Assembly: GCA_017431625.1 (NCBI GenBank)
Contig: JAFRKQ010000021.1
Location: 13,324 to 77,323, forward strand
DNA length: 64,000 nucleotides
Source of the DNA: a bacterium
Lineage (GTDB): Bacteria > Patescibacteriota > Microgenomatia > UBA1400 > PJMF01
Direction of reading: 5' to 3'
Part shown: positions 1-64,000 of the stretch, piece by piece
How the letters are laid out: every line of letters begins with the position of its first letter
Numbering within the stretch: position 1 is the stretch's first letter
Position numbers and translations under genes: made by a program
The notes under the pieces: generated by a model
The model's input: the letters and a program-made list of their open reading frames with translations, nothing else
The model's database searches: none
Told to the model about the DNA's origin: nothing

Positions 1-447
1 AAGAGCCGGAATCACCCGACTTCCATGGCGATCATCAATCCCCAAACGCAAACAGGCAAAGTCGCGCGTCCCCAAATGTTCGCTCACACTCGCCAGACCA
101 TTATGGGTGCGCGGCAACTTGTGAGTCAATTTGTAGCGGCCCAGCTCCAAATCCAAGTCATCATGGATCACCAAGATATCAACGCTCGCCTCAAGCTGAT
201 AAAACTGAGCGATAGCCGCCGCCGCTAGTCCCGAATCATTCATAAAAGTCGTCGGGTAAGCGATAATAATTTGTTGCTCGCCGCGTTTGACAGTGCGCAC
301 CAAAGCCTGAAATTTTTTTTTGTCAGTCAGTTCACTGGCCGATAATGTTTTCGCCAAAAAATCACCGAAAAGCCAACCAACATTATGACGAGTCGCTTGA
401 TAAGTACTACCAGGGTTACCCAGACAAAGAATTAATTTTGTGTGCAT
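1..447 (-). CDS. pth: Peptidyl-tRNA hydrolase, truncated at window edge (N-terminal ~149 aa present)
   Basis: Manual minus-strand translation from ATG (compl. 445-447) gives MHTKLILCLGNPGGSTYQATRHNVGW..., the Pth GNPG/TRHN signature. The ORF runs off the window start. It is absent from the ORF track because no stop is in window. Confidence 0.8.
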   Translation of the reverse strand, partial: MHTKLILCLGNPGSTYQATRHNVGWLFGDFLAKTLSASELTDKKKFQALVRTVKRGEQQIIIAYPTTFMNDSGLAAAAIAQFYQLEASVDILVIHDDLDLELGRYKLTHKLPRTHNGLASVSEHLGTRDFACLRLGIDDRHGSRVIPAL

Positions 448-476
448 AGGGCGCATCATATGCCAAAAGTTCGCAC

Positions 477-505
477 TTGTCAAGAACGAGTTTTTGCGCT
501 ACAAT
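477..505 (+). promoter_or_regulatory. Sigma70-like promoter TTGTCA-N17-TACAAT feeding a near-leaderless ATG at 513
   Basis: TTGTCA at 477-482 and TACAAT at 500-505, with the start codon 7 nt downstream. Confidence 0.5.
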
Positions 506-512
506 AGAGTCA

Positions 513-1691
513 ATGAAAAAATGTGTATTGGTTATTGCTGGTCTTTTGGCGTTTTTGGGAGTGGGTCGTGTTGCGGCAGGCGGACTAGAAACCCAAATTT
601 ATAGCGATAATCACGCCTATTCTACGGCTAGCAGCCCACAAACTTCCACCTTGCGTATTGCCATGCGCCCCTCAGCCAGCGTCCCCAACTCGGCGATTGA
701 AGTCTACTTGTACGCGATTGCCCCCACGGCGACGGCGAGCGATGGCGTGGCCGACTTTAATGCTTTTGACATTGGCAATATCGAGGTTGAGTGTCCCCAG
801 TCAATTCCAGGAGTTTTTGATTTTGGCACCCCCGAAATTATTCCAGCCGAGCGTAGTCATATTCACCTCAACGATGGCGATTATCACCGGATTATTTGCC
901 CCTACGCCGGCACGGGTGACGTCTCGCAAGCAGACTTTGGTTATGACAATGATAATTATTTGATCATCAAAAATTTGCTCAATCCTCGCCACGATCCCAG
1001 CCTGCCCAACTCACAATTGATTTATTCACCGATTTGGATTAATTTTTCGGCCGCCGTTGCCCAGCTGACGATCACCTCAGCACGCAATGTCCGTGTCCTG
1101 GCGACAATCATGCCTCAAATCAGCCTCACGATTGAAGGAGTGCCGGAAGGGCAAACTTATTGCGGGCAAAAAACCAAAAAAACCACCACCGGCAAGGTCG
1201 CCGATTTTGGCCAAGTCGACAATGAATATTTTGCTGATATTGCCCAAAAACTCACCGCTACTACCAATATGATCAATGGTTATGTCATTACCGCCCGCCA
1301 GGACGACCAGATGCGCATGGTAGACGCCCCCATGATGAAAGGGGAAGCAGTAGTCTGCACCGGACATGGTGACACCAATGATATTTGTATCAGTGATGCC
1401 AATCCCGGAGGTATTAGTGCCACCAAGGCAGTACCTTGGAATGATTCTTTGCGCACGCACGGCATGGGTTTTACCTTGGAAAATGAATTTGGCGGTGACA
1501 GTCTTTTTTCTTACAAAGATGGTTACCGGATTTTTGCCGACCAACAAAATGGTGACGAACCCGTAAGTATTATCAAAGGCGATGGCCATCGAGGTGTTGA
1601 CTACGTTTGCTATCGGCTGACGGCTTCCGACGACAATTTACCTGGCTTTTACGCCAACAAAATCACCTACGTACTCACTGCTAAATTCTAG
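513..1691 (+). CDS. Hypothetical secreted protein (N-terminal signal peptide MKKCVLVIAGLLAFLGVGRVAAG)
   Basis: Long ORF. Hydrophobic signal-like N-terminus follows the internal ATG at 513. No recognisable catalytic motifs. Confidence 0.6.
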   Translation: MKKCVLVIAGLLAFLGVGRVAAGGLETQIYSDNHAYSTASSPQTSTLRIAMRPSASVPNSAIEVYLYAIAPTATASDGVADFNAFDIGNIEVECPQSIPGVFDFGTPEIIPAERSHIHLNDGDYHRIICPYAGTGDVSQADFGYDNDNYLIIKNLLNPRHDPSLPNSQLIYSPIWINFSAAVAQLTITSARNVRVLATIMPQISLTIEGVPEGQTYCGQKTKKTTTGKVADFGQVDNEYFADIAQKLTATTNMINGYVITARQDDQMRMVDAPMMKGEAVVCTGHGDTNDICISDANPGGISATKAVPWNDSLRTHGMGFTLENEFGGDSLFSYKDGYRIFADQQNGDEPVSIIKGDGHRGVDYVCYRLTASDDNLPGFYANKITYVLTAKF

Positions 1692-1756
1692 GTTCCCCGA
1701 TAGCGTCATCTACTATTATAATAGTAGTATCTTTATGCTGAAAAATTGGCTGATTA

Positions 1757-3157
1757 TTAATTGCTCTGTTGCCGGACACAGGACTCAAGTTGAGCAAAAG
1801 TCTTGAGTGTGAGTTTTTGGTCACGCCGCCGCAGCCCGCGCACCAGCTCACCCAGCGATCGAGCCTGATCGAGTGTGGTAATTGAGGTTAAAATATCATG
1901 CAATTCTTGATCGGTTAGCTCACGAGCGTCTTGGATCCACGCCAGATCTTCATGCCAATTGGCAAAACCAGCCGTATCCACACACCGATAAAAACGCATA
2001 AGGTAATCACGGACTAGGACGATGTCAGTGCGCTTGACCAGTTCATTGAGCAAATTGGTAGTTGGCAGATCTTGACTAAAATAAGTGAGCTTGAAATCCA
2101 AATCATCGCGAGTACGCACGGGAAATAGCTGCACTTCTTGACTAGCATAAATAATCCCTGAGCGCACTTTTTGCAGTAGTGAGTAATACTCACCGGTGGG
2201 ATAATGGATATAATTGTAGGCGTACAAATGAAAACCATTAGGCGAGAGTGTTCGCGTTTGCGGCACGTCCCAAGTCTGCATCGCCCCCAAAATAGCGGCT
2301 TCTGGGGTAGGAAATTCATGATCAAGCAGCCGGCGCATGTGTACCAAAGGCAGATTGGCACAGCGAATGGTACCAAACTCCATGTGTGAGACCGCCAAAC
2401 CTATCAGTGATTCCACCGACACTTGACCAATAAGCGCAGGCTCACGAAACATTGCCTGCAGCCACTGAGTTCGTTCTTGATCCAAGTCATTTAATTGAGA
2501 TAAAGTTTCGCGACTCACTGAAGGGGGAAATTCATAGCCAGCCCAGGCCGCGGGCAAGCCCGATGCTTGTGCCTGTTGAGTCTGGGTAATCAGTTCGTGA
2601 GCTTGTCCCAAAAGCTGGCGCAAGCGGCGCAAACGAGTCAGATTGTGATTAAGCGGCGCGCGTTTGTTGTCACTCGCTGTGTCCAGCTCACTTTCGGCCT
2701 GACTACCCACCTGTGACCAGATAGCTGGATTTTGCCCCACCTCGGCGGCTTGCCAAAAAAGTTCAATGCACGTGCGTGCTGGCACCAAATGCCACTCCAA
2801 GTCAGCCCCACCCAAAATCCGCCACGCACCAGCCAACAAGCTCGCCCAATTGCTAGTGCGGTGGGTTTTGAATTCGCGAAAAAGCTGACTTACCAGCGTG
2901 GGATCCAGGGTATCGATCAGTTCATAAAAAAGTTGCTCTACCTGCTGGTAATCGCTTTCTGGTAAATCTGGTTGCTCACGCCGGTAAGCCTCAGCAAAAC
3001 GGCCAAAACTCCCACGAAAACTCTCATCACGTTCACCAACCAACTGCTTCAAAGCTGGAGCTAAATCTTGCTCGCCAACAGCCGAAACAGATGGACTTTC
3101 AGCCACAGCTGAAGGTTCTAAATCAACTGGCGGTAGTGTGGGCACTGATTGAGGCAT
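1757..3157 (-). CDS. Hypothetical protein (466 aa, GC-rich)
   Basis: Long uninterrupted ORF with coding-like composition (~55% GC). No family recognised. Confidence 0.6.
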   Translation of the reverse strand: MPQSVPTLPPVDLEPSAVAESPSVSAVGEQDLAPALKQLVGERDESFRGSFGRFAEAYRREQPDLPESDYQQVEQLFYELIDTLDPTLVSQLFREFKTHRTSNWASLLAGAWRILGGADLEWHLVPARTCIELFWQAAEVGQNPAIWSQVGSQAESELDTASDNKRAPLNHNLTRLRRLRQLLGQAHELITQTQQAQASGLPAAWAGYEFPPSVSRETLSQLNDLDQERTQWLQAMFREPALIGQVSVESLIGLAVSHMEFGTIRCANLPLVHMRRLLDHEFPTPEAAILGAMQTWDVPQTRTLSPNGFHLYAYNYIHYPTGEYYSLLQKVRSGIIYASQEVQLFPVRTRDDLDFKLTYFSQDLPTTNLLNELVKRTDIVLVRDYLMRFYRCVDTAGFANWHEDLAWIQDARELTDQELHDILTSITTLDQARSLGELVRGLRRRDQKLTLKTFAQLESCVRQQSN

Positions 3158-3159
3158 AA

Positions 3160-3507
3160 CTAAAACCTCAGGCTACTCAGACACAAAATCCCGACCACCG
3201 AGACGAGATTGTTGAAGGTGGACAATTCCAGGGCCTGATGAAAATCATCACAAATACTCCAGCGAAAAAACCACGCTTCCAGCAAAATAATCGCTGTCTG
3301 AGTGGCTAGCAGCATCGCCAGCCACCACTCCAGACCTCGACGACTCACCAAACTCATGACGACCACAAAAAGCGGATTGGTCAGAAGATTACCCACCAAA
3401 ACCACCAGTTGTTCGCGCCAGGTGTGTTTGTCCAGCAGCCAGCTTGTTCCCGCCTCAAACACAATCGTTAGTAATAAACTTTTCACTAGATTTATCAGCG
3501 CGAACAT
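3160..3507 (-). CDS. Small hydrophobic membrane protein
   Basis: ORF 3160..3570. Probable start at MFALINLV (compl. 3505-3507). 3-4 predicted TM helices. Sits immediately upstream of the 466-aa ORF on the same strand. Confidence 0.45.
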   Translation of the reverse strand: MFALINLVKSLLLTIVFEAGTSWLLDKHTWREQLVVLVGNLLTNPLFVVVMSLVSRRGLEWWLAMLLATQTAIILLEAWFFRWSICDDFHQALELSTFNNLVSVVGILCLSSLRF

Positions 3508-3584
3508 AGACTCTTTCTGTTTGCACCAACTATTATAGCATACATCAGTCGTATTGTGACAGGGAATCATGAAATATTTAGCTA

Positions 3585-3613
3585 TTGTATTTACCCTGAG
3601 TTTATGGTATAAT
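3585..3613 (+). promoter_or_regulatory. Promoter for tRNA-Cys (TTGTAT-N17-TGGTATAAT)
   Basis: Extended -10 TGGTATAAT at 3605-3613, 12 nt before the mature tRNA 5' end. Confidence 0.5.
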
Positions 3614-3625
3614 CAATCTCAAGAT

Positions 3626-3699
3626 GTCGCGGTACCAGAGTGGTCCAATGGCCGGGTCTGCAAAACCTTGGTTCGCGGGTTCGAATCCCGCCCGTGACT
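3626..3699 (+). tRNA. tRNA-Cys (anticodon GCA)
   Basis: Hand-folded. Acceptor stem GTCGCGG/CCGTGAC (7 bp including one G-U). T-arm GCGGG-TTCGAAT-CCCGC. Anticodon loop CTGCAAA with U33 and A37. No encoded CCA. The D-arm is short (3 bp). Confidence 0.75.
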
Positions 3700-3799
3700 C
3701 ACTAGTAAAATATTGTTGATGCAAGGGAATAATATTAGTAATTGAGGAAATTTTGTGAACAAAAACAAAACTAACCGCGATCCGCTCCATTCACAAAAA

Positions 3800-3814
3800 A
3801 GCACTAATAGTGCT
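3800..3814. repeat. Perfect palindrome AGCACTAATAGTGCT upstream of the (GA)n tract
   Basis: agcact/agtgct inverted repeat seen directly. Confidence 0.6.
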
Positions 3815-3837
3815 CTTGGTGTAGTTTCGGAACTCTC

Positions 3838-3858
3838 GAGAGAGAGAGAGAGAGAGAG
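3838..3858. repeat. (GA)10 dinucleotide microsatellite, 25 nt upstream of the large glycosyltransferase ORF
   Basis: gagagagagagagagagagag flanked by tcgag on both sides. Confidence 0.95.
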
Positions 3859-3882
3859 TCGAGAACACGAAGTAGTACGTGT

Positions 3883-6800
3883 TTGTTATCACAATTCGAT
3901 TTGAATCTGGATAAGCCAGTAGCAGAAGGTGAGAGGCAAGACCAGAGCGAAAGTATCCAGACTGTTTATAACGATGGAAAAGTTGAAAAGCAGATTCTTG
4001 ACTGTTTGTTCCGAGGTGATGCTCCCGCGACAATAGAAGACAATACTGGGGTAGTGTTTCATAATTTTACGAATGCCCGGGAAAATTTACTCAATTGGTA
4101 TCCATTTAATAAGAATGCTGAGATTCTAGAGGTCGGTGCGGGTATGGGTGGCCTAACCGGTTTATTATGTGATCGGGTAGCTCATGTAACTGCTTTAGAG
4201 AACGCTCCACAGCGTGCTGATATTATTAGGATGCGTTATGCAGAAAAGAAAAATTTAACAGTAATTACTGGCAATTTGGCAGATATTGATAAAAATAGCA
4301 AGTTTGATTATATTTTGGTAGTAGGAGTACTTGAATACGTAGACATTGGAAAATCGTCCGGCAGACAAGCACATTTGGATTTTCTATCTCAAGTGAAACT
4401 CATGTTAAAACCAGGAGGGATTTTGTTGCTGGCAATCGAAAATAGATTTGGTTTGAAGTACTGGTGCGGTGCGGCTGAAGATCACATTGGCAAGCCTTTT
4501 GTTGGTATTGAAGGTTATAAAGATAGTTATACAACTAGATATCAATCGCGAGGTGTAACAACTTTTGACAAGCAATCATTAGCTGATTTATGCAAAGAAG
4601 TGGGTTTGGTTTATCAGCGTTGGTATTACCCTCTTGCTGATTATAAATTTCCCACAGCGATCTTTAGTGATGACAAATTACCTAGTTTAAGTGATATTGC
4701 CAGAATTAAGTTCACTTACCCTCAAGAGTCGACACTGATAGCCGATGAGAGAGAACTTTACCGTGAAATAATTAGTAATGATGTATTTCCTTTTTTTGCC
4801 AATTCTTTTTTATTAGAGACATCGACAACTGATTTACCCAGCGATAATGTAATGTGTGCATTCTTAAAGCGTGATTATGCTGCTCAATATCGGCTAGCCA
4901 CTATTTTCATGCGCGATACGGTAGAAAAAGTGGCTTTGAATGGCAAGGCTAAAAATCATTTAAACGAATTAATTAACAATACCAATGCGATTAAAAAAAG
5001 AGGCGTGCCAATTTTGGAAGGAAAATTATTAGATGAGCGCTGGATATTGAAAAAAATATCAATGCCTTTAGCAAATAAAAAAATGGCAGAATGGCTGGAG
5101 CGAGGAGATTTAGCGTCAATTAAAGATTTGTGTGAAAAGTTGGAGACATATTTAAAGAAGTCTTCGCCCTTTTTCAGTGCCAAAAATGTCTACAACTGTG
5201 AACTTGGAGATTTTGTCTTTGACCAGGAAGAAGTGATTTTAGAAGACGGTTATATTGACTTGACCTTTAATAATAGTTTTTATCAAGATAGCGATTTATT
5301 ATTCTTTGATCAGGAGTGGCGTTTAAAAAATGTACCTTTGAAATTTATTCTCTATCGTGCTTTGCTTTATGCTTTTAAAGATAATAGCTTTTTAAGCTTT
5401 GACAAACTTCTAGCGACCGTCAAAATTAATGAAACCATGACACAACAGTTTGCCCGAGCAGAAAAAATAATGTTGTCTTCAATTATGGATGATGAGATGG
5501 TAAAAAGATTCGACAGCGATATGTACCATGAAGGATTAACGTTGAATTATCAAAGAAAACAAGAGTTATCCAACAAACAGGCTCACATTGAAACATTGCT
5601 TGAATCTGAACGCAGTTTAAATCAAATAATTGACAATCAAAAAAAACAATTGACTGATCAAAGCGTGACAATTGACAACCAACATGGTCATATCGAGCAG
5701 CTTCTCGAAAAAGAACGTGCTTGGGAACGAGAGAAAAATTCTAAAGCCTATCAGCTAGCAATGAAGTTTAGTGCCACCTCACAATTTTTCTTGCCAGAAA
5801 AAAGTCGGCGGCGATTTTTATTCAAGGCAGCCAATAAAGTGATTAATGATCCCAGTTTACTACCGAAAGCTTTGGACCCACAACGTTGGCGAGATTACTT
5901 AAGTTTAATGAATAATGGTGAATTTGCGCAAGCAGAAAAGCAACTCGATCAAGCAGCTGTCAATCAGCGAAATGCTAATATCGCTTTAGATGTTTCAAAG
6001 TATGACATTACTCTAGTGACGCCAGAATTGCAACCGATAGGTGTCTACAGACACTTAACGTTCCCGCAAGTCTCTCAGCCTCTAGTTTCGATCATTATCC
6101 CAGTTTATAATCAGTTCAATTACACCTATTATTGTTTGGCATCAATTTTGAAACATACTCAAGACATTGATTATGAGGTAATTATTGCCGATGATTGTTC
6201 GACTGACCTGACTACAGAGATCGCGCAGCTGATAGACAATATAAAGATTGTGAGGACACCCCACAATCTGCGCTTTTTACGTAACTGTAATTATGCGGCC
6301 AAAACAGCACGCGGCAAGTATATATTATTTCTCAATAACGACACCCAGGTACAAGAAAAGTGGTTATCATCACTTTTGGATTTGATTGAAAATGATAAAA
6401 CTATTGGTATGGTGGGATCTAAATTGATTTATCCAGATGGCCGTTTGCAAGAAGCCGGCGGGCTTGTTTGGAATGACGCCAGCGCTTGGAATTACGGCCA
6501 AGGTCAAAATCCAGAGTTACCAGAGTTTAATTACGTGAAAGAATGTGATTATATTTCTGGGGCGGCGATCATGATCAGACATTCCTTGTGGGATGAAATT
6601 GGTGGATTTGATGAGAGATTCGCACCGGCATACTGCGAGGATTCTGATTTAGCTTTTAGCGTCCGTCAACATGGTTTCAAAGTTGTTTTTCAGCCATTAT
6701 CAATAGTGGTACATTTTGAAGGTGTCTCAAATGGCACCGATCTGAGTAGTGGTCAAAAAAAATATCAGGTAGAAAATACGAAAAAGTTTTATCAAAAGTG

Positions 6801-7995
6801 GCAAAAAATATTGCGTGCCGATCAATTTGCCAATGCACAGAATGTTTTCTTGGCTTGCGATCGGAGTCGATATCGACAGCACGTTTTATTTGTGGATCAT
6901 TACGTGCCAATGTATGATCAAGATGCTGGCAGCAAAACGACGTATGCGTACATAAAAATGCTAGCGCAAAAAGGTTTTGCGGTAACTTTTTTAGGTGATA
7001 ACTTTTACCGGCACGAACCATATACGACCGCTCTACAGCAATTAGGCGTACGCGTACTTTACGGCACCCAGGTTGCTAATAATTTAGAGTCTTGGTTTGT
7101 CCATAATGGCAAATATTTTGACATCTTTTATTTAAATCGACCTCATATATCTGTTAAATATTTAGATTTAATCAGAAATTATTCTTCTGGCAAAGTTATT
7201 TATTATGGTCATGATTTACACTTCTTGCGCACTAGACGAGAATATGAGCTCTCTGGTGATGAAAAAAAACTGACGGAAGCGATGGAATGGCAGGAAAAAG
7301 AGCTATCTATTATGCGACGTACTGACATGAATTATTATCCGTCGAGTGTAGAAGTTCAAGAAATTGCCAAGCTGGATCCACAAATACCGGTAAAGGCAAT
7401 TAGCGCCTATATTTTTTCGGCCGCATCAAAAGTCGATTACCAAGCAGCAAAGACCGATGGGATTTTGTTTGTTGGCGGTTTTGCACACGGGCCCAATCTT
7501 GACGCTGTCAAATGGTTTGTGACAAAAATATATCCAGAAATCTATCACCAGACTCATGCTCCTTTTTATATTGTTGGCTCTAAAGCTCCTGAAGAGATTA
7601 AAAGCATTGATGTACCAGGAGTGATTTGTAAAGGTTTTGTAAGCGAAAAAGAGCTTGAGGAGTTATACCAAAGTTGTCGTCTTAGTGTCGCTCCACTGCG
7701 ATACGGAGCAGGTATCAAAGGAAAAGTAATTGAAGCTTTTTATCATGGTAGTCCAATGGTGACAACATCAGTGGGTATTGAAGGAATAGACGGGGCAAGT
7801 GATTTTGTTTGCGTACGCGATCAAGCGATTGATTTTTCCGAAGCCGTGATCAAACTATATCATAATACAGAAAAATTAAACCGCATTTCCAATTTGTCTA
7901 AGCAGTATGTAGAAAATCACTTTAGTGAAAAATCTGCCTGGGAGATAATTAATGATGATTTTGGCAATGCAAACCAAAAAGAAAGATCCAAATGA
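3883..7995 (+). CDS. Multidomain glycan-synthesis enzyme: class I SAM-methyltransferase, coiled coil, GT2 glycosyltransferase, GT4/GT1-type glycosyltransferase (1370 aa)
   Basis: Motif I ILEVGAGMGGLTGLL (MTase). Heptad-like Q/E/K-rich segment at about aa 550-620. GT2 core VSIIIPVYNQ...DYEVIIADDCSTD...CED. C-terminal GT4-like EX7E region EAFYHGSPMVTTSVGIEG. First in-frame start is TTG at 3883 (no upstream ATG), so the start is uncertain. Very AT-rich. Confidence 0.8.
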   Translation: MLSQFDLNLDKPVAEGERQDQSESIQTVYNDGKVEKQILDCLFRGDAPATIEDNTGVVFHNFTNARENLLNWYPFNKNAEILEVGAGMGGLTGLLCDRVAHVTALENAPQRADIIRMRYAEKKNLTVITGNLADIDKNSKFDYILVVGVLEYVDIGKSSGRQAHLDFLSQVKLMLKPGGILLLAIENRFGLKYWCGAAEDHIGKPFVGIEGYKDSYTTRYQSRGVTTFDKQSLADLCKEVGLVYQRWYYPLADYKFPTAIFSDDKLPSLSDIARIKFTYPQESTLIADERELYREIISNDVFPFFANSFLLETSTTDLPSDNVMCAFLKRDYAAQYRLATIFMRDTVEKVALNGKAKNHLNELINNTNAIKKRGVPILEGKLLDERWILKKISMPLANKKMAEWLERGDLASIKDLCEKLETYLKKSSPFFSAKNVYNCELGDFVFDQEEVILEDGYIDLTFNNSFYQDSDLLFFDQEWRLKNVPLKFILYRALLYAFKDNSFLSFDKLLATVKINETMTQQFARAEKIMLSSIMDDEMVKRFDSDMYHEGLTLNYQRKQELSNKQAHIETLLESERSLNQIIDNQKKQLTDQSVTIDNQHGHIEQLLEKERAWEREKNSKAYQLAMKFSATSQFFLPEKSRRRFLFKAANKVINDPSLLPKALDPQRWRDYLSLMNNGEFAQAEKQLDQAAVNQRNANIALDVSKYDITLVTPELQPIGVYRHLTFPQVSQPLVSIIIPVYNQFNYTYYCLASILKHTQDIDYEVIIADDCSTDLTTEIAQLIDNIKIVRTPHNLRFLRNCNYAAKTARGKYILFLNNDTQVQEKWLSSLLDLIENDKTIGMVGSKLIYPDGRLQEAGGLVWNDASAWNYGQGQNPELPEFNYVKECDYISGAAIMIRHSLWDEIGGFDERFAPAYCEDSDLAFSVRQHGFKVVFQPLSIVVHFEGVSNGTDLSSGQKKYQVENTKKFYQKWQKILRADQFANAQNVFLACDRSRYRQHVLFVDHYVPMYDQDAGSKTTYAYIKMLAQKGFAVTFLGDNFYRHEPYTTALQQLGVRVLYGTQVANNLESWFVHNGKYFDIFYLNRPHISVKYLDLIRNYSSGKVIYYGHDLHFLRTRREYELSGDEKKLTEAMEWQEKELSIMRRTDMNYYPSSVEVQEIAKLDPQIPVKAISAYIFSAASKVDYQAAKTDGILFVGGFAHGPNLDAVKWFVTKIYPEIYHQTHAPFYIVGSKAPEEIKSIDVPGVICKGFVSEKELEELYQSCRLSVAPLRYGAGIKGKVIEAFYHGSPMVTTSVGIEGIDGASDFVCVRDQAIDFSEAVIKLYHNTEKLNRISNLSKQYVENHFSEKSAWEIINDDFGNANQKERSK

Positions 7996-8999
7996 TTATT
8001 ACGCAAACTCCATTTCGGATGTCTTTTTTTGGCGGTGGAACTGACTTTCCCGAATTTTTTCGTGAGCATGGTGGCAGCGTAATATCGTCTACTTTTGATA
8101 AGTATGCATATGTAAACGTCCGCCATTTGCCGCCATTTTTTGATTATACTAGTGAAATATCTTATTCAAAACTAGAACGGGTAAAAAGTGTTAATGAGAT
8201 TGAGCATCCGGCAGTGCGTGAAACCATGAAATATCTAGATATGCATGATTTGCGTATCTCATATGAAGCTGATTTACCAGCACGTTCCGGCTTGGGGACA
8301 AGTAGCTCTTTTGTCGTGGGGATGTTACATGCTTTCTATGCGCTTAAAGGCAAATACGCAAGCAAAAAGCATTTAGCTGACGACGCAATTTATTTAGAAA
8401 GAGAACTGTGCAAAGAGACAGGCGGTATCCAAGACCAAATTGCTGTCAGTTTTGGCGGTTTTAACAGAATTAATTTTGATGTTAAAGGTTACAGTGTCAA
8501 TCCCATTATTATTTCTCCTAGTCGTTTGCAGCAGCTAAATGATTCCTTACTACTTTATTTCACTGGTTTTTCTCGTATTTCTGCTGATATTCAAGTGCAG
8601 ACACAAAAAAATCTCAAAAATAATACGAATACATTACTAGAAATGCTAGAATTAGTGGATGAAGCCGAAAAAATTCTTACTAGCAAAACGAATTTAGATG
8701 AATTTGGACGGCTGCTTGATTATACTTGGAAATTAAAACGCGGTTTGACGGATAAGGTTTCTACTGGTTGCATAGATGATATTTACGCTGAGGCACTCAA
8801 AGCCGGCGCTTTGGGAGGCAAACTCTTGGGAGCTGGCGGTGGTGGCTTCTTACTCTTTTATGTTGCACCAGAAAAGCATGCTCAAGTAAAAGAATGTTTG
8901 TCGCGTTTATTGTATGTGCCTTTTTGTTTTGAAACTGGTGGCACACGTGTTATTCACTACACGCCAGAAATTTATGATGATCGTGGAGAGGATAAGTAA
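7992..8999 (+). CDS. hddA: GHMP-family sugar kinase, D-glycero-D-manno-heptose 7-phosphate kinase (HddA-like)
   Basis: GHMP motif PARSGLGTSSSFVVGML. The N-terminus (MSFFGGGTDFPEFF) fits HddA. ATGA overlap with the upstream stop. Confidence 0.75.
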   Translation: MIITQTPFRMSFFGGGTDFPEFFREHGGSVISSTFDKYAYVNVRHLPPFFDYTSEISYSKLERVKSVNEIEHPAVRETMKYLDMHDLRISYEADLPARSGLGTSSSFVVGMLHAFYALKGKYASKKHLADDAIYLERELCKETGGIQDQIAVSFGGFNRINFDVKGYSVNPIIISPSRLQQLNDSLLLYFTGFSRISADIQVQTQKNLKNNTNTLLEMLELVDEAEKILTSKTNLDEFGRLLDYTWKLKRGLTDKVSTGCIDDIYAEALKAGALGGKLLGAGGGGFLLFYVAPEKHAQVKECLSRLLYVPFCFETGGTRVIHYTPEIYDDRGEDK

Positions 9000-10279
9000 T
9001 GAAAAAACCTCCTGCAGTAATCATGGCTGGTGGCAAAGGAACACGAATCGCAGCGATAAACGCAACTGTGCCTAAACCAATGATAGAGATTGCTGACAAA
9101 CCAATCTTGCAATATGAGTTGGAAGTGCTGTCGCGACAAGGCTATCGTGATGTTACTATTGTTACGGGACATCTCGGCCATGCAATCCAAGAATATTTTG
9201 GTGACGGCAGCAGTTTTGATTTGCAAATTAACTATCTGCACGAAAAAGAACCTTTAGGCACAGCGGGTGCGCTTTATTGGTTAAAAGGTAAAGTCTCTAC
9301 CGATTTCTTGTTGCTTAATGCGGATATTATTTTTGATGTCGATCTGGATCGTTTTTACCGTTATCACCAAGCACAAAAAACGACAGCGACGATTTTGACC
9401 CATCCTAACGCTCATCCCTATGACAGTGCAATTATTGCTGCAGACAAAAATAACATTGCAACTGCTTGGTTACATAAAGAAGACACACGACTCTGGTATC
9501 GCAACCGCGTCAATGCTGGGTTGCACTTTTTATCGCCTTCTGTTTTCGCGAGCTATAAAACTCTAGAAAAAAAAGACTTGGATCGAGATATTCTCAAACC
9601 ATTAATTGAAACCCACCAACTAAGTGTCTATGACTCTCCAGAATACGTCAAAGATATGGGTACGCCTGATCGCTATGAAAATGTAATCAAAGATCTACGC
9701 GATGGCTTAGTAGCAGCAAGAAATCTCAATCGGCGACAAAAAGCAATCTTTTTGGATCGTGACGGCACTTTAAATAAAGATGCTGGCTTTTTGACAAATA
9801 TTGACCAGCTGGAATTAATTCCTGGAGCGAGCGAAGCAGTAAAGTTAATTAATGATAGCGGTTACTTAGCAATTGTCGTCACCAATCAACCAGCAATAGC
9901 GCGTGGAGAATTAACTATTGCACAGTTGGATTTGATTCATCAAAAATTGGAAACTTTATTGGGGCAAGATGGCGCTTATCTTGACGCTATTTATTATTGC
10001 CCACATCATCCAGATAAAGGTTTTTCTGGAGAACGACCAGAATATAAAATTGAGTGTGAGTGTCGCAAACCAAAGCCAGGAATGCTGCTGCAAGCAGCTA
10101 GACATTTTAATATTGATTTGTCATCATCTTGGATGATTGGTGATAGTATTAAAGATATTGAAGCCGGAAAGGCAGTCAATTGTTACACTGCACTTTTGAG
10201 TAAAGAGCAAGCGAATATACAGCCAGATTTGTCGGCACGCGATTTATTGTCAGCAGTCAAAAAGATATTGGACAAATAG
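8999..10279 (+). CDS. Bifunctional heptose-1-phosphate nucleotidyltransferase (HddC-like) fused to D,D-heptose 1,7-bisphosphate phosphatase (GmhB, HAD family)
   Basis: N-terminal MAGGKGTRIA...GTAGALY nucleotidyltransferase. C-terminal AIFLDRDGTLN (HAD motif I) plus the Zn-finger signature CPHHPD...CECRKPKPGML typical of GmhB. Confidence 0.8.
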   Translation: MKKPPAVIMAGGKGTRIAAINATVPKPMIEIADKPILQYELEVLSRQGYRDVTIVTGHLGHAIQEYFGDGSSFDLQINYLHEKEPLGTAGALYWLKGKVSTDFLLLNADIIFDVDLDRFYRYHQAQKTTATILTHPNAHPYDSAIIAADKNNIATAWLHKEDTRLWYRNRVNAGLHFLSPSVFASYKTLEKKDLDRDILKPLIETHQLSVYDSPEYVKDMGTPDRYENVIKDLRDGLVAARNLNRRQKAIFLDRDGTLNKDAGFLTNIDQLELIPGASEAVKLINDSGYLAIVVTNQPAIARGELTIAQLDLIHQKLETLLGQDGAYLDAIYYCPHHPDKGFSGERPEYKIECECRKPKPGMLLQAARHFNIDLSSSWMIGDSIKDIEAGKAVNCYTALLSKEQANIQPDLSARDLLSAVKKILDK

Positions 10280-10282
10280 AAT

Positions 10283-10924
10283 ATGTCACAAAATAAATAT
10301 TTAGCTGAATTACTTATAAGATATCCGAGATTAGCGGCTTGCGAAAACAGTGTTTACCAAACATATCAAATGTTACTAGATAGTTTTGCCAATCAACATA
10401 AACTTCTTGTAGCTGGCAATGGGGGAAGTTGCGCTGACGCAGAGCATTTAGTGGGTGAATTGATGAAAGGCTTTTGTTTACCGCGACTTTTAGATGAACA
10501 ACAAAAGCAGAAGTTAATAAGCATTGATGATGAAATCGGTAAAACTTTAGGTAAAAAATTACAAGGTGCTCTTCCCACTCTCGCACTAACAAATCACAAT
10601 GCATTAAATACAGCTTATCTTAATGATGTTGATGGACTTTATATTTACGCGCAACAGGTTTACGGCTACGGCCAAGTTGGCGACGTCTTTTTGGGGATTA
10701 GCACTTCAGGCAATTCTAAAAACATCCTTAATGCAGCCGTAACGGCAAAAGCAAAACAGCTAAAAGTGATTGGTTTAACGGGGGAAAATGGTGGTAGATT
10801 AAAAGATTATTGTGATGTCTGTATCTGTGTGCCAGAAACGGAAACATTTAAAGTCCAAGAATTGCATTTGCCAGTTTATCATTGTTTAGCATTGATGTTG
10901 GAAGAGAAGTTTTTTGGAAAGTGA
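10283..10924 (+). CDS. gmhA: Sedoheptulose-7-phosphate isomerase (SIS domain)
   Basis: LVAGNGGSCADAEHLVGEL, ISTSGNS and QELHL motifs match the GmhA consensus. Confidence 0.85.
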   Translation: MSQNKYLAELLIRYPRLAACENSVYQTYQMLLDSFANQHKLLVAGNGGSCADAEHLVGELMKGFCLPRLLDEQQKQKLISIDDEIGKTLGKKLQGALPTLALTNHNALNTAYLNDVDGLYIYAQQVYGYGQVGDVFLGISTSGNSKNILNAAVTAKAKQLKVIGLTGENGGRLKDYCDVCICVPETETFKVQELHLPVYHCLALMLEEKFFGK

Positions 10925-10962
10925 TATGAAAAACCGAACGCTATGTACTCCAGGATCATAAT

Positions 10963-13809
10963 ATGCTAACACTTAAAAAGTTTTATTTGACACATTTTCT
11001 TAACAAAAAACAGATACGAGATTTGCTGGAATTCTTATCAGTTATACTTGCCATTAATATCCTAATAATTATCGGCGTGAAAAATGGGCTTTTTTTTCTA
11101 GAAAGTGGTGTACTCTATCGAGACGTCCCTGTTTATAAGTTTGCCGATAGTCTCAAAAGTGGCGACGATAGCGTAGAACAAGAGTTTATTCCTAAGATGC
11201 CAGGGCTTACGAGAATTGATATCAGATTGGCCTATGCAGGTAATATTGAGGATGATCATGCACAAGCACTTTTAACTTTAAGCGACGATGAGGGGAATAT
11301 TTTATCTGAACATATTGTTACTGGAGATAATTTTGAAAACTGGCGCTATTTTAGTATAGACGCTAGGGGCTTGCAATGTGGACACAAGTATGTCATCAAA
11401 ATGCAACAACAATCACAGAATTTGACTCCAGACGGCGATTTTGCAACTTCGTGGGCTCCTTTTGTTTATGAAGCCGATGAAATCCTATCCAAGGATAAAA
11501 CTTTTCCTCAAGAGAATCTCACTAGTTATTATAATCATGCAGTACGTAATTACCATTGGGACATTCATTATGTCTATGGAAGAACAGTTTATCTATATAT
11601 GCTTTTTATTGATATAATAGTGTTTAGCGTGTATATACTGGGGTCTATTTTTTTAAAACACATGGCTCTGCAAAAAAAGAAACAATGTTTAAATTCAGAT
11701 ATAAAAACGATCACAAATGCCATTTTGATTAGCAATTGCTTAGTGGCTAGTTATTTAATTTATGTTGTTTATGTTTGGTTTCTTGAGTTAGTAGATTTTG
11801 TTTGCTATTTTTTTCAGTGGCCGCAAGCGACACCAATTTCTCGCATTATGGTGGCTTCTTTTACTATGTTACTAGTCTTTTTCTGCAAAAGAAAGAAAGC
11901 GTTTATCGTGGGAAGGTTGTCCTTTAATTGGAAATTATTGCTGGCCATTGTATTTTTTATCCTGCTGAGTGCGACCAAAATTGTGTATCCAGATACTAGT
12001 GCGGATACCTTTAATTATCATTTATTGGCACAGCAGCCGGGATTTGTAAACTATTTTAAACAAGGTTTTGGCGCAGGGGGATTTCAGGTGTGGGGTTTCC
12101 GCCTTGGAGATCGTTTATATTATCCATTTCGAGTGTTGCTGGGGTATAGGTTGGGGACTGTTTTAAATACCATAGTTGTCATAATCATCTACTTACAACT
12201 AGTTCTTATTATGCAAACATTTACTAAGGACAATGTGCGAAAGTTCTGTTTGTCTCCTGAAATGTTTGCTTTACTTTTACTGGCCACGCAGTGGGACACT
12301 CTATTAATGATGGGCATATACTATGTGGATATTTTATCTATCCCTTTAATTTTGGAAGCATTTAGAATACTTGCTTCTCATGAAAATGAGAAAATAAATA
12401 CAACTAAAATAATTTACTTGTCTTTTCTACTGGGGTTTGCTTTTGCCTTCAAAATGACGAATATTGCATTTGTGTTACCATTGGGAATGGTTTTATTGGT
12501 AAAATCTTGGAAAAAAATTACGCCCGTTAGCTTTATTGTCGCCGGTCTTGCTTGTGTTTTACCGGTTAGTATTTATTTAATATTTAATTTTGTTTGTACA
12601 CGTAATCCAGTTTTCCCTTATTATAACAAGATTTTCCGATCTCCATATTTTAAGATCGCAAATTTTAAAGATAATAGATGGGGCGGGAGTGACACCAAGC
12701 AACAACTACTCTGGTTTTATCATATCGTAAAGCACCCAGAAAGCCGCGTTTCGGAAATTAATAATCCTAACACTACATTCATACTATTTTCACTATTTGC
12801 GTTCATTTTGCTACTTTCTTTGGTTGTATATTATCACTGGAGGAAGCGTTATACTTACAAATCATTCTTCACGTATATTGGCATGATTATATTTTCATAT
12901 TTGATTTGGACATTTTCAACTGGTTATCCGCGCTACTATATTGGCGGTTTTATATTATGGGGATTGGCAATTTATTTATGCCTTTATTTATTTTCCCAAA
13001 AAAATTTACTTGTAACTAATGTACTTAGTGTTATGTTCATTGTTGTTTCATTGCTAATTGCCAAAGACGAGGCGTGGACAGTTGTTGTCGCCGGTCATGA
13101 ATGGTCATGGCGTCAATTCTCTATGGCCACATACAAGATACAATTACCATTGATATTCCATGACAAAATATGGTATTTGCCTGATAATCAAGAATTTCCT
13201 GATAAATTTATTTTGACTGAGGCAACCACGGGGGACGTCGTTTTAGCTAACCCGCGGGCTTCTATCATAGCCTTATATTATCAACGTTGGCTGGATAATC
13301 AGGAAACTATAAACGATCTTCACAATAAAGCAAAACAAGCATTAAATTCGAGAGGATATATCATTTTAAGAAGTGCTAAGAATCTAAAAGCGATTATTGA
13401 CGAACTAAATAAGTATAGTTTATACTTAAATGATATACAGATGATATATACCAATCAGGCTCAGCGTTATTTAGGATTGGTAGAAAGACTTATGGATGCA
13501 ACCAACTCAGGCGAATTAGTTACAGATGATTTTCATACTACATTAAATATTAAACCAAACCGCAATAATGTAAATTTTATATATGTATGTATTACATCCA
13601 ATGAAGGAGGAAATTGCGATTATCATGTCACTCTATCTCAAGATAATGCAGTAGTTTATGAAGAAAATATTAATATAGGAAAAGATCAAACTGGAAAATT
13701 AGATATGAATATATCTGAAGAAGTGTCACCAGACACCCTAGACGTTTCTATTATGAACAATCGAGCTAATAGCTCTGGCAGTCAATTGGCAATCATCAAC
13801 TTGCACTAA
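10963..13809 (+). CDS. Large polytopic membrane protein (948 aa, >12 predicted TM helices plus a C-terminal soluble domain). Possible GT-C-type glycosyltransferase, oligosaccharyltransferase or polymerase
   Basis: ATG at 10963. Long hydrophobic helices throughout aa 200-700, then a hydrophilic ~250-aa C-terminal domain. AT-rich. No catalytic motif recognised, so the functional call is by context. Confidence 0.6.
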   Translation: MLTLKKFYLTHFLNKKQIRDLLEFLSVILAINILIIIGVKNGLFFLESGVLYRDVPVYKFADSLKSGDDSVEQEFIPKMPGLTRIDIRLAYAGNIEDDHAQALLTLSDDEGNILSEHIVTGDNFENWRYFSIDARGLQCGHKYVIKMQQQSQNLTPDGDFATSWAPFVYEADEILSKDKTFPQENLTSYYNHAVRNYHWDIHYVYGRTVYLYMLFIDIIVFSVYILGSIFLKHMALQKKKQCLNSDIKTITNAILISNCLVASYLIYVVYVWFLELVDFVCYFFQWPQATPISRIMVASFTMLLVFFCKRKKAFIVGRLSFNWKLLLAIVFFILLSATKIVYPDTSADTFNYHLLAQQPGFVNYFKQGFGAGGFQVWGFRLGDRLYYPFRVLLGYRLGTVLNTIVVIIIYLQLVLIMQTFTKDNVRKFCLSPEMFALLLLATQWDTLLMMGIYYVDILSIPLILEAFRILASHENEKINTTKIIYLSFLLGFAFAFKMTNIAFVLPLGMVLLVKSWKKITPVSFIVAGLACVLPVSIYLIFNFVCTRNPVFPYYNKIFRSPYFKIANFKDNRWGGSDTKQQLLWFYHIVKHPESRVSEINNPNTTFILFSLFAFILLLSLVVYYHWRKRYTYKSFFTYIGMIIFSYLIWTFSTGYPRYYIGGFILWGLAIYLCLYLFSQKNLLVTNVLSVMFIVVSLLIAKDEAWTVVVAGHEWSWRQFSMATYKIQLPLIFHDKIWYLPDNQEFPDKFILTEATTGDVVLANPRASIIALYYQRWLDNQETINDLHNKAKQALNSRGYIILRSAKNLKAIIDELNKYSLYLNDIQMIYTNQAQRYLGLVERLMDATNSGELVTDDFHTTLNIKPNRNNVNFIYVCITSNEGGNCDYHVTLSQDNAVVYEENINIGKDQTGKLDMNISEEVSPDTLDVSIMNNRANSSGSQLAIINLH

Positions 13810-14005
13810 GTAATTAAATCAACTAAAGATGTTCTGATTGTCCAGATAATGTAGGTTAAGTAAAATTTCGTGCAGGTTTTACTCTTGCAAAATATGAATT
13901 ATGTTATTATGCAAAACAGCAACCATCTTGTCCAAATTCAAATACTCACAAACTAACAGATAGATTAACAAATGGATTAACAAATATAAACACACTTCAT
14001 AGCTA

Positions 14006-14236
14006 TCACCGTTTTATTCTTTCAGTATAATTCTTAATGATGTCTTTTCCTCTTAATTCACATGATTGAATTAACATTTCTATCTTACTGGGTTCATCAA
14101 GATTGTTTAGATTTAATTCATCATATAAGTGTTTCACATTTTCTTTTAGTTTTTCTAATAGTTCTGGAGTCATAACTCTGATTGCTGAATTTGAAGCCTC
14201 CACGGCAGCCAGCAGTGGTGCTGTCGTAATCCCCAA
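14006..14236 (-). CDS. Small hypothetical helical protein (55-76 aa) in an AT-rich spacer
   Basis: ATG-initiated ORF with amphipathic-helix-like sequence (MTPELLEKLKENVKHLYDEL...). It overlaps an antisense ORF (14103..14477) whose first half looks non-coding. Confidence 0.3.
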   Translation of the reverse strand: MGITTAPLLAAVEASNSAIRVMTPELLEKLKENVKHLYDELNLNNLDEPSKIEMLIQSCELRGKDIIKNYTERIKR

Positions 14237-14481
14237 ACTTTTTTACCGAGGCTATATTGCTCGCGATGAAAGTCACAATACTTTCCCTATCGTCAATGGT
14301 GACAATAATTGTGCCGCCGTCCTGTTACCGGCCAACTATCATGGTATTATCACTGTAGAATACCAAAAAAGAAAAATCTGGATTTTGGGCGAATGGATAT
14401 CCGTCATCACTTTGTGTGTACTCATCAGCATCGCCGTTATCACATACTGCAACCAGCGACGCACACAAACATCATAAATTA

Positions 14482-14521
14482 CTGCCACTCCCCGCCATTT
14501 CTGGCAAAAATTCGCACTAAA
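14482..14521. repeat. R1 repeat, copy 1 (CTGCCACTCCCCGCCATTTCTGGCAAAAATTCGCACTAAA)
   Basis: About 88% identical 40-nt copy at 15809-15848. Copy 1 overlaps the -35 region of the downstream ATPase gene (TATAAT at 14536-14541). Confidence 0.8.
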
Positions 14522-14548
14522 TTGTTCATTTCCATGTTATAATAAGTT

Positions 14549-15799
14549 ATGCTCGAAATCAAACGTGACTACTATCTGCGCCAACTGATCGCCCAGCGTG
14601 GCTCTAGTTTCATCAAAATCATTACTGGCTTGCGCCGTGCCGGCAAATCCTACTTGCTCGATCCAATTTTTCGCCAATTCTTACTTCAAGATGGCGTCGC
14701 GCCGGATCATATCATTCACCTCAATTTGGAAGAGTTTGAAAACCGCTGCTTGCTTGACCCCTCCGCATTATTCACTTTTGTCAAAAAACAAATCGCCGAT
14801 AGTCAAACTTATTACGTGCTCCTCGATGAAATCCAACTTGTGCCCGGTTTCGAGTCCATTCTCTCCAGTTTTCTCCACCTAGACAATCTCGACGTTTACG
14901 TGACTGGCAGTAACTCACGTTTCTTGTCTTCAGACGTCATCACTCAATTTCGCGGCCGTGGCACCCAAATTCACCTGTATCCACTCAGCTTTGGCGAAAT
15001 TTATGCCGCCTTAGGCGGTGATAAATACGAGCTCTGGGAGCGTTATTACCGTTACGGTGGCTTGCCGCAAGTGGTCCAGCAGCCCGATGACCAAGCCCGG
15101 ATCTCCTTTTTAGAAGCACAAAAAGACAATGTTTATCTCAATGACTTAATAGAACGTTATCGTATCCGCAATAGTGACAGTCTGGGTATCCTCAGTAGTG
15201 TCATCGCTTCAGACGTGGGTGCGCTCACCAACCCCCACAAACTCGAGCGCACCTTCAAAAGCAAAATTGGTGTCGACCTAAGCTACCACAAAATCGAGGA
15301 TTATTTAGAAAAACTCCAAAACGCTTTTTTAATCGAAAAATCTAAACGTTTTGACGTCAAAGGCAAACGTTATATTGATACTCCGGTAAAATACTACTTT
15401 ACTGATCCCGGCATTCGCAACGCTTTCGTTGATTTCCGCCAAACAGAAGAATCTCATCTGATGGAAAATATTATCTATAATGAACTCCGCCGCCGCGGAT
15501 TCAAAGTCGATGTCGGCACGGTCGAAACCAGAGGGGAAAATGGCACTCGCCAACAATTAGAGGTGGATTTTGTCGCGAGAAAGGCCGATAATACATATTA
15601 TATTCAATCAGCCCTCACGATCGGTGATAGTGCCAAAAGATACCAAGAATCACGCTCGCTAGATCACATTAATGATCACTTCAGCAAGATCATCATCGCC
15701 AAAGATACTTTTGCTCCCGGCCACGAGCGCAACGGCATTGCTACCATCGGTCTTTTTGGCTTTTTACTCGATGACAAAATCCTAGATAAATATCAATAG
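14549..15799 (+). CDS. AAA+ ATPase of the COG1373 / AAA_14 + DUF4143 family (paralog 1)
   Basis: Walker A GLRRAGKSYLL. Walker B YVLLDEIQ. The length and C-terminal half are consistent with DUF4143-type proteins. ATG at 14549 with TTATAAT 7 nt upstream. Confidence 0.7.
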   Translation: MLEIKRDYYLRQLIAQRGSSFIKIITGLRRAGKSYLLDPIFRQFLLQDGVAPDHIIHLNLEEFENRCLLDPSALFTFVKKQIADSQTYYVLLDEIQLVPGFESILSSFLHLDNLDVYVTGSNSRFLSSDVITQFRGRGTQIHLYPLSFGEIYAALGGDKYELWERYYRYGGLPQVVQQPDDQARISFLEAQKDNVYLNDLIERYRIRNSDSLGILSSVIASDVGALTNPHKLERTFKSKIGVDLSYHKIEDYLEKLQNAFLIEKSKRFDVKGKRYIDTPVKYYFTDPGIRNAFVDFRQTEESHLMENIIYNELRRRGFKVDVGTVETRGENGTRQQLEVDFVARKADNTYYIQSALTIGDSAKRYQESRSLDHINDHFSKIIIAKDTFAPGHERNGIATIGLFGFLLDDKILDKYQ

Positions 15800-15808
15800 T
15801 GTCACTCT

Positions 15809-15848
15809 ACTGCCAATTTCCGCCATTTTTGGCAAAAATTCGCACTAA
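15809..15848. repeat. R1 repeat, copy 2
   Basis: Direct repeat of 14482-14521, beginning 10 nt after the stop of ATPase paralog 1. Confidence 0.8.
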
Positions 15849-16049
15849 ACCAACCAGAAATAATCTAAACAGGTTCAAACACATTTCGGAATAAAAATTT
15901 GGGTTAAGTAAAAAAAACGTGGAGGTTTTTTGCATGGCTTTTAGCGGTGTATACGTAAAATTGGCATTATTTTGCACTTTTTGAGTGCTAAAATACACCA
16001 ATTGCGACCAAGAAGTAGGCAACACCAAATCTGTGTTGCACTCCCACTT

Positions 16050-16140
16050 AACCCCACATTTCGTGAAAAAACAGCCAAAATTAACTTTACATTTCGTGAT
16101 ATTTTGCCAAAAATTAAGCTTACATTTCGTGAAAAAACAC
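16050..16140. repeat. R2 array A: three tandem 33-bp units with core TTACATTTCGTGA, immediately upstream of a TTGACA -35 element
   Basis: ACATTTCGTG at 16056, 16089 and 16122 (period exactly 33 bp). Inter-core sequence is semi-conserved (GCCAAAAATTAA). TTGACA at 16141. Confidence 0.85.
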
Positions 16141-16192
16141 TTGACAATTATTCTAATAGTGATCTAATCACTAAGAAAGGTTGAAAACTATT

Positions 16193-17545
16193 ATGAAAAG
16201 GCTTATCTACGATCAGCTGCTTGAGTGGAAAAACACTGATCAAGGTCGGCACGCTGTATTAATTGAAGGCGCGCGACGTGTTGGCAAAAGTTACATTACC
16301 AATGATTTTGGCAATGACAATTACGCTTCTTACCTCACAATCGACTTTTCGGCCACTACCGATGAAATCCGTGATCTTTTTTATAACTATCTTGATCACC
16401 TTGACGATTTTTTTCACCTGCTGACCAATTATTATCAAGTTAAACTTTTTCATCGCCAGTCACTGATTATTTTTGATGAAGTTCAACATTTTCCTCGTGC
16501 CCGCGAGGCCATAAAGCGCCTTGTTGCTGACGGACGCTATGATTACATCGAAACTGGCTCCTTGATTTCCATCAAACAAAACGTCAAAGACATCCTCATA
16601 CCGTCTGAAGAAAGAAAACTAACTATGAGGCCCATGAATTTTCAAGAATTTTGCTTGGCGACCAATAATCAAATGCTTTGGGAATATATCTGCGATTGTT
16701 TCGCACAAAAAAAATCTCTGACACCACCAATGCATCGACGTGCCATGAATGTTTTTCGCCAATACCTAATTGTTGGTGGCCTGCCTCAAGCAGTAGCTGC
16801 TTTTATTAAATCTCAAGATTATACCCTAGTAGACCACGAAAAAAGAGCTATTCTTGATCTTTATCGCAATGATATTAGCAAATTTAGCGATTCAATTCGT
16901 TTTAAGGTAGAAAAAATTTTTGACGATATTCCCTCTCAACTTCAGCGACATGAAAAAAAATTTAATTTGGCCGACATTGATTACAATGCTCGCTTGCGAG
17001 AATATGACGATGCCTTTTATTGGTTGCTTGATGCAGGTTTGATCAATATTGCTTATAATACCACCGAACCAAATTTGGGTCTCAATCTTGCAAAAGATGA
17101 CCGGTATTTCAAGTGTTATCTGTTTGATACAGGTTTACTTTTAGCTATGACTTTTAATGAAAAAGAAATTGCCCGCGAAGAAATATACAAAAAGATTCTT
17201 TTCAACAAACTCGAATTTAACCAAGGCATGATTATGGAAAACCTTATCGCCCAAATGTTACGCTCAAGCGGACATCATCTTTTCTTTTATGTCAAACATG
17301 ATCGTGGTGATAATAATGAAAACATGGAGGTTGATTTTCTTTTGTCTAAAAATGTTATCACCAATAAGCACAATATTATCCCGATCGAGGTCAAAACTGG
17401 TGTTAGATACACTTACAAATCACTGCGCAAATTCTCTCAAAAATATCAGCAATTTGTCACCAAACCAATTATTATTCACCAAAATGATTTGCAAATTGAC
17501 AATGGCATTCTCTATTTGCCCGCTTACATGGCCGAGTTGCTTTAA
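16193..17545 (+). CDS. AAA+ ATPase of the COG1373 / AAA_14 + DUF4143 family (paralog 2)
   Basis: Walker A GARRVGKSYIT. Walker B IIFDEVQ. SD-like AAGAAAGG 12 nt before the ATG at 16193. The ORF track starts at TTG 16181. Confidence 0.7.
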   Translation: MKRLIYDQLLEWKNTDQGRHAVLIEGARRVGKSYITNDFGNDNYASYLTIDFSATTDEIRDLFYNYLDHLDDFFHLLTNYYQVKLFHRQSLIIFDEVQHFPRAREAIKRLVADGRYDYIETGSLISIKQNVKDILIPSEERKLTMRPMNFQEFCLATNNQMLWEYICDCFAQKKSLTPPMHRRAMNVFRQYLIVGGLPQAVAAFIKSQDYTLVDHEKRAILDLYRNDISKFSDSIRFKVEKIFDDIPSQLQRHEKKFNLADIDYNARLREYDDAFYWLLDAGLINIAYNTTEPNLGLNLAKDDRYFKCYLFDTGLLLAMTFNEKEIAREEIYKKILFNKLEFNQGMIMENLIAQMLRSSGHHLFFYVKHDRGDNNENMEVDFLLSKNVITNKHNIIPIEVKTGVRYTYKSLRKFSQKYQQFVTKPIIIHQNDLQIDNGILYLPAYMAELL

Positions 17546-17554
17546 TTGATCACT

Positions 17555-17650
17555 AACTCTACATTTCGTGAAAAAACAGCCAAAATTAACTTTACATTTC
17601 GTGTGAATTTACTCAAAATTAATCTTGCATTTAGTGAGAAATACTGTAGT
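17555..17650. repeat. R2 array B: three tandem 33-bp units (ACATTTCGTG x2, GCATTTAGTG), direct orientation relative to array A
   Basis: Cores at 17561, 17594 and 17627. Begins 16 nt after the ATPase-2 stop. The first 50 nt are nearly identical to array A. Confidence 0.85.
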
Positions 17651-17799
17651 TTTAAGACATCAAGTCAGCGACTGATAATTTTCACCAATATGCCAAATTG
17701 TCCAGCAGTCAACCGAATTGAGTTTCCGCTAGCTATTCCCAAACTTTGGCAAATTCGCCATTAATTTGGAATTGACTTTAGTGACAAAATTAACTTTGG

Positions 17800-18395
17800 A
17801 TATTATGAAGCTCCCCGACCTAACGGTCGGGGTTTCTTATCCCATTTCAAACCTTGATCTCGTTCGCTCGAGCAAGCTCGCTCACTCAAACAAGGTTTGC
17901 CCTGAATCCTTTTTGCCCTGATCCTCAATGTACCTCTTTATTATCGCTTCATTATTTCCAATGGTTGTCACAAAATACCCGTCAGACCAAATTCCATCTG
18001 TTCCCCAGTATATCTGTTTTAGCATGGGGAATTTTCGCTTGATCTCCTTCGACGTATTCGATTTAATAATGCCTACAACTTTCCCAACACTCATTGTTGG
18101 CGAAATCGAAACTAAATAGTGTATGTGGTCTTGATCATGATTCACCTTTAAAAATTTAATTTGAGGATAATGACTAGTTATTTCCGCCAACTTTAATTCA
18201 AAATAAGCGAAAATTCCATCATTGATAATTTTACGTCGGTATTTTGTGACCGTGACTAAATGGTACTCACACTCATAAACGCAATGTGACAGATGTGTTA
18301 GTGGCATCAAGATATTATACCACGGTTCCAGAGTGCAAAAACAGATTCAGGGTGCCAGCACGGCCTTACGGCCGGAATTATGGCATGGCGATATA
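17800..18395 (-). mobile_element. IS200/IS605-family insertion sequence (tnpA only) with subterminal hairpins
   Basis: Hairpins CCCCGACC-TAAC-GGTCGGGG (17811-17832) and CGGCC-TTAC-GGCCG (18353-18366) bracket the tnpA ORF. Confidence 0.7.
17882..18310 (-). CDS. tnpA: IS200-like Y1 (HUH) transposase TnpA
   Basis: 142 aa. Has the HVH-type motif (DHIHYLVSI) and the C-terminal Y...K region typical of IS200 TnpA. Confidence 0.8.
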   Translation of the reverse strand: MMPLTHLSHCVYECEYHLVTVTKYRRKIINDGIFAYFELKLAEITSHYPQIKFLKVNHDQDHIHYLVSISPTMSVGKVVGIIKSNTSKEIKRKFPMLKQIYWGTDGIWSDGYFVTTIGNNEAIIKRYIEDQGKKDSGQTLFE

Positions 18396-18404
18396 AAACG
18401 ATCT

Positions 18405-19130
18405 TTATTGAGTTAAAGTTAGCGTTTCGCCTAGAACAAAGCCAGAACCATTATAATGAGGATCACTGGTACCTTCAAAAAACACTTGAATAAACTCTGA
18501 ACCACCAATCATTTGTAAAGATCGGTTGTCTTTAACCTTAAAAACCAAATTACCAGTCACTGACTGTGACACCATATGGCTATTGCTAAATGTGAAGCCA
18601 TCAGGGTTTAGCTCGCCTTCATACCAAAAAGTGGTATTAATATAGCACGACACCTGTTCATCATTAACTGTAAAATTACCGCTATAATGCACACCTTCAC
18701 CAATATAAGACTCAAAAGTACCATCATTGTGAAATTCAATGTAATTATTATATGGACCTGCACAACCATCATAGTTATCTGAATCCTCAAAGCACTTGCA
18801 ATGACGGCCATTGTCAACAACAGGAGATCCTCCCATACAGTACGACTCTCCCAGATATTTTCCCACAATAAAATTGCTTGCCGCCGGCTTTGTGTCTGAT
18901 GAAGTCACATTGGTAACAATGGTGGTTTCTACTGGGGCTTGTTCGTCATTTGCCCCGCCACTGGTGGTCACTTGAGAGACGCTACTGGTCTCTGGCACCG
19001 ATGGCAGCGTCAAGGCAGGATTATTGTGGCTATTACGCAGCGAGAAAGCAATCGCCGCCAAGGCCACCAGAATCCCCGCGCCTATAGCAATGCCCATCAT
19101 TTGTATGATAGTGTTGTTGTTTTTTTGCAT
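18405..19130 (-). CDS. Hypothetical membrane-anchored, Cys-containing extracytoplasmic protein
   Basis: N-terminal TM anchor (GIAIGAGILVALAAIAF), then a Ser/Thr-rich linker and a Cys-containing domain. Confidence 0.55.
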   Translation of the reverse strand: MQKNNNTIIQMMGIAIGAGILVALAAIAFSLRNSHNNPALTLPSVPETSSVSQVTTSGGANDEQAPVETTIVTNVTSSDTKPAASNFIVGKYLGESYCMGGSPVVDNGRHCKCFEDSDNYDGCAGPYNNYIEFHNDGTFESYIGEGVHYSGNFTVNDEQVSCYINTTFWYEGELNPDGFTFSNSHMVSQSVTGNLVFKVKDNRSLQMIGGSEFIQVFFEGTSDPHYNGSGFVLGETLTLTQ

Positions 19131-19332
19131 AATTATAAACTATATCTTGTCCAATTGTTGTATTACAAACGAGATCTATCTCACTCGTTCACAATGAGCA
19201 TATTGTATCATAAAAATGTGTTTTGTCAATAGCTACTAATTATTATGTCCACTGCGGAGCTCCGCAATTTTCGTATGTAGACAAAATATGTACAATTGGT
19301 ATTTTTTGTTAAACGCTTACCTCTGGTTTTTC

Positions 19333-19375
19333 GTAACAAAAATGACCCTTTTGTTTCAGGGCCATTTTTATTTTT
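19333..19375 (-). terminator. Rho-independent-type hairpin downstream of dnaK
   Basis: ATGACCCT / AGGGCCAT stem with T-runs on both sides, 20-60 nt past the dnaK stop. Confidence 0.45.
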
Positions 19376-19393
19376 GCTGTCAGACGTTGCTGT

Positions 19394-21301
19394 TTAGTTC
19401 ACGACCTCACCTTCGACGACATTATCACTGCTTTTGTCCTCAGTTTTCTTGTCGTCTGCCTTGTTGGTCGTTGTATCCGCTTGCTTTTCGGCTTGGGCTT
19501 TTTGCATCGCCTCACCGATTTTTTGCGCACTCTTCATCGTGTCTTCGATCGCTTTTTCCAATTCCTCTTTGGTGGTGGAGTCAGACTCAGACAACTTCTT
19601 GAGAGCCTCAACATTATCGGCGATCGCTTTGCGGTCAGCTTCCTCGAGCTTGTCACCATAGTCTTTGAGCTGTTTCTCCATCTCAAAGGCAACACTTGAA
19701 GCTTGATTTTTGGCTTCAATCAGCTCTTTTTTGGCCTTATCTTCCTCAGCGTGCATTTCCGCCTCTTTTTTCATCTTTTCCACCTCTTCATCAGAGAGAT
19801 TGGTCGAGTTGGAAATGGTGATATTGGCCTCTTTGCCGCTGGTGCGATCTTTGGCTGAGACTTTGAGGATACCGTTGGAGTCAATATCAAAAGTGACTTC
19901 CACTTGCGGGATCCCGCGTGGCGCTGGGGGAATGCCCGAAAGGACAAACCGACCCAAAGACTTGTTGTCCGCCGCCATTTCGCGCTCACCCTGAAGCACA
20001 TTAATCTCAACACTGGTTTGATTATCAGCGGCCGTTGAGAAGACCTGATTGCCACTAGTGGGGATAGTCGTATTACGTTTGATAATCGGTGTGCGAATGC
20101 CACCCAGAGTCTCCACACCCAGAGTCAGAGGCGTGACATCAAGCAAAACGACATCTTGGACATCACCGCCAATGACGCCTGCCTGCACAGCCGCACCAAT
20201 GGCCACCACTTCATCAGGGTTGACTCCTTGCTCAGGTTTCTTGCCAAAGAATTTTTCCACCTCGGCTACCACCTTGGGCATACGGGTCATACCGCCCACG
20301 AGAACGACATTGGCGATCTCGCTAGCCTTGAGTTTGGCGTCTTTCAAAGCCGCTTCCACCGGCTTGAAAGTCCGCTGGATCAGTTCATCAGTAAGCTCTT
20401 CCAACTTGGCACGAGTGAGTGTCATCGTCAAGTGTAGGGGAGTACCCTCATCTGACTGAGTAATGAAGGGAAGGTTGATCTCAGTACTCATAGTCGCTGA
20501 CAACTCAATCTTGGCCTTTTCTGCCGCGTCTTTGACCCGTTGGAGGGCTTGTGGATCTTTGCTTAAGTCCTTACCATTGTCTTTTTTGAACTCGTCCACG
20601 ATCCACTCAATGATCTTGTTGTCAAAGTCATCACCGCCAAGGAAAGTATCGCCATTGGTGGATTTGACTTCAAAAACGCCATCGCCAATTTCGAGAATGG
20701 AGATATCAAAAGTACCGCCACCAAGGTCATAGACAGCAATTTTACTATTGCCTTTTTTGTCAAGACCATAGGCCAAAGCAGCCGCTGTTGGTTCATTGAC
20801 GATCCGCTCCACCTTGAGACCAGCAATCTCACCGGCTTGTTTGGTCGCTTGACGTTGCGAGTCATCAAAATAAGCTGGCACGGTAATAACTGCCCGATCG
20901 ACGCTACCACCCAAATAGGCTTCAGCATCTGCCTTAGCTTTTTGCAAAATCTTGGCGGAAATTTCTTGTGGAGTTAGTTTGTCGCCCTCAATTTCCAAAA
21001 CAGCCATGCCGTCTTTACCGGAGGCCACATCATAAGCAACGTGCTTGAGCGCGTTTTGCACTGGCTTAGCATTATACTTTTGCCCCATAAAACGTTTGAC
21101 GGAATTGACCGTGTTTTTGGGATTGAGCACCATCTGCCGCTTGGCCGCATCACCCACCGCCGTTTCACCTTTTTTAAAACTTACAATTGAGGGGAAGGTA
21201 TTGCGCCCTTCAGCTGTGGGGATAATCTTGGCGTGACCGCCTTCCATGACAGCAACGGCTGAGTTAGTCGTGCCCAAATCGATTCCAATTATTTTTGACA
21301 T
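19394..21301 (-). CDS. dnaK: Molecular chaperone DnaK (Hsp70)
   Basis: [18 protein letters not shown] and the full-length Hsp70 architecture. Confidence 0.97.
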
Positions 21302-21397
21302 AATATTTTTTCCTTTCTAGCTATCACACCACCATTATAATAGTATATTGTTGTTTAGTCAACGTGCTATTAACAACGTGGTTAATTGATATTAGCA

Positions 21398-21441
21398 ATT
21401 CTAGCAGAAGACTGCTAATTTGTCAAGAGGCAATTTCCAGG
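21398..21441 (-). promoter_or_regulatory. dnaK promoter: conserved element GCCTGGAAATTGCCTC, then TTGACA, N16, TAGAAT
   Basis: Reverse complement of 21419-21441 reads GCCTGGAAATTGCCTCTTGACAA. The same 23-mer occurs at 45564-45586 and, split, at 53543-53595. Confidence 0.6.
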
Positions 21442-21480
21442 CAAAAAGTCAATTCCTCACAAATTGCCTGCCCCAAAACC

Positions 21481-21496
21481 ACACTTGTGTGGTATA
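21481..21496 (+). promoter_or_regulatory. secD promoter, extended -10 (TTGTGTGGTATACT)
   Basis: TGTGGTATACT lies 16 nt upstream of the ATG at 21513. Confidence 0.5.
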
Positions 21497-21512
21497 CTCA
21501 GGCGTATTGATT

Positions 21513-22871
21513 ATGTGGAAAAAGAGTAAACTTGTTCGTGACTATTTTATTGTTTTAGGTGTGGTTTTGATCGCTTTTTTTATTGCCCTGCCTAGCACCT
21601 TTAGTCTCAATGTCGCTGGACGAGAGATTAATTTTGCCAAAAGCCGCGCCTTGCCCAGTTTTTTTGGCCGCCGGCTCACTTTTGACTTCCCGCTCAAGCT
21701 CGGCCTTGATATCGCTGGTGGTGTCCAGTTGACTCTCAACGCTGATATGAGCCAGATTGCCTCAGAAGATCGCCTCGCCGCCTTGCAAGCCGCTGTAGAA
21801 ATTGTCCGCCAACGTGTCGATGCTTATGGTCTTAATGAGCCAATAATTCAAACCTCCACCAGTGGCGATCAGTATCGGATCATTGTGGAAATTCCCGGAC
21901 TTGACGATGTCGATCAAGCCGTCGCTTTAATTGGTACTACAGCCCAGCTCGACTTTCGCCTACAAAACAGTGAGGCAACCATGGCCGCTACGCTTGACGA
22001 TTTGTTTACACCCACAGGTCTTGATGGCTCAATGCTTGAGCGCGCGCTCGCCACTGTCGATACCAATACCCGCCAGCAAGTAGTGCAGCTCCAATTTTCT
22101 GACGAGGGGCAAAAACTTTTTGGTGATCTCACCAGTCAGCACATTGGTGACACCCTAGCGATCTTCATCGATGGCTATCCGATCATGTTGCCTACTATTA
22201 ATAGTGCCATTTTGGACGGTAGCGCGGTTATTACTGGCAGTTTTACCAGCGAGCAGGCGCGAGCCTTAGCCATCCAGCTCAACTCTGGGGCTTTGCCCGT
22301 ACCGCTCACGATCTTATCACAATCGCAAGTGGGTGCCAGTCTAGGCGAGGACAGCGTCCGCGCCAGCGTTTTTGCGGGCATTGTGGGTTTGGTATTGATT
22401 GCCATCTTTATGGTGCTCAACTACGGCCTCAAGGGTCTGCTGGCCGATACCTGTCTAGCGATCTATTGTTTGATTATCATTGCGGTCTACAAAGTTTTTG
22501 GCGTCACTATGACCCTGCCCGCAATTGCTGCGGTGATGATTTCTATGGGCATGGCCGTTGACTCCAATATTTTGGTTTTTTCGCGCATGAAAGAAGAGGA
22601 GCTTTTAGGACGCACCCGCTCGCAAGCGCGCGAACTAAGTTTTGGCCGGGCTATGGATAGTATCAAGGATGCCAACTTCATCACCCTGATGATTGCCCTG
22701 ATTCTCATCAATCCGCTTGATTTGGCTTTTCTCAATAGCTCAGGCACGATCAGGGGCTTTGGTATGACGCTATTTTTGGGCGTGATTGTGGGACTTTTTA
22801 CTGGCATTTTTGTGACGCGGACTCTGACTCGTGTTTTTATCCGCGATCCCCAAGAAAGTGAGCGCTCATGA
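21513..22871 (+). CDS. secD: Protein translocase subunit SecD
   Basis: Periplasmic domain plus a C-terminal 6-TM region with conserved SecD motifs (LDIAGG, SMGMAVDSNILVF). The ORF track start at 21420 is a TTG inside the promoter, so the ATG at 21513 is preferred. Confidence 0.9.
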   Translation: MWKKSKLVRDYFIVLGVVLIAFFIALPSTFSLNVAGREINFAKSRALPSFFGRRLTFDFPLKLGLDIAGGVQLTLNADMSQIASEDRLAALQAAVEIVRQRVDAYGLNEPIIQTSTSGDQYRIIVEIPGLDDVDQAVALIGTTAQLDFRLQNSEATMAATLDDLFTPTGLDGSMLERALATVDTNTRQQVVQLQFSDEGQKLFGDLTSQHIGDTLAIFIDGYPIMLPTINSAILDGSAVITGSFTSEQARALAIQLNSGALPVPLTILSQSQVGASLGEDSVRASVFAGIVGLVLIAIFMVLNYGLKGLLADTCLAIYCLIIIAVYKVFGVTMTLPAIAAVMISMGMAVDSNILVFSRMKEEELLGRTRSQARELSFGRAMDSIKDANFITLMIALILINPLDLAFLNSSGTIRGFGMTLFLGVIVGLFTGIFVTRTLTRVFIRDPQESERS

Positions 22872-23767
22872 AATTTTATAAATATTATTGGCTTTATTTT
22901 GTCATTTCTGCTTGTTTCCTCATTCCTGGGCTCTTGTCATTGTTTGTCAACGGTTTCCGACTCGGCATTGATTTTACTGGCGGTTCTATTCTCACGATCC
23001 AGGCGCGCGAAGCCACACAAGCAGCGCTCTTGACAGAAAGCAACTTGCGTGCTTATATCGATGATCGCCAGACTATTAACAGCATCAAGTTCAATGACCA
23101 AGGCCAAGCCATCATTCGCACTGGCGTCATTGACAATGAGCAAAAAAATGCCTTACTTGAGCAAATTAATAGTCGCCTGCCAGTTGAGGCCGTGAGTTTT
23201 GAAGCTGTGGGAGCGACTATGGGCAGTGAGCTGATGAGCAAAACCTTCGCCGCCATTGCTTTAGCTTCGCTGGTTTTGGTAGGCTATTTGTATTATCGCT
23301 TCAATAATCTCGCTTATGGCTTGGGAGCCTTGCTAGGAGTCGTCCACGATGTCACCATTATTTGCGGGATCTTCAGTCTGCTCGGCTGGTGGCGAGGCAC
23401 TGAGGTAGACTCACTTTTTGTTACTGCTATGCTGACCACGATCTCTTTTTCCGTCCACGACACAGTGGTCATTTACGATCGCATCCGCGAACTGCAAAAA
23501 AAATTTCCCCACAGTCGTTTTGTAGATACTTGCGAGGCAGCAGTGATGGCGACAATTTCACGTTCATTTAACAATTCGCTCACAGTTTGTTTCATGCTCT
23601 TATCCCTCTTGCTTTTGGGTGGCGTTACTTTGCGTTCTTTTGCCCTAGCGCTGCTTTTGGGTGTCGTTTTTGGCACCTACTCGTCACCCTTTACTTCCAT
23701 TCCACTTTTGATTCTTTTTGACAAAAAAGGTTGGTTTACCAAAAATGATAAACAAAAGAAAAAGTAG
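22868..23767 (+). CDS. secF: Protein translocase subunit SecF
   Basis: ATGA overlap with secD. SecF TM pattern. HDTVVIYDRIRE-like motif. Confidence 0.9.
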   Translation: MKFYKYYWLYFVISACFLIPGLLSLFVNGFRLGIDFTGGSILTIQAREATQAALLTESNLRAYIDDRQTINSIKFNDQGQAIIRTGVIDNEQKNALLEQINSRLPVEAVSFEAVGATMGSELMSKTFAAIALASLVLVGYLYYRFNNLAYGLGALLGVVHDVTIICGIFSLLGWWRGTEVDSLFVTAMLTTISFSVHDTVVIYDRIRELQKKFPHSRFVDTCEAAVMATISRSFNNSLTVCFMLLSLLLLGGVTLRSFALALLLGVVFGTYSSPFTSIPLLILFDKKGWFTKNDKQKKK

Positions 23768-23769
23768 CT

Positions 23770-24237
23770 ATGACAAAACAAGAACGTAATTGGCTAGTGG
23801 GTGGTAGTGTCGGTACAGTTTTTTTGATGTTCACTTTTGTGTTTTTGATGTCCGACTATTCACCGCTACATCATCCCGCCACCAGCAATACCCAAGCCTT
23901 GATTGACAGTCTCAACGCCTTACAGTCTCACCCCAATGAGGGTAGCAGTGGGGGAGAGCTCACCTTGGACAATAAGTCAGCCTCCAGCTTGCCAACAGCT
24001 CAAGACTCAGTGTCAACTATGCCTGACGCTGCCCACCAAGAAACTGCCGCTACTCATACTCAGGACGATGAGAATACAGCAGCTAGTGACAATAATCAAC
24101 TCAAAGCCACAGATATTGATTGGGAGACAGTCGATACCAATACGATTGATTTTGACAATCTCGATCTTACCGGTAGTGATGTCGTCACCGGTGACCAAGT
24201 ATTGCAACTGCTGCAAAATCAAGAAACGAACCAATAA
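23770..24237 (+). CDS. Hypothetical membrane-anchored acidic, low-complexity protein
   Basis: N-terminal TM (VGTVFLMFTFVFLM) then a D/T/N-rich tail. Directly follows secF. Confidence 0.5.
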   Translation: MTKQERNWLVGGSVGTVFLMFTFVFLMSDYSPLHHPATSNTQALIDSLNALQSHPNEGSSGGELTLDNKSASSLPTAQDSVSTMPDAAHQETAATHTQDDENTAASDNNQLKATDIDWETVDTNTIDFDNLDLTGSDVVTGDQVLQLLQNQETNQ

Positions 24238-24255
24238 ATGTCCAAGCGGCAAAAA

Positions 24256-24346
24256 ACAAAAACCCCATTTTTGTCACCAAAAACCAGATGTGCGCGTTTA
24301 ACACGCGTTTAACAAAATTTACTTATTGTACACATTTTGTGAACAA
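24256..24346. repeat. ~90-nt intergenic repeat element, copy 1 (contains tandem CGCGTTTAACA x2)
   Basis: Aligns over ~90 nt with 55707-55797 (CATTTTTGTCACCAAAAACCAGA...GTTTAACACGCGTTTAACAAAA...TTGTACA-ATTTTGT). Confidence 0.8.
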
Positions 24347-24372
24347 TTAAAACCCATCGCGAGACAATGAAA

Positions 24373-25791
24373 TTAATAAATCTCTTCACGTGACGATGTT
24401 ACCATCCCCAGTTCTTTATAACCCTGCAAACGTTTGCGTTGCATTGCTCGCATGATACCCAAATTGACATCGACATAATCATAAACACACGCTTGCGTTT
24501 TGCCCGGTGCCACTCGCTGCACTCGCCCTACATATTGGATGAGCTTCCCTTTCCAGGAAAAGGGGAAAGCCAAAAACAAGCTGTCAGCGGCTGGCCAGTC
24601 AAAGCCTTCGCCCACCACACCACCCGTAGCCACCATTACCTGAAAACGATTTTTTTTGACTTGATCCAACAAGTCCGCGCGCTCCTCTTTTTTGAGCTGA
24701 CCGGTGACTAGCACTGTTTTAATTTGCGGGGCATTGAGGCGGATAAACATTGCCAAAGCTTCAGCGTGACCCACACGCTCAGACAATACAATACATTTTT
24801 GTCCGCGCTTGCACGCGTCCAAAACATCAGCCACCACCAGCTTGAGCCGCTCAGGATCAGCACTCAAAATCGTGCCCAGCTCGCTAAACTCCTTATCCTC
24901 ACTATCTGGCACAAAAAAATCAGTTGGTCGCCAAAACAATTGCGTCGCCACGCGATTGTCCGGCAATAAATCATGCGCGTCACTGGCCAGTGTGGCCGTG
25001 GGCACAATTGGGCCAATATAAAAATTCATCAAGCGATCCAGTTTGTCCTTACGGTAAGGGGTAGCCGTCAGCCCCAGACAATAGCGAGCCGCAAAACCGC
25101 GCACCACCTTGGCAAAAGTATTGGCAGGCACATGATGACACTCATCCACCACCACCAGTCCAAACTCGTTTTTGAGCGTTTTTGTCCCTCGACTCAAAAG
25201 AGTTTGGTAGGAGGCAATGGTGACGCGCTCACCCAGCCGCCATTTACCCTCGCCGATAATCCCCAGCTCGCTGGGATCCACATCACAATAGTCACTGATA
25301 CGCCGCTGCCACTGACCCAAAAGCGCTCGGGTGTGGACAATCACCAGGGTTTTTTGTGCCCGCGTACAAATTACCTCAATGCCCAACATCGTCTTGCCAA
25401 AACCCGGCTTGGCCTCCAAGATAGACCGGTATGGTCGCAAGAGCTTGGTTTTGGCCTCTTCTTGCTCGGGACGCAATTTAATTTTGCTGACTATCGGGGT
25501 CACGGGAGCCTCAATGCGGTGATCATCAAGGATCAGCTCATCGCCACGATTATGAATAAAAGTCCTTAGTGCCGGCCCAAAACCCAAAGGTAAATAGTAG
25601 CCGCTTTTGAGTTGGCGGTAGCACTTGATTTGTTTGGGCACTTTCCAGACAGAATAGCCCATACGCATCAGCTCACCGAGTTTGGGATTGGGGAAACTCA
25701 AGCTGCGGCGGATAAACTGCGCCAAATCATCATCAACTTGATCTGGCGCCAAAAAAATCTCGCAGTCAACTCTAGCAGTAATAGTGCTCAT
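24373..25791 (-). CDS. Superfamily-2 DNA helicase (ResIII / XPB-Rad25-like)
   Basis: Motif I PGFGKT, motif II VVVDECHH, motif III GLTATP, C-terminal helicase motif QYVGRVQR. An N-terminal ~100-aa extra domain is present. Confidence 0.7.
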   Translation of the reverse strand: MSTITARVDCEIFLAPDQVDDDLAQFIRRSLSFPNPKLGELMRMGYSVWKVPKQIKCYRQLKSGYYLPLGFGPALRTFIHNRGDELILDDHRIEAPVTPIVSKIKLRPEQEEAKTKLLRPYRSILEAKPGFGKTMLGIEVICTRAQKTLVIVHTRALLGQWQRRISDYCDVDPSELGIIGEGKWRLGERVTIASYQTLLSRGTKTLKNEFGLVVVDECHHVPANTFAKVVRGFAARYCLGLTATPYRKDKLDRLMNFYIGPIVPTATLASDAHDLLPDNRVATQLFWRPTDFFVPDSEDKEFSELGTILSADPERLKLVVADVLDACKRGQKCIVLSERVGHAEALAMFIRLNAPQIKTVLVTGQLKKEERADLLDQVKKNRFQVMVATGGVVGEGFDWPAADSLFLAFPFSWKGKLIQYVGRVQRVAPGKTQACVYDYVDVNLGIMRAMQRKRLQGYKELGMVTSSREEIY

Positions 25792-27236
25792 ACACGTCTT
25801 TTTTGCACTTTAGCCCCAGTGGGGGTGTCGATAATTTGGTAGCCCAGAGCCTCAATCCGCTCGCGCAAAAAATCAGCCCGAGCAAAATCTTTATTGGCTC
25901 GCGCTTGAGTGCGCTCATCAAGCAATCTTTGGGCCTCACCATCATCATCAAGGACAACCTCTAGCTGTTCGGCTCGCCCCAAAAGTGTGCTTTGTCGGCG
26001 CAAATCCAATCCCAAAATATCATCAAGATCAAGAATCAAATCGTACCGCTCTTGCGGCAGCAAATTAGATTTGAGAATTTGATTAATCACTGCCAAGCCA
26101 GCACTACTATTCAAATCATCATTGATCGCAGCTAAAAACTTTTCCCGATATTCCTGGGCTTTATCCAATCGCTCTTGAGTGACCATTCCTGACTCGCGCG
26201 TGCGACCATCTTGAGCCAGACTGCGCAAAAGACGATCATAAGCTGTTTGTGCGGCGGCCAAACTTTCCCAGGTGAAATTAAGTTCATGGCGATAATGTGA
26301 CATCAAAAAAAGATAGCGTAAGCCCATTGGTGTAAAACCGCGTTCCAAAACATCTTCCAATCGATAAATATTCCCCAGGGATTTGCTCATTTTTTGGCCG
26401 TCTATCCGCATAAAATTACCATGAACCCACACACGAACAAAAGGCGTGCGCCCAGTGTAAGCCTCCGCTTGAGCAATCTCATTGGTATGATGGACTGGGA
26501 TATGATCGACACCACCAGTGTGGATATCCACCGGTTGACCCAACTGATCCAGTGACATCGCTACACACTCCAGATGCCAACCGGGAAATGAGCGCTCACC
26601 CCAAGGCGAGGGCCACACCATTTGCCGATTTTCGCCTGGCTTTTCCAACTTCCAGACAGCAAAATCTGTGGGGTAACGTTTGCCCGCCACCTTTTCTACT
26701 CGCGCGCCTTCTTGCAGTCCTTCCGGCTTAAAGCCCGCTAGCGCTCCATAATTAGCCACTTTACTGGTGTCAAAATACAGCCCGTCCCCAGGGATCAAAT
26801 AAGCAAAACCTTTCTCCTCCAATGCGACCGCAATTTGCAACTGCTGTTGAATATACTCAGTCGCTCTGGTGACAACATCAGGACGAATGATATTAAGTTT
26901 ATCGCCAGTTTCGTAAAAATAACGCTCAAACTTGCGGGCAACGTCGTAAACAGAAGTCCCTTCCCGCCGCGCGCCTTTTTCTAGTTTGTCCTCGCCAGTA
27001 TCAGCATCAGAGGTTAGATGACCTACATCAGTCACATTTTGCACGTGTTTGAGTGTGTAGCCATCATACTTAAGGGTGCGGATAAGCAAATCATCCATGA
27101 CGTAATGTCGCCAATTGCCCAAATGCGCGTAATCATAAGCCGTAATCCCACACGAATAAATCCCCAAGGGTCGCCCTTCAGGCTGGACAATTAATTCTTT
27201 TTTTTTGCTCGCTGTGTTGTATAAATGTAGTTGCAT
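25788..27236 (-). CDS. cysS: Cysteine--tRNA ligase
   Basis: HIGH-type motif (AHLGN) and KMSKS. CysRS length and architecture. 4-nt overlap with the downstream helicase gene. Confidence 0.95.
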   Translation of the reverse strand: MQLHLYNTASKKKELIVQPEGRPLGIYSCGITAYDYAHLGNWRHYVMDDLLIRTLKYDGYTLKHVQNVTDVGHLTSDADTGEDKLEKGARREGTSVYDVARKFERYFYETGDKLNIIRPDVVTRATEYIQQQLQIAVALEEKGFAYLIPGDGLYFDTSKVANYGALAGFKPEGLQEGARVEKVAGKRYPTDFAVWKLEKPGENRQMVWPSPWGERSFPGWHLECVAMSLDQLGQPVDIHTGGVDHIPVHHTNEIAQAEAYTGRTPFVRVWVHGNFMRIDGQKMSKSLGNIYRLEDVLERGFTPMGLRYLFLMSHYRHELNFTWESLAAAQTAYDRLLRSLAQDGRTRESGMVTQERLDKAQEYREKFLAAINDDLNSSAGLAVINQILKSNLLPQERYDLILDLDDILGLDLRRQSTLLGRAEQLEVVLDDDGEAQRLLDERTQARANKDFARADFLRERIEALGYQIIDTPTGAKVQKRRV

Positions 27237-27267
27237 TCTGTCCTTTGTACTTTTGCTTTAATCGTCA

Positions 27268-28434
27268 TCATCGCTCAAGAGCACTCGCCGCGCTCGCTGT
27301 ATCATTGCGATTGTCGGCCGACTCCTCAAGCAATAGTGGGGCTACCTCCGGCGGCTCACCAATCATCTGCTCGCCAAAAAACTCCTGTCCATCAATATAA
27401 AATCCAGTGTCAATCGTCACTGGGAAGTGCGTAGCGCTATCCACCAGCCACCCCAAATTGGCAGTAATGGTCACAATGTAAAAGTTGGCCGCCACCTCAC
27501 CGTCCACTTGACCCGGACGAATGGTCATCGTGACAGCATCGCTCACCCGTCCGTCTCGATCGCGCATCACTGGATTACCTAAGCGCAACAGATAATGACC
27601 TTGATCATCAGTCACATAATAGGTGCCATTGGTGCTAGTATCAAGCGCCAGCGGCACGTGCTCCAGACGATGACTACTATCAAGCTGGAGTAAAAAACTA
27701 AATTTATTGCTCGGCAAATTGCAACCCGCCTCACTGCCCGTAAGACTTAACATTTGCAAACAGGCCGTATCAAAGCCTTGGCGATCGCCAAGCCAAATCT
27801 GACTTTTGACACCCTTACCAGGCACAATCACGTATTTAAGATCAACATCGGGCGCCACCGCCAAATTACTCACTTGATCATAACCCTGAAACCGCTCTAC
27901 GATCGTAGCTGTCTCTATCTGCTCACGTTCGCTGGCCACTGTTTGCAAATCGGTATCAATCTCGCCTACGACCGACTCGCCCAAAAGTTCACGAGCAATT
28001 TTGGCCATTTCTTGATCACTGCCCAAAACCGTTCCACCTCGGAGTTGGTCTTCATCAATACCGACATTAAAAAGCTGCCACTCGATGCCTGGTTGATAGT
28101 CTTGCCACAGTTGAGTGATCGCAAAACTATCAAGCTGATTGGCACTAACCTCAGCGTTGCTCTGACTTTTACCCTTGGAACGTTCAAAACGTAACCAAGC
28201 ACTGGTGGGATTGTCTTTATCCCCAAACTCCACCCGAAAGCCAGGATTGATCGCTACATATTGACTGCGCGAGTCATCACTGGCTGGCACGATATTGGCA
28301 TTGAGCATCAAGCGCGAACGCCAACTGGCGGGCACAAAAGGCAAAGTCCACAGCCAGCGACCGGCCGCCACCACACTCAATGCTAAAACGGTCACAACAC
28401 CCAGCAGCCACCAGCAAAATCTCTTTTTCATGTC
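27268..28434 (-). CDS. Hypothetical membrane-anchored secreted protein
   Basis: Start moved to MKKRFCWWLL because GGTATAAT lies immediately upstream (compl. 28441-28448). N-terminal TM. Confidence 0.55.
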   Translation of the reverse strand, partial: DMKKRFCWWLLGVVTVLALSVVAAGRWLWTLPFVPASWRSRLMLNANIVPASDDSRSQYVAINPGFRVEFGDKDNPTSAWLRFERSKGKSQSNAEVSANQLDSFAITQLWQDYQPGIEWQLFNVGIDEDQLRGGTVLGSDQEMAKIARELLGESVVGEIDTDLQTVASEREQIETATIVERFQGYDQVSNLAVAPDVDLKYVIVPGKGVKSQIWLGDRQGFDTACLQMLSLTGSEAGCNLPSNKFSFLLQLDSSHRLEHVPLALDTSTNGTYYVTDDQGHYLLRLGNPVMRDRDGRVSDAVTMTIRPGQVDGEVAANFYIVTITANLGWLVDSATHFPVTIDTGFYIDGQEFFGEQMIGEPPEVAPLLLEESADNRNDTASAASALER

Positions 28435-28535
28435 TCCAATTATACCGCAACTTTGGCGACATTGACAGTCCAGTTTTACCGCAATTTTTGCCCGCAAAAT
28501 AATCTTCCCAAAAAGTCATTTTATGTTATAATGAA

Positions 28536-29024
28536 TTGATGCAAAAAAATGCCCGCAATCGTTTGGCTCTCAAGATTTTAGTTGGAGTTTTTGTCTTCCT
28601 GGGCTGGCAATTGCATATTAGCAATAATCACTCTATTGCGACCGTATGGAGTGCTAGCCCGAGTGATACTTCTCTTGGCATCAGTATTGGCGCCGAAAAG
28701 CTCGATCGCGATATCCTCAAAAGTATGAACCCGATTGAGGATAGTAAGCATTCAGATTTTAAAAATGGTAACGACTTTAATCCCGGCGGGGCCGTGAGTC
28801 GTTTGGTCAAAAATATTATTTTCCCCGCCTCCGGTTTGATATTGTTTTTATACATTATTTGGGGCGGCTACCAAATTATCAAAGGTGGCCTGATGGGCAA
28901 AGACGCAGATGTGAGTGCCGGTAAACAGCGCACCACCGCAGCCATTGTCGGTTTCTTGTTGCTTTTTGGCAGCTACTGGATGTGGTCGCTCGTCGAGCTT
29001 GCTTTTGGCTTGGGAACCACTTAA
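28536..29024 (+). CDS. Small membrane protein with signal/TM plus a C-terminal two-helix hairpin (TrbC/VirB2-pilin-like topology, tentative)
   Basis: TTATAAT 6 nt before the ATG. Hydrophobic N-terminus and two C-terminal TM helices separated by a short polar loop. Confidence 0.5.
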   Translation: MMQKNARNRLALKILVGVFVFLGWQLHISNNHSIATVWSASPSDTSLGISIGAEKLDRDILKSMNPIEDSKHSDFKNGNDFNPGGAVSRLVKNIIFPASGLILFLYIIWGGYQIIKGGLMGKDADVSAGKQRTTAAIVGFLLLFGSYWMWSLVELAFGLGTT

Positions 29025-29069
29025 TTTTCAGTTTTTCGGTTGGTAAAATCAGTTATTCGACAAGAACAC

Positions 29070-29133
29070 AAAACTCATGAGTGCCGAGCTGTGTGCCAAG
29101 CTTGGCATCGCACTGCCGAGCTCCGCGCCGAGC
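29070..29133. repeat. Long imperfect hairpin: 11-bp stem GAGTGCCGAGC/GCTCGGCACTC enclosing the palindrome TGCCAAGCTTGGCA and GCCGAGC repeats
   Basis: Inverted repeats read directly. GCCGAGC occurs 3 times. Confidence 0.7.
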
Positions 29134-29308
29134 TCGGCACTCTACTGCCAAAAACAGCCAAAAATATTTATTATCTGGCAAAATAACATTGATTTACCAA
29201 GATTATTTAAGAAATAGTGCCCAAAGGTTATCCAAAGCCAAAAGATAAATTTTTAGCCATTTTTTGAGTTTTTCGGTAAGTTAAAAAACAAACTCCAAAA
29301 AAAATTTT

Positions 29309-30370
29309 TTAGTATTGCGGCAAAAAGATTTTGGAATTTTCTGGTGTCACCCAAATTTCTGTGTAACCTTGTTCCACCATAATGCGCACGGCTTTGCGCA
29401 CCATATTTTCTAGTGTTCGCTCCAGTGTCCGGATACCCATGTCATAACCCAAAGGACGAATAATTTTGTGCCAGAGTGATTCATCAATGTGAATTTGTTC
29501 TGCTTTGATACCGGCATTGGAATAGAGTCGTGGCAAAATATAATTTTTGGCGATCATTTCTTTTTCGTAATCAGTATAAGAAGGCATAGAAATTTTTTCC
29601 ATCCGGTCCATCACGGCGGTCGCAATTTTGGTGGTATTATTGGCCGTTGCCAAAAAAATGGCTTGCGACAAATCCACCGGATAGTCAATATAGGTATCAG
29701 TAAACGCTTGATTCTGCGCCGGATCCAAAAGTTCCACCAGCACACCCATAATATCCATCAGGGCACTTTCGGCAACACGATCAATTTCATCAAGCAAAAA
29801 AATCGGATTGCGCACCCCCGACTCACACAAACCTTTGATAATTTTTCCTGGCTCTGCTTCCAGCTGGAGACGTGACCAACCACGTAACTCTCGTGCCGAG
29901 CCCATACCGCCAAAAGGAATCCGGACAATATAGCGACCCAAAGCCTCAGCTAGCGAATAAGCAAAAGTGGTCTTGCCCGTACCTACCAAACCCACCAAAA
30001 GCAAAATTGGCGCTCGATAGGCTTTGCCCGGAGCTTGTTGGTTTTGCAATTTCAAAATGGAGACATATTCCAAGAAGCGATTTTTCACTTCCATCATGCC
30101 GTAGTGATGTGAGTCAAAAATGCGCCTGGTTTCATTGATATCGAGCCGGTCACGCGTGACTTTATTCCATGGGATCCGCACCAGCCAGTCGATGTAGTGA
30201 GTCACCATCTCGTATTTTTCGTCATAATTACCAAAATCCATTGACCGCTCGAGACTGACAATATCACGTTCGGCTTTTTTTTGCACCTCCAAAGGCAACT
30301 TCGCGGCTTGCACTCGCGCTTTGAGTTCATTGATTTCCTGGACCACGTATTGATTAATCTTCTCTGACAT
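29309..30370 (-). CDS. Lon-like AAA+ ATPase module lacking the Lon N-domain and the C-terminal protease domain
   Basis: YIDWLVRIPWN...HYGMMEVKNRFLEY...GLVGTGKTT...GGMGSARELRGWSRLQLEAEPGKIIKG...IFLLDEIDR aligns with the LonA linker + AAA+ + alpha-helical subdomain. The ORF stops where the protease domain would begin. TATAAT promoter at compl. 30377-30392. Confidence 0.75.
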   Translation of the reverse strand: MSEKINQYVVQEINELKARVQAAKLPLEVQKKAERDIVSLERSMDFGNYDEKYEMVTHYIDWLVRIPWNKVTRDRLDINETRRIFDSHHYGMMEVKNRFLEYVSILKLQNQQAPGKAYRAPILLLVGLVGTGKTTFAYSLAEALGRYIVRIPFGGMGSARELRGWSRLQLEAEPGKIIKGLCESGVRNPIFLLDEIDRVAESALMDIMGVLVELLDPAQNQAFTDTYIDYPVDLSQAIFLATANNTTKIATAVMDRMEKISMPSYTDYEKEMIAKNYILPRLYSNAGIKAEQIHIDESLWHKIIRPLGYDMGIRTLERTLENMVRKAVRIMVEQGYTEIWVTPENSKIFLPQY

Positions 30371-30415
30371 GACTGGTATATTATATCCTATTTGCCGGCA
30401 AAATGCGAGGCAATT

Positions 30416-30958
30416 TTACTTGGCCAAACACTCCTCAATTGTGGGCACTATCGCTTGAGGATCAATGGTTGGCTCAAAACGAGCCACTACTTGTCCGTGT
30501 CTGTCGACAACAAATTTGGTAAAATTCCACTTAATATCCGGGCTTTCTTTCCAGTGAGGATCCATTTTGGCGACAATAGGAATTAAAATTTTACCGGCAA
30601 GATTGAAGCCACCAAAACCTTGTTGACTTTTAAGATAAGCATAAAGCGGTGCTTGACGCTCACCATTGACCTCAATTTTGGCTAGTTGATCAAAAGAGGT
30701 ACGGTATTTGAGAGTGCAAAACTCATGAATCTCATCATTACTGCCCGGAGCTTGATGGCCAAATTGATCACAAGGAAAATCCAAAATCTCCAAACCCTGA
30801 TCATGATAACGCTCATAAAGAGCCTGTAAACCCTTATATTGTGGCGTAAAACCACAGCCGGTAGCGGTATTAACAATCAAGAGCACTTTGCCTGCCAAAT
30901 CATGCAAATCAAGCTGACTACCATCACGCTTGTCCACCTTAAAATCATAAATGGTCAT
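30416..30958 (-). CDS. Glutathione peroxidase-family thiol peroxidase
   Basis: VNTATGCGFT catalytic Cys motif. FPCDQFGHQ. KWNFTKF(V/L)VDR. Confidence 0.85.
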   Translation of the reverse strand: MTIYDFKVDKRDGSQLDLHDLAGKVLLIVNTATGCGFTPQYKGLQALYERYHDQGLEILDFPCDQFGHQAPGSNDEIHEFCTLKYRTSFDQLAKIEVNGERQAPLYAYLKSQQGFGGFNLAGKILIPIVAKMDPHWKESPDIKWNFTKFVVDRHGQVVARFEPTIDPQAIVPTIEECLAK

Positions 30959-31000
30959 CTTACCTTTCTGATCACTCTGGGCGTATTATACCACAAATAT

Positions 31001-32734
31001 TTAGCGACCGGTACGCGCTTTGATGAGATTTTTCACCCGCCCACACCAGATCGGGTAACGCTCCAAAAGTCCCCAATTGAGCCAAGAAATCGAGTTGTCT
31101 TGGGCAAAAGCATTATTATTGCCCCCCTGGGTGCGCCACATCTCGTCACCCATCAAAATCATCATCATGCCAGGAGCCTGACTAGTCAGCGAGAGCATTT
31201 CAAAAGCCTTGTGCTGTCTAGTAAAACGAATGCCACTATCCTCAGTCTCGCCCTCGATACCATAATTTTTGGAATAATTATCATTGGAGCCATCACGATT
31301 GTAGTAACCATTTTCTTCATTGTGCTTGTAGTCATAAGAGACAACGTCGCGCAAAGTAAAACCATCATGAGCAGCCGCATAATTCACTGACATTGCTGGA
31401 TTTTTGTGATAAAAACCAAACTCGGGCGCGCTCCCGCGCAAATGAGCCTTGACATTTTCAGCTTGAGTGCCAAAATTTACAAATTGACGGACACGATTTT
31501 TCCACTCACCATTCCACTCAAACCAGTTCTCTCCACCAAAACGACCCTGCAAGACCAGCCCTGTTGCGTCCCAAGGCTCAGCAATTAACTTGAGTGAGCG
31601 CAAAATCGGACTTTGATTGATCAGGTGAATTATTTCTGGCTCGTGGGTAAAACCAAAATCAGTATAATAAAAAATTGCCCCCAAGTCAAAGCGAAAACCA
31701 TCGACGTGAAATTCGCGAGCTAGATACTCCAGTGAGTCAACAATCAACCGCATGCCCGCCAGTGTCCCGGCGTTAAAAGTATTGTCACAACCAGAATAAT
31801 TAAGATAATAATGGCGATTGGCCGGGGAGAGCAAGTAATAGCTTTGATTGTCAATTCCCCGCCAAGAAATCACCGGCCCATTTTCATTGGCCTCGGTGGT
31901 GTGATTGTAAACCACATCCAAAATCACCTCCAAATCAAGTTCGTGGGCCCGCTTGACCAGTTTTTTGAACTCAGACAAATACTGACCATCACCTCGAGCA
32001 AAATAGTCCGGTTCCAGGGCAAAAAAAGACATTTGTGTGTAACCCCAATAATTAACCAGCTCTTGACCTTGAGGATTTTGAAAGGGAATATCATCATCAA
32101 AAGCCTGCACTGGCATAAGCTCAATAGCGGTCACACCCAGATCTTTAAGATACTCCAGTTTTTCGGTGAGCCCCGCAAAAGTCCCCGGATATTCCACTCC
32201 GCTTGAAGGGTGGCGAGTCATCCCTTTGACGTGAAGTTCATAAATCACTGATTTTTCTGGAGTGTGGGCGGGATGATGATCGTCTCCCCAGTCAAAATGG
32301 TCATCGCCCACCACGATTCCACGCAGACAATGATGGAGATTGTCACCTGGCACACAAGCCCGTTCTCGACGATAAAAACGCCGATCAATTGCCCGAGCGT
32401 AAGGATCAAGTAAGACTTTTTCTGGGTCAAAACGATTACCCACGCTACTGGGTCCGTCCACTCGATAACCATAACGGACGTCAGGACGCAAGCCTTCCAC
32501 CTGAATGTGCCAGACTTTACCCGTTTTATGCTCGCCAGCTGATAAGTCAATAATCTGAGTAGGACGCGGTGAATCAGGGTTTTCCCAAATAACTAGCTGG
32601 ACACGATCGGCCCGCGCCGACCACAAGGCAAAATTAACCCCGTAGTCATTCACACTCGCCCCCAAGGGTTGATGAGAACCGCTGCTATACTCGTGCTGAC
32701 GATAAAAAAGTTTGCTCATAAGATGACTTGACAA
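31001..32734 (-). CDS. glgX: GH13 glycogen debranching enzyme / isoamylase (GlgX-like)
   Basis: N-terminal CBM48-like domain. GH13 regions VILDVVYNHT, GFRFDLGAI and EPWD. Confidence 0.85.
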   Translation of the reverse strand: MSSHLMSKLFYRQHEYSSGSHQPLGASVNDYGVNFALWSARADRVQLVIWENPDSPRPTQIIDLSAGEHKTGKVWHIQVEGLRPDVRYGYRVDGPSSVGNRFDPEKVLLDPYARAIDRRFYRRERACVPGDNLHHCLRGIVVGDDHFDWGDDHHPAHTPEKSVIYELHVKGMTRHPSSGVEYPGTFAGLTEKLEYLKDLGVTAIELMPVQAFDDDIPFQNPQGQELVNYWGYTQMSFFALEPDYFARGDGQYLSEFKKLVKRAHELDLEVILDVVYNHTTEANENGPVISWRGIDNQSYYLLSPANRHYYLNYSGCDNTFNAGTLAGMRLIVDSLEYLAREFHVDGFRFDLGAIFYYTDFGFTHEPEIIHLINQSPILRSLKLIAEPWDATGLVLQGRFGGENWFEWNGEWKNRVRQFVNFGTQAENVKAHLRGSAPEFGFYHKNPAMSVNYAAAHDGFTLRDVVSYDYKHNEENGYYNRDGSNDNYSKNYGIEGETEDSGIRFTRQHKAFEMLSLTSQAPGMMMILMGDEMWRTQGGNNNAFAQDNSISWLNWGLLERYPIWCGRVKNLIKARTGR

Positions 32735-32751
32735 CTATTATATAATATAAA

Positions 32752-33417
32752 TTGATGAAAATAAACCTCATTTCCAGCTGTCCTGAGTATTTTGGCAGTA
32801 ATCTCACGACTTCAATCCTTGGGCGCGCACAAAAAAAAGGCCTTGTTACCATCGAAATTGTCAATTTACGCGACTTTGCCGATGGTCAGCGCAAAAAGAT
32901 TGTTGATGATACTCCTTATGGTGGGGGACCGGGTATGATTCTCAAAATTGAACCAATTGCCCGTGCACTTGATTATCTGACGGCCAAAAATGAACGTGGT
33001 CAAGCTCTGCTTACTAGCGCGAAGGGGGCAATTTTTTGTCAAAAAACTGCCCAGAGGTGGAGTCAATTACCGGCTTTAACACTCATATGCGGCCACTTTG
33101 AAGGAGTAGATGAGCGGGTTTTGAACTTAATAGATGGAGAAATTTCTCTGGGGCAATTCATTCTTACCGGCGGCGAACCAGCAGCCTGTGTGATGATCGA
33201 TGCCACTGTCCGACTCTTACCAGGAGTTTTGGGCAATCAAGACAGTTTGAGCGAAGAGTCTTTTGCTAGTGGCACCCTCGAATACCCACAATACACCAGA
33301 CCGGCCGAGTTTCGTGGTCTGCGCGTGCCCGAGATTTTACTCTCTGGACATCATGGTCGCATTAATGCCTGGCGACAAGCCCAATCACAAGTAATAAATA
33401 TCAACAAAAATGCTTAA
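32752..33417 (+). CDS. trmD: tRNA (guanine37-N1)-methyltransferase
   Basis: YGGGPGM, ICGHFEGVDERV and LTGGEPAA SPOUT/TrmD motifs. Confidence 0.92.
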   Translation: MMKINLISSCPEYFGSNLTTSILGRAQKKGLVTIEIVNLRDFADGQRKKIVDDTPYGGGPGMILKIEPIARALDYLTAKNERGQALLTSAKGAIFCQKTAQRWSQLPALTLICGHFEGVDERVLNLIDGEISLGQFILTGGEPAACVMIDATVRLLPGVLGNQDSLSEESFASGTLEYPQYTRPAEFRGLRVPEILLSGHHGRINAWRQAQSQVININKNA

Positions 33418-33439
33418 AAAGCATGGTGTATCATTCTTT

Positions 33440-34750
33440 TCATGATTGAAGCGTATTAATCACTTGCGCCAGGTTGAGGCTTTCCTGAGCGCCAGTGACG
33501 AGATTTTTGAGGCTTAGCTTTTTTTGCGCCAGCTCATCATCGCCTATAATTAGGGCATAAGCTACCCCCAGATCAGCCGCGTGTTTGAGGGCCTTTTTCA
33601 TCCCTCCCGCCTCCAAATAAACTTCAGTAGCAATCCCACTTTGCCGCAAGGCATTCACAATATCGTGCAAGTGGTCAAGCTGTGCGGTCAGTGGCACCAC
33701 TACAACTTGACTGATGGTTTTTTGTTCCAAAGACACTAAACCCGCCGCCAACGCTTGCGCCAAAAGGCGTGTCAGCCCAATTGAACACCCCACTCCTGGC
33801 ATTTTGGTTTTGCCATAATTACCCACCAAATTGTCATAGCGACCACCAGAACAAATCGAACCCAAAGACACGTGATCCAGCAAGATCGTTTCGTATATCA
33901 TACCGGTATAATAATCCAAGCCCCGAATAATCCCCATATTGAATTGATACTCCGCCGGATCCAACCGCAAGGCCTCTAAGTGTTGACTTAAGCGGTGCAA
34001 TTCTTCCAGCCCTTCGTTGAAGAGCGCATTATCAACGTCCAGGCGCAAAAGCAACTGCGAGACCTGATGAAAATTACCGTGAATTTGAGCAAATTTGGTA
34101 ATTTTTCGGATTTCAAAAGTGTCCAGACGTAAAAGTCTTAATTCCTCTTGCAATTTCTTGGGACCGATTTTGTCTGCATCATCCAAAAGCTGAATTATCG
34201 CCTTCTGATCCATGACCTTGAGCGCTGACAAAAAGCCCATCACAATTTTGCGATTGCTAATTTGTAATTGAAAACTGCCCAGCTCCAAGCGCTTCACGGT
34301 CTGGGCGGCCAGCGCCAAAATCTCAGCGTCAGCACTCGACGACAAACTGCCACGGCCAATAATGTCAGCATCGGCTTGATAAAATTCACGAAAACGGCCC
34401 ATTTGCGCCCGTTCACCACGAAAAACAGGGCCAATTGCTTGACGACGAAAAGGAAAAGCCAACTCATTTTGGTGTAAGGCCACAAAACGAGCCAAAGGCA
34501 CCGTCAGATCAAAACGCAAGGCCAATTGCGTCTCACCCTTAGCAAAGCGATAGATTTGCTTGCCCGTGGACGCGCCGGCTTTGGCCATCAAGACCTCGGC
34601 GCGCTCGATTGTCGGTGTTTCCAGTGGCGTATAGCCAAAAAGTCCATAACTTTCTCTCACTGTTTGCTTCCAGCGCTCAAAAATCAACTGGGCGGCTGGT
34701 GGCCACTCCGGCATTCCAGATAAAGGTTGTAGATTTAGCTTTTCACTCAT
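33440..34750 (-). CDS. hisS: Histidine--tRNA ligase
   Basis: Class II aaRS motifs (FRGERAQMGRFREFYQ, GGRYD) and a C-terminal anticodon-binding domain. Start set to MSEKLNLQ (compl. 34748-34750) because the longer ORF would overlap the tRNA-Gly gene. Confidence 0.9.
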   Translation of the reverse strand: MSEKLNLQPLSGMPEWPPAAQLIFERWKQTVRESYGLFGYTPLETPTIERAEVLMAKAGASTGKQIYRFAKGETQLALRFDLTVPLARFVALHQNELAFPFRRQAIGPVFRGERAQMGRFREFYQADADIIGRGSLSSSADAEILALAAQTVKRLELGSFQLQISNRKIVMGFLSALKVMDQKAIIQLLDDADKIGPKKLQEELRLLRLDTFEIRKITKFAQIHGNFHQVSQLLLRLDVDNALFNEGLEELHRLSQHLEALRLDPAEYQFNMGIIRGLDYYTGMIYETILLDHVSLGSICSGGRYDNLVGNYGKTKMPGVGCSIGLTRLLAQALAAGLVSLEQKTISQVVVVPLTAQLDHLHDIVNALRQSGIATEVYLEAGGMKKALKHAADLGVAYALIIGDDELAQKKLSLKNLVTGAQESLNLAQVINTLQS

Positions 34751-34810
34751 GCCGCTTATTATATCACAAGCACACAAAAAATCGACCGTTGTTTGCTTGT
34801 CGCAAATGGG

Positions 34811-34827
34811 CAATTGTGTGGTATAAT
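34811..34827 (+). promoter_or_regulatory. Promoter for tRNA-Gly (TTGTGTGGTATAAT)
   Basis: Canonical extended -10, 16 nt upstream of the tRNA 5' end. Confidence 0.55.
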
Positions 34828-34843
34828 AAGAGCTGTTCTTTAT

Positions 34844-34914
34844 GCAGGATTGGTGCATCGGTAGCACGCTAGCTTCCCAAGCTGGAGAGGTCAGTCCGAC
34901 TCTGATATCCTGCT
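34844..34914 (+). tRNA. tRNA-Gly (anticodon CCC), atypical T-loop
   Basis: Acceptor GCAGGAT/ATCCTGC. D-arm GTGC-ATCGGTA-GCAC. Anticodon arm CTAGC-TTCCCAA-GCTGG (U33, A37). T-arm GTCAG-TCCGACT-CTGAT with C at position 55. Discriminator U. Has its own promoter and terminator. Confidence 0.65.
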
Positions 34915-34931
34915 CGGCATACCTATCACTT

Positions 34932-34968
34932 TCGCCCAAGGGAAACCTTGGGCGAATTTTTTTATTTT
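34932..34968 (+). terminator. Rho-independent terminator after tRNA-Gly
   Basis: CGCCCAAGG-GAAA-CCTTGGGCG followed by TTTTTTTATTTT. Confidence 0.8.
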
Positions 34969-34981
34969 GGGTGCGCCCCGT

Positions 34982-35000
34982 GTGAGTACATTGTACTCAC
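34982..35000. repeat. 19-nt perfect palindrome GTGAGTACATTGTACTCAC
   Basis: A near-identical copy (GTCAGTACAATGTACTCAC) is at 38302-38320. Both are followed by an A-run. Confidence 0.8.
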
Positions 35001-35087
35001 AAAAATAACTTGATTTATCAATAAAAATTTGTAAATACGATGTGATTACAAAAATATCTTGGTATAGCAATAAATTGAGGAATACCA

Positions 35088-35327
35088 CTATAATTTAATA
35101 CTCAACTCAATCTGGGGAACAACTAAAGTATCGCGCAGTTGTTTGAGATTTTGCAGCTGGTAGTAAAGATCATCAGCTCGCGCCCGATCGCGCCGCAGCT
35201 CGTATTCGTACAGTTGTTGCTGCTGTGACAGCTTTTCTTCTTGCGAGCTTTGGATCAGGCGAACAATCAGCAACACCACCAAAACGCTGGCCAGGAAAAT
35301 AAAAAGGTGACGAATCAGTCTATTCAT
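35088..35327 (-). CDS. Small TM + coiled-coil protein (FtsB/DivIC-like septum protein, tentative)
   Basis: N-terminal TM helix followed by a Q/L/R-rich coiled coil. 79 aa. Confidence 0.4.
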   Translation of the reverse strand: MNRLIRHLFIFLASVLVVLLIVRLIQSSQEEKLSQQQQLYEYELRRDRARADDLYYQLQNLKQLRDTLVVPQIELSIKL

Positions 35328-35328
35328 A

Positions 35329-36066
35329 TCACTCCAAACTAGCGTACGCCTTCAAACTCGTCTCGGTGAGGGCAAAAACACTGTCCATCTTGTCGCGCCA
35401 ACTAACATAGGCAGGCTGAGAGTTGACAAAATTAAAATCTGGACGCAAGGTACTGATTTGCGCTTGTAAATTCAGCAGGGTGCGTTCAGTTTCCTCCAGC
35501 GTCGCCCGCTTCCCCTCGCGCTCAATCTGCGAGGCGGCTTCACTTAAGATTCTTTGATTTTGACTTTGATAAATCGTCACGTACTCATCAATAATCTGTT
35601 TGAGCTGAGTGTAGTAGATTTCCGCAAAACTTTGATAAGCAGTTTCATTAAGCGCCGCCAAAATTGTTGTCGCCTCGCTATCAGCCTGAGCCCAAGCACT
35701 TAAATTATCAAAATTAACTGTCATCGTTCCAATAGCCTGCGCGTGCTGATCAAGTTTGTCTACCAGTTCGGTCCGCGCCAATGTCTCCGTGACGTTACTT
35801 TCCACCAAGCCACGCAAATAGCGAATATAACTATAAGCCGCCTGTTGACGAGCAACAAAGGCGTCATTGGCGCTGGCCAGCAAAGTGGCAAAACTGGTAC
35901 CACTACCAGACTGATACAGCTGACGATCGCGTTCAAATCGAGCCTGATATTGACGATAAGCCACCATAGCCGATTGATATTCTTGTTGATAAGTCTGTGC
36001 GCCAACCTGACGAATACCCACTACTGGCCAAAAGACTATCAGCAAAACTGTCAACCATCGTCGCAT
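35329..36066 (-). CDS. Hypothetical secreted alpha-helical protein
   Basis: Signal peptide MRRWLTVLLIVFWPVVG...AQ. Helical, Q/A-rich. Confidence 0.5.
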   Translation of the reverse strand: MRRWLTVLLIVFWPVVGIRQVGAQTYQQEYQSAMVAYRQYQARFERDRQLYQSGSGTSFATLLASANDAFVARQQAAYSYIRYLRGLVESNVTETLARTELVDKLDQHAQAIGTMTVNFDNLSAWAQADSEATTILAALNETAYQSFAEIYYTQLKQIIDEYVTIYQSQNQRILSEAASQIEREGKRATLEETERTLLNLQAQISTLRPDFNFVNSQPAYVSWRDKMDSVFALTETSLKAYASLE

Positions 36067-36075
36067 ACTCTTATT

Positions 36076-36831
36076 TTACTCTTTTTTGGCCTCATCGGCA
36101 AGAGTCAAAAGTGGCTTTTTACCTCGAGCTCTCGCCCGCACAAAGTCTGTCGCCTCAAAAAGCGACTCAAAAGTGCCACAGTCGTACCAACGACCAGAGA
36201 TAACCCGAACGTCAAGACTACCTTCTTTAAGATATGCCTTGTGCAAATCCACAATTTCCAACTCGCCCCGGGCCGACGGCTGGAGTTTTTTGGCCTTTTG
36301 GATCACACTGTTGTCATAAATATACAGACCAGGAATAGCGTAATTACTCTTAGGCTGTTCAGGTTTTTCTTCAATCGAAGTAACTTTGCCATTTTTGTTG
36401 AAGGCCACCACACCAAAACGTTCTGGGTCCTTGACTTGTTTGGCAAAAACTCGTCCGCCACTACGGAAAGATTTGATGTCATCACTAAAATTGTATTCAA
36501 ACAAATTGTCACCCAAAACCATGGTAACATCATCATCGCCAATAAAACGCTCGCCAATAATAAACGCTTGTGCCAGCCCAGCCGGTTGTGGCTGGACCAC
36601 ATAAGAGAATTTCACCCCAAATTTTTCGCCATCACCCAATAAATTGAGGAAATCGCCCGCATTTTTGGGGGCAATAATAATCAAAATTTCTTTGATGCCA
36701 GCATCTACCAAGGTCTGAATGGGATAAAAAACCATCGGTTTATTGTAGACTGGCAATAACTGTTTGCTGGTAATCGACGTCAACGGCCGCAAACGTGTAC
36801 CCGCGCCTCCTGCCAAAACAATCCCACGCAT
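36076..36831 (-). CDS. rmlA: Glucose-1-phosphate thymidylyltransferase-like sugar nucleotidyltransferase (RmlA family)
   Basis: MRGIVLAGGAGTRLRPLT...SKQLLPVYNKPM...GLAQAF...ERFGVV...EEKP..PKSN...GLY.YD aligns closely with the RmlA consensus. Confidence 0.8.
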   Translation of the reverse strand: MRGIVLAGGAGTRLRPLTSITSKQLLPVYNKPMVFYPIQTLVDAGIKEILIIIAPKNAGDFLNLLGDGEKFGVKFSYVVQPQPAGLAQAFIIGERFIGDDDVTMVLGDNLFEYNFSDDIKSFRSGGRVFAKQVKDPERFGVVAFNKNGKVTSIEEKPEQPKSNYAIPGLYIYDNSVIQKAKKLQPSARGELEIVDLHKAYLKEGSLDVRVISGRWYDCGTFESLFEATDFVRARARGKKPLLTLADEAKKE

Positions 36832-36833
36832 AT

Positions 36834-38243
36834 TTACCTTTCTGTTGCTGTTAGCTTGAGGCCGAGTTCTGCCAACTGAGCCGGAGTAGCTGGTGCTGGT
36901 GCTTCCATAATCGCAGTCTTACCCGAACCACTAGTGGGGAAGGCCACCACTTCTTTGACTGACTCCTCACCGGCCAAAACCATCGCCAGCCGGTCAATAC
37001 CCAAAGCAATCCCACCATGAGGTGGCGTCCCATAATCAAAAGCCTCGAGCATATGACCCACGCTCGCTTCAATCTCGTCGTGATTATAACCCATGATCTT
37101 ATAAGTAGCCTCCAAAATCTCACGGGTATGAGCGCGCAGACTGCCGCCACCAACTTCAAAACCATTGCAAACCAGATCATACTGCGCCGTAATAATGTTT
37201 TCCAGATTGCGTCCCGCCAAATGATCTTCAAGATGCTCAGGTAGGGGAGCCGAGAAAGGATTATGAGTAAAAGTCCAGCCACTCTTGCCGTCAATGACTT
37301 CAGCTGCGTCGGCCTTATCCACTTTTTTGAAAAAAGGGAAACCCACTACCCAGGCAAAAGCCAGCGTGCCATCTTTTTTCTCCTTGTCGGTGCGCAAATC
37401 AAACCGATCGGCACCAAATTGTTCCATTGCATCTTTATATTGATATACCGGGAAATTTTCCTTTTGGAGTTTGCAACCCATGGTCTTGAGCACTTTTTTG
37501 ACCACTTTTTCCACCAAATCCATCACGTCATGAATATCCTCAGCATAGCTCATCTCCAAATCAAGCTGCGTTAGCTCCAAAAGCCGATCAGCCCGCAAAT
37601 CCTCATCACGAAAACAGCGCGCTACCTGAAAATAACGTTCAAAACCAGCTACCATTAGCAATTGTTTGTATTGTTGGGGACTTTGAGGTAAGGCGTAAAA
37701 ATCTCCTGGGTGTAGGCGAGAGGGGACAAGAAAATCACGCGCTCCTTCCTTGGTAGCTTTGGACAAAATCGGTGTTTCAATCTCAATAAAATCCTCCGCA
37801 TACAGACTTTCCCGCAACAAACGCACCAAATCATGACGAAGGCGAATATTTTTGGCCAATCGCTGCCGGCGCAAATCCAAATAACGATAGCGCAAGCGAA
37901 CGTCCTCGCTCATCTCCCGTCCATCACCGTCCACCAGAATCGGCAAATCCTTGGCCATTGACAAAACCTCATAGCTGTGAACATCAACTTCCACACTACC
38001 TGTGGGCAAATTGGGATTAACTTGACTCTCTGGTCTCGCTTTCACTTCACCTGTCACCTTGATCACTGATTCCGTCTTAAGTTCAGAGAGTTTTTTGTAA
38101 CCAACAATCTGCACTTTGCCCGAGCGATCACGCAAATCGATAAAAGTTACCTTACCGTGATCACGTTTGGTGGCCACAAAACCTTCAAGGGTGACAATCT
38201 CACCCACCTTATCCACTGTGTCTTTAATTAATGTTCTTGACAT
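36834..38243 (-). CDS. aspS: Aspartate--tRNA ligase
   Basis: N-terminal OB fold (FIDLRDRSGKVQIV). Class II motifs FRDEDLRADR, GGGSLR, GIDRLAMVL. Confidence 0.92.
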   Translation of the reverse strand: MSRTLIKDTVDKVGEIVTLEGFVATKRDHGKVTFIDLRDRSGKVQIVGYKKLSELKTESVIKVTGEVKARPESQVNPNLPTGSVEVDVHSYEVLSMAKDLPILVDGDGREMSEDVRLRYRYLDLRRQRLAKNIRLRHDLVRLLRESLYAEDFIEIETPILSKATKEGARDFLVPSRLHPGDFYALPQSPQQYKQLLMVAGFERYFQVARCFRDEDLRADRLLELTQLDLEMSYAEDIHDVMDLVEKVVKKVLKTMGCKLQKENFPVYQYKDAMEQFGADRFDLRTDKEKKDGTLAFAWVVGFPFFKKVDKADAAEVIDGKSGWTFTHNPFSAPLPEHLEDHLAGRNLENIITAQYDLVCNGFEVGGGSLRAHTREILEATYKIMGYNHDEIEASVGHMLEAFDYGTPPHGGIALGIDRLAMVLAGEESVKEVVAFPTSGSGKTAIMEAPAPATPAQLAELGLKLTATER

Positions 38244-38301
38244 ATGCTATATTATAACTCAGATTTAGTGAATTTGTCAGGGAATTTACTCTCCCTAGCG
38301 G

Positions 38302-38320
38302 TGAGTCTTTTGTCAGTACA
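38302..38320. repeat. Second copy of the GAGTACA-W-TGTACTC palindrome
   Basis: GTCAGTACAATGTACTCAC between the MFS gene end and the aspS start. Confidence 0.75.
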
Positions 38321-38367
38321 ATGTACTCACAAAAAAACACCTCTATATCAAGATATTTTTGTGAGCC

Positions 38368-39549
38368 TTAGAGGCGTACATTTTTATATGGTGGCGACAA
38401 AAAACGCTGGCTGAGCGCAAAAATCCAGGTTAAAGCCAGGGAAATGCCACCAATAACCATCAAAGCCAAACTCAGACTATAGCCATCAGCTAAAGCACCA
38501 AAAACTACGTTATAAAGGGCAAAAACCAAAATCATCGCAAAGGTTTTGAATGAAACCAACCCTGTCCACGACTGGACGCGACTGCCTCGGCGCAGCCAGG
38601 TGTCAGTCAAGGGAAAAGTGAAGCCAGTCAACATCACGCTTAGAAATAAAAAAACCAGGCCCAAAGCATCAATGCGCCAAGATGCCACCAAAATACACAC
38701 GCAAGTCAAGGTAATCACACTCACATACAAGCGGGCGGTTTGCTGACAATTGAGAAAAAAACGAGTCAAATATTGTGGCACGGCCTCGCACACAGCAAAA
38801 GCAATCGTCAAAATGCCAAAATAAAAAAGCGGTAAATCCATAATTTCGGCATAATTTTGGTAGTAATACCACACCAGCATATTAAGAGCATAAACAATCA
38901 CAGCATAAAACATCAGCGAACGAATCACTGGCTGACAGCGTATTTGTTGCCAACCTTGATGCCAAATAGTACGCGTTTTTTGTGGTTGGCGACAGCGAGC
39001 TGGTTTTTTGCCCACCAAAAATTGTACCAGCAGCAAATGAAGCAGCAAAATGGGGATACTAAGCCACAGGGTGGCGGTCAAACCACAAAACTCAGCCACA
39101 CTAGCGCCTACCACTGCCGCCAGCCCCTCACCGACAAACCCCAGACTATTATAAAAAGCCAAAAATCGCGGATAAAGCTGAGTGCGTCCCTGAGCACACA
39201 AACGTTGATAGACCAAAGTGGTATCGGTATCACTATATAGAGCATTGGCCACCCCAGTACCCACGGCCAGAACAATTAAAGTCAAAAGCGAAGGATAAAG
39301 AGCAAAAAAGACTAGTGAACCAAGCAAAAATAATTGGCCCACTGTTAGTGTCCGCCGAGCTCCCCACTGATCACTCGCCCAGCCGCTCGGCATTTCACAC
39401 AAAGTCTGAGTTAAAAAAGTCACCGTAATAAAAACTGACAACTCACCAATAGAAAAACCCAACTCCTCGAGAAGAACATTCCAGACCGCTAGATATAACA
39501 AACCATTAGCGAAAAAATTAAGAATTAGTACCAAACACACATCCAACAT
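38368..39549 (-). CDS. MFS-type transporter (12 TM)
   Basis: Hydrophobic 393-aa ORF with two 6-TM halves and a basic central loop. Confidence 0.7.
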   Translation of the reverse strand: MLDVCLVLILNFFANGLLYLAVWNVLLEELGFSIGELSVFITVTFLTQTLCEMPSGWASDQWGARRTLTVGQLFLLGSLVFFALYPSLLTLIVLAVGTGVANALYSDTDTTLVYQRLCAQGRTQLYPRFLAFYNSLGFVGEGLAAVVGASVAEFCGLTATLWLSIPILLLHLLLVQFLVGKKPARCRQPQKTRTIWHQGWQQIRCQPVIRSLMFYAVIVYALNMLVWYYYQNYAEIMDLPLFYFGILTIAFAVCEAVPQYLTRFFLNCQQTARLYVSVITLTCVCILVASWRIDALGLVFLFLSVMLTGFTFPLTDTWLRRGSRVQSWTGLVSFKTFAMILVFALYNVVFGALADGYSLSLALMVIGGISLALTWIFALSQRFLSPPYKNVRL

Positions 39550-39558
39550 CTTAAAATC

Positions 39559-40047
39559 TCAATCATGAGTGAAAATACTACCCGGAGTAAAGTGAAAGCC
39601 GCTTTGGTCCGACAAAATCAAGACTTGATTGTCCGCTGTCAATAGCAAACGGTCAGTTTCTCTCTCGCCTAGATCAATAATCACTTGTTGATCCTCCAGA
39701 CGCCATGAACCCACCAACAAATCACCGCTTAGTTCATCGCTAATGTCTACAAGTTGATTTTCCCGAAAAGTCAAGCTCAAATCGGCCGCTTGCCAATGGC
39801 CCAAAAGTCTCTCGCGACTTAAGGCACTTACCTCAATGCCTGTTGCTCCCACCAAGTGGGTATCGCGAATAGTATCCGTTTGATCCAGGCGCCGCGCCGA
39901 CAACAAGACGCCACCACAAGCAACTACAATGACACCAGCCACCAAAATTAACGCCATATCCACGTCAAGAGGCATCACCGGCGCGCGCAACTCGGGCGTC
40001 ATATTTAAATCTGTTTTTTGATTATCATCTCTGGACATTTGCATCAA
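39559..40047 (-). CDS. Hypothetical single-pass membrane protein
   Basis: TM segment LILVAGVIVVACGGVLL, then a ~110-aa soluble domain. In the operon with the efflux genes. Confidence 0.5.
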   Translation of the reverse strand: MMQMSRDDNQKTDLNMTPELRAPVMPLDVDMALILVAGVIVVACGGVLLSARRLDQTDTIRDTHLVGATGIEVSALSRERLLGHWQAADLSLTFRENQLVDISDELSGDLLVGSWRLEDQQVIIDLGERETDRLLLTADNQVLILSDQSGFHFTPGSIFTHD

Positions 40048-40106
40048 TCAAAATTATAAAGTAAATCAACTTGCCTGTCAACTAAGCCAAACAAGTGCAA
40101 ACTGTC

Positions 40107-41300
40107 TTACTCTGAGCGTAAGGCCTCAATAGGAGCTAATTTCGCCGCTTTGCGCGCGGGATAAATGCCAAATATCAAACCAATGGCCGTCGAAATCCCA
40201 ATCGCCATCAAGACCACATCCCAAGTGACGGCAGCCGTGATCTGACTAAAGTGGGTAATCAAACTACTCGCTCCCCAGCCCAAAAGAAAACCAATCGCCC
40301 CACCACTGAAAGTTACCAAAATCGCCTCAAACAAAAACTGAGTAATTAGGTAACGCTGTTGCGCTCCCAGGGCCTTGCGCAAACCAATCTCACGGGTCCG
40401 CTCCAAAACACTCATAAGCATCACGTTCATAATCCCAATACCACCCACCAACAAGGAAATCCCAGCGATACCCGCCAAAAGTGCAGTCATCATCCCCGTC
40501 ACGCTACTCAAAGTCTCCAGCAGATCAGTAGCCGCAAACATTCCAAAATCAGCATCATCAACATTTTCAATATTGTGTCGGGCCAGCATAGTATAACCAA
40601 TAATTGATTTAGCTTGAGCGACTTTGGTTTCGTCTGTAAGCGTAAACGTCACCGACGCAATCTCTCGCGAACCCAAAAGCTCATTTTGCATGGTGCTTAA
40701 GGGGATAATGGCGAAATCATCCGGATCAGAAAAACTCATCCCACCACCACTAGACTCAGCAAATACCCCCGTGACCGTAAAATAGATTGTGCCTACCTTG
40801 ATCCGCTGACCGATAGCCTCGCTCGCCGAGGCAAACAAATTGGTAGCCGTCGTGGGGCCAATGGCGATCACCCGCTGTCCCAAGGCAAAATCTTCATCGG
40901 AAAAAAAGCTACCCAGAGCCATTTTTTTATTTTCCACCTCCAAATAATTAGCACTCACTCCCGTCACGCTCGCTGTCTCGCTCTCGCTACCCGCCACTAG
41001 CGTCTGACTGCTATTGGTTTCCAGCAAGACTTGATCAAAAATACCCGAGTAATCATTGGCCATAATGACATCAATATCGTCTTGAGTCAATTTTTGGGTG
41101 GAACGATTGAACAAACTGATGCCACCGGTCCCCAATGACGAGATCTCACTCGCAATACTTTCTTGCGTGCCTCGGCCAATAGCCATCATTGTGATCACGC
41201 TGGCGATCCCAATCACAATCCCGAGTACTGACAAGAAAGTCCGGCCTTTGTTTTGCCACAAACTCGAGAGCGCTTCTTGGAAAATCTCAATTAGTATCAT
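40107..41300 (-). CDS. ABC transporter permease, MacB/FtsX family
   Basis: N-terminal TM, a large periplasmic domain, then a C-terminal 3-TM FtsX-like domain. Start taken at [11 protein letters not shown] to avoid a 59-nt overlap. Confidence 0.8.
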   Translation of the reverse strand: MILIEIFQEALSSLWQNKGRTFLSVLGIVIGIASVITMMAIGRGTQESIASEISSLGTGGISLFNRSTQKLTQDDIDVIMANDYSGIFDQVLLETNSSQTLVAGSESETASVTGVSANYLEVENKKMALGSFFSDEDFALGQRVIAIGPTTATNLFASASEAIGQRIKVGTIYFTVTGVFAESSGGGMSFSDPDDFAIIPLSTMQNELLGSREIASVTFTLTDETKVAQAKSIIGYTMLARHNIENVDDADFGMFAATDLLETLSSVTGMMTALLAGIAGISLLVGGIGIMNVMLMSVLERTREIGLRKALGAQQRYLITQFLFEAILVTFSGGAIGFLLGWGASSLITHFSQITAAVTWDVVLMAIGISTAIGLIFGIYPARKAAKLAPIEALRSE

Positions 41301-42219
41301 AATGTATATCCTTATTAGCAGGGCCGTCCTTGGTAATGACGCCATCGCGCAGCACTATCGTCCGGTCGCTATAAGAGGCCACCGCCGGCTCGTGGGTAAT
41401 GATCACAATAGTTTTGCCGTGTTCACGATTGAGTTTGGTAAAAAAGCTCAACACCTCATCAGTCTGATCAGTAGGCAAATTGCCCGTTGGCTCATCAGCC
41501 AAGACAATAGCTGGATCCATCATCAAACTCCTAGCGATCGCCACCCGCTGTTGTTGGCCACCAGAAAGCTGACAAGCCAAATGGTCACAACGATTGTCAA
41601 GTCGCACCAGACCCACCAATTCGCGCGCTTTGTCTTGTCGCTGCCGCATCGGGATCTTACCATAAATTCCCGGTAACATCACATTTTCCAAAACAGTTTT
41701 TTGCGCCAACAAATTGAAGGCCTGAAAAACAAAACCAATTTTACGCCCGCGCACAGCCGCCAACTCATCCTCAGAGTAGTCTTTAATATCAATGCCATCC
41801 AGCCGATACAAGCCACTTGTTGGTGTGTCCAAAACACCCAAAATATGCATCAGAGTTGATTTGCCCGAACCAGAAGGTCCCATAATAGAAACAAATTCTC
41901 CCTCGTGAACAGTGAAATTGATGCCTTTAAGCACTCGTGTCTCGCCGGCTTGACCATAATAAGTCTTCACTAAATCTTTAACCTCAATCACCACCTTATC
42001 TTTTACTTGAGGACCAAAACTCGAGCGAGCAACTTTGGAGTCGGCGGCCAGCATTGTATCAGTTGTCATCGACTTTTGATAAGCGCACAATGTTCGGTGA
42101 GTAGCTAAATCTTTCTGGCAATTAACCTGGTCATAGACTTGAACATTATTGTTCAATTGCTTATTTTTTTCGCTAGTATTTTTTACTGATTTTTCATCCA
42201 TTTTCTTTAATATGTTCAC
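41287..42219 (-). CDS. ABC transporter ATP-binding protein (MacB/LolD-type) with an ~70-aa N-terminal extension
   Basis: Walker [13 protein letters not shown] signature [15 protein letters not shown]. Walker [12 protein letters not shown]. Confidence 0.88.
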
Positions 42220-42224
42220 ATTTC

Positions 42225-42275
42225 ATCTATTTTTTGTTCACATTTTGACTACATTTTTGTATACATTTTGTACTC
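42225..42275 (-). promoter_or_regulatory. Phased direct repeats AAAATGT(A/G) (11/11/22-bp spacing) upstream of the ABC ATPase gene. Candidate OmpR-family response-regulator operator
   Basis: Minus strand reads gtacAAAATGTAtacAAAAATGTAgtcAAAATGTGAac...AAATGTGAAc. Confidence 0.4.
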
Positions 42276-42276
42276 A

Positions 42277-43557
42277 TTAGCCATCATTGTGACGTCGTTC
42301 ACCGCCGCCAGCCGGTGGCCCACCGCCCATCGGTCCACCCAGGCGTGCATTTTGTCCCTCACTGCTAAACTCAGCCAACTCAAAAACTACTTGTTCGCCT
42401 TCTTGCAAACCAGACAAAACTTGAGTTAAATTACCACTGACAATACCCGTTTGAATCTCACGCGTTTCATTACTACCATCACTGTGGCGCACGGTGACTT
42501 GACTATGGCCACCAAAAGTGGTGATCGCCAAGGTTGGTACTGCCAAGGCATCATCAACTTGAGTAATAAGGATCTCACCATCGACTGTGAGATTGGGTAA
42601 CAAATACTGAGTGTTTTCATTGATTTGAGTGTCAAATTGGGCAATTACTTGATAGGAGGTAGTACCCGTATTGGCGGTCGTGCCATAACGATCCACACTC
42701 ACTACCTCGCCTGTGTAATTGTATGGCAAATTACTACTTGTCAGCGTGACTTTTTGTCCTAGTTCAATTTTGAGAATATCACTGGCTGACACGGTGAAAA
42801 TCGCCAACACCTGCTCACCAGTCTTGATAGTCGCCAGTCTGGCCGACAAACTAATACCCGAGCCAGAACTCACACTACCAAAACTCAAACCCTCTACTGC
42901 CGTGATATTTTCCACTATCCCTGACGCTGGCGCGTAAACCACCGCTCCGGTATTGCGATAGGTTTGATAGGCCGAAGAAACATTGGCACGCGCTTGAGTA
43001 ATAACCTTTTCTTGATTCTTATATGAGCCCTCAGCAGCCAGCCAATCTGCCCATTGCATAATCCAATCTGGATCTTCATGAGCCAAATTTTCCTCATCAG
43101 CGTGCTCCAAAAAATACTTATTTTTTTCAAACAATGGCACTTGCAGCGAGTTAAGCTGATTTTGGGCTGAATTAAGCGAGTTTTGCGCCGAAAGATAGTT
43201 GGAATATGCCGATTGGTTGGCTTGCTTACCCTCTGGTGTCAACTCGAGCTGGAACAGCTTATCACCTTCCTTGACTGTTTGCCCCTCCTCCACAAAAATA
43301 TCAGTGACCGTCCCGATAGCTTGTGTCTGAACTTGAGTGTAATTGGCACTAGAAATAGTGCCAGAGACATCAATGGTTTCTGTCATAGGCTGGCGAGCCA
43401 CTGGAATCAGCTGTTCCACCCCCTGTGACGTTTCTTCTTGCTTAGGGCGCGACCAATATCGCCAGACTCCAAGCAAAACTACCAGCAAAATCAGGTAGCG
43501 CCACTTACGTTTCTTAATATGTGTCCAAATTGACTTTAGTTTTTCTTTGACTCTCAT
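42277..43557 (-). CDS. Efflux pump periplasmic adaptor (HlyD/MacA family)
   Basis: N-terminal TM anchor, long coiled-coil hairpin, beta-barrel segments. G/P-rich C-terminal tail. Confidence 0.8.
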   Translation of the reverse strand: MRVKEKLKSIWTHIKKRKWRYLILLVVLLGVWRYWSRPKQEETSQGVEQLIPVARQPMTETIDVSGTISSANYTQVQTQAIGTVTDIFVEEGQTVKEGDKLFQLELTPEGKQANQSAYSNYLSAQNSLNSAQNQLNSLQVPLFEKNKYFLEHADEENLAHEDPDWIMQWADWLAAEGSYKNQEKVITQARANVSSAYQTYRNTGAVVYAPASGIVENITAVEGLSFGSVSSGSGISLSARLATIKTGEQVLAIFTVSASDILKIELGQKVTLTSSNLPYNYTGEVVSVDRYGTTANTGTTSYQVIAQFDTQINENTQYLLPNLTVDGEILITQVDDALAVPTLAITTFGGHSQVTVRHSDGSNETREIQTGIVSGNLTQVLSGLQEGEQVVFELAEFSSEGQNARLGGPMGGGPPAGGGERRHNDG

Positions 43558-43601
43558 ACACTCTCTTTTATCACCTTAATGTTAAAAAATTGTTAAAATT
43601 G

Positions 43602-44798
43602 CTACTGCTGTTTGGGTTGATTGTCTTTTTGCCTTTCACTTCGTCTATTATAACATAGTTGAGTTAATTTATTGTCAAAAATGCGCCGCCACCAGTAATA
43701 CTGATAGGGAAGTGACAAGCGAAAAACTGTCTGTTCGGGCCGACCACTAACGAGCACCAAGCGCCCCCGCAACAGTCGCGTCAAGTCTTGAGCCATAGCC
43801 AAGCCCAGACCACTACCGATCTGACCTTGGATTTCCTTTTTAGTGGCCCGATAAAAGCGCTGCCAAATCAATTGTTTTTCTGACTCATCAATGCCTGGGC
43901 CTTGATTGACTACCTCAATGTGCACCCACTCAGTCTCACACCGGACACTCACCCTCACGGAAGAATAAATCTTGGCATATTTACCAGCATTGTCCAGCAA
44001 AAGTTCCACAATTTGCCCCAAAAACTCCGCCTTAGTCTCCAGCATTACATCCTTTGGTGATTCAAGGATAAAGTCTATGTGCCGATCGCGATATACTTTT
44101 TGGTAGCGTGCCAAAAGCGGCTTAAGCAGCTTAGTCACCGCCACCCTCGCGACAGGTACGTCTTTTTGACCTTGGCGCAAAGCTAACAATAGCTTAGCTA
44201 CCATATTTTGCAAGTTTTGATTCTCGCCCTTGATAGTAGCCAATCCCTCACGGACACTAGCACTCATTTTTTCACCATCAAGCAAGCTAATTTCCGTTTT
44301 GATCGTGGTGATAGGTGTCTTGAGCTCATGTGAAGCATTGGCTATAAACTCTTGCTGACTTTGCGTCATCGCTCGCACCGGCCGCAGCAACCAGCCGATA
44401 AAAAAATAACCACTGACACTGGCCACCAACCATACCAAGGTGTCAAAAATTATCAAGTGACCATAAACGCGACGATCAAAAATCACCCAATTCTTTTTCA
44501 AAGCTTGAGCAAGACTCAACGTCTCGGCTGGCGGCTCACGGTCATAAGGCTCCAGGGGTGGGACACAGGATTCTTTAACGAAATGTGCCTCTTGGTAATC
44601 ACCCGTCAATTGTCGCCGGACATTGGCCTCAAAACGCCAACGCGCTTGACGATGACCCACTACCAGCAAAGCTGAGTATCCAATAATAATCACTAATGTT
44701 ACCAAAGAAAAAATCAAACTCAACTGCAGCTGGACTCGACGAAAATTGCGCGTGAGACTCTCAAACATGCTCGGCCTCCAGTCCCAACCGATAGCCAC
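43602..44798 (-). CDS. Sensor histidine kinase
   Basis: Two TM segments, H-box ANASHELKTPIT, N and G boxes (GSGLGLAMA). Confidence 0.88.
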   Translation of the reverse strand: MAIGWDWRPSMFESLTRNFRRVQLQLSLIFSLVTLVIIIGYSALLVVGHRQARWRFEANVRRQLTGDYQEAHFVKESCVPPLEPYDREPPAETLSLAQALKKNWVIFDRRVYGHLIIFDTLVWLVASVSGYFFIGWLLRPVRAMTQSQQEFIANASHELKTPITTIKTEISLLDGEKMSASVREGLATIKGENQNLQNMVAKLLLALRQGQKDVPVARVAVTKLLKPLLARYQKVYRDRHIDFILESPKDVMLETKAEFLGQIVELLLDNAGKYAKIYSSVRVSVRCETEWVHIEVVNQGPGIDESEKQLIWQRFYRATKKEIQGQIGSGLGLAMAQDLTRLLRGRLVLVSGRPEQTVFRLSLPYQYYWWRRIFDNKLTQLCYNRRSERQKDNQPKQQ

Positions 44799-45450
44799 GA
44801 GTTTTCACTGTTTGGATCAAAGTGGGCAAATGGGGAAAAGCCTTATCAATTTTTTTGCGCAAAAAACAGATATAAGTATCCACCACCCGATCATAAACTT
44901 GAGTTTCATTTTCCCACACATGAGCCAAAAGCTCTTGCTTAGTGATAATCCAGTGTGATTTGTGCATCAAATAGGCCAGGAGTTGATATTCCTTGCGTGA
45001 CAATTGAATCACCTGCCCCGCGCGAGTCACCTGACCACTACTGGGATCCAAAATCAAATCGGCCACCTGCAAGACCGGCTGTTTTTTATCACTCACACGC
45101 CGCAAAAGCGCCTGGAGACGGGCCAAAAGTTCTTCCACCTCAAAAGGTTTGGCTAGATAATCATCCGCTCCCGAGCGCAAACCGGTCACAATTTCTGGCG
45201 TCGTGACCCTGGCGGTAAGCACCAAAATGGGCAATTTTAGCCCCCGCTCACGCACCAGTGCTAGCACCTGCAGACCGTCAATTTTGGGTAGCGTCAGATC
45301 CAAAATCATCACGTCATAATAACTATCATCCACTAGGCACAGGGCCTGCTCACCATCAAAGGCTTGATCCACCGCATAAGCGTGCCGGCGCAAAATTTTG
45401 GCCAGTGATTTGTTAAGTGGCAGCTTGTCCTCGACCAAAAGTATACGCAT
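44761..45450 (-). CDS. OmpR/PhoB-family response regulator
   Basis: Receiver domain (MRILLVEDKL, conserved D in DVMILDL) plus a C-terminal winged-helix domain (TRGYRL). Confidence 0.9.
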   Translation of the reverse strand: MRILLVEDKLPLNKSLAKILRRHAYAVDQAFDGEQALCLVDDSYYDVMILDLTLPKIDGLQVLALVRERGLKLPILVLTARVTTPEIVTGLRSGADDYLAKPFEVEELLARLQALLRRVSDKKQPVLQVADLILDPSSGQVTRAGQVIQLSRKEYQLLAYLMHKSHWIITKQELLAHVWENETQVYDRVVDTYICFLRKKIDKAFPHLPTLIQTVKTRGYRLGLEAEHV

Positions 45451-45535
45451 AACTCAATTCTACCACGACCTTGTTAAAGCATTGTCAAAACTCATATTCC
45501 GATCAGTGGTCTGTAGCCCAATTCACCTTTCTTGA

Positions 45536-45586
45536 CCTATAATTATACCACAAAAGTCTTGTTTTGTCAAGAGGCAATTTCCAGGC
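45536..45586 (-). promoter_or_regulatory. Promoter of the TCS-efflux operon: GCCTGGAAATTGCCTC, then TTGACA, N17, TGGTATAAT
   Basis: Reverse complement of 45541-45586 gives a consensus -35, a 17-bp spacer and an extended -10. Includes the conserved 23-mer. Confidence 0.65.
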
Positions 45587-46926
45587 TAAGTGGCCGTAGT
45601 CTTGACTTGAACCGTAGTTTTGATTTTATGACCCATAAATCTATTATTTGGCAGCTGAAAATAGTGTTTACCCGCCAAGGGCGAGGGCAAATAGGGTTTG
45701 TGAGACTCATTGTAAGGCTCATAACCTTGAGCGTAGCCCCAATCTTTCATCAATTTGGTCGGAGCATTGCGCAGATAAAGCGGAATTTCCAAATTACCCT
45801 GCTGGCGTGCATCTACCTGCGCCTGGCAATAAGCTTCATAGGCCGAGCGGTCTTTGGGACAACGACACAAATAAGCCACCCCATGAGCCAAATTAATTTG
45901 CGCCTCCGGCAAACCAATATTGACTACCGCCTGATAAACTTGATTGGCCACTACCAAGGCCGTTGGCGCCGCCAGTCCGACATCTTCGCTGGCAAAAACA
46001 ATCATCCGGCGAGCAATAAACTCTGGTTGTTCACCGTTTTGTAGCATCCGCGCCAGATAGTAAAGGGCGGCATCTATTTCACTGGCGCGCATTGATTTGA
46101 TAAAAGCCGAAATAGTATTGTAATGTTCCTCGCCATCACGATCATACCGACCTGTCAGCTGGCTGCTGGCCTGCAAATTTTTCAGCGATAAATCAGTAAA
46201 AGTCTCCCAGGTTTGTTCAAGTAAATTAAGCAGGCGCCTCGCATCGCCATCTGCATATGTCAAAAGCCACTCGCGTGACTTTTGGTCCAACTCAACTTTT
46301 TGACCTTGCTGGCGCCAATGCTCCAACGCTCGTGTTACCACTTGACTCATATCTTCAGGCTGGAGACTTTGGAAGGTATAGACCCGACAATGCGACAAAA
46401 GAGCATTATTAATAGTAAAACTCGGATTTTCTGTCGTCGCACCAATCAAAATAATCTCGCCCGACTCCACAAAAGGCAAAAGATAATCTTGTTGGGCTTT
46501 ATTGAAGCGATGGATCTCGTCCAAAAAAATCACTGGTGGCCCATAAACGAGTGCCTCCAGACTAGTCTGCTCGTCACGCTCAGCGTCAATTATTTTTTTG
46601 AGGTCGTTTTTGCCCGCGGCCACCGCCGAAACTTCATAAAAATGGCGATTGTTAGTGAGAGCCACTAGTCTGGCTAAAGTAGTTTTGCCTACCCCCGGTG
46701 GCCCCCAAAAAATCATCGAAAAAACCTTGCCTTGTTCGAGAGCCCGGCGTAGTGGCTTGCCCGAACCCATGAGCTGGTTTTGGCCGATAAAATCCTCCAA
46801 GCTATTGGGTCGCAAAATCGTGGCCAAAGGGTGGTGTCCACCAGCGGGAGTAGAGGTGAGCTTAGTTGACACGGCGTTTGAGTCGATACTTACTGGCCAC
46901 CTTGATCTTCGCTGACTCCCGCTCAA
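45586..46926 (-). CDS. rarA: Replication-associated recombination protein A (RarA/MgsA AAA+ ATPase)
   Basis: GPPGVGKTTLARLVA, DEIHRFNKAQQD and the MgsA C-terminal domain. The ORF track start overlaps atpC by 65 nt. A GTG at about 46872 is a plausible alternative start. Confidence 0.88.
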   Translation of the reverse strand: MSGSQRRSRWPVSIDSNAVSTKLTSTPAGGHHPLATILRPNSLEDFIGQNQLMGSGKPLRRALEQGKVFSMIFWGPPGVGKTTLARLVALTNNRHFYEVSAVAAGKNDLKKIIDAERDEQTSLEALVYGPPVIFLDEIHRFNKAQQDYLLPFVESGEIILIGATTENPSFTINNALLSHCRVYTFQSLQPEDMSQVVTRALEHWRQQGQKVELDQKSREWLLTYADGDARRLLNLLEQTWETFTDLSLKNLQASSQLTGRYDRDGEEHYNTISAFIKSMRASEIDAALYYLARMLQNGEQPEFIARRMIVFASEDVGLAAPTALVVANQVYQAVVNIGLPEAQINLAHGVAYLCRCPKDRSAYEAYCQAQVDARQQGNLEIPLYLRNAPTKLMKDWGYAQGYEPYNESHKPYLPSPLAGKHYFQLPNNRFMGHKIKTTVQVKTTAT

Positions 46927-47293
46927 TCAGCGCCAAAGCATTGGCATAATCTTCGTCAGAGACAGTCTCGCTCATGAGCTTGGCCGCGCGCTCCTTAGCC
47001 GCCTGAGCCCGCTCCAGATCAATGTCTGCCGCTGCTGAGGCAGCCGCCACCAAAATCAAGAGTTGATTATCTGCAAACTCAGCCAAGCCAAAATCCACCG
47101 CAAAACTCAAAATATCATCGGGTTGTTTGCTTTTGTAAACCACCAACTCATCGGCATGCAAAGGAGCAATGTAAGGGACATGTCTGGCCAAAATCCCCAC
47201 TTGTCCGTCCTTAGTGGGCAAAAGCACTTCCATCACTGGCTCATCAAAGATGACTTTTTCGGGAGTGATAATTTTTAGCTGAAAAGTTTTCAT
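46862..47293 (-). CDS. atpC: ATP synthase epsilon subunit
   Basis: N-terminal beta-sandwich plus C-terminal helices. Operon position after atpD. Confidence 0.88.
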   Translation of the reverse strand: MKTFQLKIITPEKVIFDEPVMEVLLPTKDGQVGILARHVPYIAPLHADELVVYKSKQPDDILSFAVDFGLAEFADNQLLILVAAASAAADIDLERAQAAKERAAKLMSETVSDEDYANALALIERESAKIKVASKYRLKRRVN

Positions 47294-47316
47294 ATAGACA
47301 AATTTTGCTCAATATG

Positions 47317-49690
<2,374 letters not shown>

Positions 49691-49692
49691 AA

Positions 49693-51219
49693 TTAACTAT
49701 TTTCCTGCTTAAATAATGTCGCGTGAGCCTCGAGCGCACTGACAAGCGCATTTTCGACCTCTGGTTTGAGATCTTTGACCTCAGTCAGTAAGCGCAAAGC
49801 CTCTTTGTCTTGTGAGTGTAAATAGTCCAAAAGACTGTCCTGATAAGCGCTAACTTTGTCTACCGGCACTTCATCCAGATAGCCATTACTCAAAGCGTAC
49901 AAAATTGACACCTGTTCAGCCATTGTCAGTGGTGAATACTGTTTTTGTTTGAGCACTTCGGTGGCCCGCCGACCACGCTCAATCTGTTCACGCGTTTTTT
50001 CGTCCAAATCAGAGCCAAACTGAGTAAATGACTCCAGCTCGCGGAATTGCGCCAGATCTACGCGAAGTCGTCCAGAGACTTTTTTCATCGCCTTAGTCTG
50101 GGCACTACCACCCACCCGTGAGACGGACAAACCAGCATTGACCGCGGGGCGAATCCCACGATAGAAAAGGTCTGTTTCCAGATAAATCTGGCCATCAGTG
50201 ATAGAAATCACGTTGGTAGGAATGTAAGCACTACTATCACCAGCCTGAGTTTCAATAATTGGCAAAGCCGTCAAGGAACCACCGCCATACTCCGGACTCA
50301 ATTTGGCCGCTCGCTCCAGCAGGCGTGAGTGAAGATAGAAAACATCACCCGGGAAAGCCTCACGTCCCGGCGGGCGGCGCAAAATTAAGGAAATTTGGCG
50401 ATAAGCCACCGCGTGCTTGGATAAATCATCATAAATTACCAGTGCGTCACGGCCTTTCTCCATGAAGTACTCGCCAATAGCCGCACCGGCATAAGGAGCA
50501 ATATAAGAATAAGCCGCCGCTTCGGAAACACCAGCATCAACAATGATCGTGTAGTCCAGGGCGCCGCTTTGGCGCAATTGTTCCACCAAACGTGCCAGCT
50601 TTGACTCTTTTTGGCCAATGCTGACATAAATACAAATGACATTTTGATCTTTTTGGTTGAGAATAGTATCAATAGCAATGGCGGTCTTGCCTGTCTGGCG
50701 ATCACCAATAATCAACTCACGCTGCCCCCGACCAATCGGTACCATCGCGTCAATAGCTTTAATGCCAGTTTGTAAAGGCTGATTGACACTCTGACGAGTA
50801 ATGACACCAGGAGCAATTTTTTCAATTGGGTTGAATTGTTCGGCTTTAATCGGCCCTAGGCCATCTACCGGCTGACCCAAGGGATTGACCACCCGACCAA
50901 TCAAATCTTCACCAACACCAATAGACAAAATTTTACCGAGTTGTTTGACACTTTGCCCCTCTTTGATCTGATGATCACGACCAATGACGATCGCCCCCAC
51001 CAAAGTTTCTTCAAGATTGAGTACCAAACCAATCTCACCATGCTCAAACTCCACCATTTCGCCGCTCATAACATCACGCAGACCACTAATTTTGGCCACA
51101 CCGTCAGCGACTTCAAGGACTGTACCCACCTGCTGGCTACTAAACTCCTTCTTGAAAGATTGAGCTTGCTTTTTTAATTGTTCTATCAGTAAATTTGTCT
51201 CATTCATATGCACTTTCAT
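49693..51219 (-). CDS. atpA: ATP synthase alpha subunit
   Basis: [16 protein letters not shown]-loop. Full-length alpha subunit. Confidence 0.96.
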
Positions 51220-51623
51220 GCTGCCTGAATACTTGTCTTAAATCTCTCCAATTGCCCCGCCAGCGACCAGTCAAAACGTTCGCCATTGGCTTCAATCACC
51301 AAGCCTGGACTACTTAAATCTGTTTGCACGCGCCAAATCACGTCTTTTACCTGGAAACGCGAGCACAAAAAACTCGCCACCGCAGTCAACTGACTTTCAC
51401 GAGGGCGATCACTACTGTGTACGACCGCTAATAATTTACCTTGTTCGTGGTAGAGTTGCCGCTCAAAATCTGCCAGAATTTGTTCAATTAAGTCTAACTG
51501 ACGATTTTGGCGCAAAAGCTGCAAAAAACCAGTAAAATTCTCACTCAGTTCTTGGTCACTTTGACTCTCAGCCACCAAGCTTTTCAAGGTCAAAACATAG
51601 TCTGAGATTTTGACTTTTGCCAT
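51216..51623 (-). CDS. atpH: ATP synthase delta subunit (short, 135 aa)
   Basis: Operon position between atpF and atpA. Helical N-terminal domain. Shorter than the typical ~180 aa. Confidence 0.7.
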
Positions 51624-52115
51624 TTATTCCTTTATCCCTGCTTGTAAATACTGAGTCGTCACCTCTTGCGGCGATACTTGCTTGTCTACCATCGCTTCCA
51701 CACCGGTAGCAATAATTTGCGCCAGCTCACCTTTCACCTCCAGCATCATCTTGCTTTTGGTGATGGCTACCTGTTTTTCACCATCGGCAATGATTTTTTG
51801 GGCTTGTGACTTGGCGCTGGCCACAATTTGTTGCTCTTGTTCCTGACCAGTCTGACGCGCTGAGGCAATGATATTTTGTGCCTCTTGACGTGCCCGGCCG
51901 AGGATTTCTTCTTCTTGCACTTGAGCTCGGGCAAGCGACTCATCCGCTTGCTTAGCCTTACTCAAGCCTTGTTCGATCTCCTGCTGACGTTTGGTAATTG
52001 CGCTCAAAAGACCCGGGAGGGCAAATTTCTTTAACAGAAAATACAAAATCCCAAAGTTGATCAACTGTGAAATCAATGTTGGCCAACTCAAGCCCAAATT
52101 TCTGATTAATTCCAT
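51624..52115 (-). CDS. atpF: ATP synthase subunit b
   Basis: N-terminal TM plus a long charged helix (AQKIIADGEKQ...). Confidence 0.8.
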   Translation of the reverse strand: MELIRNLGLSWPTLISQLINFGILYFLLKKFALPGLLSAITKRQQEIEQGLSKAKQADESLARAQVQEEEILGRARQEAQNIIASARQTGQEQEQQIVASAKSQAQKIIADGEKQVAITKSKMMLEVKGELAQIIATGVEAMVDKQVSPQEVTTQYLQAGIKE

Positions 52116-52160
52116 ATTTGCCCTCGATTTCTAAATCATTTGTGTCCTTAAATAAGTAAC

Positions 52161-52388
52161 TTAGGTGAAAAGGATAATCAACGACACCACCAAGGCGTAA
52201 ATACCCGTTGACTCACACACAGCCATGAGCACAAACACCAAGCCACTGATTTTATCACCTGCTTCCGGATTGCGACCAATCGCCTTGAGCGCTTGACCAC
52301 CGACATAACCCTCAGCAATAGCTGGCCCCCAGGCTCCCAAGCCCATACACAAACCAGCTGCTAATGCTTTTAAACCTTCAACTTCCAT
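52161..52388 (-). CDS. atpE: ATP synthase subunit c
   Basis: Two-TM hairpin with the essential carboxylate (E in MAVCESTGIYALVV). GxGxGxG N-terminal helix. Confidence 0.9.
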   Translation of the reverse strand: MEVEGLKALAAGLCMGLGAWGPAIAEGYVGGQALKAIGRNPEAGDKISGLVFVLMAVCESTGIYALVVSLIILFT

Positions 52389-52446
52389 ATTGCCTTTCGT
52401 TTGTTCATTTTATGACTACTTTATATACTTTAATAACCTTTATTCA

Positions 52447-53214
52447 CTAACTTTCTACTACGTCTAACGAACTATTAATAAAGATCGTTGACAAGAGAGC
52501 AAAAACGTAAGCCTGAATGACTGAAGAAAAAGTAGTAAGGGCAAAAAAAGGAAAGGGGATAAAGTAAGGCAAAAGTGCGGTCACCACCGCCATCAAGACA
52601 TCACCAGCAAAAACATTACCAAAAAGACGGAAAGATAAGGATAAAATCTTTGCCAGCTCACCAACCACGTCCATTAGTCCCAAGAAAAAGGCAATCGGAC
52701 TGGAAAAGTTAAAAAACTTCTTGAGATACTTACCCAGACCATTGGTCATAATAAAGGCCACCTGACAGGTAATAATCACAATCAAGGTCATCACCAAAAT
52801 CATGCTGTAATCGGCCAAAACCGAGCGAAATAGATTGATGTTGCCATAAGAAATCGCCCCTAAACCAGGAAACAGCGTGAGCAGATTGGCCACCAAAATA
52901 AAGGTAAAAAGACAAAAAGCCAACGGGAAAATCTTGCGTGTACGTTCGTGATTACCAGTAATACCCTGAACTTGATTGTACACCGCCATTACCAGCCACT
53001 CAATCACGACCTGGAACTTGCTTGGGATTTTTTGCCAGTGGACACGAGCCGAGATCATCACACTACAAATCAAGGCAATCACCACCAATTGCAAAATCAA
53101 GGTAGTGGTCACTGGTAGCGGTCCTAAGTGGAAAAGGACTCCTGGACTAATAGTGATATTCAGACCCGATGCTCCGGGAAAGAAAAAATGCCACCAATCA
53201 CTAAAACCTGACAT
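52447..53214 (-). CDS. atpB: ATP synthase subunit a
   Basis: Conserved R in LSLSFRLFGNVFAG. 5-6 TM. Confidence 0.9.
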   Translation of the reverse strand: MSGFSDWWHFFFPGASGLNITISPGVLFHLGPLPVTTTLILQLVVIALICSVMISARVHWQKIPSKFQVVIEWLVMAVYNQVQGITGNHERTRKIFPLAFCLFTFILVANLLTLFPGLGAISYGNINLFRSVLADYSMILVMTLIVIITCQVAFIMTNGLGKYLKKFFNFSSPIAFFLGLMDVVGELAKILSLSFRLFGNVFAGDVLMAVVTALLPYFIPFPFFALTTFSSVIQAYVFALLSTIFINSSLDVVES

Positions 53215-53220
53215 AAAACT

Positions 53221-53505
53221 TTAATTAGCCTGAGCCGACCTTTCACTCTCTATCATTTTACGGCTAAGAATAACACTCACGATATTCATAACTACAAATC
53301 CAACTACGAGCCCGATTATAGTCCAAAAGTTTTTTTTGTCAAGAGCCAAATCAAGGCAATAACCCCCGCCACCAAAAATCACTACGCAACCCAAGGCACT
53401 GATAACACTAATCCAACGTGTTTTTTTCATCAAACGACGGAAATTTGAGGCTTGATCATCAAGTGGAAGACTAGTTTGAGGATCAGGATCAGTAATACTT
53501 TTCAT
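53221..53505 (-). CDS. Small 2-TM protein, AtpZ/AtpI-like, first gene of the atp operon
   Basis: Start at MKSITD (TGTGATATAAT promoter 16 nt upstream). Basic and hydrophobic. Position is typical of atpI/atpZ. Confidence 0.5.
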   Translation of the reverse strand: MKSITDPDPQTSLPLDDQASNFRRLMKKTRWISVISALGCVVIFGGGGYCLDLALDKKNFWTIIGLVVGFVVMNIVSVILSRKMIESERSAQAN

Positions 53506-53519
53506 AATCAATATATGAC

Positions 53520-53596
53520 ATATTATATCACAAATTTTTAATTTGTCAAGAGGCAATTTACATTGGTCGATAGGCAATATTATTACTTTCCAGGCA
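53520..53596 (-). promoter_or_regulatory. atp operon promoter: conserved 23-mer (interrupted by a 27-nt partial duplication), TTGACA, N16, TATAAT
   Basis: Reverse complement gives ...AAATTGCCTCTTGACAaattaaaaatttgtgaTATAAT. The GCCTGGAAA half lies 27 nt further upstream. Confidence 0.6.
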
Positions 53597-53607
53597 AAAA
53601 CGACACC

Positions 53608-53636
53608 TTGACAATTGAGTTTGTTTTTGCTAATAT
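53608..53636 (+). promoter_or_regulatory. Divergent promoter TTGACA-N17-TAATAT for the small ORF at 53643
   Basis: Consensus -35 and a good -10, 6 nt before the ATG. Confidence 0.55.
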
Positions 53637-53642
53637 GAGTTT

Positions 53643-53909
53643 ATGACAACAAAAAAGGCAACTCACCGGCAAAATCAGACCAAAAAAACCCGATCGGTCA
53701 AGAAATCCTCTCCGTCTCAGGTCAAACTTTCACGTCAGCAAGAAAAGCAACAGTATGGTCCTGGTTGTCCAATTTGGATGGGACGACTCTTTGGCTCCGC
53801 TATTGCTTGTGATCGGTTTATTATTATGGTGTTGCTGATTATTTTTCTCAGTATTGCCAGTTTTTTGATCATCTACACTTCTTATATGACCCTGGTAACC
53901 CTTAGCTAA
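53643..53909 (+). CDS. Hypothetical small protein: basic N-terminus plus one C-terminal TM
   Basis: Strong promoter immediately upstream. K/R-rich N-terminus, CPIW motif, hydrophobic C-terminus. Confidence 0.5.
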   Translation: MTTKKATHRQNQTKKTRSVKKSSPSQVKLSRQQEKQQYGPGCPIWMGRLFGSAIACDRFIIMVLLIIFLSIASFLIIYTSYMTLVTLS

Positions 53910-54038
53910 GGCTCAATTGCACCAGTCAAACGGTTTTGCTTGCGACTACTGTTCATGTCGATAGTTATTTTCACTCTGGGTAGGTTACAACAACACTTGC
54001 CAGAAATCGACTATAAAAACCGCTTAACAGGCAAAATC

Positions 54039-54731
54039 TTATTGGTGAGCAAAATTGCGCGCAATACCCACGAAGCTTTCAGCCTTAAGTGAAGCCGAAC
54101 CCACTAGCAGACCATCACAAATCCCCGCATAGCTACCAGCATTCTCTGGCTTGACGCTACCACCATAAATAATCGGCATGCCTGGGAAAAGTTGTCGGAA
54201 ACCTACCAACTGTTGATTGAGAGCTTGCGGATCAAGATTGCCGGCACTCCCACTTGTCGAGATCGCACTCACCGGCTCATAAGCCAAAATCATTGATTTG
54301 CCAGCATGAACTTGTAATAATTGCGACAAACTCGCCGCTTCCGGCTCATCAAAACAAACAATTGGAGTTGCACCCAGCGACCAAACCTGTTCACATTTGC
54401 GCACGATCAACTCATTGGTCTCGCCAAATTCACGCCGCCGCTCCGAGTGGCCCACAATTACAAAAGCCGGCTCGATGCCTGTCAAGTTTTGGGCTGTCAA
54501 CTCACCAGTGTAAGCCCCACCGGCAAAAACACTAATGTCTTGCAGACCGGCTGCCAAGGGTAAACTTTTGCCCACAAACTCCAGATAAAAAACTGCCGGC
54601 GGACACACCACCAGTTGTAAGTCTTGAGGTAGAGGAGAGGTGGCTGTCAGAGCCAAAAACTGGCGTATAAACTCATAAGTTTGCTGCCGGTTTTGATTGG
54701 CCTTCCAATTGGCAATGATGTATTGATTCAT
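54039..54731 (-). CDS. tpiA: Triosephosphate isomerase
   Basis: IIANWKAN, VIVGHSERR, AYEPVSAI and YGGSV motifs. Confidence 0.93.
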   Translation of the reverse strand: MNQYIIANWKANQNRQQTYEFIRQFLALTATSPLPQDLQLVVCPPAVFYLEFVGKSLPLAAGLQDISVFAGGAYTGELTAQNLTGIEPAFVIVGHSERRREFGETNELIVRKCEQVWSLGATPIVCFDEPEAASLSQLLQVHAGKSMILAYEPVSAISTSGSAGNLDPQALNQQLVGFRQLFPGMPIIYGGSVKPENAGSYAGICDGLLVGSASLKAESFVGIARNFAHQ

Positions 54732-54735
54732 AAGT

Positions 54736-55377
54736 TCACTCCTCTTGCAGCACCGCTAACACTTTTTCTAAGGCCTGTTCAGCCGTGAGACTATAAGTAT
54801 CAATAACCAGATCGTACAAATCGGCCCGCCAAAAATCTATGGGAGCATTGGCCGATACCGTGCCAGGCGTCACCACCCACTCCTGCCACTGTGGCGAGTA
54901 CATTTGGATCCACTTTTGCAAATTACGCTCGTAGCGGTCAAGAGTATTTTGTTTGGCTTCCTCCACCGTGATACCATCGCGATTGACCACCCGATCAATC
55001 CGCACATCATCACTACTGCAAGTCATCAAGATTTTCAGCGTCCCCGGCACACCTTGAGCCAAAAAACCCGACAGCCATGACTCAATAATCCACTGGCTTT
55101 CATCGCTCAGCTTTTGGCGCATCCCAAAGTCCACTTCATTTTCAAACTCCACCGAATAAATAGTCGCATTGTGATGTTCGGGATTATTCGGATCCCACAA
55201 GCCTTTTTCGGTAGCATAGTGGCGCATAAACTCACCGCCAGAAAATCCACGCCAGCCTTCATGAGCCAAACTCTCACGCAAACCATTGAGCATCGTGGTG
55301 GAACCACAACCTGGTAAACCAGAGATCGTAACATTATGGTACTTTTTATTAGTTAAAGACGGGGCACAACCTTGCAT
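54736..55377 (-). CDS. P-loop NTPase, cytidylate-kinase-like nucleoside-monophosphate kinase family
   Basis: Walker A ISGLPGCGSTT. About 210 aa, kinase-sized. Family assignment is tentative. Confidence 0.55.
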   Translation of the reverse strand: MQGCAPSLTNKKYHNVTISGLPGCGSTTMLNGLRESLAHEGWRGFSGGEFMRHYATEKGLWDPNNPEHHNATIYSVEFENEVDFGMRQKLSDESQWIIESWLSGFLAQGVPGTLKILMTCSSDDVRIDRVVNRDGITVEEAKQNTLDRYERNLQKWIQMYSPQWQEWVVTPGTVSANAPIDFWRADLYDLVIDTYSLTAEQALEKVLAVLQEE

Positions 55378-55464
55378 CTTGACTTTCTTTTTTATAAAGT
55401 CTGCTTATCTTAACATAAAATTGCGTAAATTTACACGCAGTTTTGTGGTATAATGCATGCATCT

Positions 55465-55686
55465 ATGAAAAAAATTATTCAAGATCAATCCAAATGTATC
55501 GGCTGTCTAGCTTGTGTGGGACTACATCCAGAACTTTTTGCCGCTGACGAGACTACAGGTTTAGCCAAAATGATTGACGCAAAAGCTGAAGGATCAATTT
55601 ATTCACGCGAGCTTGATGACAGTGCCGATGTTGAGGTCCTGCCAGGCGCTTGCTGTGGTGGCGCTATCAGTATGGAAACCACCTAA
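55465..55686 (+). CDS. Small ferredoxin-like Fe-S protein
   Basis: CIGCLAC...C cluster-binding motif. TTTTGTGGTATAAT promoter 10 nt upstream of the ATG at 55465. Confidence 0.65.
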   Translation: MKKIIQDQSKCIGCLACVGLHPELFAADETTGLAKMIDAKAEGSIYSRELDDSADVEVLPGACCGGAISMETT

Positions 55687-55706
55687 AGTTTTGCCTTTCC
55701 TTAATT

Positions 55707-55797
55707 CACAAAAACCTCATTTTTGTCACCAAAAACCAGAGGTAAGTGTTTAACACGCGTTTAACAAAAATCTTAAATTGTACAAATTTTGTCTACA
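55707..55797. repeat. ~90-nt intergenic repeat element, copy 2
   Basis: See copy 1 at 24256-24346. Confidence 0.8.
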
Positions 55798-55953
55798 GTT
55801 TAAATTGATAGAATTTAGACACCGTCAAATGATTTTTCAGTTATTCGGTAGGTTTAAATAATGAAAAAATTTGCAGTAGCTTTCGACAACAAAACCATTA
55901 TCACCCACAAATTTTTCCTTGCCTTGTAATCACTTTTGTGTTATGATGCTATC

Positions 55954-57258
55954 ATGATGAAAAAAACACTCACTCTCAATACCAATGATGCGCACCCTTT
56001 AATCAACGACCAAAAGCTGTCAGCACTCGAGCCACGACTGCGGGCCGCCCACCAAAGCCTGCTTGAGGGAACGTGTGCAGGCAGTGACTTTTTGGGTTGG
56101 TTGCGCTGGGCAAGTCAAGATCACCGACAATTAATCCGTAATATCCGCGAGGCGGCCGACAAAATCCGTGCCCAAGCTCAAGTCCTAGTCGTCATTGGTA
56201 TCGGCGGCTCACATTTAGGCGGACAAGCAGGATTGGAATTTGTTCAAGGAGTGCACTACAATGAATTAACTTCAAATACCAAAGTCTATTTTGCCGGTCA
56301 CAATTTGAGTGCTAGCAGCTGGCGCGAAATTATCGAGCTGATCGGGTCACAGGATTTTGCCATCAATGTCATCTCCAAAAGTGGCACGACTTTAGAGCCT
56401 GCCCTAGCTTTTGGCTTTTTTGAAAATATCTTAGTCAACCGTTATGGCCGAACGCAGGCCGATCGCCGCATTTGCGCTACGACAGATGCTAACAGTGGTC
56501 TTTTACATGATCAAGCAGTCGCCCACAACTGGATGCGTTTGGTAGTGCCTGACGATATTGGTGGCCGCTACAGCGCGCTTACCAGTGTTGGTCTTTTACC
56601 TTGGGCTGTCGCTGGTATAGATATTGAGGCAGCTTTGGCTGGCGCGCAAAAAGCCCAAGCAGATTTCCTGAGCGACTTATCACTCAACAATCTCACCTGG
56701 CGCTATGCTGCCGCTCGCTATTTGCTACTCCAAGCCGGCAAAAATATCGAAGCGTTAGTCACTTATGAGCCACGCGCCCGCCTTTTTGGTCGTTGGTGGC
56801 AACAGCTTTTTGGCGAGTCTGAGGGCAAATGTGAGCGAGTGATTTTCCCCACCACCCTCGAGCTCACTCAGGACTTACATTCCCTAGGGCAATACTTACA
56901 ACAAGGCCAAAAATTCATTTTTGAAACAACTCTGTATTTTGACCACAATCCTGGAGATGAGTTGATTTGTCTTGACCAAGAAAGTAGTCAGGCTTGGCCG
57001 TTTTTGATTGGCAAAACAGTAGATTTTGTCCAAAATCAAGCCCGAGCAGCCACGCAAAAAGCCCACCTTGCCGGTGGCGTACCCAATCTACAGCTGACGA
57101 TCAGCGATCACTCGGCCACGAGTCTGGGTTACCTGCTTTACTTTTTTGAGCTTAGTTGCGCCTTATCGGCACTACTGCTTGATGTCAACCCGTTTGATCA
57201 GCCTGGCGTCCAGGCTTACAAAACAGAAATGATGAATTTGTTGCAATCAAGTCATTAA
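55954..57258 (+). CDS. pgi: Glucose-6-phosphate isomerase
   Basis: VIGIGGSHLGGQAG, ISKSGTTLEPA and GGRYS PGI motifs. Start taken at ATGATG 55954 (-10 TGTTATGAT at 55938-55947). The ORF track begins at TTG 55936. Confidence 0.9.
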   Translation: MMKKTLTLNTNDAHPLINDQKLSALEPRLRAAHQSLLEGTCAGSDFLGWLRWASQDHRQLIRNIREAADKIRAQAQVLVVIGIGGSHLGGQAGLEFVQGVHYNELTSNTKVYFAGHNLSASSWREIIELIGSQDFAINVISKSGTTLEPALAFGFFENILVNRYGRTQADRRICATTDANSGLLHDQAVAHNWMRLVVPDDIGGRYSALTSVGLLPWAVAGIDIEAALAGAQKAQADFLSDLSLNNLTWRYAAARYLLLQAGKNIEALVTYEPRARLFGRWWQQLFGESEGKCERVIFPTTLELTQDLHSLGQYLQQGQKFIFETTLYFDHNPGDELICLDQESSQAWPFLIGKTVDFVQNQARAATQKAHLAGGVPNLQLTISDHSATSLGYLLYFFELSCALSALLLDVNPFDQPGVQAYKTEMMNLLQSSH

Positions 57259-57627
57259 TTTGTACATATTTTGTACTCAATAGTTACTTATACTATTATT
57301 ATATAGGTAATTTTGATAGAAAAATTGATGTTTTGATATTTTTGGATAGATTTGTGCAATTTTTTCATCTCCAAAATGGATCTAAAATAGAAGAGCCACC
57401 GCAACATCCTTGGAAGAATACCGATATGTCCAGGATAATTGCCGTGGCCCTACCTCACCGGGCAAGTCCGTATGATACCTGATTTTCACCAAAAAACAAG
57501 TGGCAATTTTCGCTGACAAGTAAACTTATAATTAACTAAACCCTGGAAGAAAAAAAATCTTATCAGTCTAAATAATTATCGTAGTTTCTGCGTCAAATTT
57601 AAACAAAAACGATCAACAAAGACCGTT

Positions 57628-57957
57628 TTAGTTTCGACCAAAAAGAAGACGAAAGATAAACTTCACCAGCCACCACAACAAACGGAAAGGACTGGTAATA
57701 ATCAACCACAAATAGTCTGGCGGATCTTCTTCCCCGCGTACCCACACCGAAATCACCAGCCAGGCGTGTTGATCTGACTTGTATTGAGCCACCACATGAT
57801 AAAGTCGCTGACCTTGCAACTTGATAAATTTCTTTTTGCCATCTTCCAAATCTTGAGTTTCGTCAGGATGAGTGAGGGTGGCTTCAATACTGCGCCCATT
57901 GAGCCGGCGCAAACGAATCCGTTCCTGAGCGTGAGTAGTATAAATGATTTTTGGCAT
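57628..57957 (-). CDS. Small protein (~109 aa) with a hydrophobic C-terminal tail. N-terminal region is reminiscent of DUF4258-type small toxin-like proteins (tentative)
   Basis: Start set at MPKIIYTTHAQERIRLRRLNG, 9 nt after TTTGTGGTATAAT on the minus strand. C-terminus LWLIITSPFRLLWWLVKFIFRLLF. Confidence 0.5.
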   Translation of the reverse strand: MPKIIYTTHAQERIRLRRLNGRSIEATLTHPDETQDLEDGKKKFIKLQGQRLYHVVAQYKSDQHAWLVISVWVRGEEDPPDYLWLIITSPFRLLWWLVKFIFRLLFGRN

Positions 57958-57960
57958 ACA

Positions 57961-57987
57961 AACTGCGCTCATTATACCACAAAGTTG
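57961..57987. promoter_or_regulatory. Palindromic divergent promoter ATTATACCACAA-AG-TTGTGGTATAAT serving both flanking genes
   Basis: Perfect 12-nt inverted repeat of the extended -10 box. ATGs at 57957 (-) and 58024 (+). Confidence 0.6.
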
Positions 57988-58023
57988 TGGTATAATTAAG
58001 AAAATTACCAAGAGAAAGGCAAC

Positions 58024-58329
58024 ATGAATATTTTTCAACAAGCTGGTGACTTAATGAAATTGCGCAAACAAGCCCTCGAAATCCAAAAGACGCTCGCCGC
58101 CCAAGAAACCGTCGTTGAGGAAAACGGAATTAAAGTAGTGATCTCTGGTGATCAGAAAATCAAAGAATTCTCAGTTGAGGGAGTCATGAGTCAAGATGCC
58201 GTTAATGCCCTCAATAAAGCTATCAAACAATCACAAGAAGAAGCAGCCAAACAAATGCAAAACATGGGCAATCTCAATGACCTCCTCTCAGGCCTCATGG
58301 GTGCTACTGGTCCTCAAGCACAAACGTAA
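58024..58329 (+). CDS. ybaB: YbaB/EbfC-family nucleoid-associated protein
   Basis: About 100 aa. MN.F...GDLMKLRKQALE.QK N-terminus and topology typical of YbaB. Confidence 0.65.
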   Translation: MNIFQQAGDLMKLRKQALEIQKTLAAQETVVEENGIKVVISGDQKIKEFSVEGVMSQDAVNALNKAIKQSQEEAAKQMQNMGNLNDLLSGLMGATGPQAQT

Positions 58330-58330
58330 T

Positions 58331-58930
58331 ATGACGGTCGCACAAGTGTTTTTTGCTTCCAGCAATCATGGCAAGGTTTTGGAAGTGCGTTCGATTTTGC
58401 GTGAAGTTATGCCGACGCTCCACGTCTATAGCCTCCAAGACTTTCCCGACTGGAGCCAGCAAGTAGAGGAGAGCGGCCAGACTTATCACGACAACGCTTT
58501 GCTTAAAGCTCGTGCCTATCAAGACAATCCGCGGCATTTGCCGGTCATTGCCGATGACTCAGGACTCGAGGTGGCTGCTCTCCCTGGACTTTTGGGCATT
58601 CATTCTCAACGCTGGTATCAAGGCAAAGAACTGACCAAAGCCCAAGCCCTTTTGCAAAAACTCAAAGGCGTTCAGGATCGCTCGATGGTATTTCACACCA
58701 CTTTTTGTTATCTTGCCCCTTCACAGCCACCGCAATTTTTTGAAGGTGATCTGCCTGGTTCGGCCGCGCTGGAACTCGCAGGTGGCGATGGTTTTGACTA
58801 TGATCCCATTTTTGTCCCTCAAGGTTTTAAACAGACTTACGCCGAGCTAGGAGAGACAACCAAAAACCGCATTAGCCAAAGACGCGCTGCCCTCGAATCA
58901 CTAGCTATCTACTTGCAAAACTCACAATGA
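58331..58930 (+). CDS. rdgB: Non-canonical purine NTP pyrophosphatase (RdgB/Ham1 family)
   Basis: VFFASSNHGKVLEV, ADDSGLEV, GFDYDPIF and KNRISQRRAAL motifs. ATG at 58331, 1 nt after the ybaB stop. Confidence 0.88.
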   Translation: MTVAQVFFASSNHGKVLEVRSILREVMPTLHVYSLQDFPDWSQQVEESGQTYHDNALLKARAYQDNPRHLPVIADDSGLEVAALPGLLGIHSQRWYQGKELTKAQALLQKLKGVQDRSMVFHTTFCYLAPSQPPQFFEGDLPGSAALELAGGDGFDYDPIFVPQGFKQTYAELGETTKNRISQRRAALESLAIYLQNSQ

Positions 58931-58939
58931 TGGGCTAAC

Positions 58940-60142
58940 TTAAGCCGCTGGCGCCGGCGCTCCCTCGTTTTCATTAGGAGTAGGGTTTTGATCAGGATTT
59001 TCATGACTGTCAAGCGCGTAGCGATTGTCTTGCCAATTACCCCAGCGACGAATGCCCTCGCTCCTAGTGGGGCCATAAACCATACGCACACCAGCCTCAA
59101 TGACTTCATCCTTGTGTTGCACCAAGCCTTGCTGCTCCAAAACTGTCGCCAGCTGAAGGATCGCTTCTTTAATTTCCATGCCAGTGGCATCTCGACTAAT
59201 AAGACGATTGACGTTATTGATATAGCGTTCCACCTGACGTTGATTTTCGGTCTCAGTCGGTTGCACCCCTTCAGTACCATTTTCCACCTGGTCCAAAACT
59301 CGCTGCAACTCGGCCAGTTGGTTAAAAACGTCAAGTTTCGCTCCAGATCCAGCATCATTGGCGCCCGCCACGTCATCAGTAAACAACCCCTCCCGAACAT
59401 TGCGCCCTTGCTGGATGAGAGCGCGCAATCTAGCAATATAGTCATCACGCTCCTGACTTGTGTGAAACTCAGGCACGCGGCCATCTCGAGGCACTACCTC
59501 AGCTATGTCCCGACGCAAAGTGTCGTAAGGGCTATCACCACCTACTTTTTCGGGACGCTCAGGTAGCTGGAATTGATGAAGGGTCATCTCTATCTGGTCT
59601 TGAGTGTAACCAAGCCTTGTCATGGTGTAGCGCAAATCCTCTTGAGCATCTTTGATCTGATCACGTGTCAAGGTAATTTCTCCCGCTGTATCCGAGCGAT
59701 TTGACTCTTGGCCGGGTCGATAATGAGTTTGTTGGTCATAAGCTTCATAGTTGTGCAAGAGGCTATCAAGATGAGTAATCATGTCACGCAAACGCTTCAT
59801 CTTCACGGCCATACGCTGAGGCGCTGGCAGTAATTCATCAGCTTCAGTTGGAGCTTTGCCATCCAGACGCCTCGCGATCATTTCGGTAGGATTGTGAAAA
59901 TTGGGTGGCATATCTAGACGAGCGGCTCTTTCTGGCAAAGGTGGAGCCACATCATCACCAACACGGATTTCCCCAGCCGCTCCCCGCTGCACCGGTGTCG
60001 GTGATTCCGGCGAAGGATTTGCAAGGTTGGGCTCAGGGGTGGTCGTGGGTGCCGTCTCTGCCGGTGAGGGCGGAGTCACCTCTGTTTGCCTGTCAATATC
60101 TACTTGACCGATCATTTCCGATGTCATCAGCCCTTCTGACAT
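58940..60142 (-). CDS. Hypothetical Pro/Glu/Thr-rich protein with a low-complexity N-terminus (400 aa)
   Basis: Long ORF. GC-richer than its surroundings. No TM and no recognisable domain. Confidence 0.5.
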   Translation of the reverse strand: MSEGLMTSEMIGQVDIDRQTEVTPPSPAETAPTTTPEPNLANPSPESPTPVQRGAAGEIRVGDDVAPPLPERAARLDMPPNFHNPTEMIARRLDGKAPTEADELLPAPQRMAVKMKRLRDMITHLDSLLHNYEAYDQQTHYRPGQESNRSDTAGEITLTRDQIKDAQEDLRYTMTRLGYTQDQIEMTLHQFQLPERPEKVGGDSPYDTLRRDIAEVVPRDGRVPEFHTSQERDDYIARLRALIQQGRNVREGLFTDDVAGANDAGSGAKLDVFNQLAELQRVLDQVENGTEGVQPTETENQRQVERYINNVNRLISRDATGMEIKEAILQLATVLEQQGLVQHKDEVIEAGVRMVYGPTRSEGIRRWGNWQDNRYALDSHENPDQNPTPNENEGAPAPAA

Positions 60143-60440
60143 ACTTTACCTTTCATCTGTAGCCTTCTTAATTATCACAAGTGTCATTGTAACACTCAAG
60201 CGACGAAAGTGCAAGTGGGAAAATAACTCGATAAAAATATCCTATAATATTTAAATTTAATCCTATAAGTTTATGAGCTCACTTGAGATAAATTTATAAT
60301 AATATAATATTATAGGTAATTAAAATTATCTTTAGTCTGGAGAAATTAGACCTATAAATCGTTAAAGTCCTATAATATTAGAGGCTCTCTAGAGGCACAG
60401 TTCGCATGAGTTTCATGAGTTTTGAGAATTTGGTGATCAA
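60143..60440. repeat. AT-rich tract with five CCTATAA(T/G/A) motifs (iteron-like), upstream of secE
   Basis: CCTATAA at 60240, 60262, 60349 and 60371, plus an inverted copy at 60311. Shares TTTAGTCTGGA with the tract at 63288-63480. Confidence 0.7.
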
Positions 60441-60477
60441 TCTTGCGCTTTTTGTGGTATAATAGGGGGGCTTAATT

Positions 60478-60660
60478 ATGAAAAGGATACGTAGCTATTT
60501 CGAAGGTGTCGGCAGTGAACTCAAAAAAGTCACTTTTCCCAGCCGAGATGAAGTCATCCAGATGACGACACTGGTGGTGAGCTTATCTATACTGCTTGCA
60601 ATTATGGTCGGTTTGTTGGATTTCACTTTCCGCTACGCTGTCAGGTGGCTCATTGCCTAA
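60478..60660 (+). CDS. secE: Preprotein translocase subunit SecE
   Basis: 60 aa. Single C-terminal TM. Upstream of nusG. TTTGTGGTATAAT promoter at 60450-60463. Confidence 0.85.
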   Translation: MKRIRSYFEGVGSELKKVTFPSRDEVIQMTTLVVSLSILLAIMVGLLDFTFRYAVRWLIA

Positions 60661-60670
60661 AAAGGAATTT

Positions 60671-61348
60671 ATGCCAGAAGAAACGTTATCAGCAACGACT
60701 ACCATTGACCCCCAAAATTTGCCTGAAGATTTGCAAGGCATAGAAGCGCCAGAAACTCAAGAAGTTCAGGTGATGTCGCCGAATGTTTTTATTGTTTCTG
60801 AGGGTGAAAATCCCGAGGCTCGCTGGTATGTCGTCCACGTCTACTCTGGTCACGAAAATAAAGTCTCCGAGGCTTTGCGCCAGCGCACCCAGACTCTTGG
60901 TCTTGAGGGCAAAATCCTCCAGACTTTGATCCCTACCCAAGAAAAAATCCAAATCAAACGAGGCCAACGCAAGACCGTTCACGAAAAGATCTACCCTGGC
61001 TATATGCTCGTTAATATGGAGCTTAATGACGAAACTTGGGTGGCGGTGCGCACCACCAATGGTGTCTCGGGATTTGTGGGTGTCAATGACTCCAAGCCGC
61101 GGCCACTGACTCGCAAAGAGGTGGATGACATCATCAAATACGTCGCTCAGACCCAAAATGAGACTAAGTTTAAGGTTGATTATTCTGAGGGTGAACCAGT
61201 CAAAATCATCGATGGTCCTTTCAATGACTTTTTGGGAACTGTCAGCAAGATTGACGAAGCTCGTGGCAAGCTCGAGGTGCTGATTAATATTTTTGGTCGC
61301 GAAACACCGGTAGAGCTTGACTTTTTACAGGTACAAAAAATTGGTTAA
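60671..61348 (+). CDS. nusG: Transcription termination/antitermination factor NusG
   Basis: WYVVHVYSGHENKV NGN domain and a C-terminal KOW (GEPVKIIDGPFNDFLGTV). Start at ATG 60671. The upstream part of the ORF overlaps secE. Confidence 0.92.
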   Translation: MPEETLSATTTIDPQNLPEDLQGIEAPETQEVQVMSPNVFIVSEGENPEARWYVVHVYSGHENKVSEALRQRTQTLGLEGKILQTLIPTQEKIQIKRGQRKTVHEKIYPGYMLVNMELNDETWVAVRTTNGVSGFVGVNDSKPRPLTRKEVDDIIKYVAQTQNETKFKVDYSEGEPVKIIDGPFNDFLGTVSKIDEARGKLEVLINIFGRETPVELDFLQVQKIG

Positions 61349-61376
61349 TAAAATGTAACACAGCAAGAAAGCAAAT

Positions 61377-61802
61377 ATGGCAAAAAAAGTAATTAATATC
61401 TTAAAATTAAATCTTCCTGCCGGTACGGCCACGCCCGCCCCGCCAGTCGGTCCAATTTTGGGTCAGGCCGGTATCAATATGATGGATTTCCTCAAACAAT
61501 ACAATGCTGCCACTCAGGACAAAAAAGGCCAGATTATTCCGGCGGAAATCACTATTTATCAGGATCGTTCCTTCACCTTTGAACTCAAGCTCCCACCGGT
61601 CTCGGCGATGATCAAGCAGGCGCTCAAACTCCAAAAGGGGAGTGGCTTGGCTGGTCGTGAGTCAGCGGGCAAACTCACTCGCGAGCAAGTGGAAGCTATT
61701 GCTACCCAAAAACTACCCGACCTCAACACTGTTGATCTGGCGCAAGCTATCAATAGCGTCATCGGGACCGCCCGCTCGATGGGGATTGAGGTGACCAATT
61801 GA
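61377..61802 (+). CDS. rplK: 50S ribosomal protein L11
   Basis: PAGTATPAPPVGPILGQAGINMM hallmark. Confidence 0.97.
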   Translation: MAKKVINILKLNLPAGTATPAPPVGPILGQAGINMMDFLKQYNAATQDKKGQIIPAEITIYQDRSFTFELKLPPVSAMIKQALKLQKGSGLAGRESAGKLTREQVEAIATQKLPDLNTVDLAQAINSVIGTARSMGIEVTN

Positions 61803-61860
61803 GAAATAAAATAGCCAACCGCTTGGGATCAACTCTGGCGGGAGAACCAGAAAGGAATTT

Positions 61861-62589
61861 ATGGGTTCGAAAAAAAATGTTTCTATTGACGGCTCACAAG
61901 ATCACGTCAAGATTGTGAGCGAGCAAACACCGGTAGCTACTGAGGCGCCAGTCCAGGCTGCTGCTAGCAATGAAGCCAAAACTAAAAATGTGCGTGCGGG
62001 TCGTTCGCCGCGCTATCGCGAGGTGCGTGCTTTGGTGGATCGGGCCAGGCTTTACCCCATGACCGAAGCGTTTGAGTTGGTCAAAAAGACCTCTTATTCC
62101 AAGTTTGCCGGTACTGTCAGTGCTGATTTGGTACTCAAAGACACTAGCAATCAAATCAATGTAGTATTCCCTCACTCCACTGGCAAACAATTGCGCGTGG
62201 CTATCGTTGACGACGCTCTCTTGGCTGAGGTTGAGGCCGGCAAAATTGACTTTGACGTTTTGCTAACTACTCCTCAGTATATGCCCAAGTTGGCCAAACT
62301 AGCACGGATCTTGGGTCCCAAGGGTTTGATGCCCAATCCCAAAAACAACACCATTGTTTCTGATCCAGAAAAAGCCAAAGCCGAGCTTTTGGGTGGCAAA
62401 ACTGTCCTCAAGACCGAACGTAAGGCCCCGCTCTTGCACGCCACCTTGGGTAAAACTACCACGGCCACCAGTGATCTAGTGGACAATCTCCAGGCTTTGA
62501 TCAAAGCTACCGACGGCAAAACACTCAAGTGCACCATCAGTGCCACGATGAGTCCTGGCGTCAAAGTGGCTTTGGTTACCACTGATTAA
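61861..62589 (+). CDS. rplA: 50S ribosomal protein L1 (with an N-terminal extension)
   Basis: L1 core (LKDTSNQINVVFPHSTGK..., GPKGLMPNPK). The ~60-aa N-terminal extension is uncertain. Confidence 0.9.
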   Translation: MGSKKNVSIDGSQDHVKIVSEQTPVATEAPVQAAASNEAKTKNVRAGRSPRYREVRALVDRARLYPMTEAFELVKKTSYSKFAGTVSADLVLKDTSNQINVVFPHSTGKQLRVAIVDDALLAEVEAGKIDFDVLLTTPQYMPKLAKLARILGPKGLMPNPKNNTIVSDPEKAKAELLGGKTVLKTERKAPLLHATLGKTTTATSDLVDNLQALIKATDGKTLKCTISATMSPGVKVALVTTD

Positions 62590-62608
62590 TTGTTTGACTC
62601 TATCTATC

Positions 62609-62640
62609 ACCAAAAGCCACCTGAAAAACAGGTGGCTTAA
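62609..62640 (+). terminator. Hairpin AAGCCACCTG-AAAAA-CAGGTGGCTT after rplA
   Basis: 10-bp perfect stem. Weak U-tract. Confidence 0.5.
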
Positions 62641-62714
62641 GTGATTTGCGAACAGTTATTAAGTGCAAATTTTGCCACTAATTATTGCTAGATCTTATGC
62701 TATAATCAGTCCCT

Positions 62715-63287
62715 ATGACAAAAAAACTGCCACACCGTTTTGTAGCCCTTGATGTTGAAACTCCCAATGGTCACAATGATCGGATTAGTGCCCTGGGTCT
62801 GAGTGTGATTGAAGACGGTCAAATTGTCCACAATGATTTTACCCTAGTCAACCCGGAGACATATTTTAGCCATTTTAATATCCAACTCACTGGTATTGAC
62901 TCCAAACTCGTTGCAAAGGCTCCCACCTTCGCCCAAGTCTGGTATCACTATCGTGACCTGCTAGAAAATGAAGTCTTGGTGGCTCACAATGCCGCTTTTG
63001 ATTTGCGCGTGCTCGCTCATTGTCTACATGACTACGATCTGCTCCCCGCCCAACCCGCCACCTACTTATGTACTTGCCGACTTGGTCGGCGCTGCTATCC
63101 CAGCCTGCCCAATCACAAACTCAACACGATGTGTGACTATCTGCACATTAATCTCAATCATCATCAAGCTGATAGCGATTGTCAGGCTTGTGCCCGTCTT
63201 CTACTCGACTATCTCAAACATGATTTTCCCGTAAATGCGAGTTTGCGTACCTATGATTGGCAAGCAATGAAGACGCTCGCCGGCTAA
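62715..63287 (+). CDS. DEDDh 3'-5' exonuclease (DnaQ / Pol III epsilon-like)
   Basis: Exo I FVALDVETPN, Exo II LVAHNAAFDLRVL, Exo III HQADSDCQA. TATAAT at 62701. Confidence 0.85.
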   Translation: MTKKLPHRFVALDVETPNGHNDRISALGLSVIEDGQIVHNDFTLVNPETYFSHFNIQLTGIDSKLVAKAPTFAQVWYHYRDLLENEVLVAHNAAFDLRVLAHCLHDYDLLPAQPATYLCTCRLGRRCYPSLPNHKLNTMCDYLHINLNHHQADSDCQACARLLLDYLKHDFPVNASLRTYDWQAMKTLAG

Positions 63288-63480
63288 TTCATATGTTATA
63301 GGATTTTTACTAATTATAGGCTTAAAGTCTCTTGATTAGGGGTTTAATATAATATCCCATAATATAATATTACGATTTAATTTAGTCTGGACAAATATTT
63401 ATATTATAGGATTAAAATTAAATATTATAGGTCTATTTAACTTTATTCCCGCAAAATTTGCGCTCTATTTTCGTGAATTT
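63288..63480. repeat. AT-rich tract with four TTATAGG motifs (inverse orientation of the 60143-60440 tract)
   Basis: TTATAGG at 63307, 63325, 63407 and 63430. TTTAGTCTGGA is shared. Confidence 0.7.
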
Positions 63481-63498
63481 GTGTGTTACAATAGCCGC

Positions 63499-64000
63499 AT
63501 GAGCACACCAGAATTCGTTCACCTGCATGTCCACACTGAGTATTCCATGCTTGATGGCCTGTGTCGTCTGGAGCCACTGATTAAAAAAGTCGATGCCTTA
63601 GGTCAGAAAGCAGTAGCAGTCACCGATCATGGCAATATGTACGCCGTGGTCAAATTCTACAATACAATTGATCACCTGGAAAGTAAAGTGAAGCCAATTG
63701 TCGGTTGTGAGCTTTATCAAGCCGCCAAATCACGTTTTGACAAACAGACACGCCTAGGTATGGATCAGTATCATCTGTTGGTGCTAGCGCGCGACAATAC
63801 CGGCTATCGCAATATTTTACAACTCGTCTCCAAGGCCAATTTTGAAGGGTTTTCATACAAACCGCGTATAGACGATGAGCTGCTTTTTACTCATGCCGAA
63901 GGCTTAATTGTCACCACGGCTTGCACAGGCAGCTTGATCAATCGCCTCATTTTGGCTGGGCGGCTAGAAGAAGCGCAGGCAAGAGTCAAAAAATATAAGG
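63499..64000 (+). CDS. dnaE: DNA polymerase III alpha subunit, N-terminal PHP domain (truncated at window end)
   Basis: FVHLHVHTEYSMLDG PHP motif. The ORF continues off the window. Confidence 0.85.
   Translation, partial: MSTPEFVHLHVHTEYSMLDGLCRLEPLIKKVDALGQKAVAVTDHGNMYAVVKFYNTIDHLESKVKPIVGCELYQAAKSRFDKQTRLGMDQYHLLVLARDNTGYRNILQLVSKANFEGFSYKPRIDDELLFTHAEGLIVTTACTGSLINRLILAGRLEEAQARVKKYK

Follow-up and report, generated by a model that had tools for sequence, protein, structure and literature searches.

The three tandem 33-bp units lying upstream of the ATPase-2 gene form an array that is conserved before related genes in many phyla; it is a feature of the gene family and not of a single locus. 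Array and gene are associated in this family, the units stand on a fixed 33-bp lattice, and bases of the array covary with residues of the encoded protein. We regard it as probable that the adjacent ATPase-nuclease has its cognate sites in the 33-bp units, which would most likely serve the autoregulation of its gene and the assembly of an oligomer. The array studied here is located in a stretch of 64,000 nucleotides of contig JAFRKQ010000021.1, from a bacterium of the Patescibacteriota; this whole stretch is referred to below as the window, and the features of interest are given in Table 1.

Table 1. Features identified around the ATPase-1 and ATPase-2 genes of the window
Feature	Position	Strand	Details and basis
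42-nt element, copy a	14480-14521	+	Contains GCCA-N4-TGGC; upstream of ATPase-1
ATPase-1	14549-15799	+	416 aa; very divergent AAA_14 + DUF4143 subfamily; Pfam, PADLOC PDC-S01
42-nt element, copy b	15808-15849	+	90% identical; 9 nt after ATPase-1 stop codon
Upstream array	16049-16139	+	Three 33-bp units; sequence, repeat and motif searches
Upstream cores	16054-16066 (CCACATTTCGTGA), 16087-16099, 16120-16132 (TTACATTTCGTGA)	+	
TTGACA, -35-like hexamer	16141-16146	+	Immediately 3' of third unit; read from sequence
Palindrome TAGTGAT-CTA-ATCACTA	16157-16173	.	Perfect; between -35-like hexamer and ribosome-binding site
Possible extended -10, TGaTCTAAT	16160-16168		16-nt spacer from TTGACA; poor element
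ATPase-2	16193-17545	+	450 aa; AAA_14 + helical region + DUF4143; Pfam, PADLOC, AlphaFold2, covariation
Downstream array copy	17554-17641	+	9 nt 3' of ATPase-2 stop codon; repeat search
IS200/IS605-type element	17813-18310	-	Y1 transposase gene 17882-18310; G+C-rich hairpin 17813-17832

The upstream array of the window is the local form of the family motif AAAAATCTTGAWWWCGTGTAAAAT, with TTTACAWTTCGTG as the core of this lineage. A search with the 13-mer TTACATTTCGTGA, allowing up to two mismatches, returned six matches in the 64 kb, against 2.2 ± 1.5 expected from shuffled sequences; these fall into two groups (16054, 16087 and 16120; 17559, 17592 and 17625), within which the spacing is exactly 33 bp. 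They are the same sites that a preliminary description of this DNA had reported as three units of 33-bp period on each side of the gene, with position numbers that start at the third base of the 13-mer. The upstream repeat was placed at 16048-16139 by Tandem Repeats Finder (TRF; period 33, 2.8 copies, score 107). A family array was defined as two or more AAAAATCTTGAWWWCGTGTAAAAT units, 32-35 bp apart on the coding strand and no further than approximately 260 nt upstream of the start codon, and the units of period 33 upstream of ATPase-2 form such an array. The third unit is followed directly by the -35-like hexamer, as had been noted before. A consensus promoter scan did not call the pair formed by this hexamer and the possible extended -10 element (16141-16168), and the palindrome is the only stable hairpin in an RNA fold of 16040-16195. 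Two ORFs that had been put down to the repeats as artefacts (15972-16184 and 17546-17764) had no Pfam match, in agreement with that interpretation.

The distribution of the array was surveyed at 80 loci out of more than 598 genome loci of GTDB species genomes, encoding relatives of 49-61% identity, and on a few metagenome contigs. The sampled loci belong to Clostridia, Bacilli, Bacteroidales, Spirochaetes, Lentisphaeria, Kiritimatiellae, Proteobacteria and others. According to TRF, 51 of 84 loci have a repeat of period 33 or 34 in the 300 nt that precede the start codon; on the downstream side, one locus of 83 has a repeat of period 33. Self-similarity, a measure that does not depend on TRF, gave a best lag of 33, 34, 66 or 67 for the 200 nt upstream of the gene in 67 of 83 loci; downstream, the best lag was 33 in 6 of 82. 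The consensus AAAAATCTTGAWWWCGTGTAAAAT was obtained with an iteratively built weight matrix, and the core of the unit is two-part: a TCTTGA-like half, then CGTG. Neighbouring sites are 33 bp apart in 106 of 129 cases and 34 bp apart in a further 14, with three being the commonest copy number per locus, while the spacers between cores are conserved in length and variable in sequence between loci. When both strands of 1.14 Mb (loci and window) were scanned for sites that occur at least in pairs, 32-35 bp apart, 82 arrays were found, 79 of them directly upstream of a family gene; the remaining three are the downstream copy of the window and two arrays elsewhere. The sensitivity of the weight matrix is circular, as it was trained on the same upstream regions, but the scarcity of arrays outside the upstream regions of family genes is still a fair test of specificity. 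About 95% of loci carry a single array, upstream only, and this is also the arrangement in the three next-closest relatives after that of contig L003 (P0003, P0006 and P0007).

Metagenomes were also scanned, using the pattern ACAWTTCGTG-N23-ACAWTTCGTG. This returned 69 loci, nine of which are arrays directly before family genes, and a second group lies before a more distant family member, with the pattern matching the other strand; no further locus with arrays on both sides was found among the 69. The other loci are unrelated: they include coding repeats, satellite-like arrays on contigs without long ORFs (whose accessions resemble those of termite-gut samples, which we take them to be) and others. 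For viral contigs, the pattern of three TTCGTG at 33 bp was too loose, with 78 of 80 loci being unrelated and mostly 11-codon-like coding repeats, and a stricter repeat pattern gave no matches in these contigs.

Covariation between protein and DNA was assessed by comparing every column of the protein alignment with every variable position of the motif across 75 non-identical loci. The conserved strand LYFYS(N/K/R) is immediately followed by residue 369 (ATPase-2 numbering). Tyr occupies this place in 17 loci, and these are exactly the loci with G at position 10 of the motif, the base that follows CTTG. The agreement is therefore 75 of 75 loci, with the second-best protein column reaching 65 of 75. 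On a simple neighbour-joining tree built without residues 358-379, the Tyr369 state and the G10 state each require seven parsimony changes, and this correlation on 75 related sequences points to about seven independent switches. Several Tyr lineages are nearer to non-Tyr proteins than to any other Tyr group, as in L007 (78% identity to a non-Tyr protein, 74% to the nearest Tyr protein), L036 (69% and 65%) and L050 (63% and 59%). The core of the L022 type, a Tyr369 member, is CTAGGAAACGTG, and that of one Ser369 member is CTTGAWWWCGTG.

A second pair was identified beside the first: R or K at residue 371 goes with G at position 9, which adjoins position 10, in 69 of 75 loci. This rule is broken in the window and in L003, a JGI metagenome contig encoding a protein 65% identical to ATPase-2, both of which have R371 with C at position 9. 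The covarying residues are adjacent in the protein and the covarying bases adjacent in the DNA, and in the AlphaFold2 model residues 369-371 belong to the loop that joins strands 1 and 2 of the nuclease core, a short way ahead of D381. The held-out loci L154-156 and L179 fit the rule, as do L159 and L160 if the left half of the core is taken as the anchor. Cores of relatives at about 40% identity have a spacer longer by 1 nt and do not align for the 369/371 rule. Such covariation would be hard to explain otherwise than by the protein contacting the left half of the core.

The array stands in tight register with promoters of different types. In both the window and L003 it ends at TTGACA, and L003 has TTGACA-17-TATAAT where the window has its TTGACA. 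The last cores of L004 lie inside a TTGCAA-17-TATAAT promoter, so at all three loci the array abuts or overlaps the -35/-10 elements, and in several Firmicutes the last core continues into a TATAAT box. Bacteroidota promoters have a different consensus, with TAnnTTTG at -7. This box was found at +18 from the first site in 10 loci, with the GTGTA of the core running into it, and at -13 to -15 relative to the first site in six loci, a register that places most units between promoter and start codon. The tight register with promoters of such different types fits an operator, and the array would most likely act as one by occlusion or roadblock, that is, in autorepression. At L018, two tandem paralogs have a common 117-nt terminator-and-promoter module and different arrays, which fits arrays that are specific to their own protein.

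ATPase-2, a member of the candidate defence family PDC-S01, is predicted to be a fusion of an AAA+ ATPase with a nuclease domain of the PD-(D/E)xK type. Its AAA_14 (PF13173) and DUF4143 (PF13635) matches are both above the Pfam cut-offs, accompanied by a weak AAA_22 match, and the PADLOC profile for PDC-S01 (PDLC04786, E 7e-104) covers residues 1-449; an NCBIfam search with the protein gave no match, to a Rep or initiator family or to any other. Across 120 relatives there is no variation in the Walker A motif (GARRVGKS), the Walker B pair (D95-E96) or the catalytic positions of the nuclease, D381 and E399-V-K401. The ORC1/Cdc6, MalT, NB-ARC and DnaA ATPases oligomerise, with ORC/Cdc6, DnaA and MalT doing so on repeated DNA sites. 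Proteins of these groups were retrieved when the AlphaFold2 model of ATPase-2 (pLDDT 76, pTM 0.79; low confidence at 232-269) was searched with Foldseek: the top PDB matches were ORC1, Cdc6/Orc1 in a structure bound to origin DNA, MalT, NB-ARC, DnaA and clamp loaders (among them 7jk6_A, 2qby_B, 1fnn_A, 8bob_C and 2hcb_B; 10-14% identity), all of them weak (E about 1e-4, TM 0.2-0.4). A winged-helix domain is suggested by these weak full-length matches. DUF4143 (COG1373) belongs to the list of the PD-(D/E)xK superfamily (PMC3424549). PDC-S01 has been reported to rank fourth in frequency among the defence candidates of prokaryotes, its copies numbering tens of thousands (PMC12988326), and a survey of horizontal transfer in the gut includes COG1373 in the gene families that genera co-share (PMC10782964). 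Relatives were found on IMG/VR contigs and in plasmid records, annotated there only as 'AAA family ATPase' or 'ATP-binding protein'. Within the limited library searched, the literature on DUF4143, COG1373 and PDC-S01, including a guilt-by-embedding preprint, leaves repeats unmentioned.

As the motif follows the gene through phyla without common regulators, the encoded protein is the obvious candidate for its reader, and the covariation of Tyr369 with G10 and of R/K371 with G9 makes it the most likely one. It is proposed that the nuclease-domain loop of residues 369-371 reads the left half of the core. With 33 bp being about three helical turns, three head-to-tail units would hold three protomers on nearly one face of the DNA, lined up in such a way that their AAA+ domains could contact one another, and the array would probably template an AAA+ oligomer. 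Since the array is locked onto the gene's own promoter, it would most likely serve in the autoregulation, probably autorepression, of a potentially toxic nuclease. If the nuclease domain, which is catalytically intact, contacts the array, cleavage in place of simple repression is possible. The binding of the protein to the array, the assembly of the oligomer and the direction of regulation are what we infer. The preliminary description had seen in the repeats phased cooperative sites beside a promoter, and this stands, the 33-bp phasing being conserved in the family; it had also named a partition protein or recombinase as typical binders of such sites, and neither is encoded in the unit.

Comparison with known systems places the array as follows. 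The likeness to PDC-S01 consists of full-length profile matches of both ATPases and of the AAA_14 + DUF4143 architecture. PDC-S01 is known only from gene-neighbourhood statistics, and the papers found mention no cis element; to this the present analysis adds the conserved 3 x 33-bp array and the way it covaries with the protein. Iterons of plasmids serve autoregulation, and they resemble the array in having direct cores of fixed phase beside the gene of the inferred binder, overlapping its promoter. The name 'iteron-like' given in the preliminary description thus holds as an analogy for tandem direct repeats. Iterons are defined by a Rep initiator and an origin. No Rep-family protein is encoded beside the array, and no origin features were recognised at the locus, which lies in a low-GC island of the chromosome; the arrays are chromosomal and occur in many phyla, and the presumed reader is an AAA+ ATPase-nuclease. 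Orc1/Cdc6, DnaA and MalT, in which several ATP-bound protomers are lined up by repeated sites, provide the best structural matches, albeit weak, and the proposed mode is alike. These proteins are without a nuclease domain, whereas the presumed base-reading residues of ATPase-2 lie in the nuclease domain and not in a winged helix. ORB elements of archaeal-type Orc1/Cdc6 origins are inverted around an unwinding region, in contrast to the units of both arrays, which all have one orientation; most relatives have just one array, adjoining the start codon. McrBC-type restriction systems likewise combine an AAA+ NTPase with a PD-(D/E)xK nuclease and recognise short DNA elements; here both activities would reside in one polypeptide, and the promoter of the gene itself contains the putative sites, which are not confined to foreign DNA. 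Most likely, the array is of the operator or iteron-like kind and is read by the protein that the gene beside it encodes, with the unusual features being its reader, a loop of an AAA+ protein's nuclease domain, and the abundance of the family.

The two arrays of the window form an 88-nt direct repeat (16049-16136 and 17554-17641) with 86% identity and an exact stretch of 43 nt. Units 1 and 2 of the downstream copy are nearly identical to those upstream, and its third unit (TTGCATTTAGTGA) is degenerate. Neither a promoter nor a gene remnant was identified after the downstream array, tblastn returned no ATPase remnant there, and ATPase-2 has no terminator. In the 1.14-Mb array scan this copy is the only array downstream of a family gene. 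Arrays on each side of ATPase-2, as first described, are indeed present here; in the family they are an exception, limited to two of about 95 related loci, the window and L003. The repeat in L003 is 91 nt long with 96% identity, a tRNA-Leu gene follows its downstream array, and the L003 and window loci are not syntenic; the downstream copies of both begin about 10 nt after the stop codon. Copies within a locus are 86-96% identical, including the non-conserved spacers, and the arrays of the window and L003 differ in their spacers. As spacers agree within loci and differ between them, the duplication would be recent and recurrent, or the copies homogenised by gene conversion. The downstream array is outside the general design and is most likely a by-product of recombination at the edges of a cassette consisting of array, promoter and gene. 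Possibly, a second array could provide a roadblock after a gene without a terminator, or looping between two sets of operators.

Similar edges were identified around ATPase-1. This protein, encoded in tandem with ATPase-2, also matches PDC-S01 over its full length (PDLC04787, E 2e-113), and the similarity between the two is confined to 36% identity over 42 aa. The 42-nt element flanks its gene with the same geometry as the arrays of ATPase-2. In 9 of 18 relatives of the ATPase-1 subfamily, a 20-25-nt element is present as two direct copies flanking the promoter, 60-70 nt apart. Direct repeats of 27-117 nt bracketing promoter, array and gene were found at about 11 of 80 other loci; that of Segatella buccae (L058) is a 93-nt, 97%-identical copy of the lon upstream region. 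Flanking repeats and duplicated arrays together suggest that array, promoter and gene behave as a cassette with recombination-prone edges. The presence/absence polymorphism of L148, L142 and L149 versus L088 is an internal deletion of 1129 nt in which the array is retained.

Both ATPases are located in a low-GC island at about 4-18 kb of the window (34-42% G+C, 45-49% elsewhere), which starts after tRNA-Cys (3626-3700) and ends near the IS200-type transposase gene (17882-18310). The IS200/IS605-type element adjoins the downstream array, and its Y1 transposase gene is the only mobility gene near the unit. No integrase was identified among the nine proteins scanned (8999-22871). An integron cassette with attC was considered and rejected, the flanking elements being direct rather than inverted repeats and the nine proteins including no integrase.

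These observations bear on a different reading, in which the arrays are recombination or cleavage sites that mobilise the cassette. The nuclease would cut, repair would duplicate, move or delete the cassette, and arrays on both sides would be the two junctions of one event. It is consistent with this that the covarying loop sits in a nuclease domain retaining D381 and E399-x-K401, that a repeat begins about 10 nt after the stop codon in three cases (ATPase-2, ATPase-1 and L003), that duplicated copies within a locus agree even in their spacers, and that direct repeats surround the cassette at about one locus in seven, such as L058. The cross-phylum spread of the family at 50-60% identity, its presence on IMG/VR contigs and plasmids, and the position of the window copy in a low-GC island adjoining a tRNA gene point the same way. 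However, since about 95% of loci have one array, upstream only, two ends are not the general design; the arrays are direct and not inverted, the unit is without a transposase or integrase, and some of the flanking repeats are promoter modules common to tandem paralogs (L018). Furthermore, no empty site or circular form of the cassette was found among the loci examined, and the only presence/absence polymorphism encountered (L148 versus L088) keeps the array. We consider mobilisation through the arrays unlikely, and it is rather unlikely that the nuclease itself causes the recombination at the cassette edges. A broader proposal, by which PDC-S01 is a sequence-specific AAA+ nuclease whose own array represses its gene and holds a poised, ATP-controlled oligomer on the chromosome, with cuts or nicks in the array driving duplication, deletion and spread of the cassette across phyla, appears doubtful as a whole.

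Other readings leave the encoded protein out of account or assign it a different role. The units could be stacked promoter elements (-35, extended -10, UP-like) or a repeated 5' leader acting as RNA: cores often run into -10-like boxes (cgTGaTATAAT in L004, L083, L050 and L067), the promoter scan calls TTTACA-17-AAAAAT inside the window array, and the Bacteroidota array, being mostly between the -7 box and the start codon, is probably transcribed. Yet the core is common to Bacteroidota, with their distinct promoter consensus, and to other phyla, for which promoter function alone is insufficient. In the window and L003 the array is upstream of the -35 element and would hence be outside the mRNA; the RNA fold is no better than that of shuffled sequences (z = -1.16), an Rfam search gave no match, and the covariation with two residues of the encoded protein would be left unexplained. 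This reading is improbable. Still less credence can be given to a host OmpR-type response regulator that binds the arrays as well as AAATGTA repeats before the efflux ABC gene, as the preliminary description had proposed for the regulator encoded at 44761-45450 and a shared site at 42225-42275. Direct repeats are typical of OmpR/PhoB-type sites, and the reverse complement of the core does contain AAATGTA, which is present twice at 42250-42268. The heptamer is nonetheless not enriched: the window has 15 copies where 13.1 ± 3.5 would be expected, a number that 32 of 100 shuffles also reach. The repeat at 42213-42278, ACATTTTG, recurs every 11-12 bp and is without CGTG. The array, moreover, follows the ATPase gene across phyla without common regulators and covaries with the ATPase itself. 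Very improbable, too, is that the Orc1/Cdc6-like ATPase is an initiator for which the arrays are true iterons or origin boxes, in a replicon or an integrated element. Repeats beside an initiator gene are the usual layout of an origin, and the weak Foldseek matches include ORC1, origin-bound Cdc6/Orc1 and DnaA. Against an origin, Rep and initiator families gave no match to ATPase-2, which contains a nuclease domain, the repeats are direct and mostly form a single short array between promoter and start codon, and no AT-rich unwinding region was identified beside the arrays. Many genomes have these loci at ordinary places in the chromosome, often with several paralogs, and the change of GC skew in the window follows the borders of the low-GC island and not the array.

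Autoregulation by the encoded ATPase-nuclease, the preferred reading, would provide a first mechanistic lead on a very common but uncharacterised candidate defence gene, for which the papers found describe no mechanism (PMC12988326). The array constitutes a defined DNA ligand for binding, structural and cleavage assays, and the rule linking residues to bases can be tested as a swap of specificity. It also gives a handle on whether these genes are autoregulated defence nucleases or selfish cassettes, and it can be used in annotation, where it marks the 5' end and the subfamily of genes poorly named 'ATP-binding protein'. If the proposed reading is true, this would be an unusual PD-(D/E)xK domain that reads the operator of its own gene. 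If self-cutting were true as well, a common 'defence' gene would be a self-targeting, self-mobilising element, or an abortive-infection switch acting on its own promoter.

Between the TTGACA hexamer and the ribosome-binding site of ATPase-2, the AAA_14 + DUF4143 ATPase-nuclease gene that follows the 33-bp array, lies a perfect palindrome, which might serve as an additional operator or form a hairpin in the leader (the positions of this and other features of the window are listed in the table). A weak gapped repeat was also detected, with one copy at 13816-13890, 3' of the gene for a 948-aa protein, and the other at 15858-15935, 3' of the second copy of the 42-nt element described below. Both copies contain core-like pieces (AAATTTCGTG and AAAAACGTGG) and resemble array units of an older date that have decayed.

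Repeats and mobile-element features of the window (positions in nt)
Feature	Position	Remarks
Perfect palindrome TAGTGAT-CTA-ATCACTA	16157-16173	Between TTGACA and the ATPase-2 ribosome-binding site
42-nt direct repeat	14480-14521; 15808-15849	Copies bracket ATPase-1; 90% identity between copies
Dispersed TTGTACAnATTTTGTGAACAA-type motif	3735-3762; 24256-24352; 42256-42280; 55708-55804; 57259-57283	Repeat families D2, D15, D18
TTTGTCAAGAGGCAATTTCCA-like element	21345-21445; 45541-45589; 53325-53355; 53532-53562	Five copies; repeat families D1, D6, D7
IS200/IS605-type Y1 transposase gene	17882-18310	Minus strand
G+C-rich hairpin of the IS200/IS605-type element	17813-17832	

ATPase-1, the divergent tandem neighbour of ATPase-2, is bracketed by a 42-nt direct repeat that includes the motif GCCA-N4-TGGC. 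Among the viral contigs L184-L202, a 20-25-nt element occurs twice in direct orientation in many relatives of ATPase-1, once on each side of the promoter, and the best repeat lag of the ATPase-1 relatives is 60-70 nt in nine of eighteen cases. This lag is about twice that of the 33-bp lattice. A different repeat of 33-bp period, TTCCGACT...ATTTCGTGCAG, was found on several IMG/VR contigs (L213, L217, L223, L233, L243, L261 and L282) and may be coding or part of another gene family.

The preliminary description had linked the repeats upstream of the efflux ABC gene to the ATPase array through a shared heptamer; these repeats belong not to the array but to the dispersed TTGTACAnATTTTGTGAACAA-type motif, which includes a 97-nt repeat pair of 84% identity (24256-24352 and 55708-55804). 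Among the TTTGTCAAGAGGCAATTTCCA-like elements, one pair is 49 nt long with 80% identity, and one copy is located directly 5' of a SecD-like gene at 21420.

Both ATPase genes are located in a low-GC island (4001-18000; 34-42% G+C versus 45-49% elsewhere in the window), together with sugar-nucleotide genes and the 948-aa protein, which is without a Pfam match. One border of this island directly follows a tRNA-Cys gene (3626-3700) and the other is near dnaK and the IS200/IS605-type element (17813-18310), which begins approximately 170 nt past the downstream array. The island was probably acquired horizontally.

Metagenome contig L001 is 99.97% identical to the window and then passes into unrelated GC-rich sequence from inside the 3' end of ATPase-2 (L001 3350-3479, after window position 17474), resulting in a product of 465 aa; this switch is probably an assembly chimera. 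Locus L088 (6761-7889) and loci L148, L142 and L149 are strain variants with 98% identical flanks, separated by a 1129-nt deletion in which the larger part of a more distantly related ATPase of the family is lost from the start codon inward, despite which its 33-bp array is retained. Locus L018 (2850-4700) encodes two tandem AAA_14/DUF4143 paralogs, each preceded by a 117-nt terminator-and-promoter module (85% identical), although their tandem arrays differ. In Segatella buccae ATCC 33574 (L058, 2690-4490), the array and ATPase unit lies between 93-nt direct repeats of 97% identity. As the right-hand copy adjoins lon on its upstream side, the unit resembles an inserted segment, with the region upstream of lon duplicated in the process.

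What the first reader, a model, noticed from the sequence alone, without database searches (positions are those of the whole stretch)
21398..21441. Conserved 23-nt element GCCTGGAAATTGCCTCTTGACAA shared by the dnaK, TCS-efflux and ATP-synthase promoters
The identical 23-mer, containing a perfect TTGACA -35, occurs at 21419-21441 and 45564-45586. It also occurs at 53543-53595, where it is split by a 27-nt insertion that partially duplicates ATTGCC-T-C-GAC. Each copy has a good -10 at a 16-17 bp spacing and points into a minus-strand operon. The 16 nt upstream of the -35 (GCCTGGAAATTGCCTC) is conserved far beyond what promoter function needs. That suggests a shared activator or UP-like site co-regulating chaperone, energy and envelope-stress efflux genes. 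A related half-site (GAGGCAATTT) also lies in the Lon-like gene's promoter, near 30405.
Basis: seen in the sequence. Interest (0 to 1): 0.6.

Follow-up and report, generated by a model that had tools for sequence, protein, structure and literature searches.

The report
rrnB-P1-like upstream promoter module, multi-copy
The shared 23-mer is real and conserved, but it marks a reusable strong-promoter module found in front of many unrelated genes in this gut Patescibacteria clade, and its core nearly copies the RNA-polymerase-contacting "UP element / -35" junction of the E. coli rRNA promoter, so it is not a stress-specific regulator site.

Summary
Observation confirmed. GCCTGGAAATTGCCTCTTGACAA occurs exactly at 21442..21420 and 45586..45564 on the minus strand. 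A third, rearranged copy lies at 53595..53543. Each abuts a TTGACA-16/17-TAnAAT promoter, for dnaK, an OmpR-type TCS plus MacB efflux operon, and the ATP synthase operon.

The element is under selection. Orthologous dnaK promoters keep it exactly in two relatives and with a CC->GG change in a third (DnaK 91-93% identical), while the flanks diverge. The TCS and atp promoters keep at least the core in the closest relatives.

It does not define a stress regulon. In 157 kb of clade DNA not selected for the motif, 11 promoters carry a perfect AAATTGCCTC-TTGACA and about 9 carry degenerate versions. The downstream genes are unrelated (tRNA-Arg, TGT/TM2, a cell-wall hydrolase, hypothetical proteins).

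The core AAATTGCCTC+TTGACA matches 14 of 16 bases of E. coli rrnB P1 (AAATTTCCTCTTGTCA), which is the proximal UP subsite plus the -35. In IMG/VR, AAATT[G/T/C]CCTCTTGACAA gives 39-48 promoter-like families per variant. Controls give 0-12.

Best explanation: an RNA-polymerase-read UP-like/-35 composite that makes strong promoters. The GCCTGG hexamer at -52..-47, which occurs in either orientation, is clade-specific and unexplained. A dedicated transcription factor is not excluded.

The parts
21420..21442 (-). Copy 1 of the 23-mer: GCCTGG (21442..21437), AAATTGCCTC (21436..21427), -35 TTGACA (21426..21421), then A.
   Evidence: It is kept exactly in the orthologous dnaK promoters L195 and L196 and as AAATTGGGTC in L197.
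21392..21418 (-). CIRCE-like inverted repeat TTAGCA-N15-TGCTAA. It overlaps the spacer and the -10 TAGAAT (21403..21398) of the dnaK promoter.
   Evidence: Sequence. It is invariant in alignment A1 of five dnaK promoters. The CIRCE/HrcA assignment rests on established knowledge of that operator.
21461..21498 (+). secDF promoter. AAATTGCCTG (21461-21470) lies 22 nt upstream of the extended -10 TGTGGTATACT. There is no -35 hexamer. With copy 1 it forms a 9-nt perfect inverted repeat.
   Evidence: Orthologues carry AAACTGCCTG (L196) and ATTTTGCTTG (L195) at the same 22-nt distance (read from the sequences).
45564..45586 (-). Copy 2 of the 23-mer. It starts at the G of the TAG stop of mgsA/rarA. 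The -35 is at 45570..45565 and the -10 TATAAT at 45547..45542. It is the distal promoter of the RR-HK-HlyD-MacB operon.
   Evidence: It is conserved exactly in L204 (RR 83% identical) and absent upstream of the RR in L202 and L203.
45457..45490 (-). Proximal promoter region of the response-regulator gene: TTTTGAC-N6-TTTAAC followed by TAGAAT. It is conserved in all four relatives and is the likelier autoregulatory site of the RR.
   Evidence: sequence comparison of the window, L202, L203 and L204. The functional assignment is inference.
53543..53595 (-). Copy 3, the atp operon promoter: GCCTGGAAA (53595..53587), a decayed 21-nt duplicate (53577..53557), AAATTGCCTC (53559..53550), -35 (53549..53544). 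The -10 TATAAT lies just outside at 53527..53522. TTGCCT occurs three times at 20/21-nt spacing.
   Evidence: Orthologues: L205 has AAATTGCCTCTTGACAA without GCCTGG, L202 has ATTTTGGGTCTTGACAA, and L206 has AAATTACCCCCTTGACA.
53315..53360 (-). Internal promoter ahead of atpB, inside the atpI-like ORF. It carries a degenerate version of the module: TTGCCTtgatttgGCTC-TTGACA-16-TATAAT.
   Evidence: The orthologous site L202 +619 reads cTGCCTagatttaGCCC-TTGACA.
30380..30416 (-). Exact AAATTGCCTC (30416..30407), 21 nt upstream of TATAAT (30385..30380), with no -35. This is the promoter of a Lon-like AAA+ gene (29309-30370).

Best explanation
The 23-mer is the upstream half of a reusable, near-consensus sigma-A promoter module. 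The full module reads [GCCTGG] [AAATTGCCTC] [TTGACAA] - spacer ending TGTGn - TATAAT.

The central 10-mer sits where the promoter-proximal UP-element subsite and the -35 junction sit in E. coli rrnB P1. It is 9/10 identical to that sequence (AAATTTCCTC). The most likely mechanism is therefore direct reading by RNA polymerase. An alpha-subunit C-terminal domain would bind the narrow minor groove of the AAATT tract next to sigma region 4 on TTGACA, raising promoter strength without any gene-specific regulator. This step is inferred, not shown.

In this clade of animal-gut Patescibacteria most promoters are extended -10 only. The module is the standard way of building a -35-dependent, presumably strong promoter, and it is placed in front of many unrelated genes. 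dnaK regulation comes from the separate CIRCE operator. TCS autoregulation probably comes from a separate proximal site.

The extra GCCTGG hexamer at -52..-47 is clade-specific and conserved. It occurs in either orientation (GCCTGG, or CCAGGC plus 1 nt), and its role is not explained. It could be a shape or bending element for the second alpha-CTD, or the site of a separate factor.
For: 1. Real and non-random.

2. Fixed register. The element is always directly 5' of TTGACA with a 16-17-nt spacer, TG and a -10.

3. Purifying selection. The dnaK promoter alignment shows one conserved block from GCCTGG to the end of CIRCE, flanked by unalignable sequence, in relatives with 91-93% DnaK identity. 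The block decays at 85% identity and is gone at 80-84%. The TCS promoter keeps it at 83% RR identity. The atp promoter keeps the core at 84% AtpB identity.

4. General use rather than a regulon. In 157 kb of clade DNA not selected for the motif, 79 candidate -35/-10 sites split into two modes. Twenty match the 10-mer at 7 or more of 10 positions (11 of them perfectly), against a background probability of 0.6%. In 22 kb around dnaK of JAZQJV01 there are 5 copies, ahead of TM2/TGT, a hypothetical gene, dnaK, Hydrolase_2 and a cyclophilin-like gene. One copy lies ahead of tRNA-Arg. DHH-like and membrane-protein orthologues in different MAGs both carry it.

5. Identity with a characterised alpha-CTD site. 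The native rrnB P1 sequence CAGAAAATTATTTTAAATTTCCTCTTGTCAGG... is quoted in PMC7822876. It is present in all 5426 E. coli genomes, between murI and the 16S gene. The UP element is bound by alpha-CTD through the A/T-tract minor groove (PMC7822876). The proximal-subsite positions are critical for activity (PMC4390567).

6. Pan-bacterial preference. The exact 17-mer hits more than 114 genome loci in several phyla, almost all with a correctly spaced -10. In IMG/VR, AAATT[G|T|C]CCTCTTGACAA gives 43, 48 and 39 promoter-like families. GGGTC gives 12, GGCTC 7, CGCTC 3, CCGTC 1, and TTTAAGCCTC 0.

7. The recurrent CC<->GG swap (AAATTGGGTC in L197 dnaK, L202 atp and L202 +14987) and the orientation-insensitive GCCTGG/CCAGGC fit shape or minor-groove readout better than base-specific major-groove readout. 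This last point is inference.
Against: - The element is less A/T-rich than SELEX UP consensus sequences.
- The GCCTGG hexamer lies exactly where alpha-CTDs sit on rrnB P1 (-54..-48), yet it is G+C-rich.
- Eleven of about 20 copies are perfect 10/10 matches. That is more information than UP elements usually carry and looks more like a sequence-specific protein site.
- The nusG/rplK and several other housekeeping promoters in the window lack the element.
- 1.02 Mb from more distant Patescibacteria have no copy at all, although they presumably share a similar RNA polymerase.
- No binding or transcription data exist.
- The control k-mers that contain CpG may be depleted for unrelated reasons.
Confidence: 0.55

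Rival explanations
1. The 16-mer (or the whole 23-mer) is the operator of a dedicated, clade-specific global transcription factor. The factor binds next to or over the -35. It acts either as a class-II-type activator touching sigma region 4 or as a repressor of strong promoters, and so defines a large regulon.
For: - High information content and a bimodal match distribution.
- G/C positions conserved as strictly as A/T ones.
- The element occurs at the right distance from a -10 in two promoters that have no -35, secD and the Lon-like gene, as expected for activator-dependent promoters.
- TTGCCT repeats phased at 11 and 20/21 bp.
- An ATTTCC-N9-GGAAAT inverted repeat spans GCCTGG in several copies.
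- The element is absent from more distant Patescibacteria.
Against: - The conserved core has no dyad or clean tandem symmetry.
- Every full copy already has consensus -35, TG and -10 elements.
- The gene set is heterogeneous and includes a tRNA.
- The same 17-mer marks promoters in unrelated phyla and phages that would lack a clade-specific factor.
- The core is near-identical to a site known to be read by RNAP itself.
- The window contains no candidate regulator gene other than the RR.
Confidence: 0.25
2. The motif is the binding site of the OmpR-family response regulator encoded just downstream of copy 2 (44761-45450). That regulator autoregulates its operon and also controls dnaK and atp, as the first reader's 'envelope-stress co-regulation' idea would require.
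For: - GCCT...GCCT and TTGCCT...TTGCCT direct repeats have 11-bp periodicity and abut the -35, as in Pho-box-type sites.
- Copy 2 heads the RR operon.
- RR orthologues exist in motif-bearing MAGs.
Against: - In JAZQJV01 and CAYQLH01 the RR operon has no copy of the motif, although both genomes use the motif widely.
- All four RR genes share a different conserved element just upstream, TTTTGAC-N5/6-TTTAAC, a better autoregulation candidate.
- The upstream half-repeat is not conserved as TTGCCT in relatives, and is inverted in several copies.
- The RR-HK-HlyD-MacB layout is typical of locally acting systems (established knowledge).
Confidence: 0.05
3. The shared sequence is simply the footprint of promoter-cassette propagation (duplication, recombination or gene conversion of a 'mobile promoter'). 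The 16 nt upstream of the -35 have no function of their own.
For: - Near-identical 50-60-nt promoter cassettes, including the spacer (TTGACAAaa.gac.ta.a.TGTGaTATAATATAGG), sit in front of non-homologous genes within and between MAGs.
- There is a tandem duplication in copy 3.
- Two copies lie just downstream of tRNA-Ser genes.
Against: - Orthologous promoters keep the 16-mer while adjacent non-coding DNA is unalignable. This implies selection on those bases.
- In the window the identity stops exactly at the 23-mer, and the spacers and -10 boxes differ.
- No terminal repeats, target-site duplications or transposase linkage were found.
- Propagation may explain how the copies arose, but it does not explain why they are maintained.
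Confidence: 0.08

Closest known systems
UP element, promoter-proximal subsite, of E. coli rrnB P1 (alpha-CTD site adjoining the -35; Ross/Estrem/Gourse)
   Same: - Same position and orientation relative to the -35.
- AAATTGCCT versus AAATTTCCT over -46..-38 in rrnB numbering (8/9). AAATTGCCTCTTGACA versus AAATTTCCTCTTGTCA (14/16).
- An A-tract of the kind alpha-CTD reads through the minor groove (PMC7822876).
- Associated with very strong promoters.
- Also works conceptually with extended -10 promoters that lack a -35, such as the secD and Lon-like cases here.
   Different: - No A/T-rich distal subsite. A conserved G+C-rich GCCTGG lies at -52..-47 instead.
- Much higher sequence invariance among copies.
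- Used on dozens of mRNA promoters rather than mainly on stable-RNA promoters.
- Alpha-CTD binding has not been tested.
Putative mobile promoters / promoter propagation in prokaryotes (Matus-Garcia, Nijveen & van Passel 2012; cited from memory, not retrieved here)
   Same: Near-identical promoter sequences lie upstream of non-homologous genes in one genome.
   Different: Here the copies are conserved at orthologous positions across species with about 70% nucleotide identity in neighbouring genes. In the window, identity is confined to the functional -52..-29 block. There is no link to mobile elements.
Pho-box-type operators of OmpR/PhoB-family response regulators
   Same: Short direct repeats (GCCT/TTGCCT) with 11-bp periodicity abut the -35, and one copy heads a TCS operon.
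   Different: - The -35 is intact and consensus.
- The upstream repeat is not conserved, or is inverted, in relatives.
- RR operons of two relatives lack the motif.
Class II activator sites and alpha-CTD co-factor elements (e.g. CRP at -41.5; the Spx/alpha-CTD -44 element of Bacillus; cited from memory)
   Same: A sequence element centred around -44 and adjoining sigma region 4.
   Different: No dyad symmetry. The core promoters are already consensus. No cognate factor has been identified.

Membership tests
UP element (proximal subsite) | Lies immediately upstream of the -35 hexamer (about -38 to -46), in fixed register and orientation. | tested here: met
   All full copies have AAATTGCCTC directly 5' of TTGACA. 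The divergent secD copy is oriented toward its own -10.
UP element (proximal subsite) | A/T-tract sequence resembling the selected consensus (AAAAAARNR, from memory) or a characterised natural subsite. | tested here: inconclusive
   8/9 identical to the natural rrnB P1 subsite AAATTTCCT, but only about 6/9 to the SELEX consensus. It contains GCC.
UP element (proximal subsite) | Bound by the RNAP alpha-CTD and stimulates transcription without accessory factors. | not testable with these tools
   Needs in vitro transcription or footprinting with wild-type and alpha-CTD-deleted RNAP.
UP element (full, with distal subsite) | A/T-rich distal subsite at about -47 to -57. | tested here: not met
   The positions are occupied by GCCTGG or CCAGGC. 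A T-tract is often present one helical turn further upstream.
Transcription-factor regulon operator (stress co-regulation) | The site is restricted to a functionally coherent gene set and conserved with it. | tested here: not met
   The downstream genes are unrelated: tRNA-Arg, TGT/TM2, Hydrolase_2, cyclophilin-like, DHH-like and hypothetical genes.
OmpR/PhoB-family response-regulator box | Tandem direct repeats with 10-11-bp periodicity that are conserved, plus autoregulatory linkage to the RR operon. | tested here: not met
   The upstream half-repeat is not conserved, or is inverted. The motif is absent from the RR operons of L202 and L203.
Mobile promoter / repeat element | Copies have sharp element boundaries, terminal repeats or target duplications, or linkage to mobility genes. 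| tested here: not met
   No such features were found around the copies. The conservation boundaries coincide with functional promoter parts.
CIRCE/HrcA operator | TTAGCACTC-N9-GAGTGCTAA-type inverted repeat at heat-shock promoters. | tested here: met
   This applies only to dnaK. TTAGCA-N15-TGCTAA at 21418..21392 is invariant in five dnaK promoters. It is separate from the 23-mer and absent from copies 2 and 3.

The most novel reading that the evidence does not exclude
The clade-specific GCCTGG/CCAGGC hexamer at -52..-47 (a CCWGG core), together with the unusually invariant AAATTGCCTC, is read by something other than a standard alpha-CTD. Candidates are a lineage-specific general transcription factor, a diverged alpha-CTD or sigma extension, or a methylation-sensitive switch. 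On the last possibility, a C5-cytosine methylase gene sits beside dnaK in two relatives. Any of these would give these reduced-genome, epibiotic-type bacteria a bipartite, high-information 'promoter code' that controls a large share of their -35-dependent transcription.
Probability: 0.2. Interest if true: 0.65.

Novelty: new variant of a known kind. Interest (0 to 1): 0.4.

Why it matters
Promoter architecture in Patescibacteria (CPR) is almost uncharted, and these organisms have very few regulators.

This analysis shows three things:
- One clade builds its -35-dependent promoters from a single, nearly invariant module.
- The core of that module matches the rrnB P1 proximal UP/-35 junction.
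- The same junction (AAATTnCCTC-TTGACA) is preferred at promoters in several bacterial phyla and in phage contigs of widely differing G+C content.

Together these points argue for deep conservation of the alpha-CTD/sigma-4 contact surface.

The practical value is a ready-made strong promoter for genetic tools in CPR bacteria, and a simple sequence tag for calling transcription units in their MAGs.

The result also corrects a tempting over-interpretation. Sharing this element does not mean that dnaK, atp and the efflux TCS are co-regulated.

Tried and rejected
1. Stable-RNA promoter idea. Rfam and ARAGORN on 16 motif-bearing loci found one tRNA-Arg about 250 nt downstream of a copy and two tRNA-Ser just upstream of copies. 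Most copies precede protein genes.

2. Restriction-modification or avoidance signature of CCWGG. CCTGG/CCAGG and GCCTGG occur in the window at about the Markov expectation.

3. The same phenomenon in Chloroflexota. The many Anaerolineae hits to the 17-mer are mostly a few orthologous promoter families (LexA-box type; tgttaccggtcacgtgaccggtaaca type). Other promoters in those loci show only a weak shift toward the motif.

4. Distant relatives. Eighty metagenome dnaK loci (946 kb, DnaK 57-79% identical) and four loci at 80-85% have no AATTGC...TTGACA or AAATTnCC..TTGAC. The dnaK promoter at 85% identity keeps a partial version.

5. Looking for rpoD or rpoA in clade loci to inspect sigma region 4 or the alpha-CTD.

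6. Literature. No paper contains AAATTGCCTCTTGACA or TTGCCTCTTGACA, and no paper on a Patescibacteria promoter motif was found.

7. Oscillospiraceae and Clostridiales hits. These are a different repeat found at contig ends (ccctgtttttgggcAAATTGCC...aggtcattacatatcaggca), probably the end of an IS or other repeat, and are unrelated to this promoter module.

Full report
**1. Observation**

The 23-mer GCCTGGAAATTGCCTCTTGACAA is present twice, exactly, on the minus strand at 21442..21420 and 45586..45564. None of 100 dinucleotide-preserving shuffles gave a match, even with 3 mismatches allowed.

A third copy has GTAAATTGCCTCTTGACA at 53561..53544 and GCCTGGAAA at 53595..53587. The 27 nt in between contain ATTGCCTatcGAC. 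The repeat finder describes this as a 21-nt tandem duplication, 53536-53556 / 53557-53577, at 76% identity. In other words, the -35 module was duplicated and the upstream copy decayed.

All three copies are followed by a 16-17-nt spacer, TG, and TAGAAT or TATAAT. Pfam confirms the downstream genes:
- DnaK.
- An OmpR-type response regulator, a histidine kinase, a HlyD-like adaptor and a MacB-type ABC transporter.
- An atpI-like gene plus the F-type ATP synthase operon.

Copy 2 begins at the G of the TAG stop of mgsA/rarA.

Three more related sites exist in the window:
- An exact AAATTGCCTC at 30416..30407, 21 nt upstream of the TATAAT of a Lon-like AAA+ gene, with no -35.
- AAATTGCCTG at 21461-21470 (+), 22 nt upstream of the extended -10 of the divergent secDF promoter, again without a -35. 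It forms a perfect 9-nt inverted repeat with copy 1.
- A degenerate version at the internal atpB promoter.

**2. Relatives and conservation**

The window comes from an NCBI MAG labelled only 'bacterium' (DnaK = MBQ6449899, contig 151 kb). Its closest sequenced relatives are Patescibacteria MAGs, some from animal-gut samples: JAZQJV01, JAFRKU01/JAFRKH01 (goat), a CAYQLH01 bin mislabelled 'Pseudomonadales', and some Logan and ENA contigs.

dnaK promoter. The orthologues in relatives with 91-93% DnaK identity keep GCCTGGAAATTGCCTCTTGACAAATTAGCAGTC.TCTGCTAGAATTGCTAAT as one conserved block. Sequence on either side cannot be aligned. One relative carries AAATTGGGTC. At 85% DnaK identity only GCCTGG...AAAATTG...GCTTGACA remains. 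At 80-84% only the -35 and the CIRCE operator remain.

TCS promoter. It keeps the full 23-mer, again directly after the mgsA stop, in the closest relative (RR 83% identical). In JAZQJV01 and CAYQLH01, where hisS lies upstream of the RR gene, there is no copy. All four RR genes share a different proximal element, TTTTGAC-N5/6-TTTAAC plus a -10.

atp promoter. It reads AAATTGCCTCTTGACAA without GCCTGG at 84% AtpB identity, ATTTTGGGTCTTGACAA in JAZQJV01, and AAATTACCCCCTTGACA in JAFRKU01.

The 16-mer is under selection.

**3. The element does not define a regulon**

A scan of one genome per species with the 17-mer AAATTGCCTCTTGACAA returned more than 114 loci. The three related MAGs hold many copies each.

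In clade DNA that was fetched through proteins rather than through the motif (157 kb), 79 candidate -35/-10 sites fall into two groups. Eleven have a perfect 10/10 upstream match, two have 9/10, three 8/10 and four 7/10. The remainder lie at background, which has a mode of 2-3 matches and P(>=7) = 0.6%.

In 22 kb around the dnaK gene of JAZQJV01, five copies precede TM2/TGT, a hypothetical gene, dnaK, a Hydrolase_2 cell-wall enzyme and a cyclophilin-like gene. Elsewhere copies precede tRNA-Arg, DHH-like phosphoesterases (orthologues in two MAGs both carry it), membrane-anchored proteins and small hypothetical genes.

The 8-mer AATTGCCT occurs 25 times in 190 kb. Twelve occurrences are followed by CTTGACAA. 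Only the two window cases (secD and the Lon-like gene) look like promoters without a -35. So the element and the -35 behave as one composite.

Other promoters in the window, including nusG/rplK, are of the extended -10 type (TGTGGTATAAT) and have neither a -35 nor the element.

**4. What the core is**

The composite AAATTGCCTC+TTGACA matches 14 of 16 bases of E. coli rrnB P1, AAATTTCCTC+TTGTCA. The native rrnB P1 sequence is printed in PMC7822876. A 63-nt version of it matches all 5426 complete E. coli genomes at 95-100% identity and lies between murI and a 16S gene.

With the -35 as reference, AAATTGCCT occupies the nine positions of the rrnB P1 proximal UP subsite (AAATTTCCT). In that promoter the UP element is bound by alpha-CTDs through the narrow minor groove of A/T tracts. 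It stimulates transcription more than 30-fold (PMC7822876). The proximal-subsite positions are critical for activity (PMC4390567).

The preference is general. Nearly all hits to the 17-mer in Chloroflexota, Clostridia, Acidobacteriota and other phyla have a correctly spaced -10. The table gives IMG/VR counts for the 17-mer with the variable part changed, after collapsing related contigs into families.

| 17-mer searched | Families | Families with a -10 |
|---|---|---|
| AAATTGCCTCTTGACAA | 50 | 43 |
| AAATTTCCTCTTGACAA | 57 | 48 |
| AAATTCCCTCTTGACAA | 45 | 39 |
| AAATTGGGTCTTGACAA | 15 | 12 |
| AAATTGGCTCTTGACAA | 11 | 7 |
| AAATTCGCTCTTGACAA | 4 | 3 |
| AAATTCCGTCTTGACAA | 4 | 1 |
| TTTAAGCCTCTTGACAA | 6 | 0 |

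The two CpG-containing controls may be low for compositional reasons. The GGG, GGC and TTTAA controls do not have that problem.

AAATTnCCTC-TTGACA is therefore a widely favoured promoter context. This argues that RNA polymerase itself (alpha-CTD plus sigma region 4) reads it.

**5. What remains specific to the clade**

First, copy number and invariance. More distant Patescibacteria (1.02 Mb examined) have no copy. Other promoters in the Chloroflexota loci show only a faint shift toward the motif.

Second, the GCCTGG hexamer at -52..-47. About two thirds of clade copies carry it in one of several forms:
- GCCTGG directly adjacent to the 10-mer.
- The reverse complement CCAGGC plus one base.
- Displaced by 11 nt.
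- Displaced by 30 nt, as in copy 3.

Among roughly 110 non-clade hits the adjacent CTGG occurs twice, which is compatible with chance.

Several copies have a T-tract one helical turn upstream of GCCTGG, which forms ATTTCC-N9-GGAAAT.

CCWGG is neither depleted nor enriched in the window. A PF00145 cytosine methylase gene lies beside dnaK in two relatives. I treat that only as a lead.

**6. Mechanism and rivals**

Most likely (about 0.55): an UP-like proximal subsite fused to a consensus -35 and read by RNAP. It yields strong, factor-independent promoters. Gene-specific control is supplied separately, by CIRCE at dnaK and probably by the proximal repeat at the RR gene.

What is shown: position, conservation, generality, and identity with a characterised alpha-CTD site. 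What is inferred: actual alpha-CTD binding, and any role for GCCTGG.

Rivals:
- A dedicated global factor (about 0.25) is favoured by the high information content, the GCCTGG hexamer and the two promoters without a -35.
- The local response regulator (about 0.05) is disfavoured by its absence from RR operons of relatives.
- Neutral promoter-cassette propagation (about 0.08) is disfavoured by the conservation of orthologous copies. It may still explain how the copies arose.

**7. Verdict**

This is a new variant of a known kind of element. Interest is moderate, because promoter architecture in Patescibacteria is uncharted and the module is a practical tool. The core mechanism, however, is the ordinary UP/-35 type.

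Noticed in passing
window 21392-21418 (-); L195, L196, L197, L198 dnaK promoters: A CIRCE-like inverted repeat TTAGCA-N15-TGCTAA overlaps the spacer and -10 of the dnaK promoter. It is invariant in five relatives. L195, L196 and L199 carry a second CIRCE-like copy nearby. A second dnaK promoter (TTGACT-17-TATAAT) lies at 21362..21334.
   Followed up: partly
window 45457-45490 (-); L202 ~9960-10000, L203 ~9940-10000, L204 ~2700-2740: A conserved TTTTGAC-N5/6-TTTAAC element plus a -10 lies immediately upstream of the OmpR-type response-regulator gene in all four relatives. It has a direct-repeat-like layout and is a candidate autoregulatory site.
   Followed up: partly
window 34981-35001, 38313-38330, 42255-42276, 57255-57279: A second shared motif occurs four times: a palindrome-like (GT)GAGTACA-n-TGTACTCAC and TGTAyACA-TGTACTCA. 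The copies lie upstream of the hisS region, a class-II aaRS gene (36834-38243) and the ABC ATPase gene, and near pgi. A similar gagtacaaaatgtgtaca is present upstream of hisS in L202.
   Followed up: no
window 16056-16132 and 17561-17600: ACATTTCGTGA occurs three times at 33-nt spacing upstream of an AAA_14/DUF4143 ATPase gene (16181-17545). The same repeat starts again just after the gene. A paralogous AAA_14/DUF4143 gene lies at 14549-15799.
   Followed up: no
window 17882-18310 (-): An IS200-like (Y1_Tnp) transposase gene lies two genes downstream of dnaK. In relatives L195 and L196 this side of dnaK instead carries a PF00145 C5-cytosine DNA methylase gene.
   Followed up: no
L206 9520-9640; L202 8330-8480: Relatives have arrays of other short repeats in intergenic regions: GCTCCACGTG(T/C)GGCC upstream of atp in JAFRKU01, and (T)GTGTGGCAT upstream of hisS in JAZQJV01.
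   Followed up: no
L197 5845-5900: A complete second copy of the module (AAAAATTGCCTCTTGACAA...TGTGGTATAATATAGG) sits about 100 nt upstream of the dnaK promoter copy, in the same orientation, with no ORF between them. It may be a tandem promoter or may drive a small RNA.
   Followed up: no
window 33440-34939 (-) versus tRNA 34844-34914 (+); window 3838-3858: The mechanical hisS ORF (499 aa, TTG start) overlaps a tRNA gene on the other strand, and orthologues are 425-445 aa, so the true start is probably downstream. Separately, a (GA)n microsatellite lies at 3838-3858, upstream of a 1370-aa multi-domain glycosyltransferase/methyltransferase gene.
   Followed up: no
L005, L033, L040, L067, L086, L093, L097, L098, L101: In Oscillospiraceae and Clostridiales MAGs the 17-mer is embedded in a longer repeat (ccctgtttttgggcAAATTGCCTCTTGACAAaggtcattacatatcaggca) that lies at contig ends. 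It is probably the terminus of an insertion sequence or other repeat that breaks assemblies.
   Followed up: no

Follow-up and report, generated by a model that had tools for sequence, protein, structure and literature searches.

A conserved stand-alone Lon-type AAA+ ATPase, without the substrate-binding and protease domains, in Patescibacteria

Lon has been described as a single polypeptide chain in which an ATPase and a protease are fused (PMC9569914). The window, i.e., the whole 64-kb stretch of DNA analyzed here, encodes a 353-amino acid protein in which the Lon motor has been kept alone, without any protease, and this is also the case in hundreds of species of the Candidate Phyla Radiation (CPR). 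On balance, we lean towards the view that this is a functional, conserved paralog of LonA, consisting of the three-helix bundle and the AAA+ module only, which uses ATP to remodel or regulate its clients without degrading them and is not one half of a split Lon. With this family, nature has in effect run an experiment on the capabilities of a Lon ATPase ring from which proteolysis has been removed.

The open reading frame is read from the minus strand, with an ATG start and the stop codon included in its coordinates. The features of the gene, its product and its upstream region are as follows.

29309..30370, minus strand: coding sequence of the 353-aa stand-alone Lon-type AAA+ ATPase (ORF list, Pfam, TIGR00763, PDB, AF2, Foldseek)
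30146..30370, minus strand: residues 1-75, N-terminal three-helix bundle, which has the YIDW...PW signature and corresponds to about 245-310 in LonA (aligns with E. coli Lon 244-304; AF2)
29585..30145, minus strand: residues 76-262, AAA+ alpha/beta nucleotide-binding subdomain (Pfam AAA; strand/helix pattern in AF2)
29966..29992, minus strand: Walker A GLVGTGKTT, residues 127-135 (invariant in the family; LonA counterpart GPPGVGKTS)
29846..29884, minus strand: pore-loop-1 region RGWSRLQLEAEPG, residues 163-175 (motif table of 62 sequences)
29777..29803, minus strand: Walker B IFLLDEIDR, residues 190-198 (D194 and E195 invariant)
29636..29650, minus strand: sensor-1 ATANN, residues 241-245 (N244 equals N473 of E. 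coli Lon; role per PMC9569914)
29597..29611, minus strand: arginine finger MDRME, residues 254-258 (R256 equals R484 of E. coli Lon; role per PMC9569914)
29351..29584, minus strand: residues 263-340, alpha-helical lid, Lon_lid (Pfam 285-335; alignment; AF2)
29423-29437, minus strand: sensor-2 GIRTL, in the lid (R314 equals R542 of E. coli Lon)
29309..29350, minus strand: residues 341-353 and the stop codon, C-terminal tail TPENSKIFLPQY, homologous to the LonA linker between AAA and protease (alignment with E. coli Lon)
30380..30385, minus strand: TATAAT, -10-like hexamer 9 nt before the ATG (sequence; no -35, no Shine-Dalgarno)
30392..30401, minus strand: perfect 10-bp palindrome TTGCCGGCAA, between the gpx stop codon and TATAAT (sequence)
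30416-30418: gpx stop codon

All five sequence blocks quoted in the preliminary description (YIDWLVRIPWN, HYGMMEVKNRFLEY, GLVGTGKTT, GGMGSARELRGWSRLQLEAEPGKI and IFLLDEIDR) are found in the translation. Its similarity to LonA is confined to the three-helix bundle, the AAA+ core and the lid, corresponding to residues 254-579 of E. coli Lon. A Pfam scan detects AAA (residues 123-260) and Lon_lid (285-335) and nothing else, and neither LON_substr_bdg (PF02190) nor Lon_C (PF05362) is matched at E<=1. The NCBIfam model TIGR00763, 'lon', is matched with E 1.1e-91, only through positions 253-571 of the 795 in the profile, and the score of 308.5 bits is below the curated cutoff of 608 bits that marks whole-length LonA. 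In PDB, B. subtilis LonA (3m6a) matches best, with E 7e-69 over query residues 12-350. By comparison with the E-value of 1e-91 for the Lon model, RuvB_N has no Pfam match at E<=1, and Pfam, TIGR00763 and Foldseek agree in ranking Lon above RuvB and other AAA+ families.

When full-length E. coli Lon was compared by tblastn with all six frames of the window, the sole match was between Lon residues 254-579 and positions 29321-30325; no frameshifted continuation and no flanking lon fragment was found in the window. Neither the N-domain (E. coli Lon residues 1-245) nor the protease domain (residues 585-784) had a tblastn match in any frame of the 64 kb. In the alignment with E. coli Lon, the protein ends in the AAA/protease linker, where the protease domain would begin. 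The preliminary description was therefore right in presenting a stand-alone Lon AAA+ module that lacks both the N-domain and the protease domain, stops at the protease boundary and has no protease-domain ORF next to it.

The AlphaFold2 (AF2) model of the protein (pLDDT 88.1, pTM 0.79) has the same fold as the ATPase module of LonA, down to the three-helix bundle at its N-terminus, with helices at residues 2-22, 27-46 and 49-65. The top 50 Foldseek matches of this model are LonA or LONP1 without exception, and the match to the isolated AAA+ fragment of E. coli Lon (6n2i) has TMq 0.86 and TMt 0.90.

As judged from the alignments, every ATPase motif is retained, i.e., Walker A, Walker B, the sensor-1 Asn, the Arg finger and the sensor-2 Arg: K133/T134, D194/E195, N244, R256 and R314 all occupy the LonA positions and are invariant in the family. 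The part of the protein that has diverged furthest from LonA is the region of pore-loop-1, where RGHRRTY(I/V)GA(M/L)PG of LonA is replaced by RGxSRLxLExEPG in every protease-less member, with R163, G164, R167, L168, L170, P174 and G175 invariant. The block GGMGSARELRGWSRLQLEAEPGKI, which had been labelled a sensor region, belongs to this pore loop and is not a sensor motif. In a motif table of 62 sequences, the pore-loop-1 Tyr is present in 27/27 LonA sequences and in 0/35 protease-less ones, so that the sequences that lost the protease domain are the ones that exchanged the Tyr motif for an aliphatic/acidic loop (LxLEAEPG). This loop, free of aromatic residues, is more acidic than its LonA counterpart. 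The predicted pI of the whole protein is about 6.3, versus 8.9 for the AAA module of E. coli Lon.

Among Patescibacteria, the genomes of at least 579 GTDB species, mainly of the Microgenomates type, carry a member of the stand-alone family, about 352 aa long; the best 120 homologs measure 352-362 aa, except for one partial sequence of 315 aa. The signature of the family includes this length, GLVGTGKTT, RGxSRLxLExEPG, MGVLVELLDP, a C-terminal ...KIFLPQY and no further domain, and the 353-aa query has all of these. More than 100 alignment columns are invariant across 36 sequences of the family. A family HMM built in this work scores the query at 678 bits and LonA at 250-300 bits.

In a neighbour-joining tree (337 columns, 200 bootstraps), the query is placed inside the stand-alone clade. 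The protease-less sequences, both the ~352-aa forms and their more divergent relatives, form one clade in 200/200 bootstraps, and this clade is not nested within the clade of CPR LonA, which is recovered in 172/200. The divergent protease-less forms, some of them with additional N-terminal regions, come from Dojkabacteria and others, and Microgenomates-type lineages typically have the ~352-aa form. On the present sampling of sequences, the protease-less clade appears to be old and, as far as seen, limited to Patescibacteria/CPR. A search of the literature, incomplete in coverage and so giving absence of evidence only, turned up no paper on a Lon ATPase without protease, or on Lon in CPR; the family is apparently new to description. 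Its members are annotated at JGI as 'ATP-dependent Lon protease'. Given that no protease domain is present, this label would make CPR genomes look richer in proteases than they are.

Substitution rates point to strong purifying selection on the gene: dN/dS is 0.014 against a 95%-identical ortholog (pS 0.74, dN 0.044) and 0.06 against an 83%-identical one, with synonymous sites near saturation. The neighbouring gpx is just 74% identical in the same ortholog pair as the dN/dS comparison, i.e., the stand-alone gene is more conserved than an adjacent housekeeping gene, at the same time as its substrate-gripping loop is altered. Such a high level of conservation in very small genomes usually marks something important. 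The idea that the gene is a decaying, functionless lon fragment or an annotation artefact, to which the score under the TIGR00763 cutoff and the loss of two of the three LonA regions might lend some color, can be dismissed as next to impossible in view of these rates, the fixed length and invariant columns, the number of species and the lack of flanking lon fragments.

Comparison with known systems helps to place the protein. LonA (endopeptidase La; MEROPS S16.001, TIGR00763; for example, residues ~245-584 of E. coli Lon in 6n2i, or B. subtilis 3m6a) shares with it the fold and the order of domains (TM 0.80-0.90), 33-40% sequence identity over the ATPase part, the YIDW...PW and LLDPxQN signatures, Walker A and B, sensor-1, the Arg finger and sensor-2. 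It differs in having the LON_substr_bdg N-domain and the Lon_C Ser-Lys protease domain, in the Walker A context (GPPG in LonA, GLVG in the stand-alone protein), in pore-loop-1, in the basic character of the module, which is acidic in the stand-alone protein, and in belonging to a separate clade. The highest summed phmmer scores to the query in the representative library, each collected over several matched stretches, belong to tandem-AAA Lon proteases, P0121 from Candidatus Dependentiae, P0124 and P0126. These too have Lon-type AAA plus Lon_lid modules without the LonA N-domain, but are not stand-alone, as two or three AAA modules are fused to one Lon_C; P0121, moreover, comes from a phylum outside CPR. 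A possible functional analogy is offered by ClpX and HslU, stand-alone hexameric ATPases of the same HCLR clade of AAA+. ClpX and HslU, however, have retained their aromatic pore loops and dock onto ClpP or HslV through dedicated elements, whereas the stand-alone Lon protein has no aromatic pore loop, and no partner peptidase was seen for it.

Two other Lon types have departed from LonA along different lines. LonC (Lon-like-Ms, MEROPS S16.007) is likewise a variant with uncoupled ATPase and protease functions, but represents the reverse case: it kept the protease and lost ATPase activity through replacement of essential residues in the ATPase center (PMC9569914), whereas in the stand-alone protein it is the protease that is missing, and all ATPase residues are in place. 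LonB/LonBA also do without the large N-domain of LonA, but their AAA+ module is interrupted by a membrane anchor, their pore loops are longer and a protease domain is present (PMC9569914). The stand-alone protein has neither the longer loops nor the protease domain, and an anchor insertion of this type is absent from its model and alignment.

The mechanism that we propose starts with assembly of the stand-alone module into an ATP-hydrolysing ring. Having no proteolytic chamber and no aromatic threading paddle, such a ring would no longer thread substrates into a protease, and would act on one or more specific clients; it is because both of these elements are missing that we propose remodelling or regulation driven by ATP, with no degradation of the client. 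The ring, its ATPase activity and the existence of clients are all inferred here. Isolated AAA+ modules of LonA generally hexamerise poorly without the protease domain, and therefore a homomeric ring is not guaranteed. Absence of the pore-loop aromatic residue used by Lon unfoldases argues, at the level of sequence, against a classical unfoldase; an aliphatic pore loop can still grip polypeptides, so that loss of the Tyr is compatible with translocation. With the substrate-gripping loop rewired, the protein probably does something other than supply proteins to a protease. Of the earlier suggestion of a protease-less Lon-derived unfoldase or adaptor, the protease-less, Lon-derived part holds; a role as unfoldase or adaptor is conjectural, and the aromatic pore residue is absent in every member.

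A bolder version of this proposal, which we regard as possible and no better than tentative, makes the clade a CPR-specific, near-essential machine, independent of LonA, in which a former protease motor, turned into a non-degradative ATPase with an aliphatic/acidic pore, would handle a class of clients unlike that of Lon, such as one particular basic protein, or a factor of the cell envelope or of division. If true, the Lon family would gain a branch with a new function.

The relationship to LonA itself bears on another explanation, to which we give a minor share of credence: the protein may be an accessory subunit that forms mixed rings with full-length LonA or stacks on it, tuning its activity or choice of substrates, with no independent function. 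Woese-, Pace- and Levybacteria, classes shared with the stand-alone family, commonly have a canonical LonA. The three-helix bundle, Arg finger and sensor residues, all of them kept, make inter-subunit contacts in Lon rings; the usual need of LonA AAA+ modules for a protease ring would be satisfied in this way, and the tandem-AAA proteases P0121, P0124 and P0126 illustrate how one Lon_C can be served by additional Lon-type AAA modules. However, LonA lies close to the stand-alone gene, at about 7 kb, in only 3/88 loci (L085, L086 and L081), and the 64-kb window has no LonA at all. In L086, the contig of the stand-alone gene also encodes a complete LonA of 812 aa whose catalytic dyad is in place, and the two paralogs are just 35% identical. 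Two indirect comparisons speak for neither side: matching the lengths of large contigs in the tables of stand-alone and LonA homologs gave no pair, and matching of WGS prefixes led to one LonA (P0456) on JACKFX01, a sibling MAG of JACKFW01 and JACKFY01, which have the stand-alone gene. Full-length lon elsewhere, combined with a better score of this ORF as another AAA+ family, had been named as an argument against the assignment to Lon; it does occur in related genomes, as a separate paralog, and the ORF still scores best as Lon.

That we are dealing with a split Lon, whose protease domain (and perhaps N-domain) is encoded elsewhere and assembles in trans with the ATPase, is improbable. Conservation does extend to the C-terminal tail, the counterpart of the LonA linker between AAA and protease, N345, I348, F349 and P351 being invariant and Y353 kept in at least 90% of the family alignment, and these residues could form a dock for a partner encoded elsewhere; our inspection of this genome covered 64 kb. 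Against this, the window encodes neither Lon_C nor an N-domain in any frame, no stand-alone Lon_C gene was found within 10 kb of the stand-alone gene in 88 loci (1.48 Mb), where the only Lon_C matches are complete LonA genes, and the pore-loop Tyr that would thread substrates into a protease has been lost in every member. The species count, the dN/dS of 0.014-0.06, the clade distinct from LonA and the intact LonA nearby in L086 likewise fail to bear out the earlier conjecture that Lon of this organism is split or degenerate.

Gene neighbourhood at first sight suggests a motor acting on nucleic acids, with the ring working on DNA or RNA like RuvB of the same HCLR clade. Most relatives share a co-directional gene order, PfkB-LonAAA-UDG-RNase J-FtsK, with UDG in 58/89 loci, RNase J in 63/89 and FtsK within 10 kb in 64/88; FtsK is also found near a divergent member, L092. 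E. coli Lon is a DNA-binding protein. We nevertheless consider such a motor quite unlikely, given the acidic pore loop, the low pI and the absence of a RuvB_N match. The syntenic stretch is, moreover, a long housekeeping block (PfkB, LOG, Rpe, UDG, RNase J, FtsK) that includes pentose-phosphate genes and is wholly missing around the gene in the window and in the closest relatives; none of these six genes occurs within the 64 kb, and the genes within 10 kb of the window's copy have no homolog near the stand-alone gene in any other locus. Because of this, synteny was rejected as evidence of function, and with it a functional partner from the block.

Two further sets of neighbours were considered as partners and set aside. 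The recurrent unannotated ones are membrane or LPXTG-like proteins or have no matches, and an FtsA/PilM-like protein, found beside two divergent relatives, is near 0/88 stand-alone loci. In the window, the gene is followed downstream by a convergent 162-aa ORF resembling membrane proteins or pilins.

Upstream, the preliminary description assigned to the gene its own TATAAT promoter, carrying part of a conserved element. The hexamer is indeed there, and TATAAT also precedes the orthologous ATG in two relatives, by 7 nt (L090) and 10 nt (L091); the 14-mer around it, on the other hand, has no second copy in the 64-kb window. A consensus promoter scan did not call TATAAT at 30380-30385, because there is no -35. 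The short distance to the ATG, kept in both relatives, suggests that the gene's own -10 element probably drives a leaderless or near-leaderless mRNA, with its start predicted about 7 nt past the hexamer. The palindrome TTGCCGGCAA is not conserved in L090 or L091, and is a candidate for a weak terminator stem or an operator.

The stand-alone Lon-type AAA+ ATPase gene (LonAAA hereafter) is flanked on the same strand and in the convergent orientation as follows:

29309..30370, minus strand: LonAAA, ATG start, 353 aa
5' of LonAAA, same strand: glutathione peroxidase gene (gpx)
3' of LonAAA, convergent: membrane/pilin-like ORF, 162 aa

Every sequence block quoted in the preliminary description is present in the translated product. 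Pfam places AAA at residues 123-260 and Lon_lid, the lid domain specific to Lon, at 285-335, and detects neither LON_substr_bdg nor Lon_C down to E<=1, the proposed check on the absence of Lon_C thus coming out as expected. The NCBIfam Lon equivalog TIGR00763 matches at E 1.1e-91, along profile positions 253-571 of 795 only, scoring 308 bits, half of the 608-bit cutoff. When complete E. coli Lon (from NC_000913.3) was compared by tblastn with six frames of the 64-kb window, Lon residues 254-579 were the sole part matched, at 29321-30325; therefore there is no N-domain, protease domain or frameshifted continuation beside the ORF or elsewhere in the window. The earlier remark that no protease-domain ORF is adjacent extends to the whole 64 kb, and the frameshift that might have revealed a full-length lon is not seen there in any of the six frames.

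The best PDB sequence match is B. subtilis LonA (3m6a, E 7e-69), followed by Thermus, E. coli, Yersinia, Meiothermus and human LONP1, all spanning approximately residues 10-350 of the query. AlphaFold2, given 36 family sequences, yields a confident model (mean pLDDT 88.1, pTM 0.79), in which three N-terminal helices precede an α/β core and a lid of helices. Compared with the PDB by Foldseek, this model has LonA/LONP1 alone among its top 50 matches; 6n2i, an isolated AAA+ fragment of E. coli Lon, is matched nearly end to end, with TM 0.86/0.90.

All 35 protease-less sequences in our alignment retain the Walker A Lys/Thr, the Walker B DE (D194 and E195), the sensor-1 Asn (N244, equivalent to N473 of E. 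coli Lon), the Arg finger (R256, R484 in E. coli) and the sensor-2 Arg (R314, R542 in E. coli); the roles of these residues are taken from PMC9569914. The Walker A context is changed from GPPG in LonA to GLVG or GLQG. Pore-loop-1, RGHRRTY(I/V)GA(M/L)PG, is essentially invariant in the 27 LonA sequences examined, whereas 35 of 35 protease-less sequences have loops of the RGxSR(L/V/I/F)x(L/P)xxEPG type instead. In LonAAA from the window this loop is RGWSRLQLEAEPG; compared with LonA, it lacks the aromatic residue and two of the arginines, and has additional acidic residues. The block GGMGSARELRGWSRLQLEAEPGKI, formerly taken for the sensor region, actually belongs to pore-loop-1. The module is mildly acidic (pI ~6.3, the AAA module of E. 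coli Lon having 8.9). Its C-terminal tail, ending in PENSKIFLPQY, aligns to the AAA-to-protease linker of LonA, with N345, I348, F349, P351 and Y353 conserved.

LonAAA is a family, not an accident. In a collection of 5.8 billion proteins, the best 120 homologs are 66-95% identical to the query, have AAA/Lon_lid domains only, and are 352-362 aa long, save one partial sequence of 315 aa. Where names are given among them, they are 'AAA family ATPase' (Woesebacteria, Pacebacteria, Moranbacteria, 'Patescibacteria group') or 'ATP-dependent Lon protease', an automatic JGI label. Searches with GLVGTGKTT and MGVLVELLD, two peptides specific to the family, yielded at least 579 confirmed loci in GTDB species-representative genomes, several of which are single contigs of ~1.1-1.4 Mb; titles among the loci listed include Woesebacteria, Pacebacteria, Cerribacteria, Microgenomates and Patescibacteria. 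Many loci are titled 'uncultured Pseudomonadales', evidently mislabelled. Many Patescibacteria MAGs bear public record titles such as 'uncultured Pseudomonadales bacterium', 'Vitreimonas sp.' and 'Methylococcaceae bacterium' (e.g., HK-STAS-PATE-15 and -17), which likewise look like taxonomy-label errors; they are seen among the titles of L011-L086 and in the names of proteins P0017 and P0456.

The alignment of 36 LonAAA sequences has more than 100 invariant columns. Between LonAAA and its 95%-identical ortholog (locus L090), dN is 0.044 and dN/dS ~0.014, with synonymous sites near saturation (pS 0.74); for the 83% ortholog dN/dS is ~0.06. The product of the neighboring gpx gene shares only ~74% identity between the window and L090. 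As judged by these rates, selection on LonAAA is strongly purifying.

In an exhaustive phmmer search of 1.84 billion cluster representatives, ordinary full-length LonA is 36-40% identical to the query (225-250 bits), and two groups rank above it. The first consists of other protease-less proteins, named ones being from Dojkabacteria or unclassified bacteria: some are ~351-430 aa, others are 450-700 aa with N-terminal extensions, and one has a C-terminal extension. The N-terminal extensions comprise 100-370 aa (P0140, of 669 aa, P0139, P0135, P0145, P0146, P0166), and the C-terminal one ~190 aa (P0173, 548 aa); they match no Pfam family and could be new substrate-binding or partner domains. The second group is tandem-AAA Lon with Lon_C, the single named example being from Dependentiae. 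P0121 (MFC1854773.1, Candidatus Dependentiae), P0122, P0124 and P0126 carry two or three Lon-type AAA+/Lon_lid modules followed by one Lon_C, are 992-1675 aa long without the LonA N-domain, and have the top summed scores to the query in the representative library.

We aligned ATPase modules of 62 proteins (20 of the 352-aa type, 15 divergent protease-less, 9 CPR LonA, 18 other LonA) and built a neighbor-joining tree from 337 columns with 200 bootstraps. The 35 protease-less proteins form one clade in 200/200 replicates; CPR LonA form a separate clade (172/200), and the protease-less clade is not nested inside it. Though the tree is rough, the split between protease-less and LonA modules in this alignment is clean. 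The same CPR classes commonly have canonical LonA (N-domain, AAA and Lon_C, ~780-830 aa), and three loci carry a LonA gene at a distance of ~7 kb from LonAAA. The one in L086 is intact (812 aa, bearing GPPGVGKT and RGHRRTY as well as the catalytic dyad region, DGPSAG/GGLKEK) and only 35% identical to the neighboring LonAAA. Its ortholog in L085, a Woesebacteria MAG (835-3277, minus strand), is split by a frameshift into ORFs of 399 and 448 aa, owing either to misassembly or to pseudogenization. Given the separate clade, the frequency of LonA in the same classes and the intact copy in L086, LonAAA is a paralog able to coexist with Lon, not the wreck of a sole lon gene; the suggestion that the organism's Lon is split or degenerate is not supported.

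By sequence and predicted fold, LonAAA descends from the ATPase module of LonA and is predicted to work like it. It fails the membership tests for LonA itself, having no N-domain, no Lon_C and no pore-loop Tyr and scoring under the curated cutoff, and likewise fails those for LonB/LonBA, LonC and RuvB. According to the paper defining the Lon subfamilies, all Lons hold both ATPase and protease domains, and MEROPS 'non-peptidase homologues' are mentioned there only generically (PMC9569914). A full-text literature search found no description of a protease-less LonAAA family or of Lon in CPR, and there is no dedicated NCBIfam model. Within a textbook protease family, LonAAA makes up a clear branch that is open to testing and apparently undescribed.

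LonAAA, then, is an ATPase module of Lon type that keeps every catalytic residue and is strongly constrained, with no protease and no aromatic pore loop, in a clade apart from LonA. It would form an ATP-hydrolysing ring, which may be used for non-degradative work such as remodelling or disassembling specific clients or regulating them. The chief rival, in which LonAAA would join or stack on rings of the resident LonA and modulate it, we regard as rather unlikely. That LonAAA is half of a split protease is improbable; the main argument against it is that the loss of the protease domain correlates with the loss of the threading motif. A role as a nucleic-acid motor is given just as little credence, and a pseudogene, with selection of the kind described, hardly any.

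In most relatives LonAAA is part of a long series of co-directional genes, RpiB-Rpe-LOG-PfkB-(LPXTG-like, 177 aa)-LonAAA-UDG-(membrane protein)-RNase J-FtsK, with PfkB in 72, RNase J in 63 and UDG in 58 of the 89 loci, and FtsK within 10 kb of LonAAA in 64 of 88. The same block reaches back to Suf/NifU 5' of RpiB in most Microgenomates-type genomes (L002-L089). The block is absent around LonAAA in the window, L090 and L091, and none of its genes occurs anywhere in the 64 kb; gpx precedes LonAAA in the window and in L090, and glycogen phosphorylase is 5' of it in another close relative. An FtsA/PilM-like gene adjoins LonAAA in two divergent relatives:

L092, 7147-10446: FtsA/PilM-like and Baseplate_J-like genes 3' of LonAAA, FtsK just beyond
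L094, 8218-11372: FtsA/PilM-like and Baseplate_J-like genes 3' of LonAAA, GroES/GroEL just beyond

This candidate partner is set aside, as such a gene is found near none of the 88 stand-alone loci. With the block genes also missing from the window, the neighborhood yields no reliable partner.

The region before the start codon contains one promoter-like element:

30380-30385, minus strand: perfect TATAAT, 9 nt before the LonAAA ATG

Neither a -35 hexamer at proper distance nor a Shine-Dalgarno sequence precedes the ATG, and a generic promoter scan makes no call at this TATAAT. The hexamer lies 7 nt before the orthologous ATG in L090 and 10 nt in L091, the remaining spacer having diverged. About 10 of 47 predicted genes in the window, with start codons called heuristically, have a perfect TATAAT 1-9 nt before the start and no Shine-Dalgarno, e.g., those starting at 14549(+), 19130(-), 28536(+), 30370(-), 32734(-), 32752(+), 38243(-), 40047(-) and 62715(+), which suggests frequent leaderless transcripts. 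The kept position and the shared layout support, and do not prove, LonAAA's own promoter and suggest a leaderless transcript. Of the earlier proposal of an own TATAAT promoter carrying part of a conserved element, the hexamer stands; the 14-mer around it is unique in the window. In gpx, dnaK and others, TATAAT is found ~26-32 nt before the start, together with a GGA-rich ribosome-binding site. A perfect 10-bp palindrome, TTGCCGGCAA (30392-30401, minus strand), is found 3' of the gpx stop codon, ahead of the TATAAT, and is not conserved in L090 or L091.

Elsewhere in the window, a low-GC block (3883-13809, plus strand; 34-40% vs 45-49% elsewhere), directly preceded by a (GA)n run, encodes a 1370-aa methyltransferase-GT2-GT1 fusion, a GHMP kinase, a nucleotidyltransferase/HAD fusion and a SIS-domain isomerase, which look like a heptose-type nucleotide-sugar pathway, as well as a 948-aa ORF without Pfam match. 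Neighboring paralogous ATPases with AAA_14 and DUF4143 are encoded at 14549-15799 and 16181-17545, both on the plus strand. A tRNA at 34844-34914 (plus strand, Rfam 52 bits) overlaps the histidyl-tRNA synthetase gene, called as the longest ORF (33440-34939, minus strand), at its 5' end; the TTG start of this call is probably over-extended.
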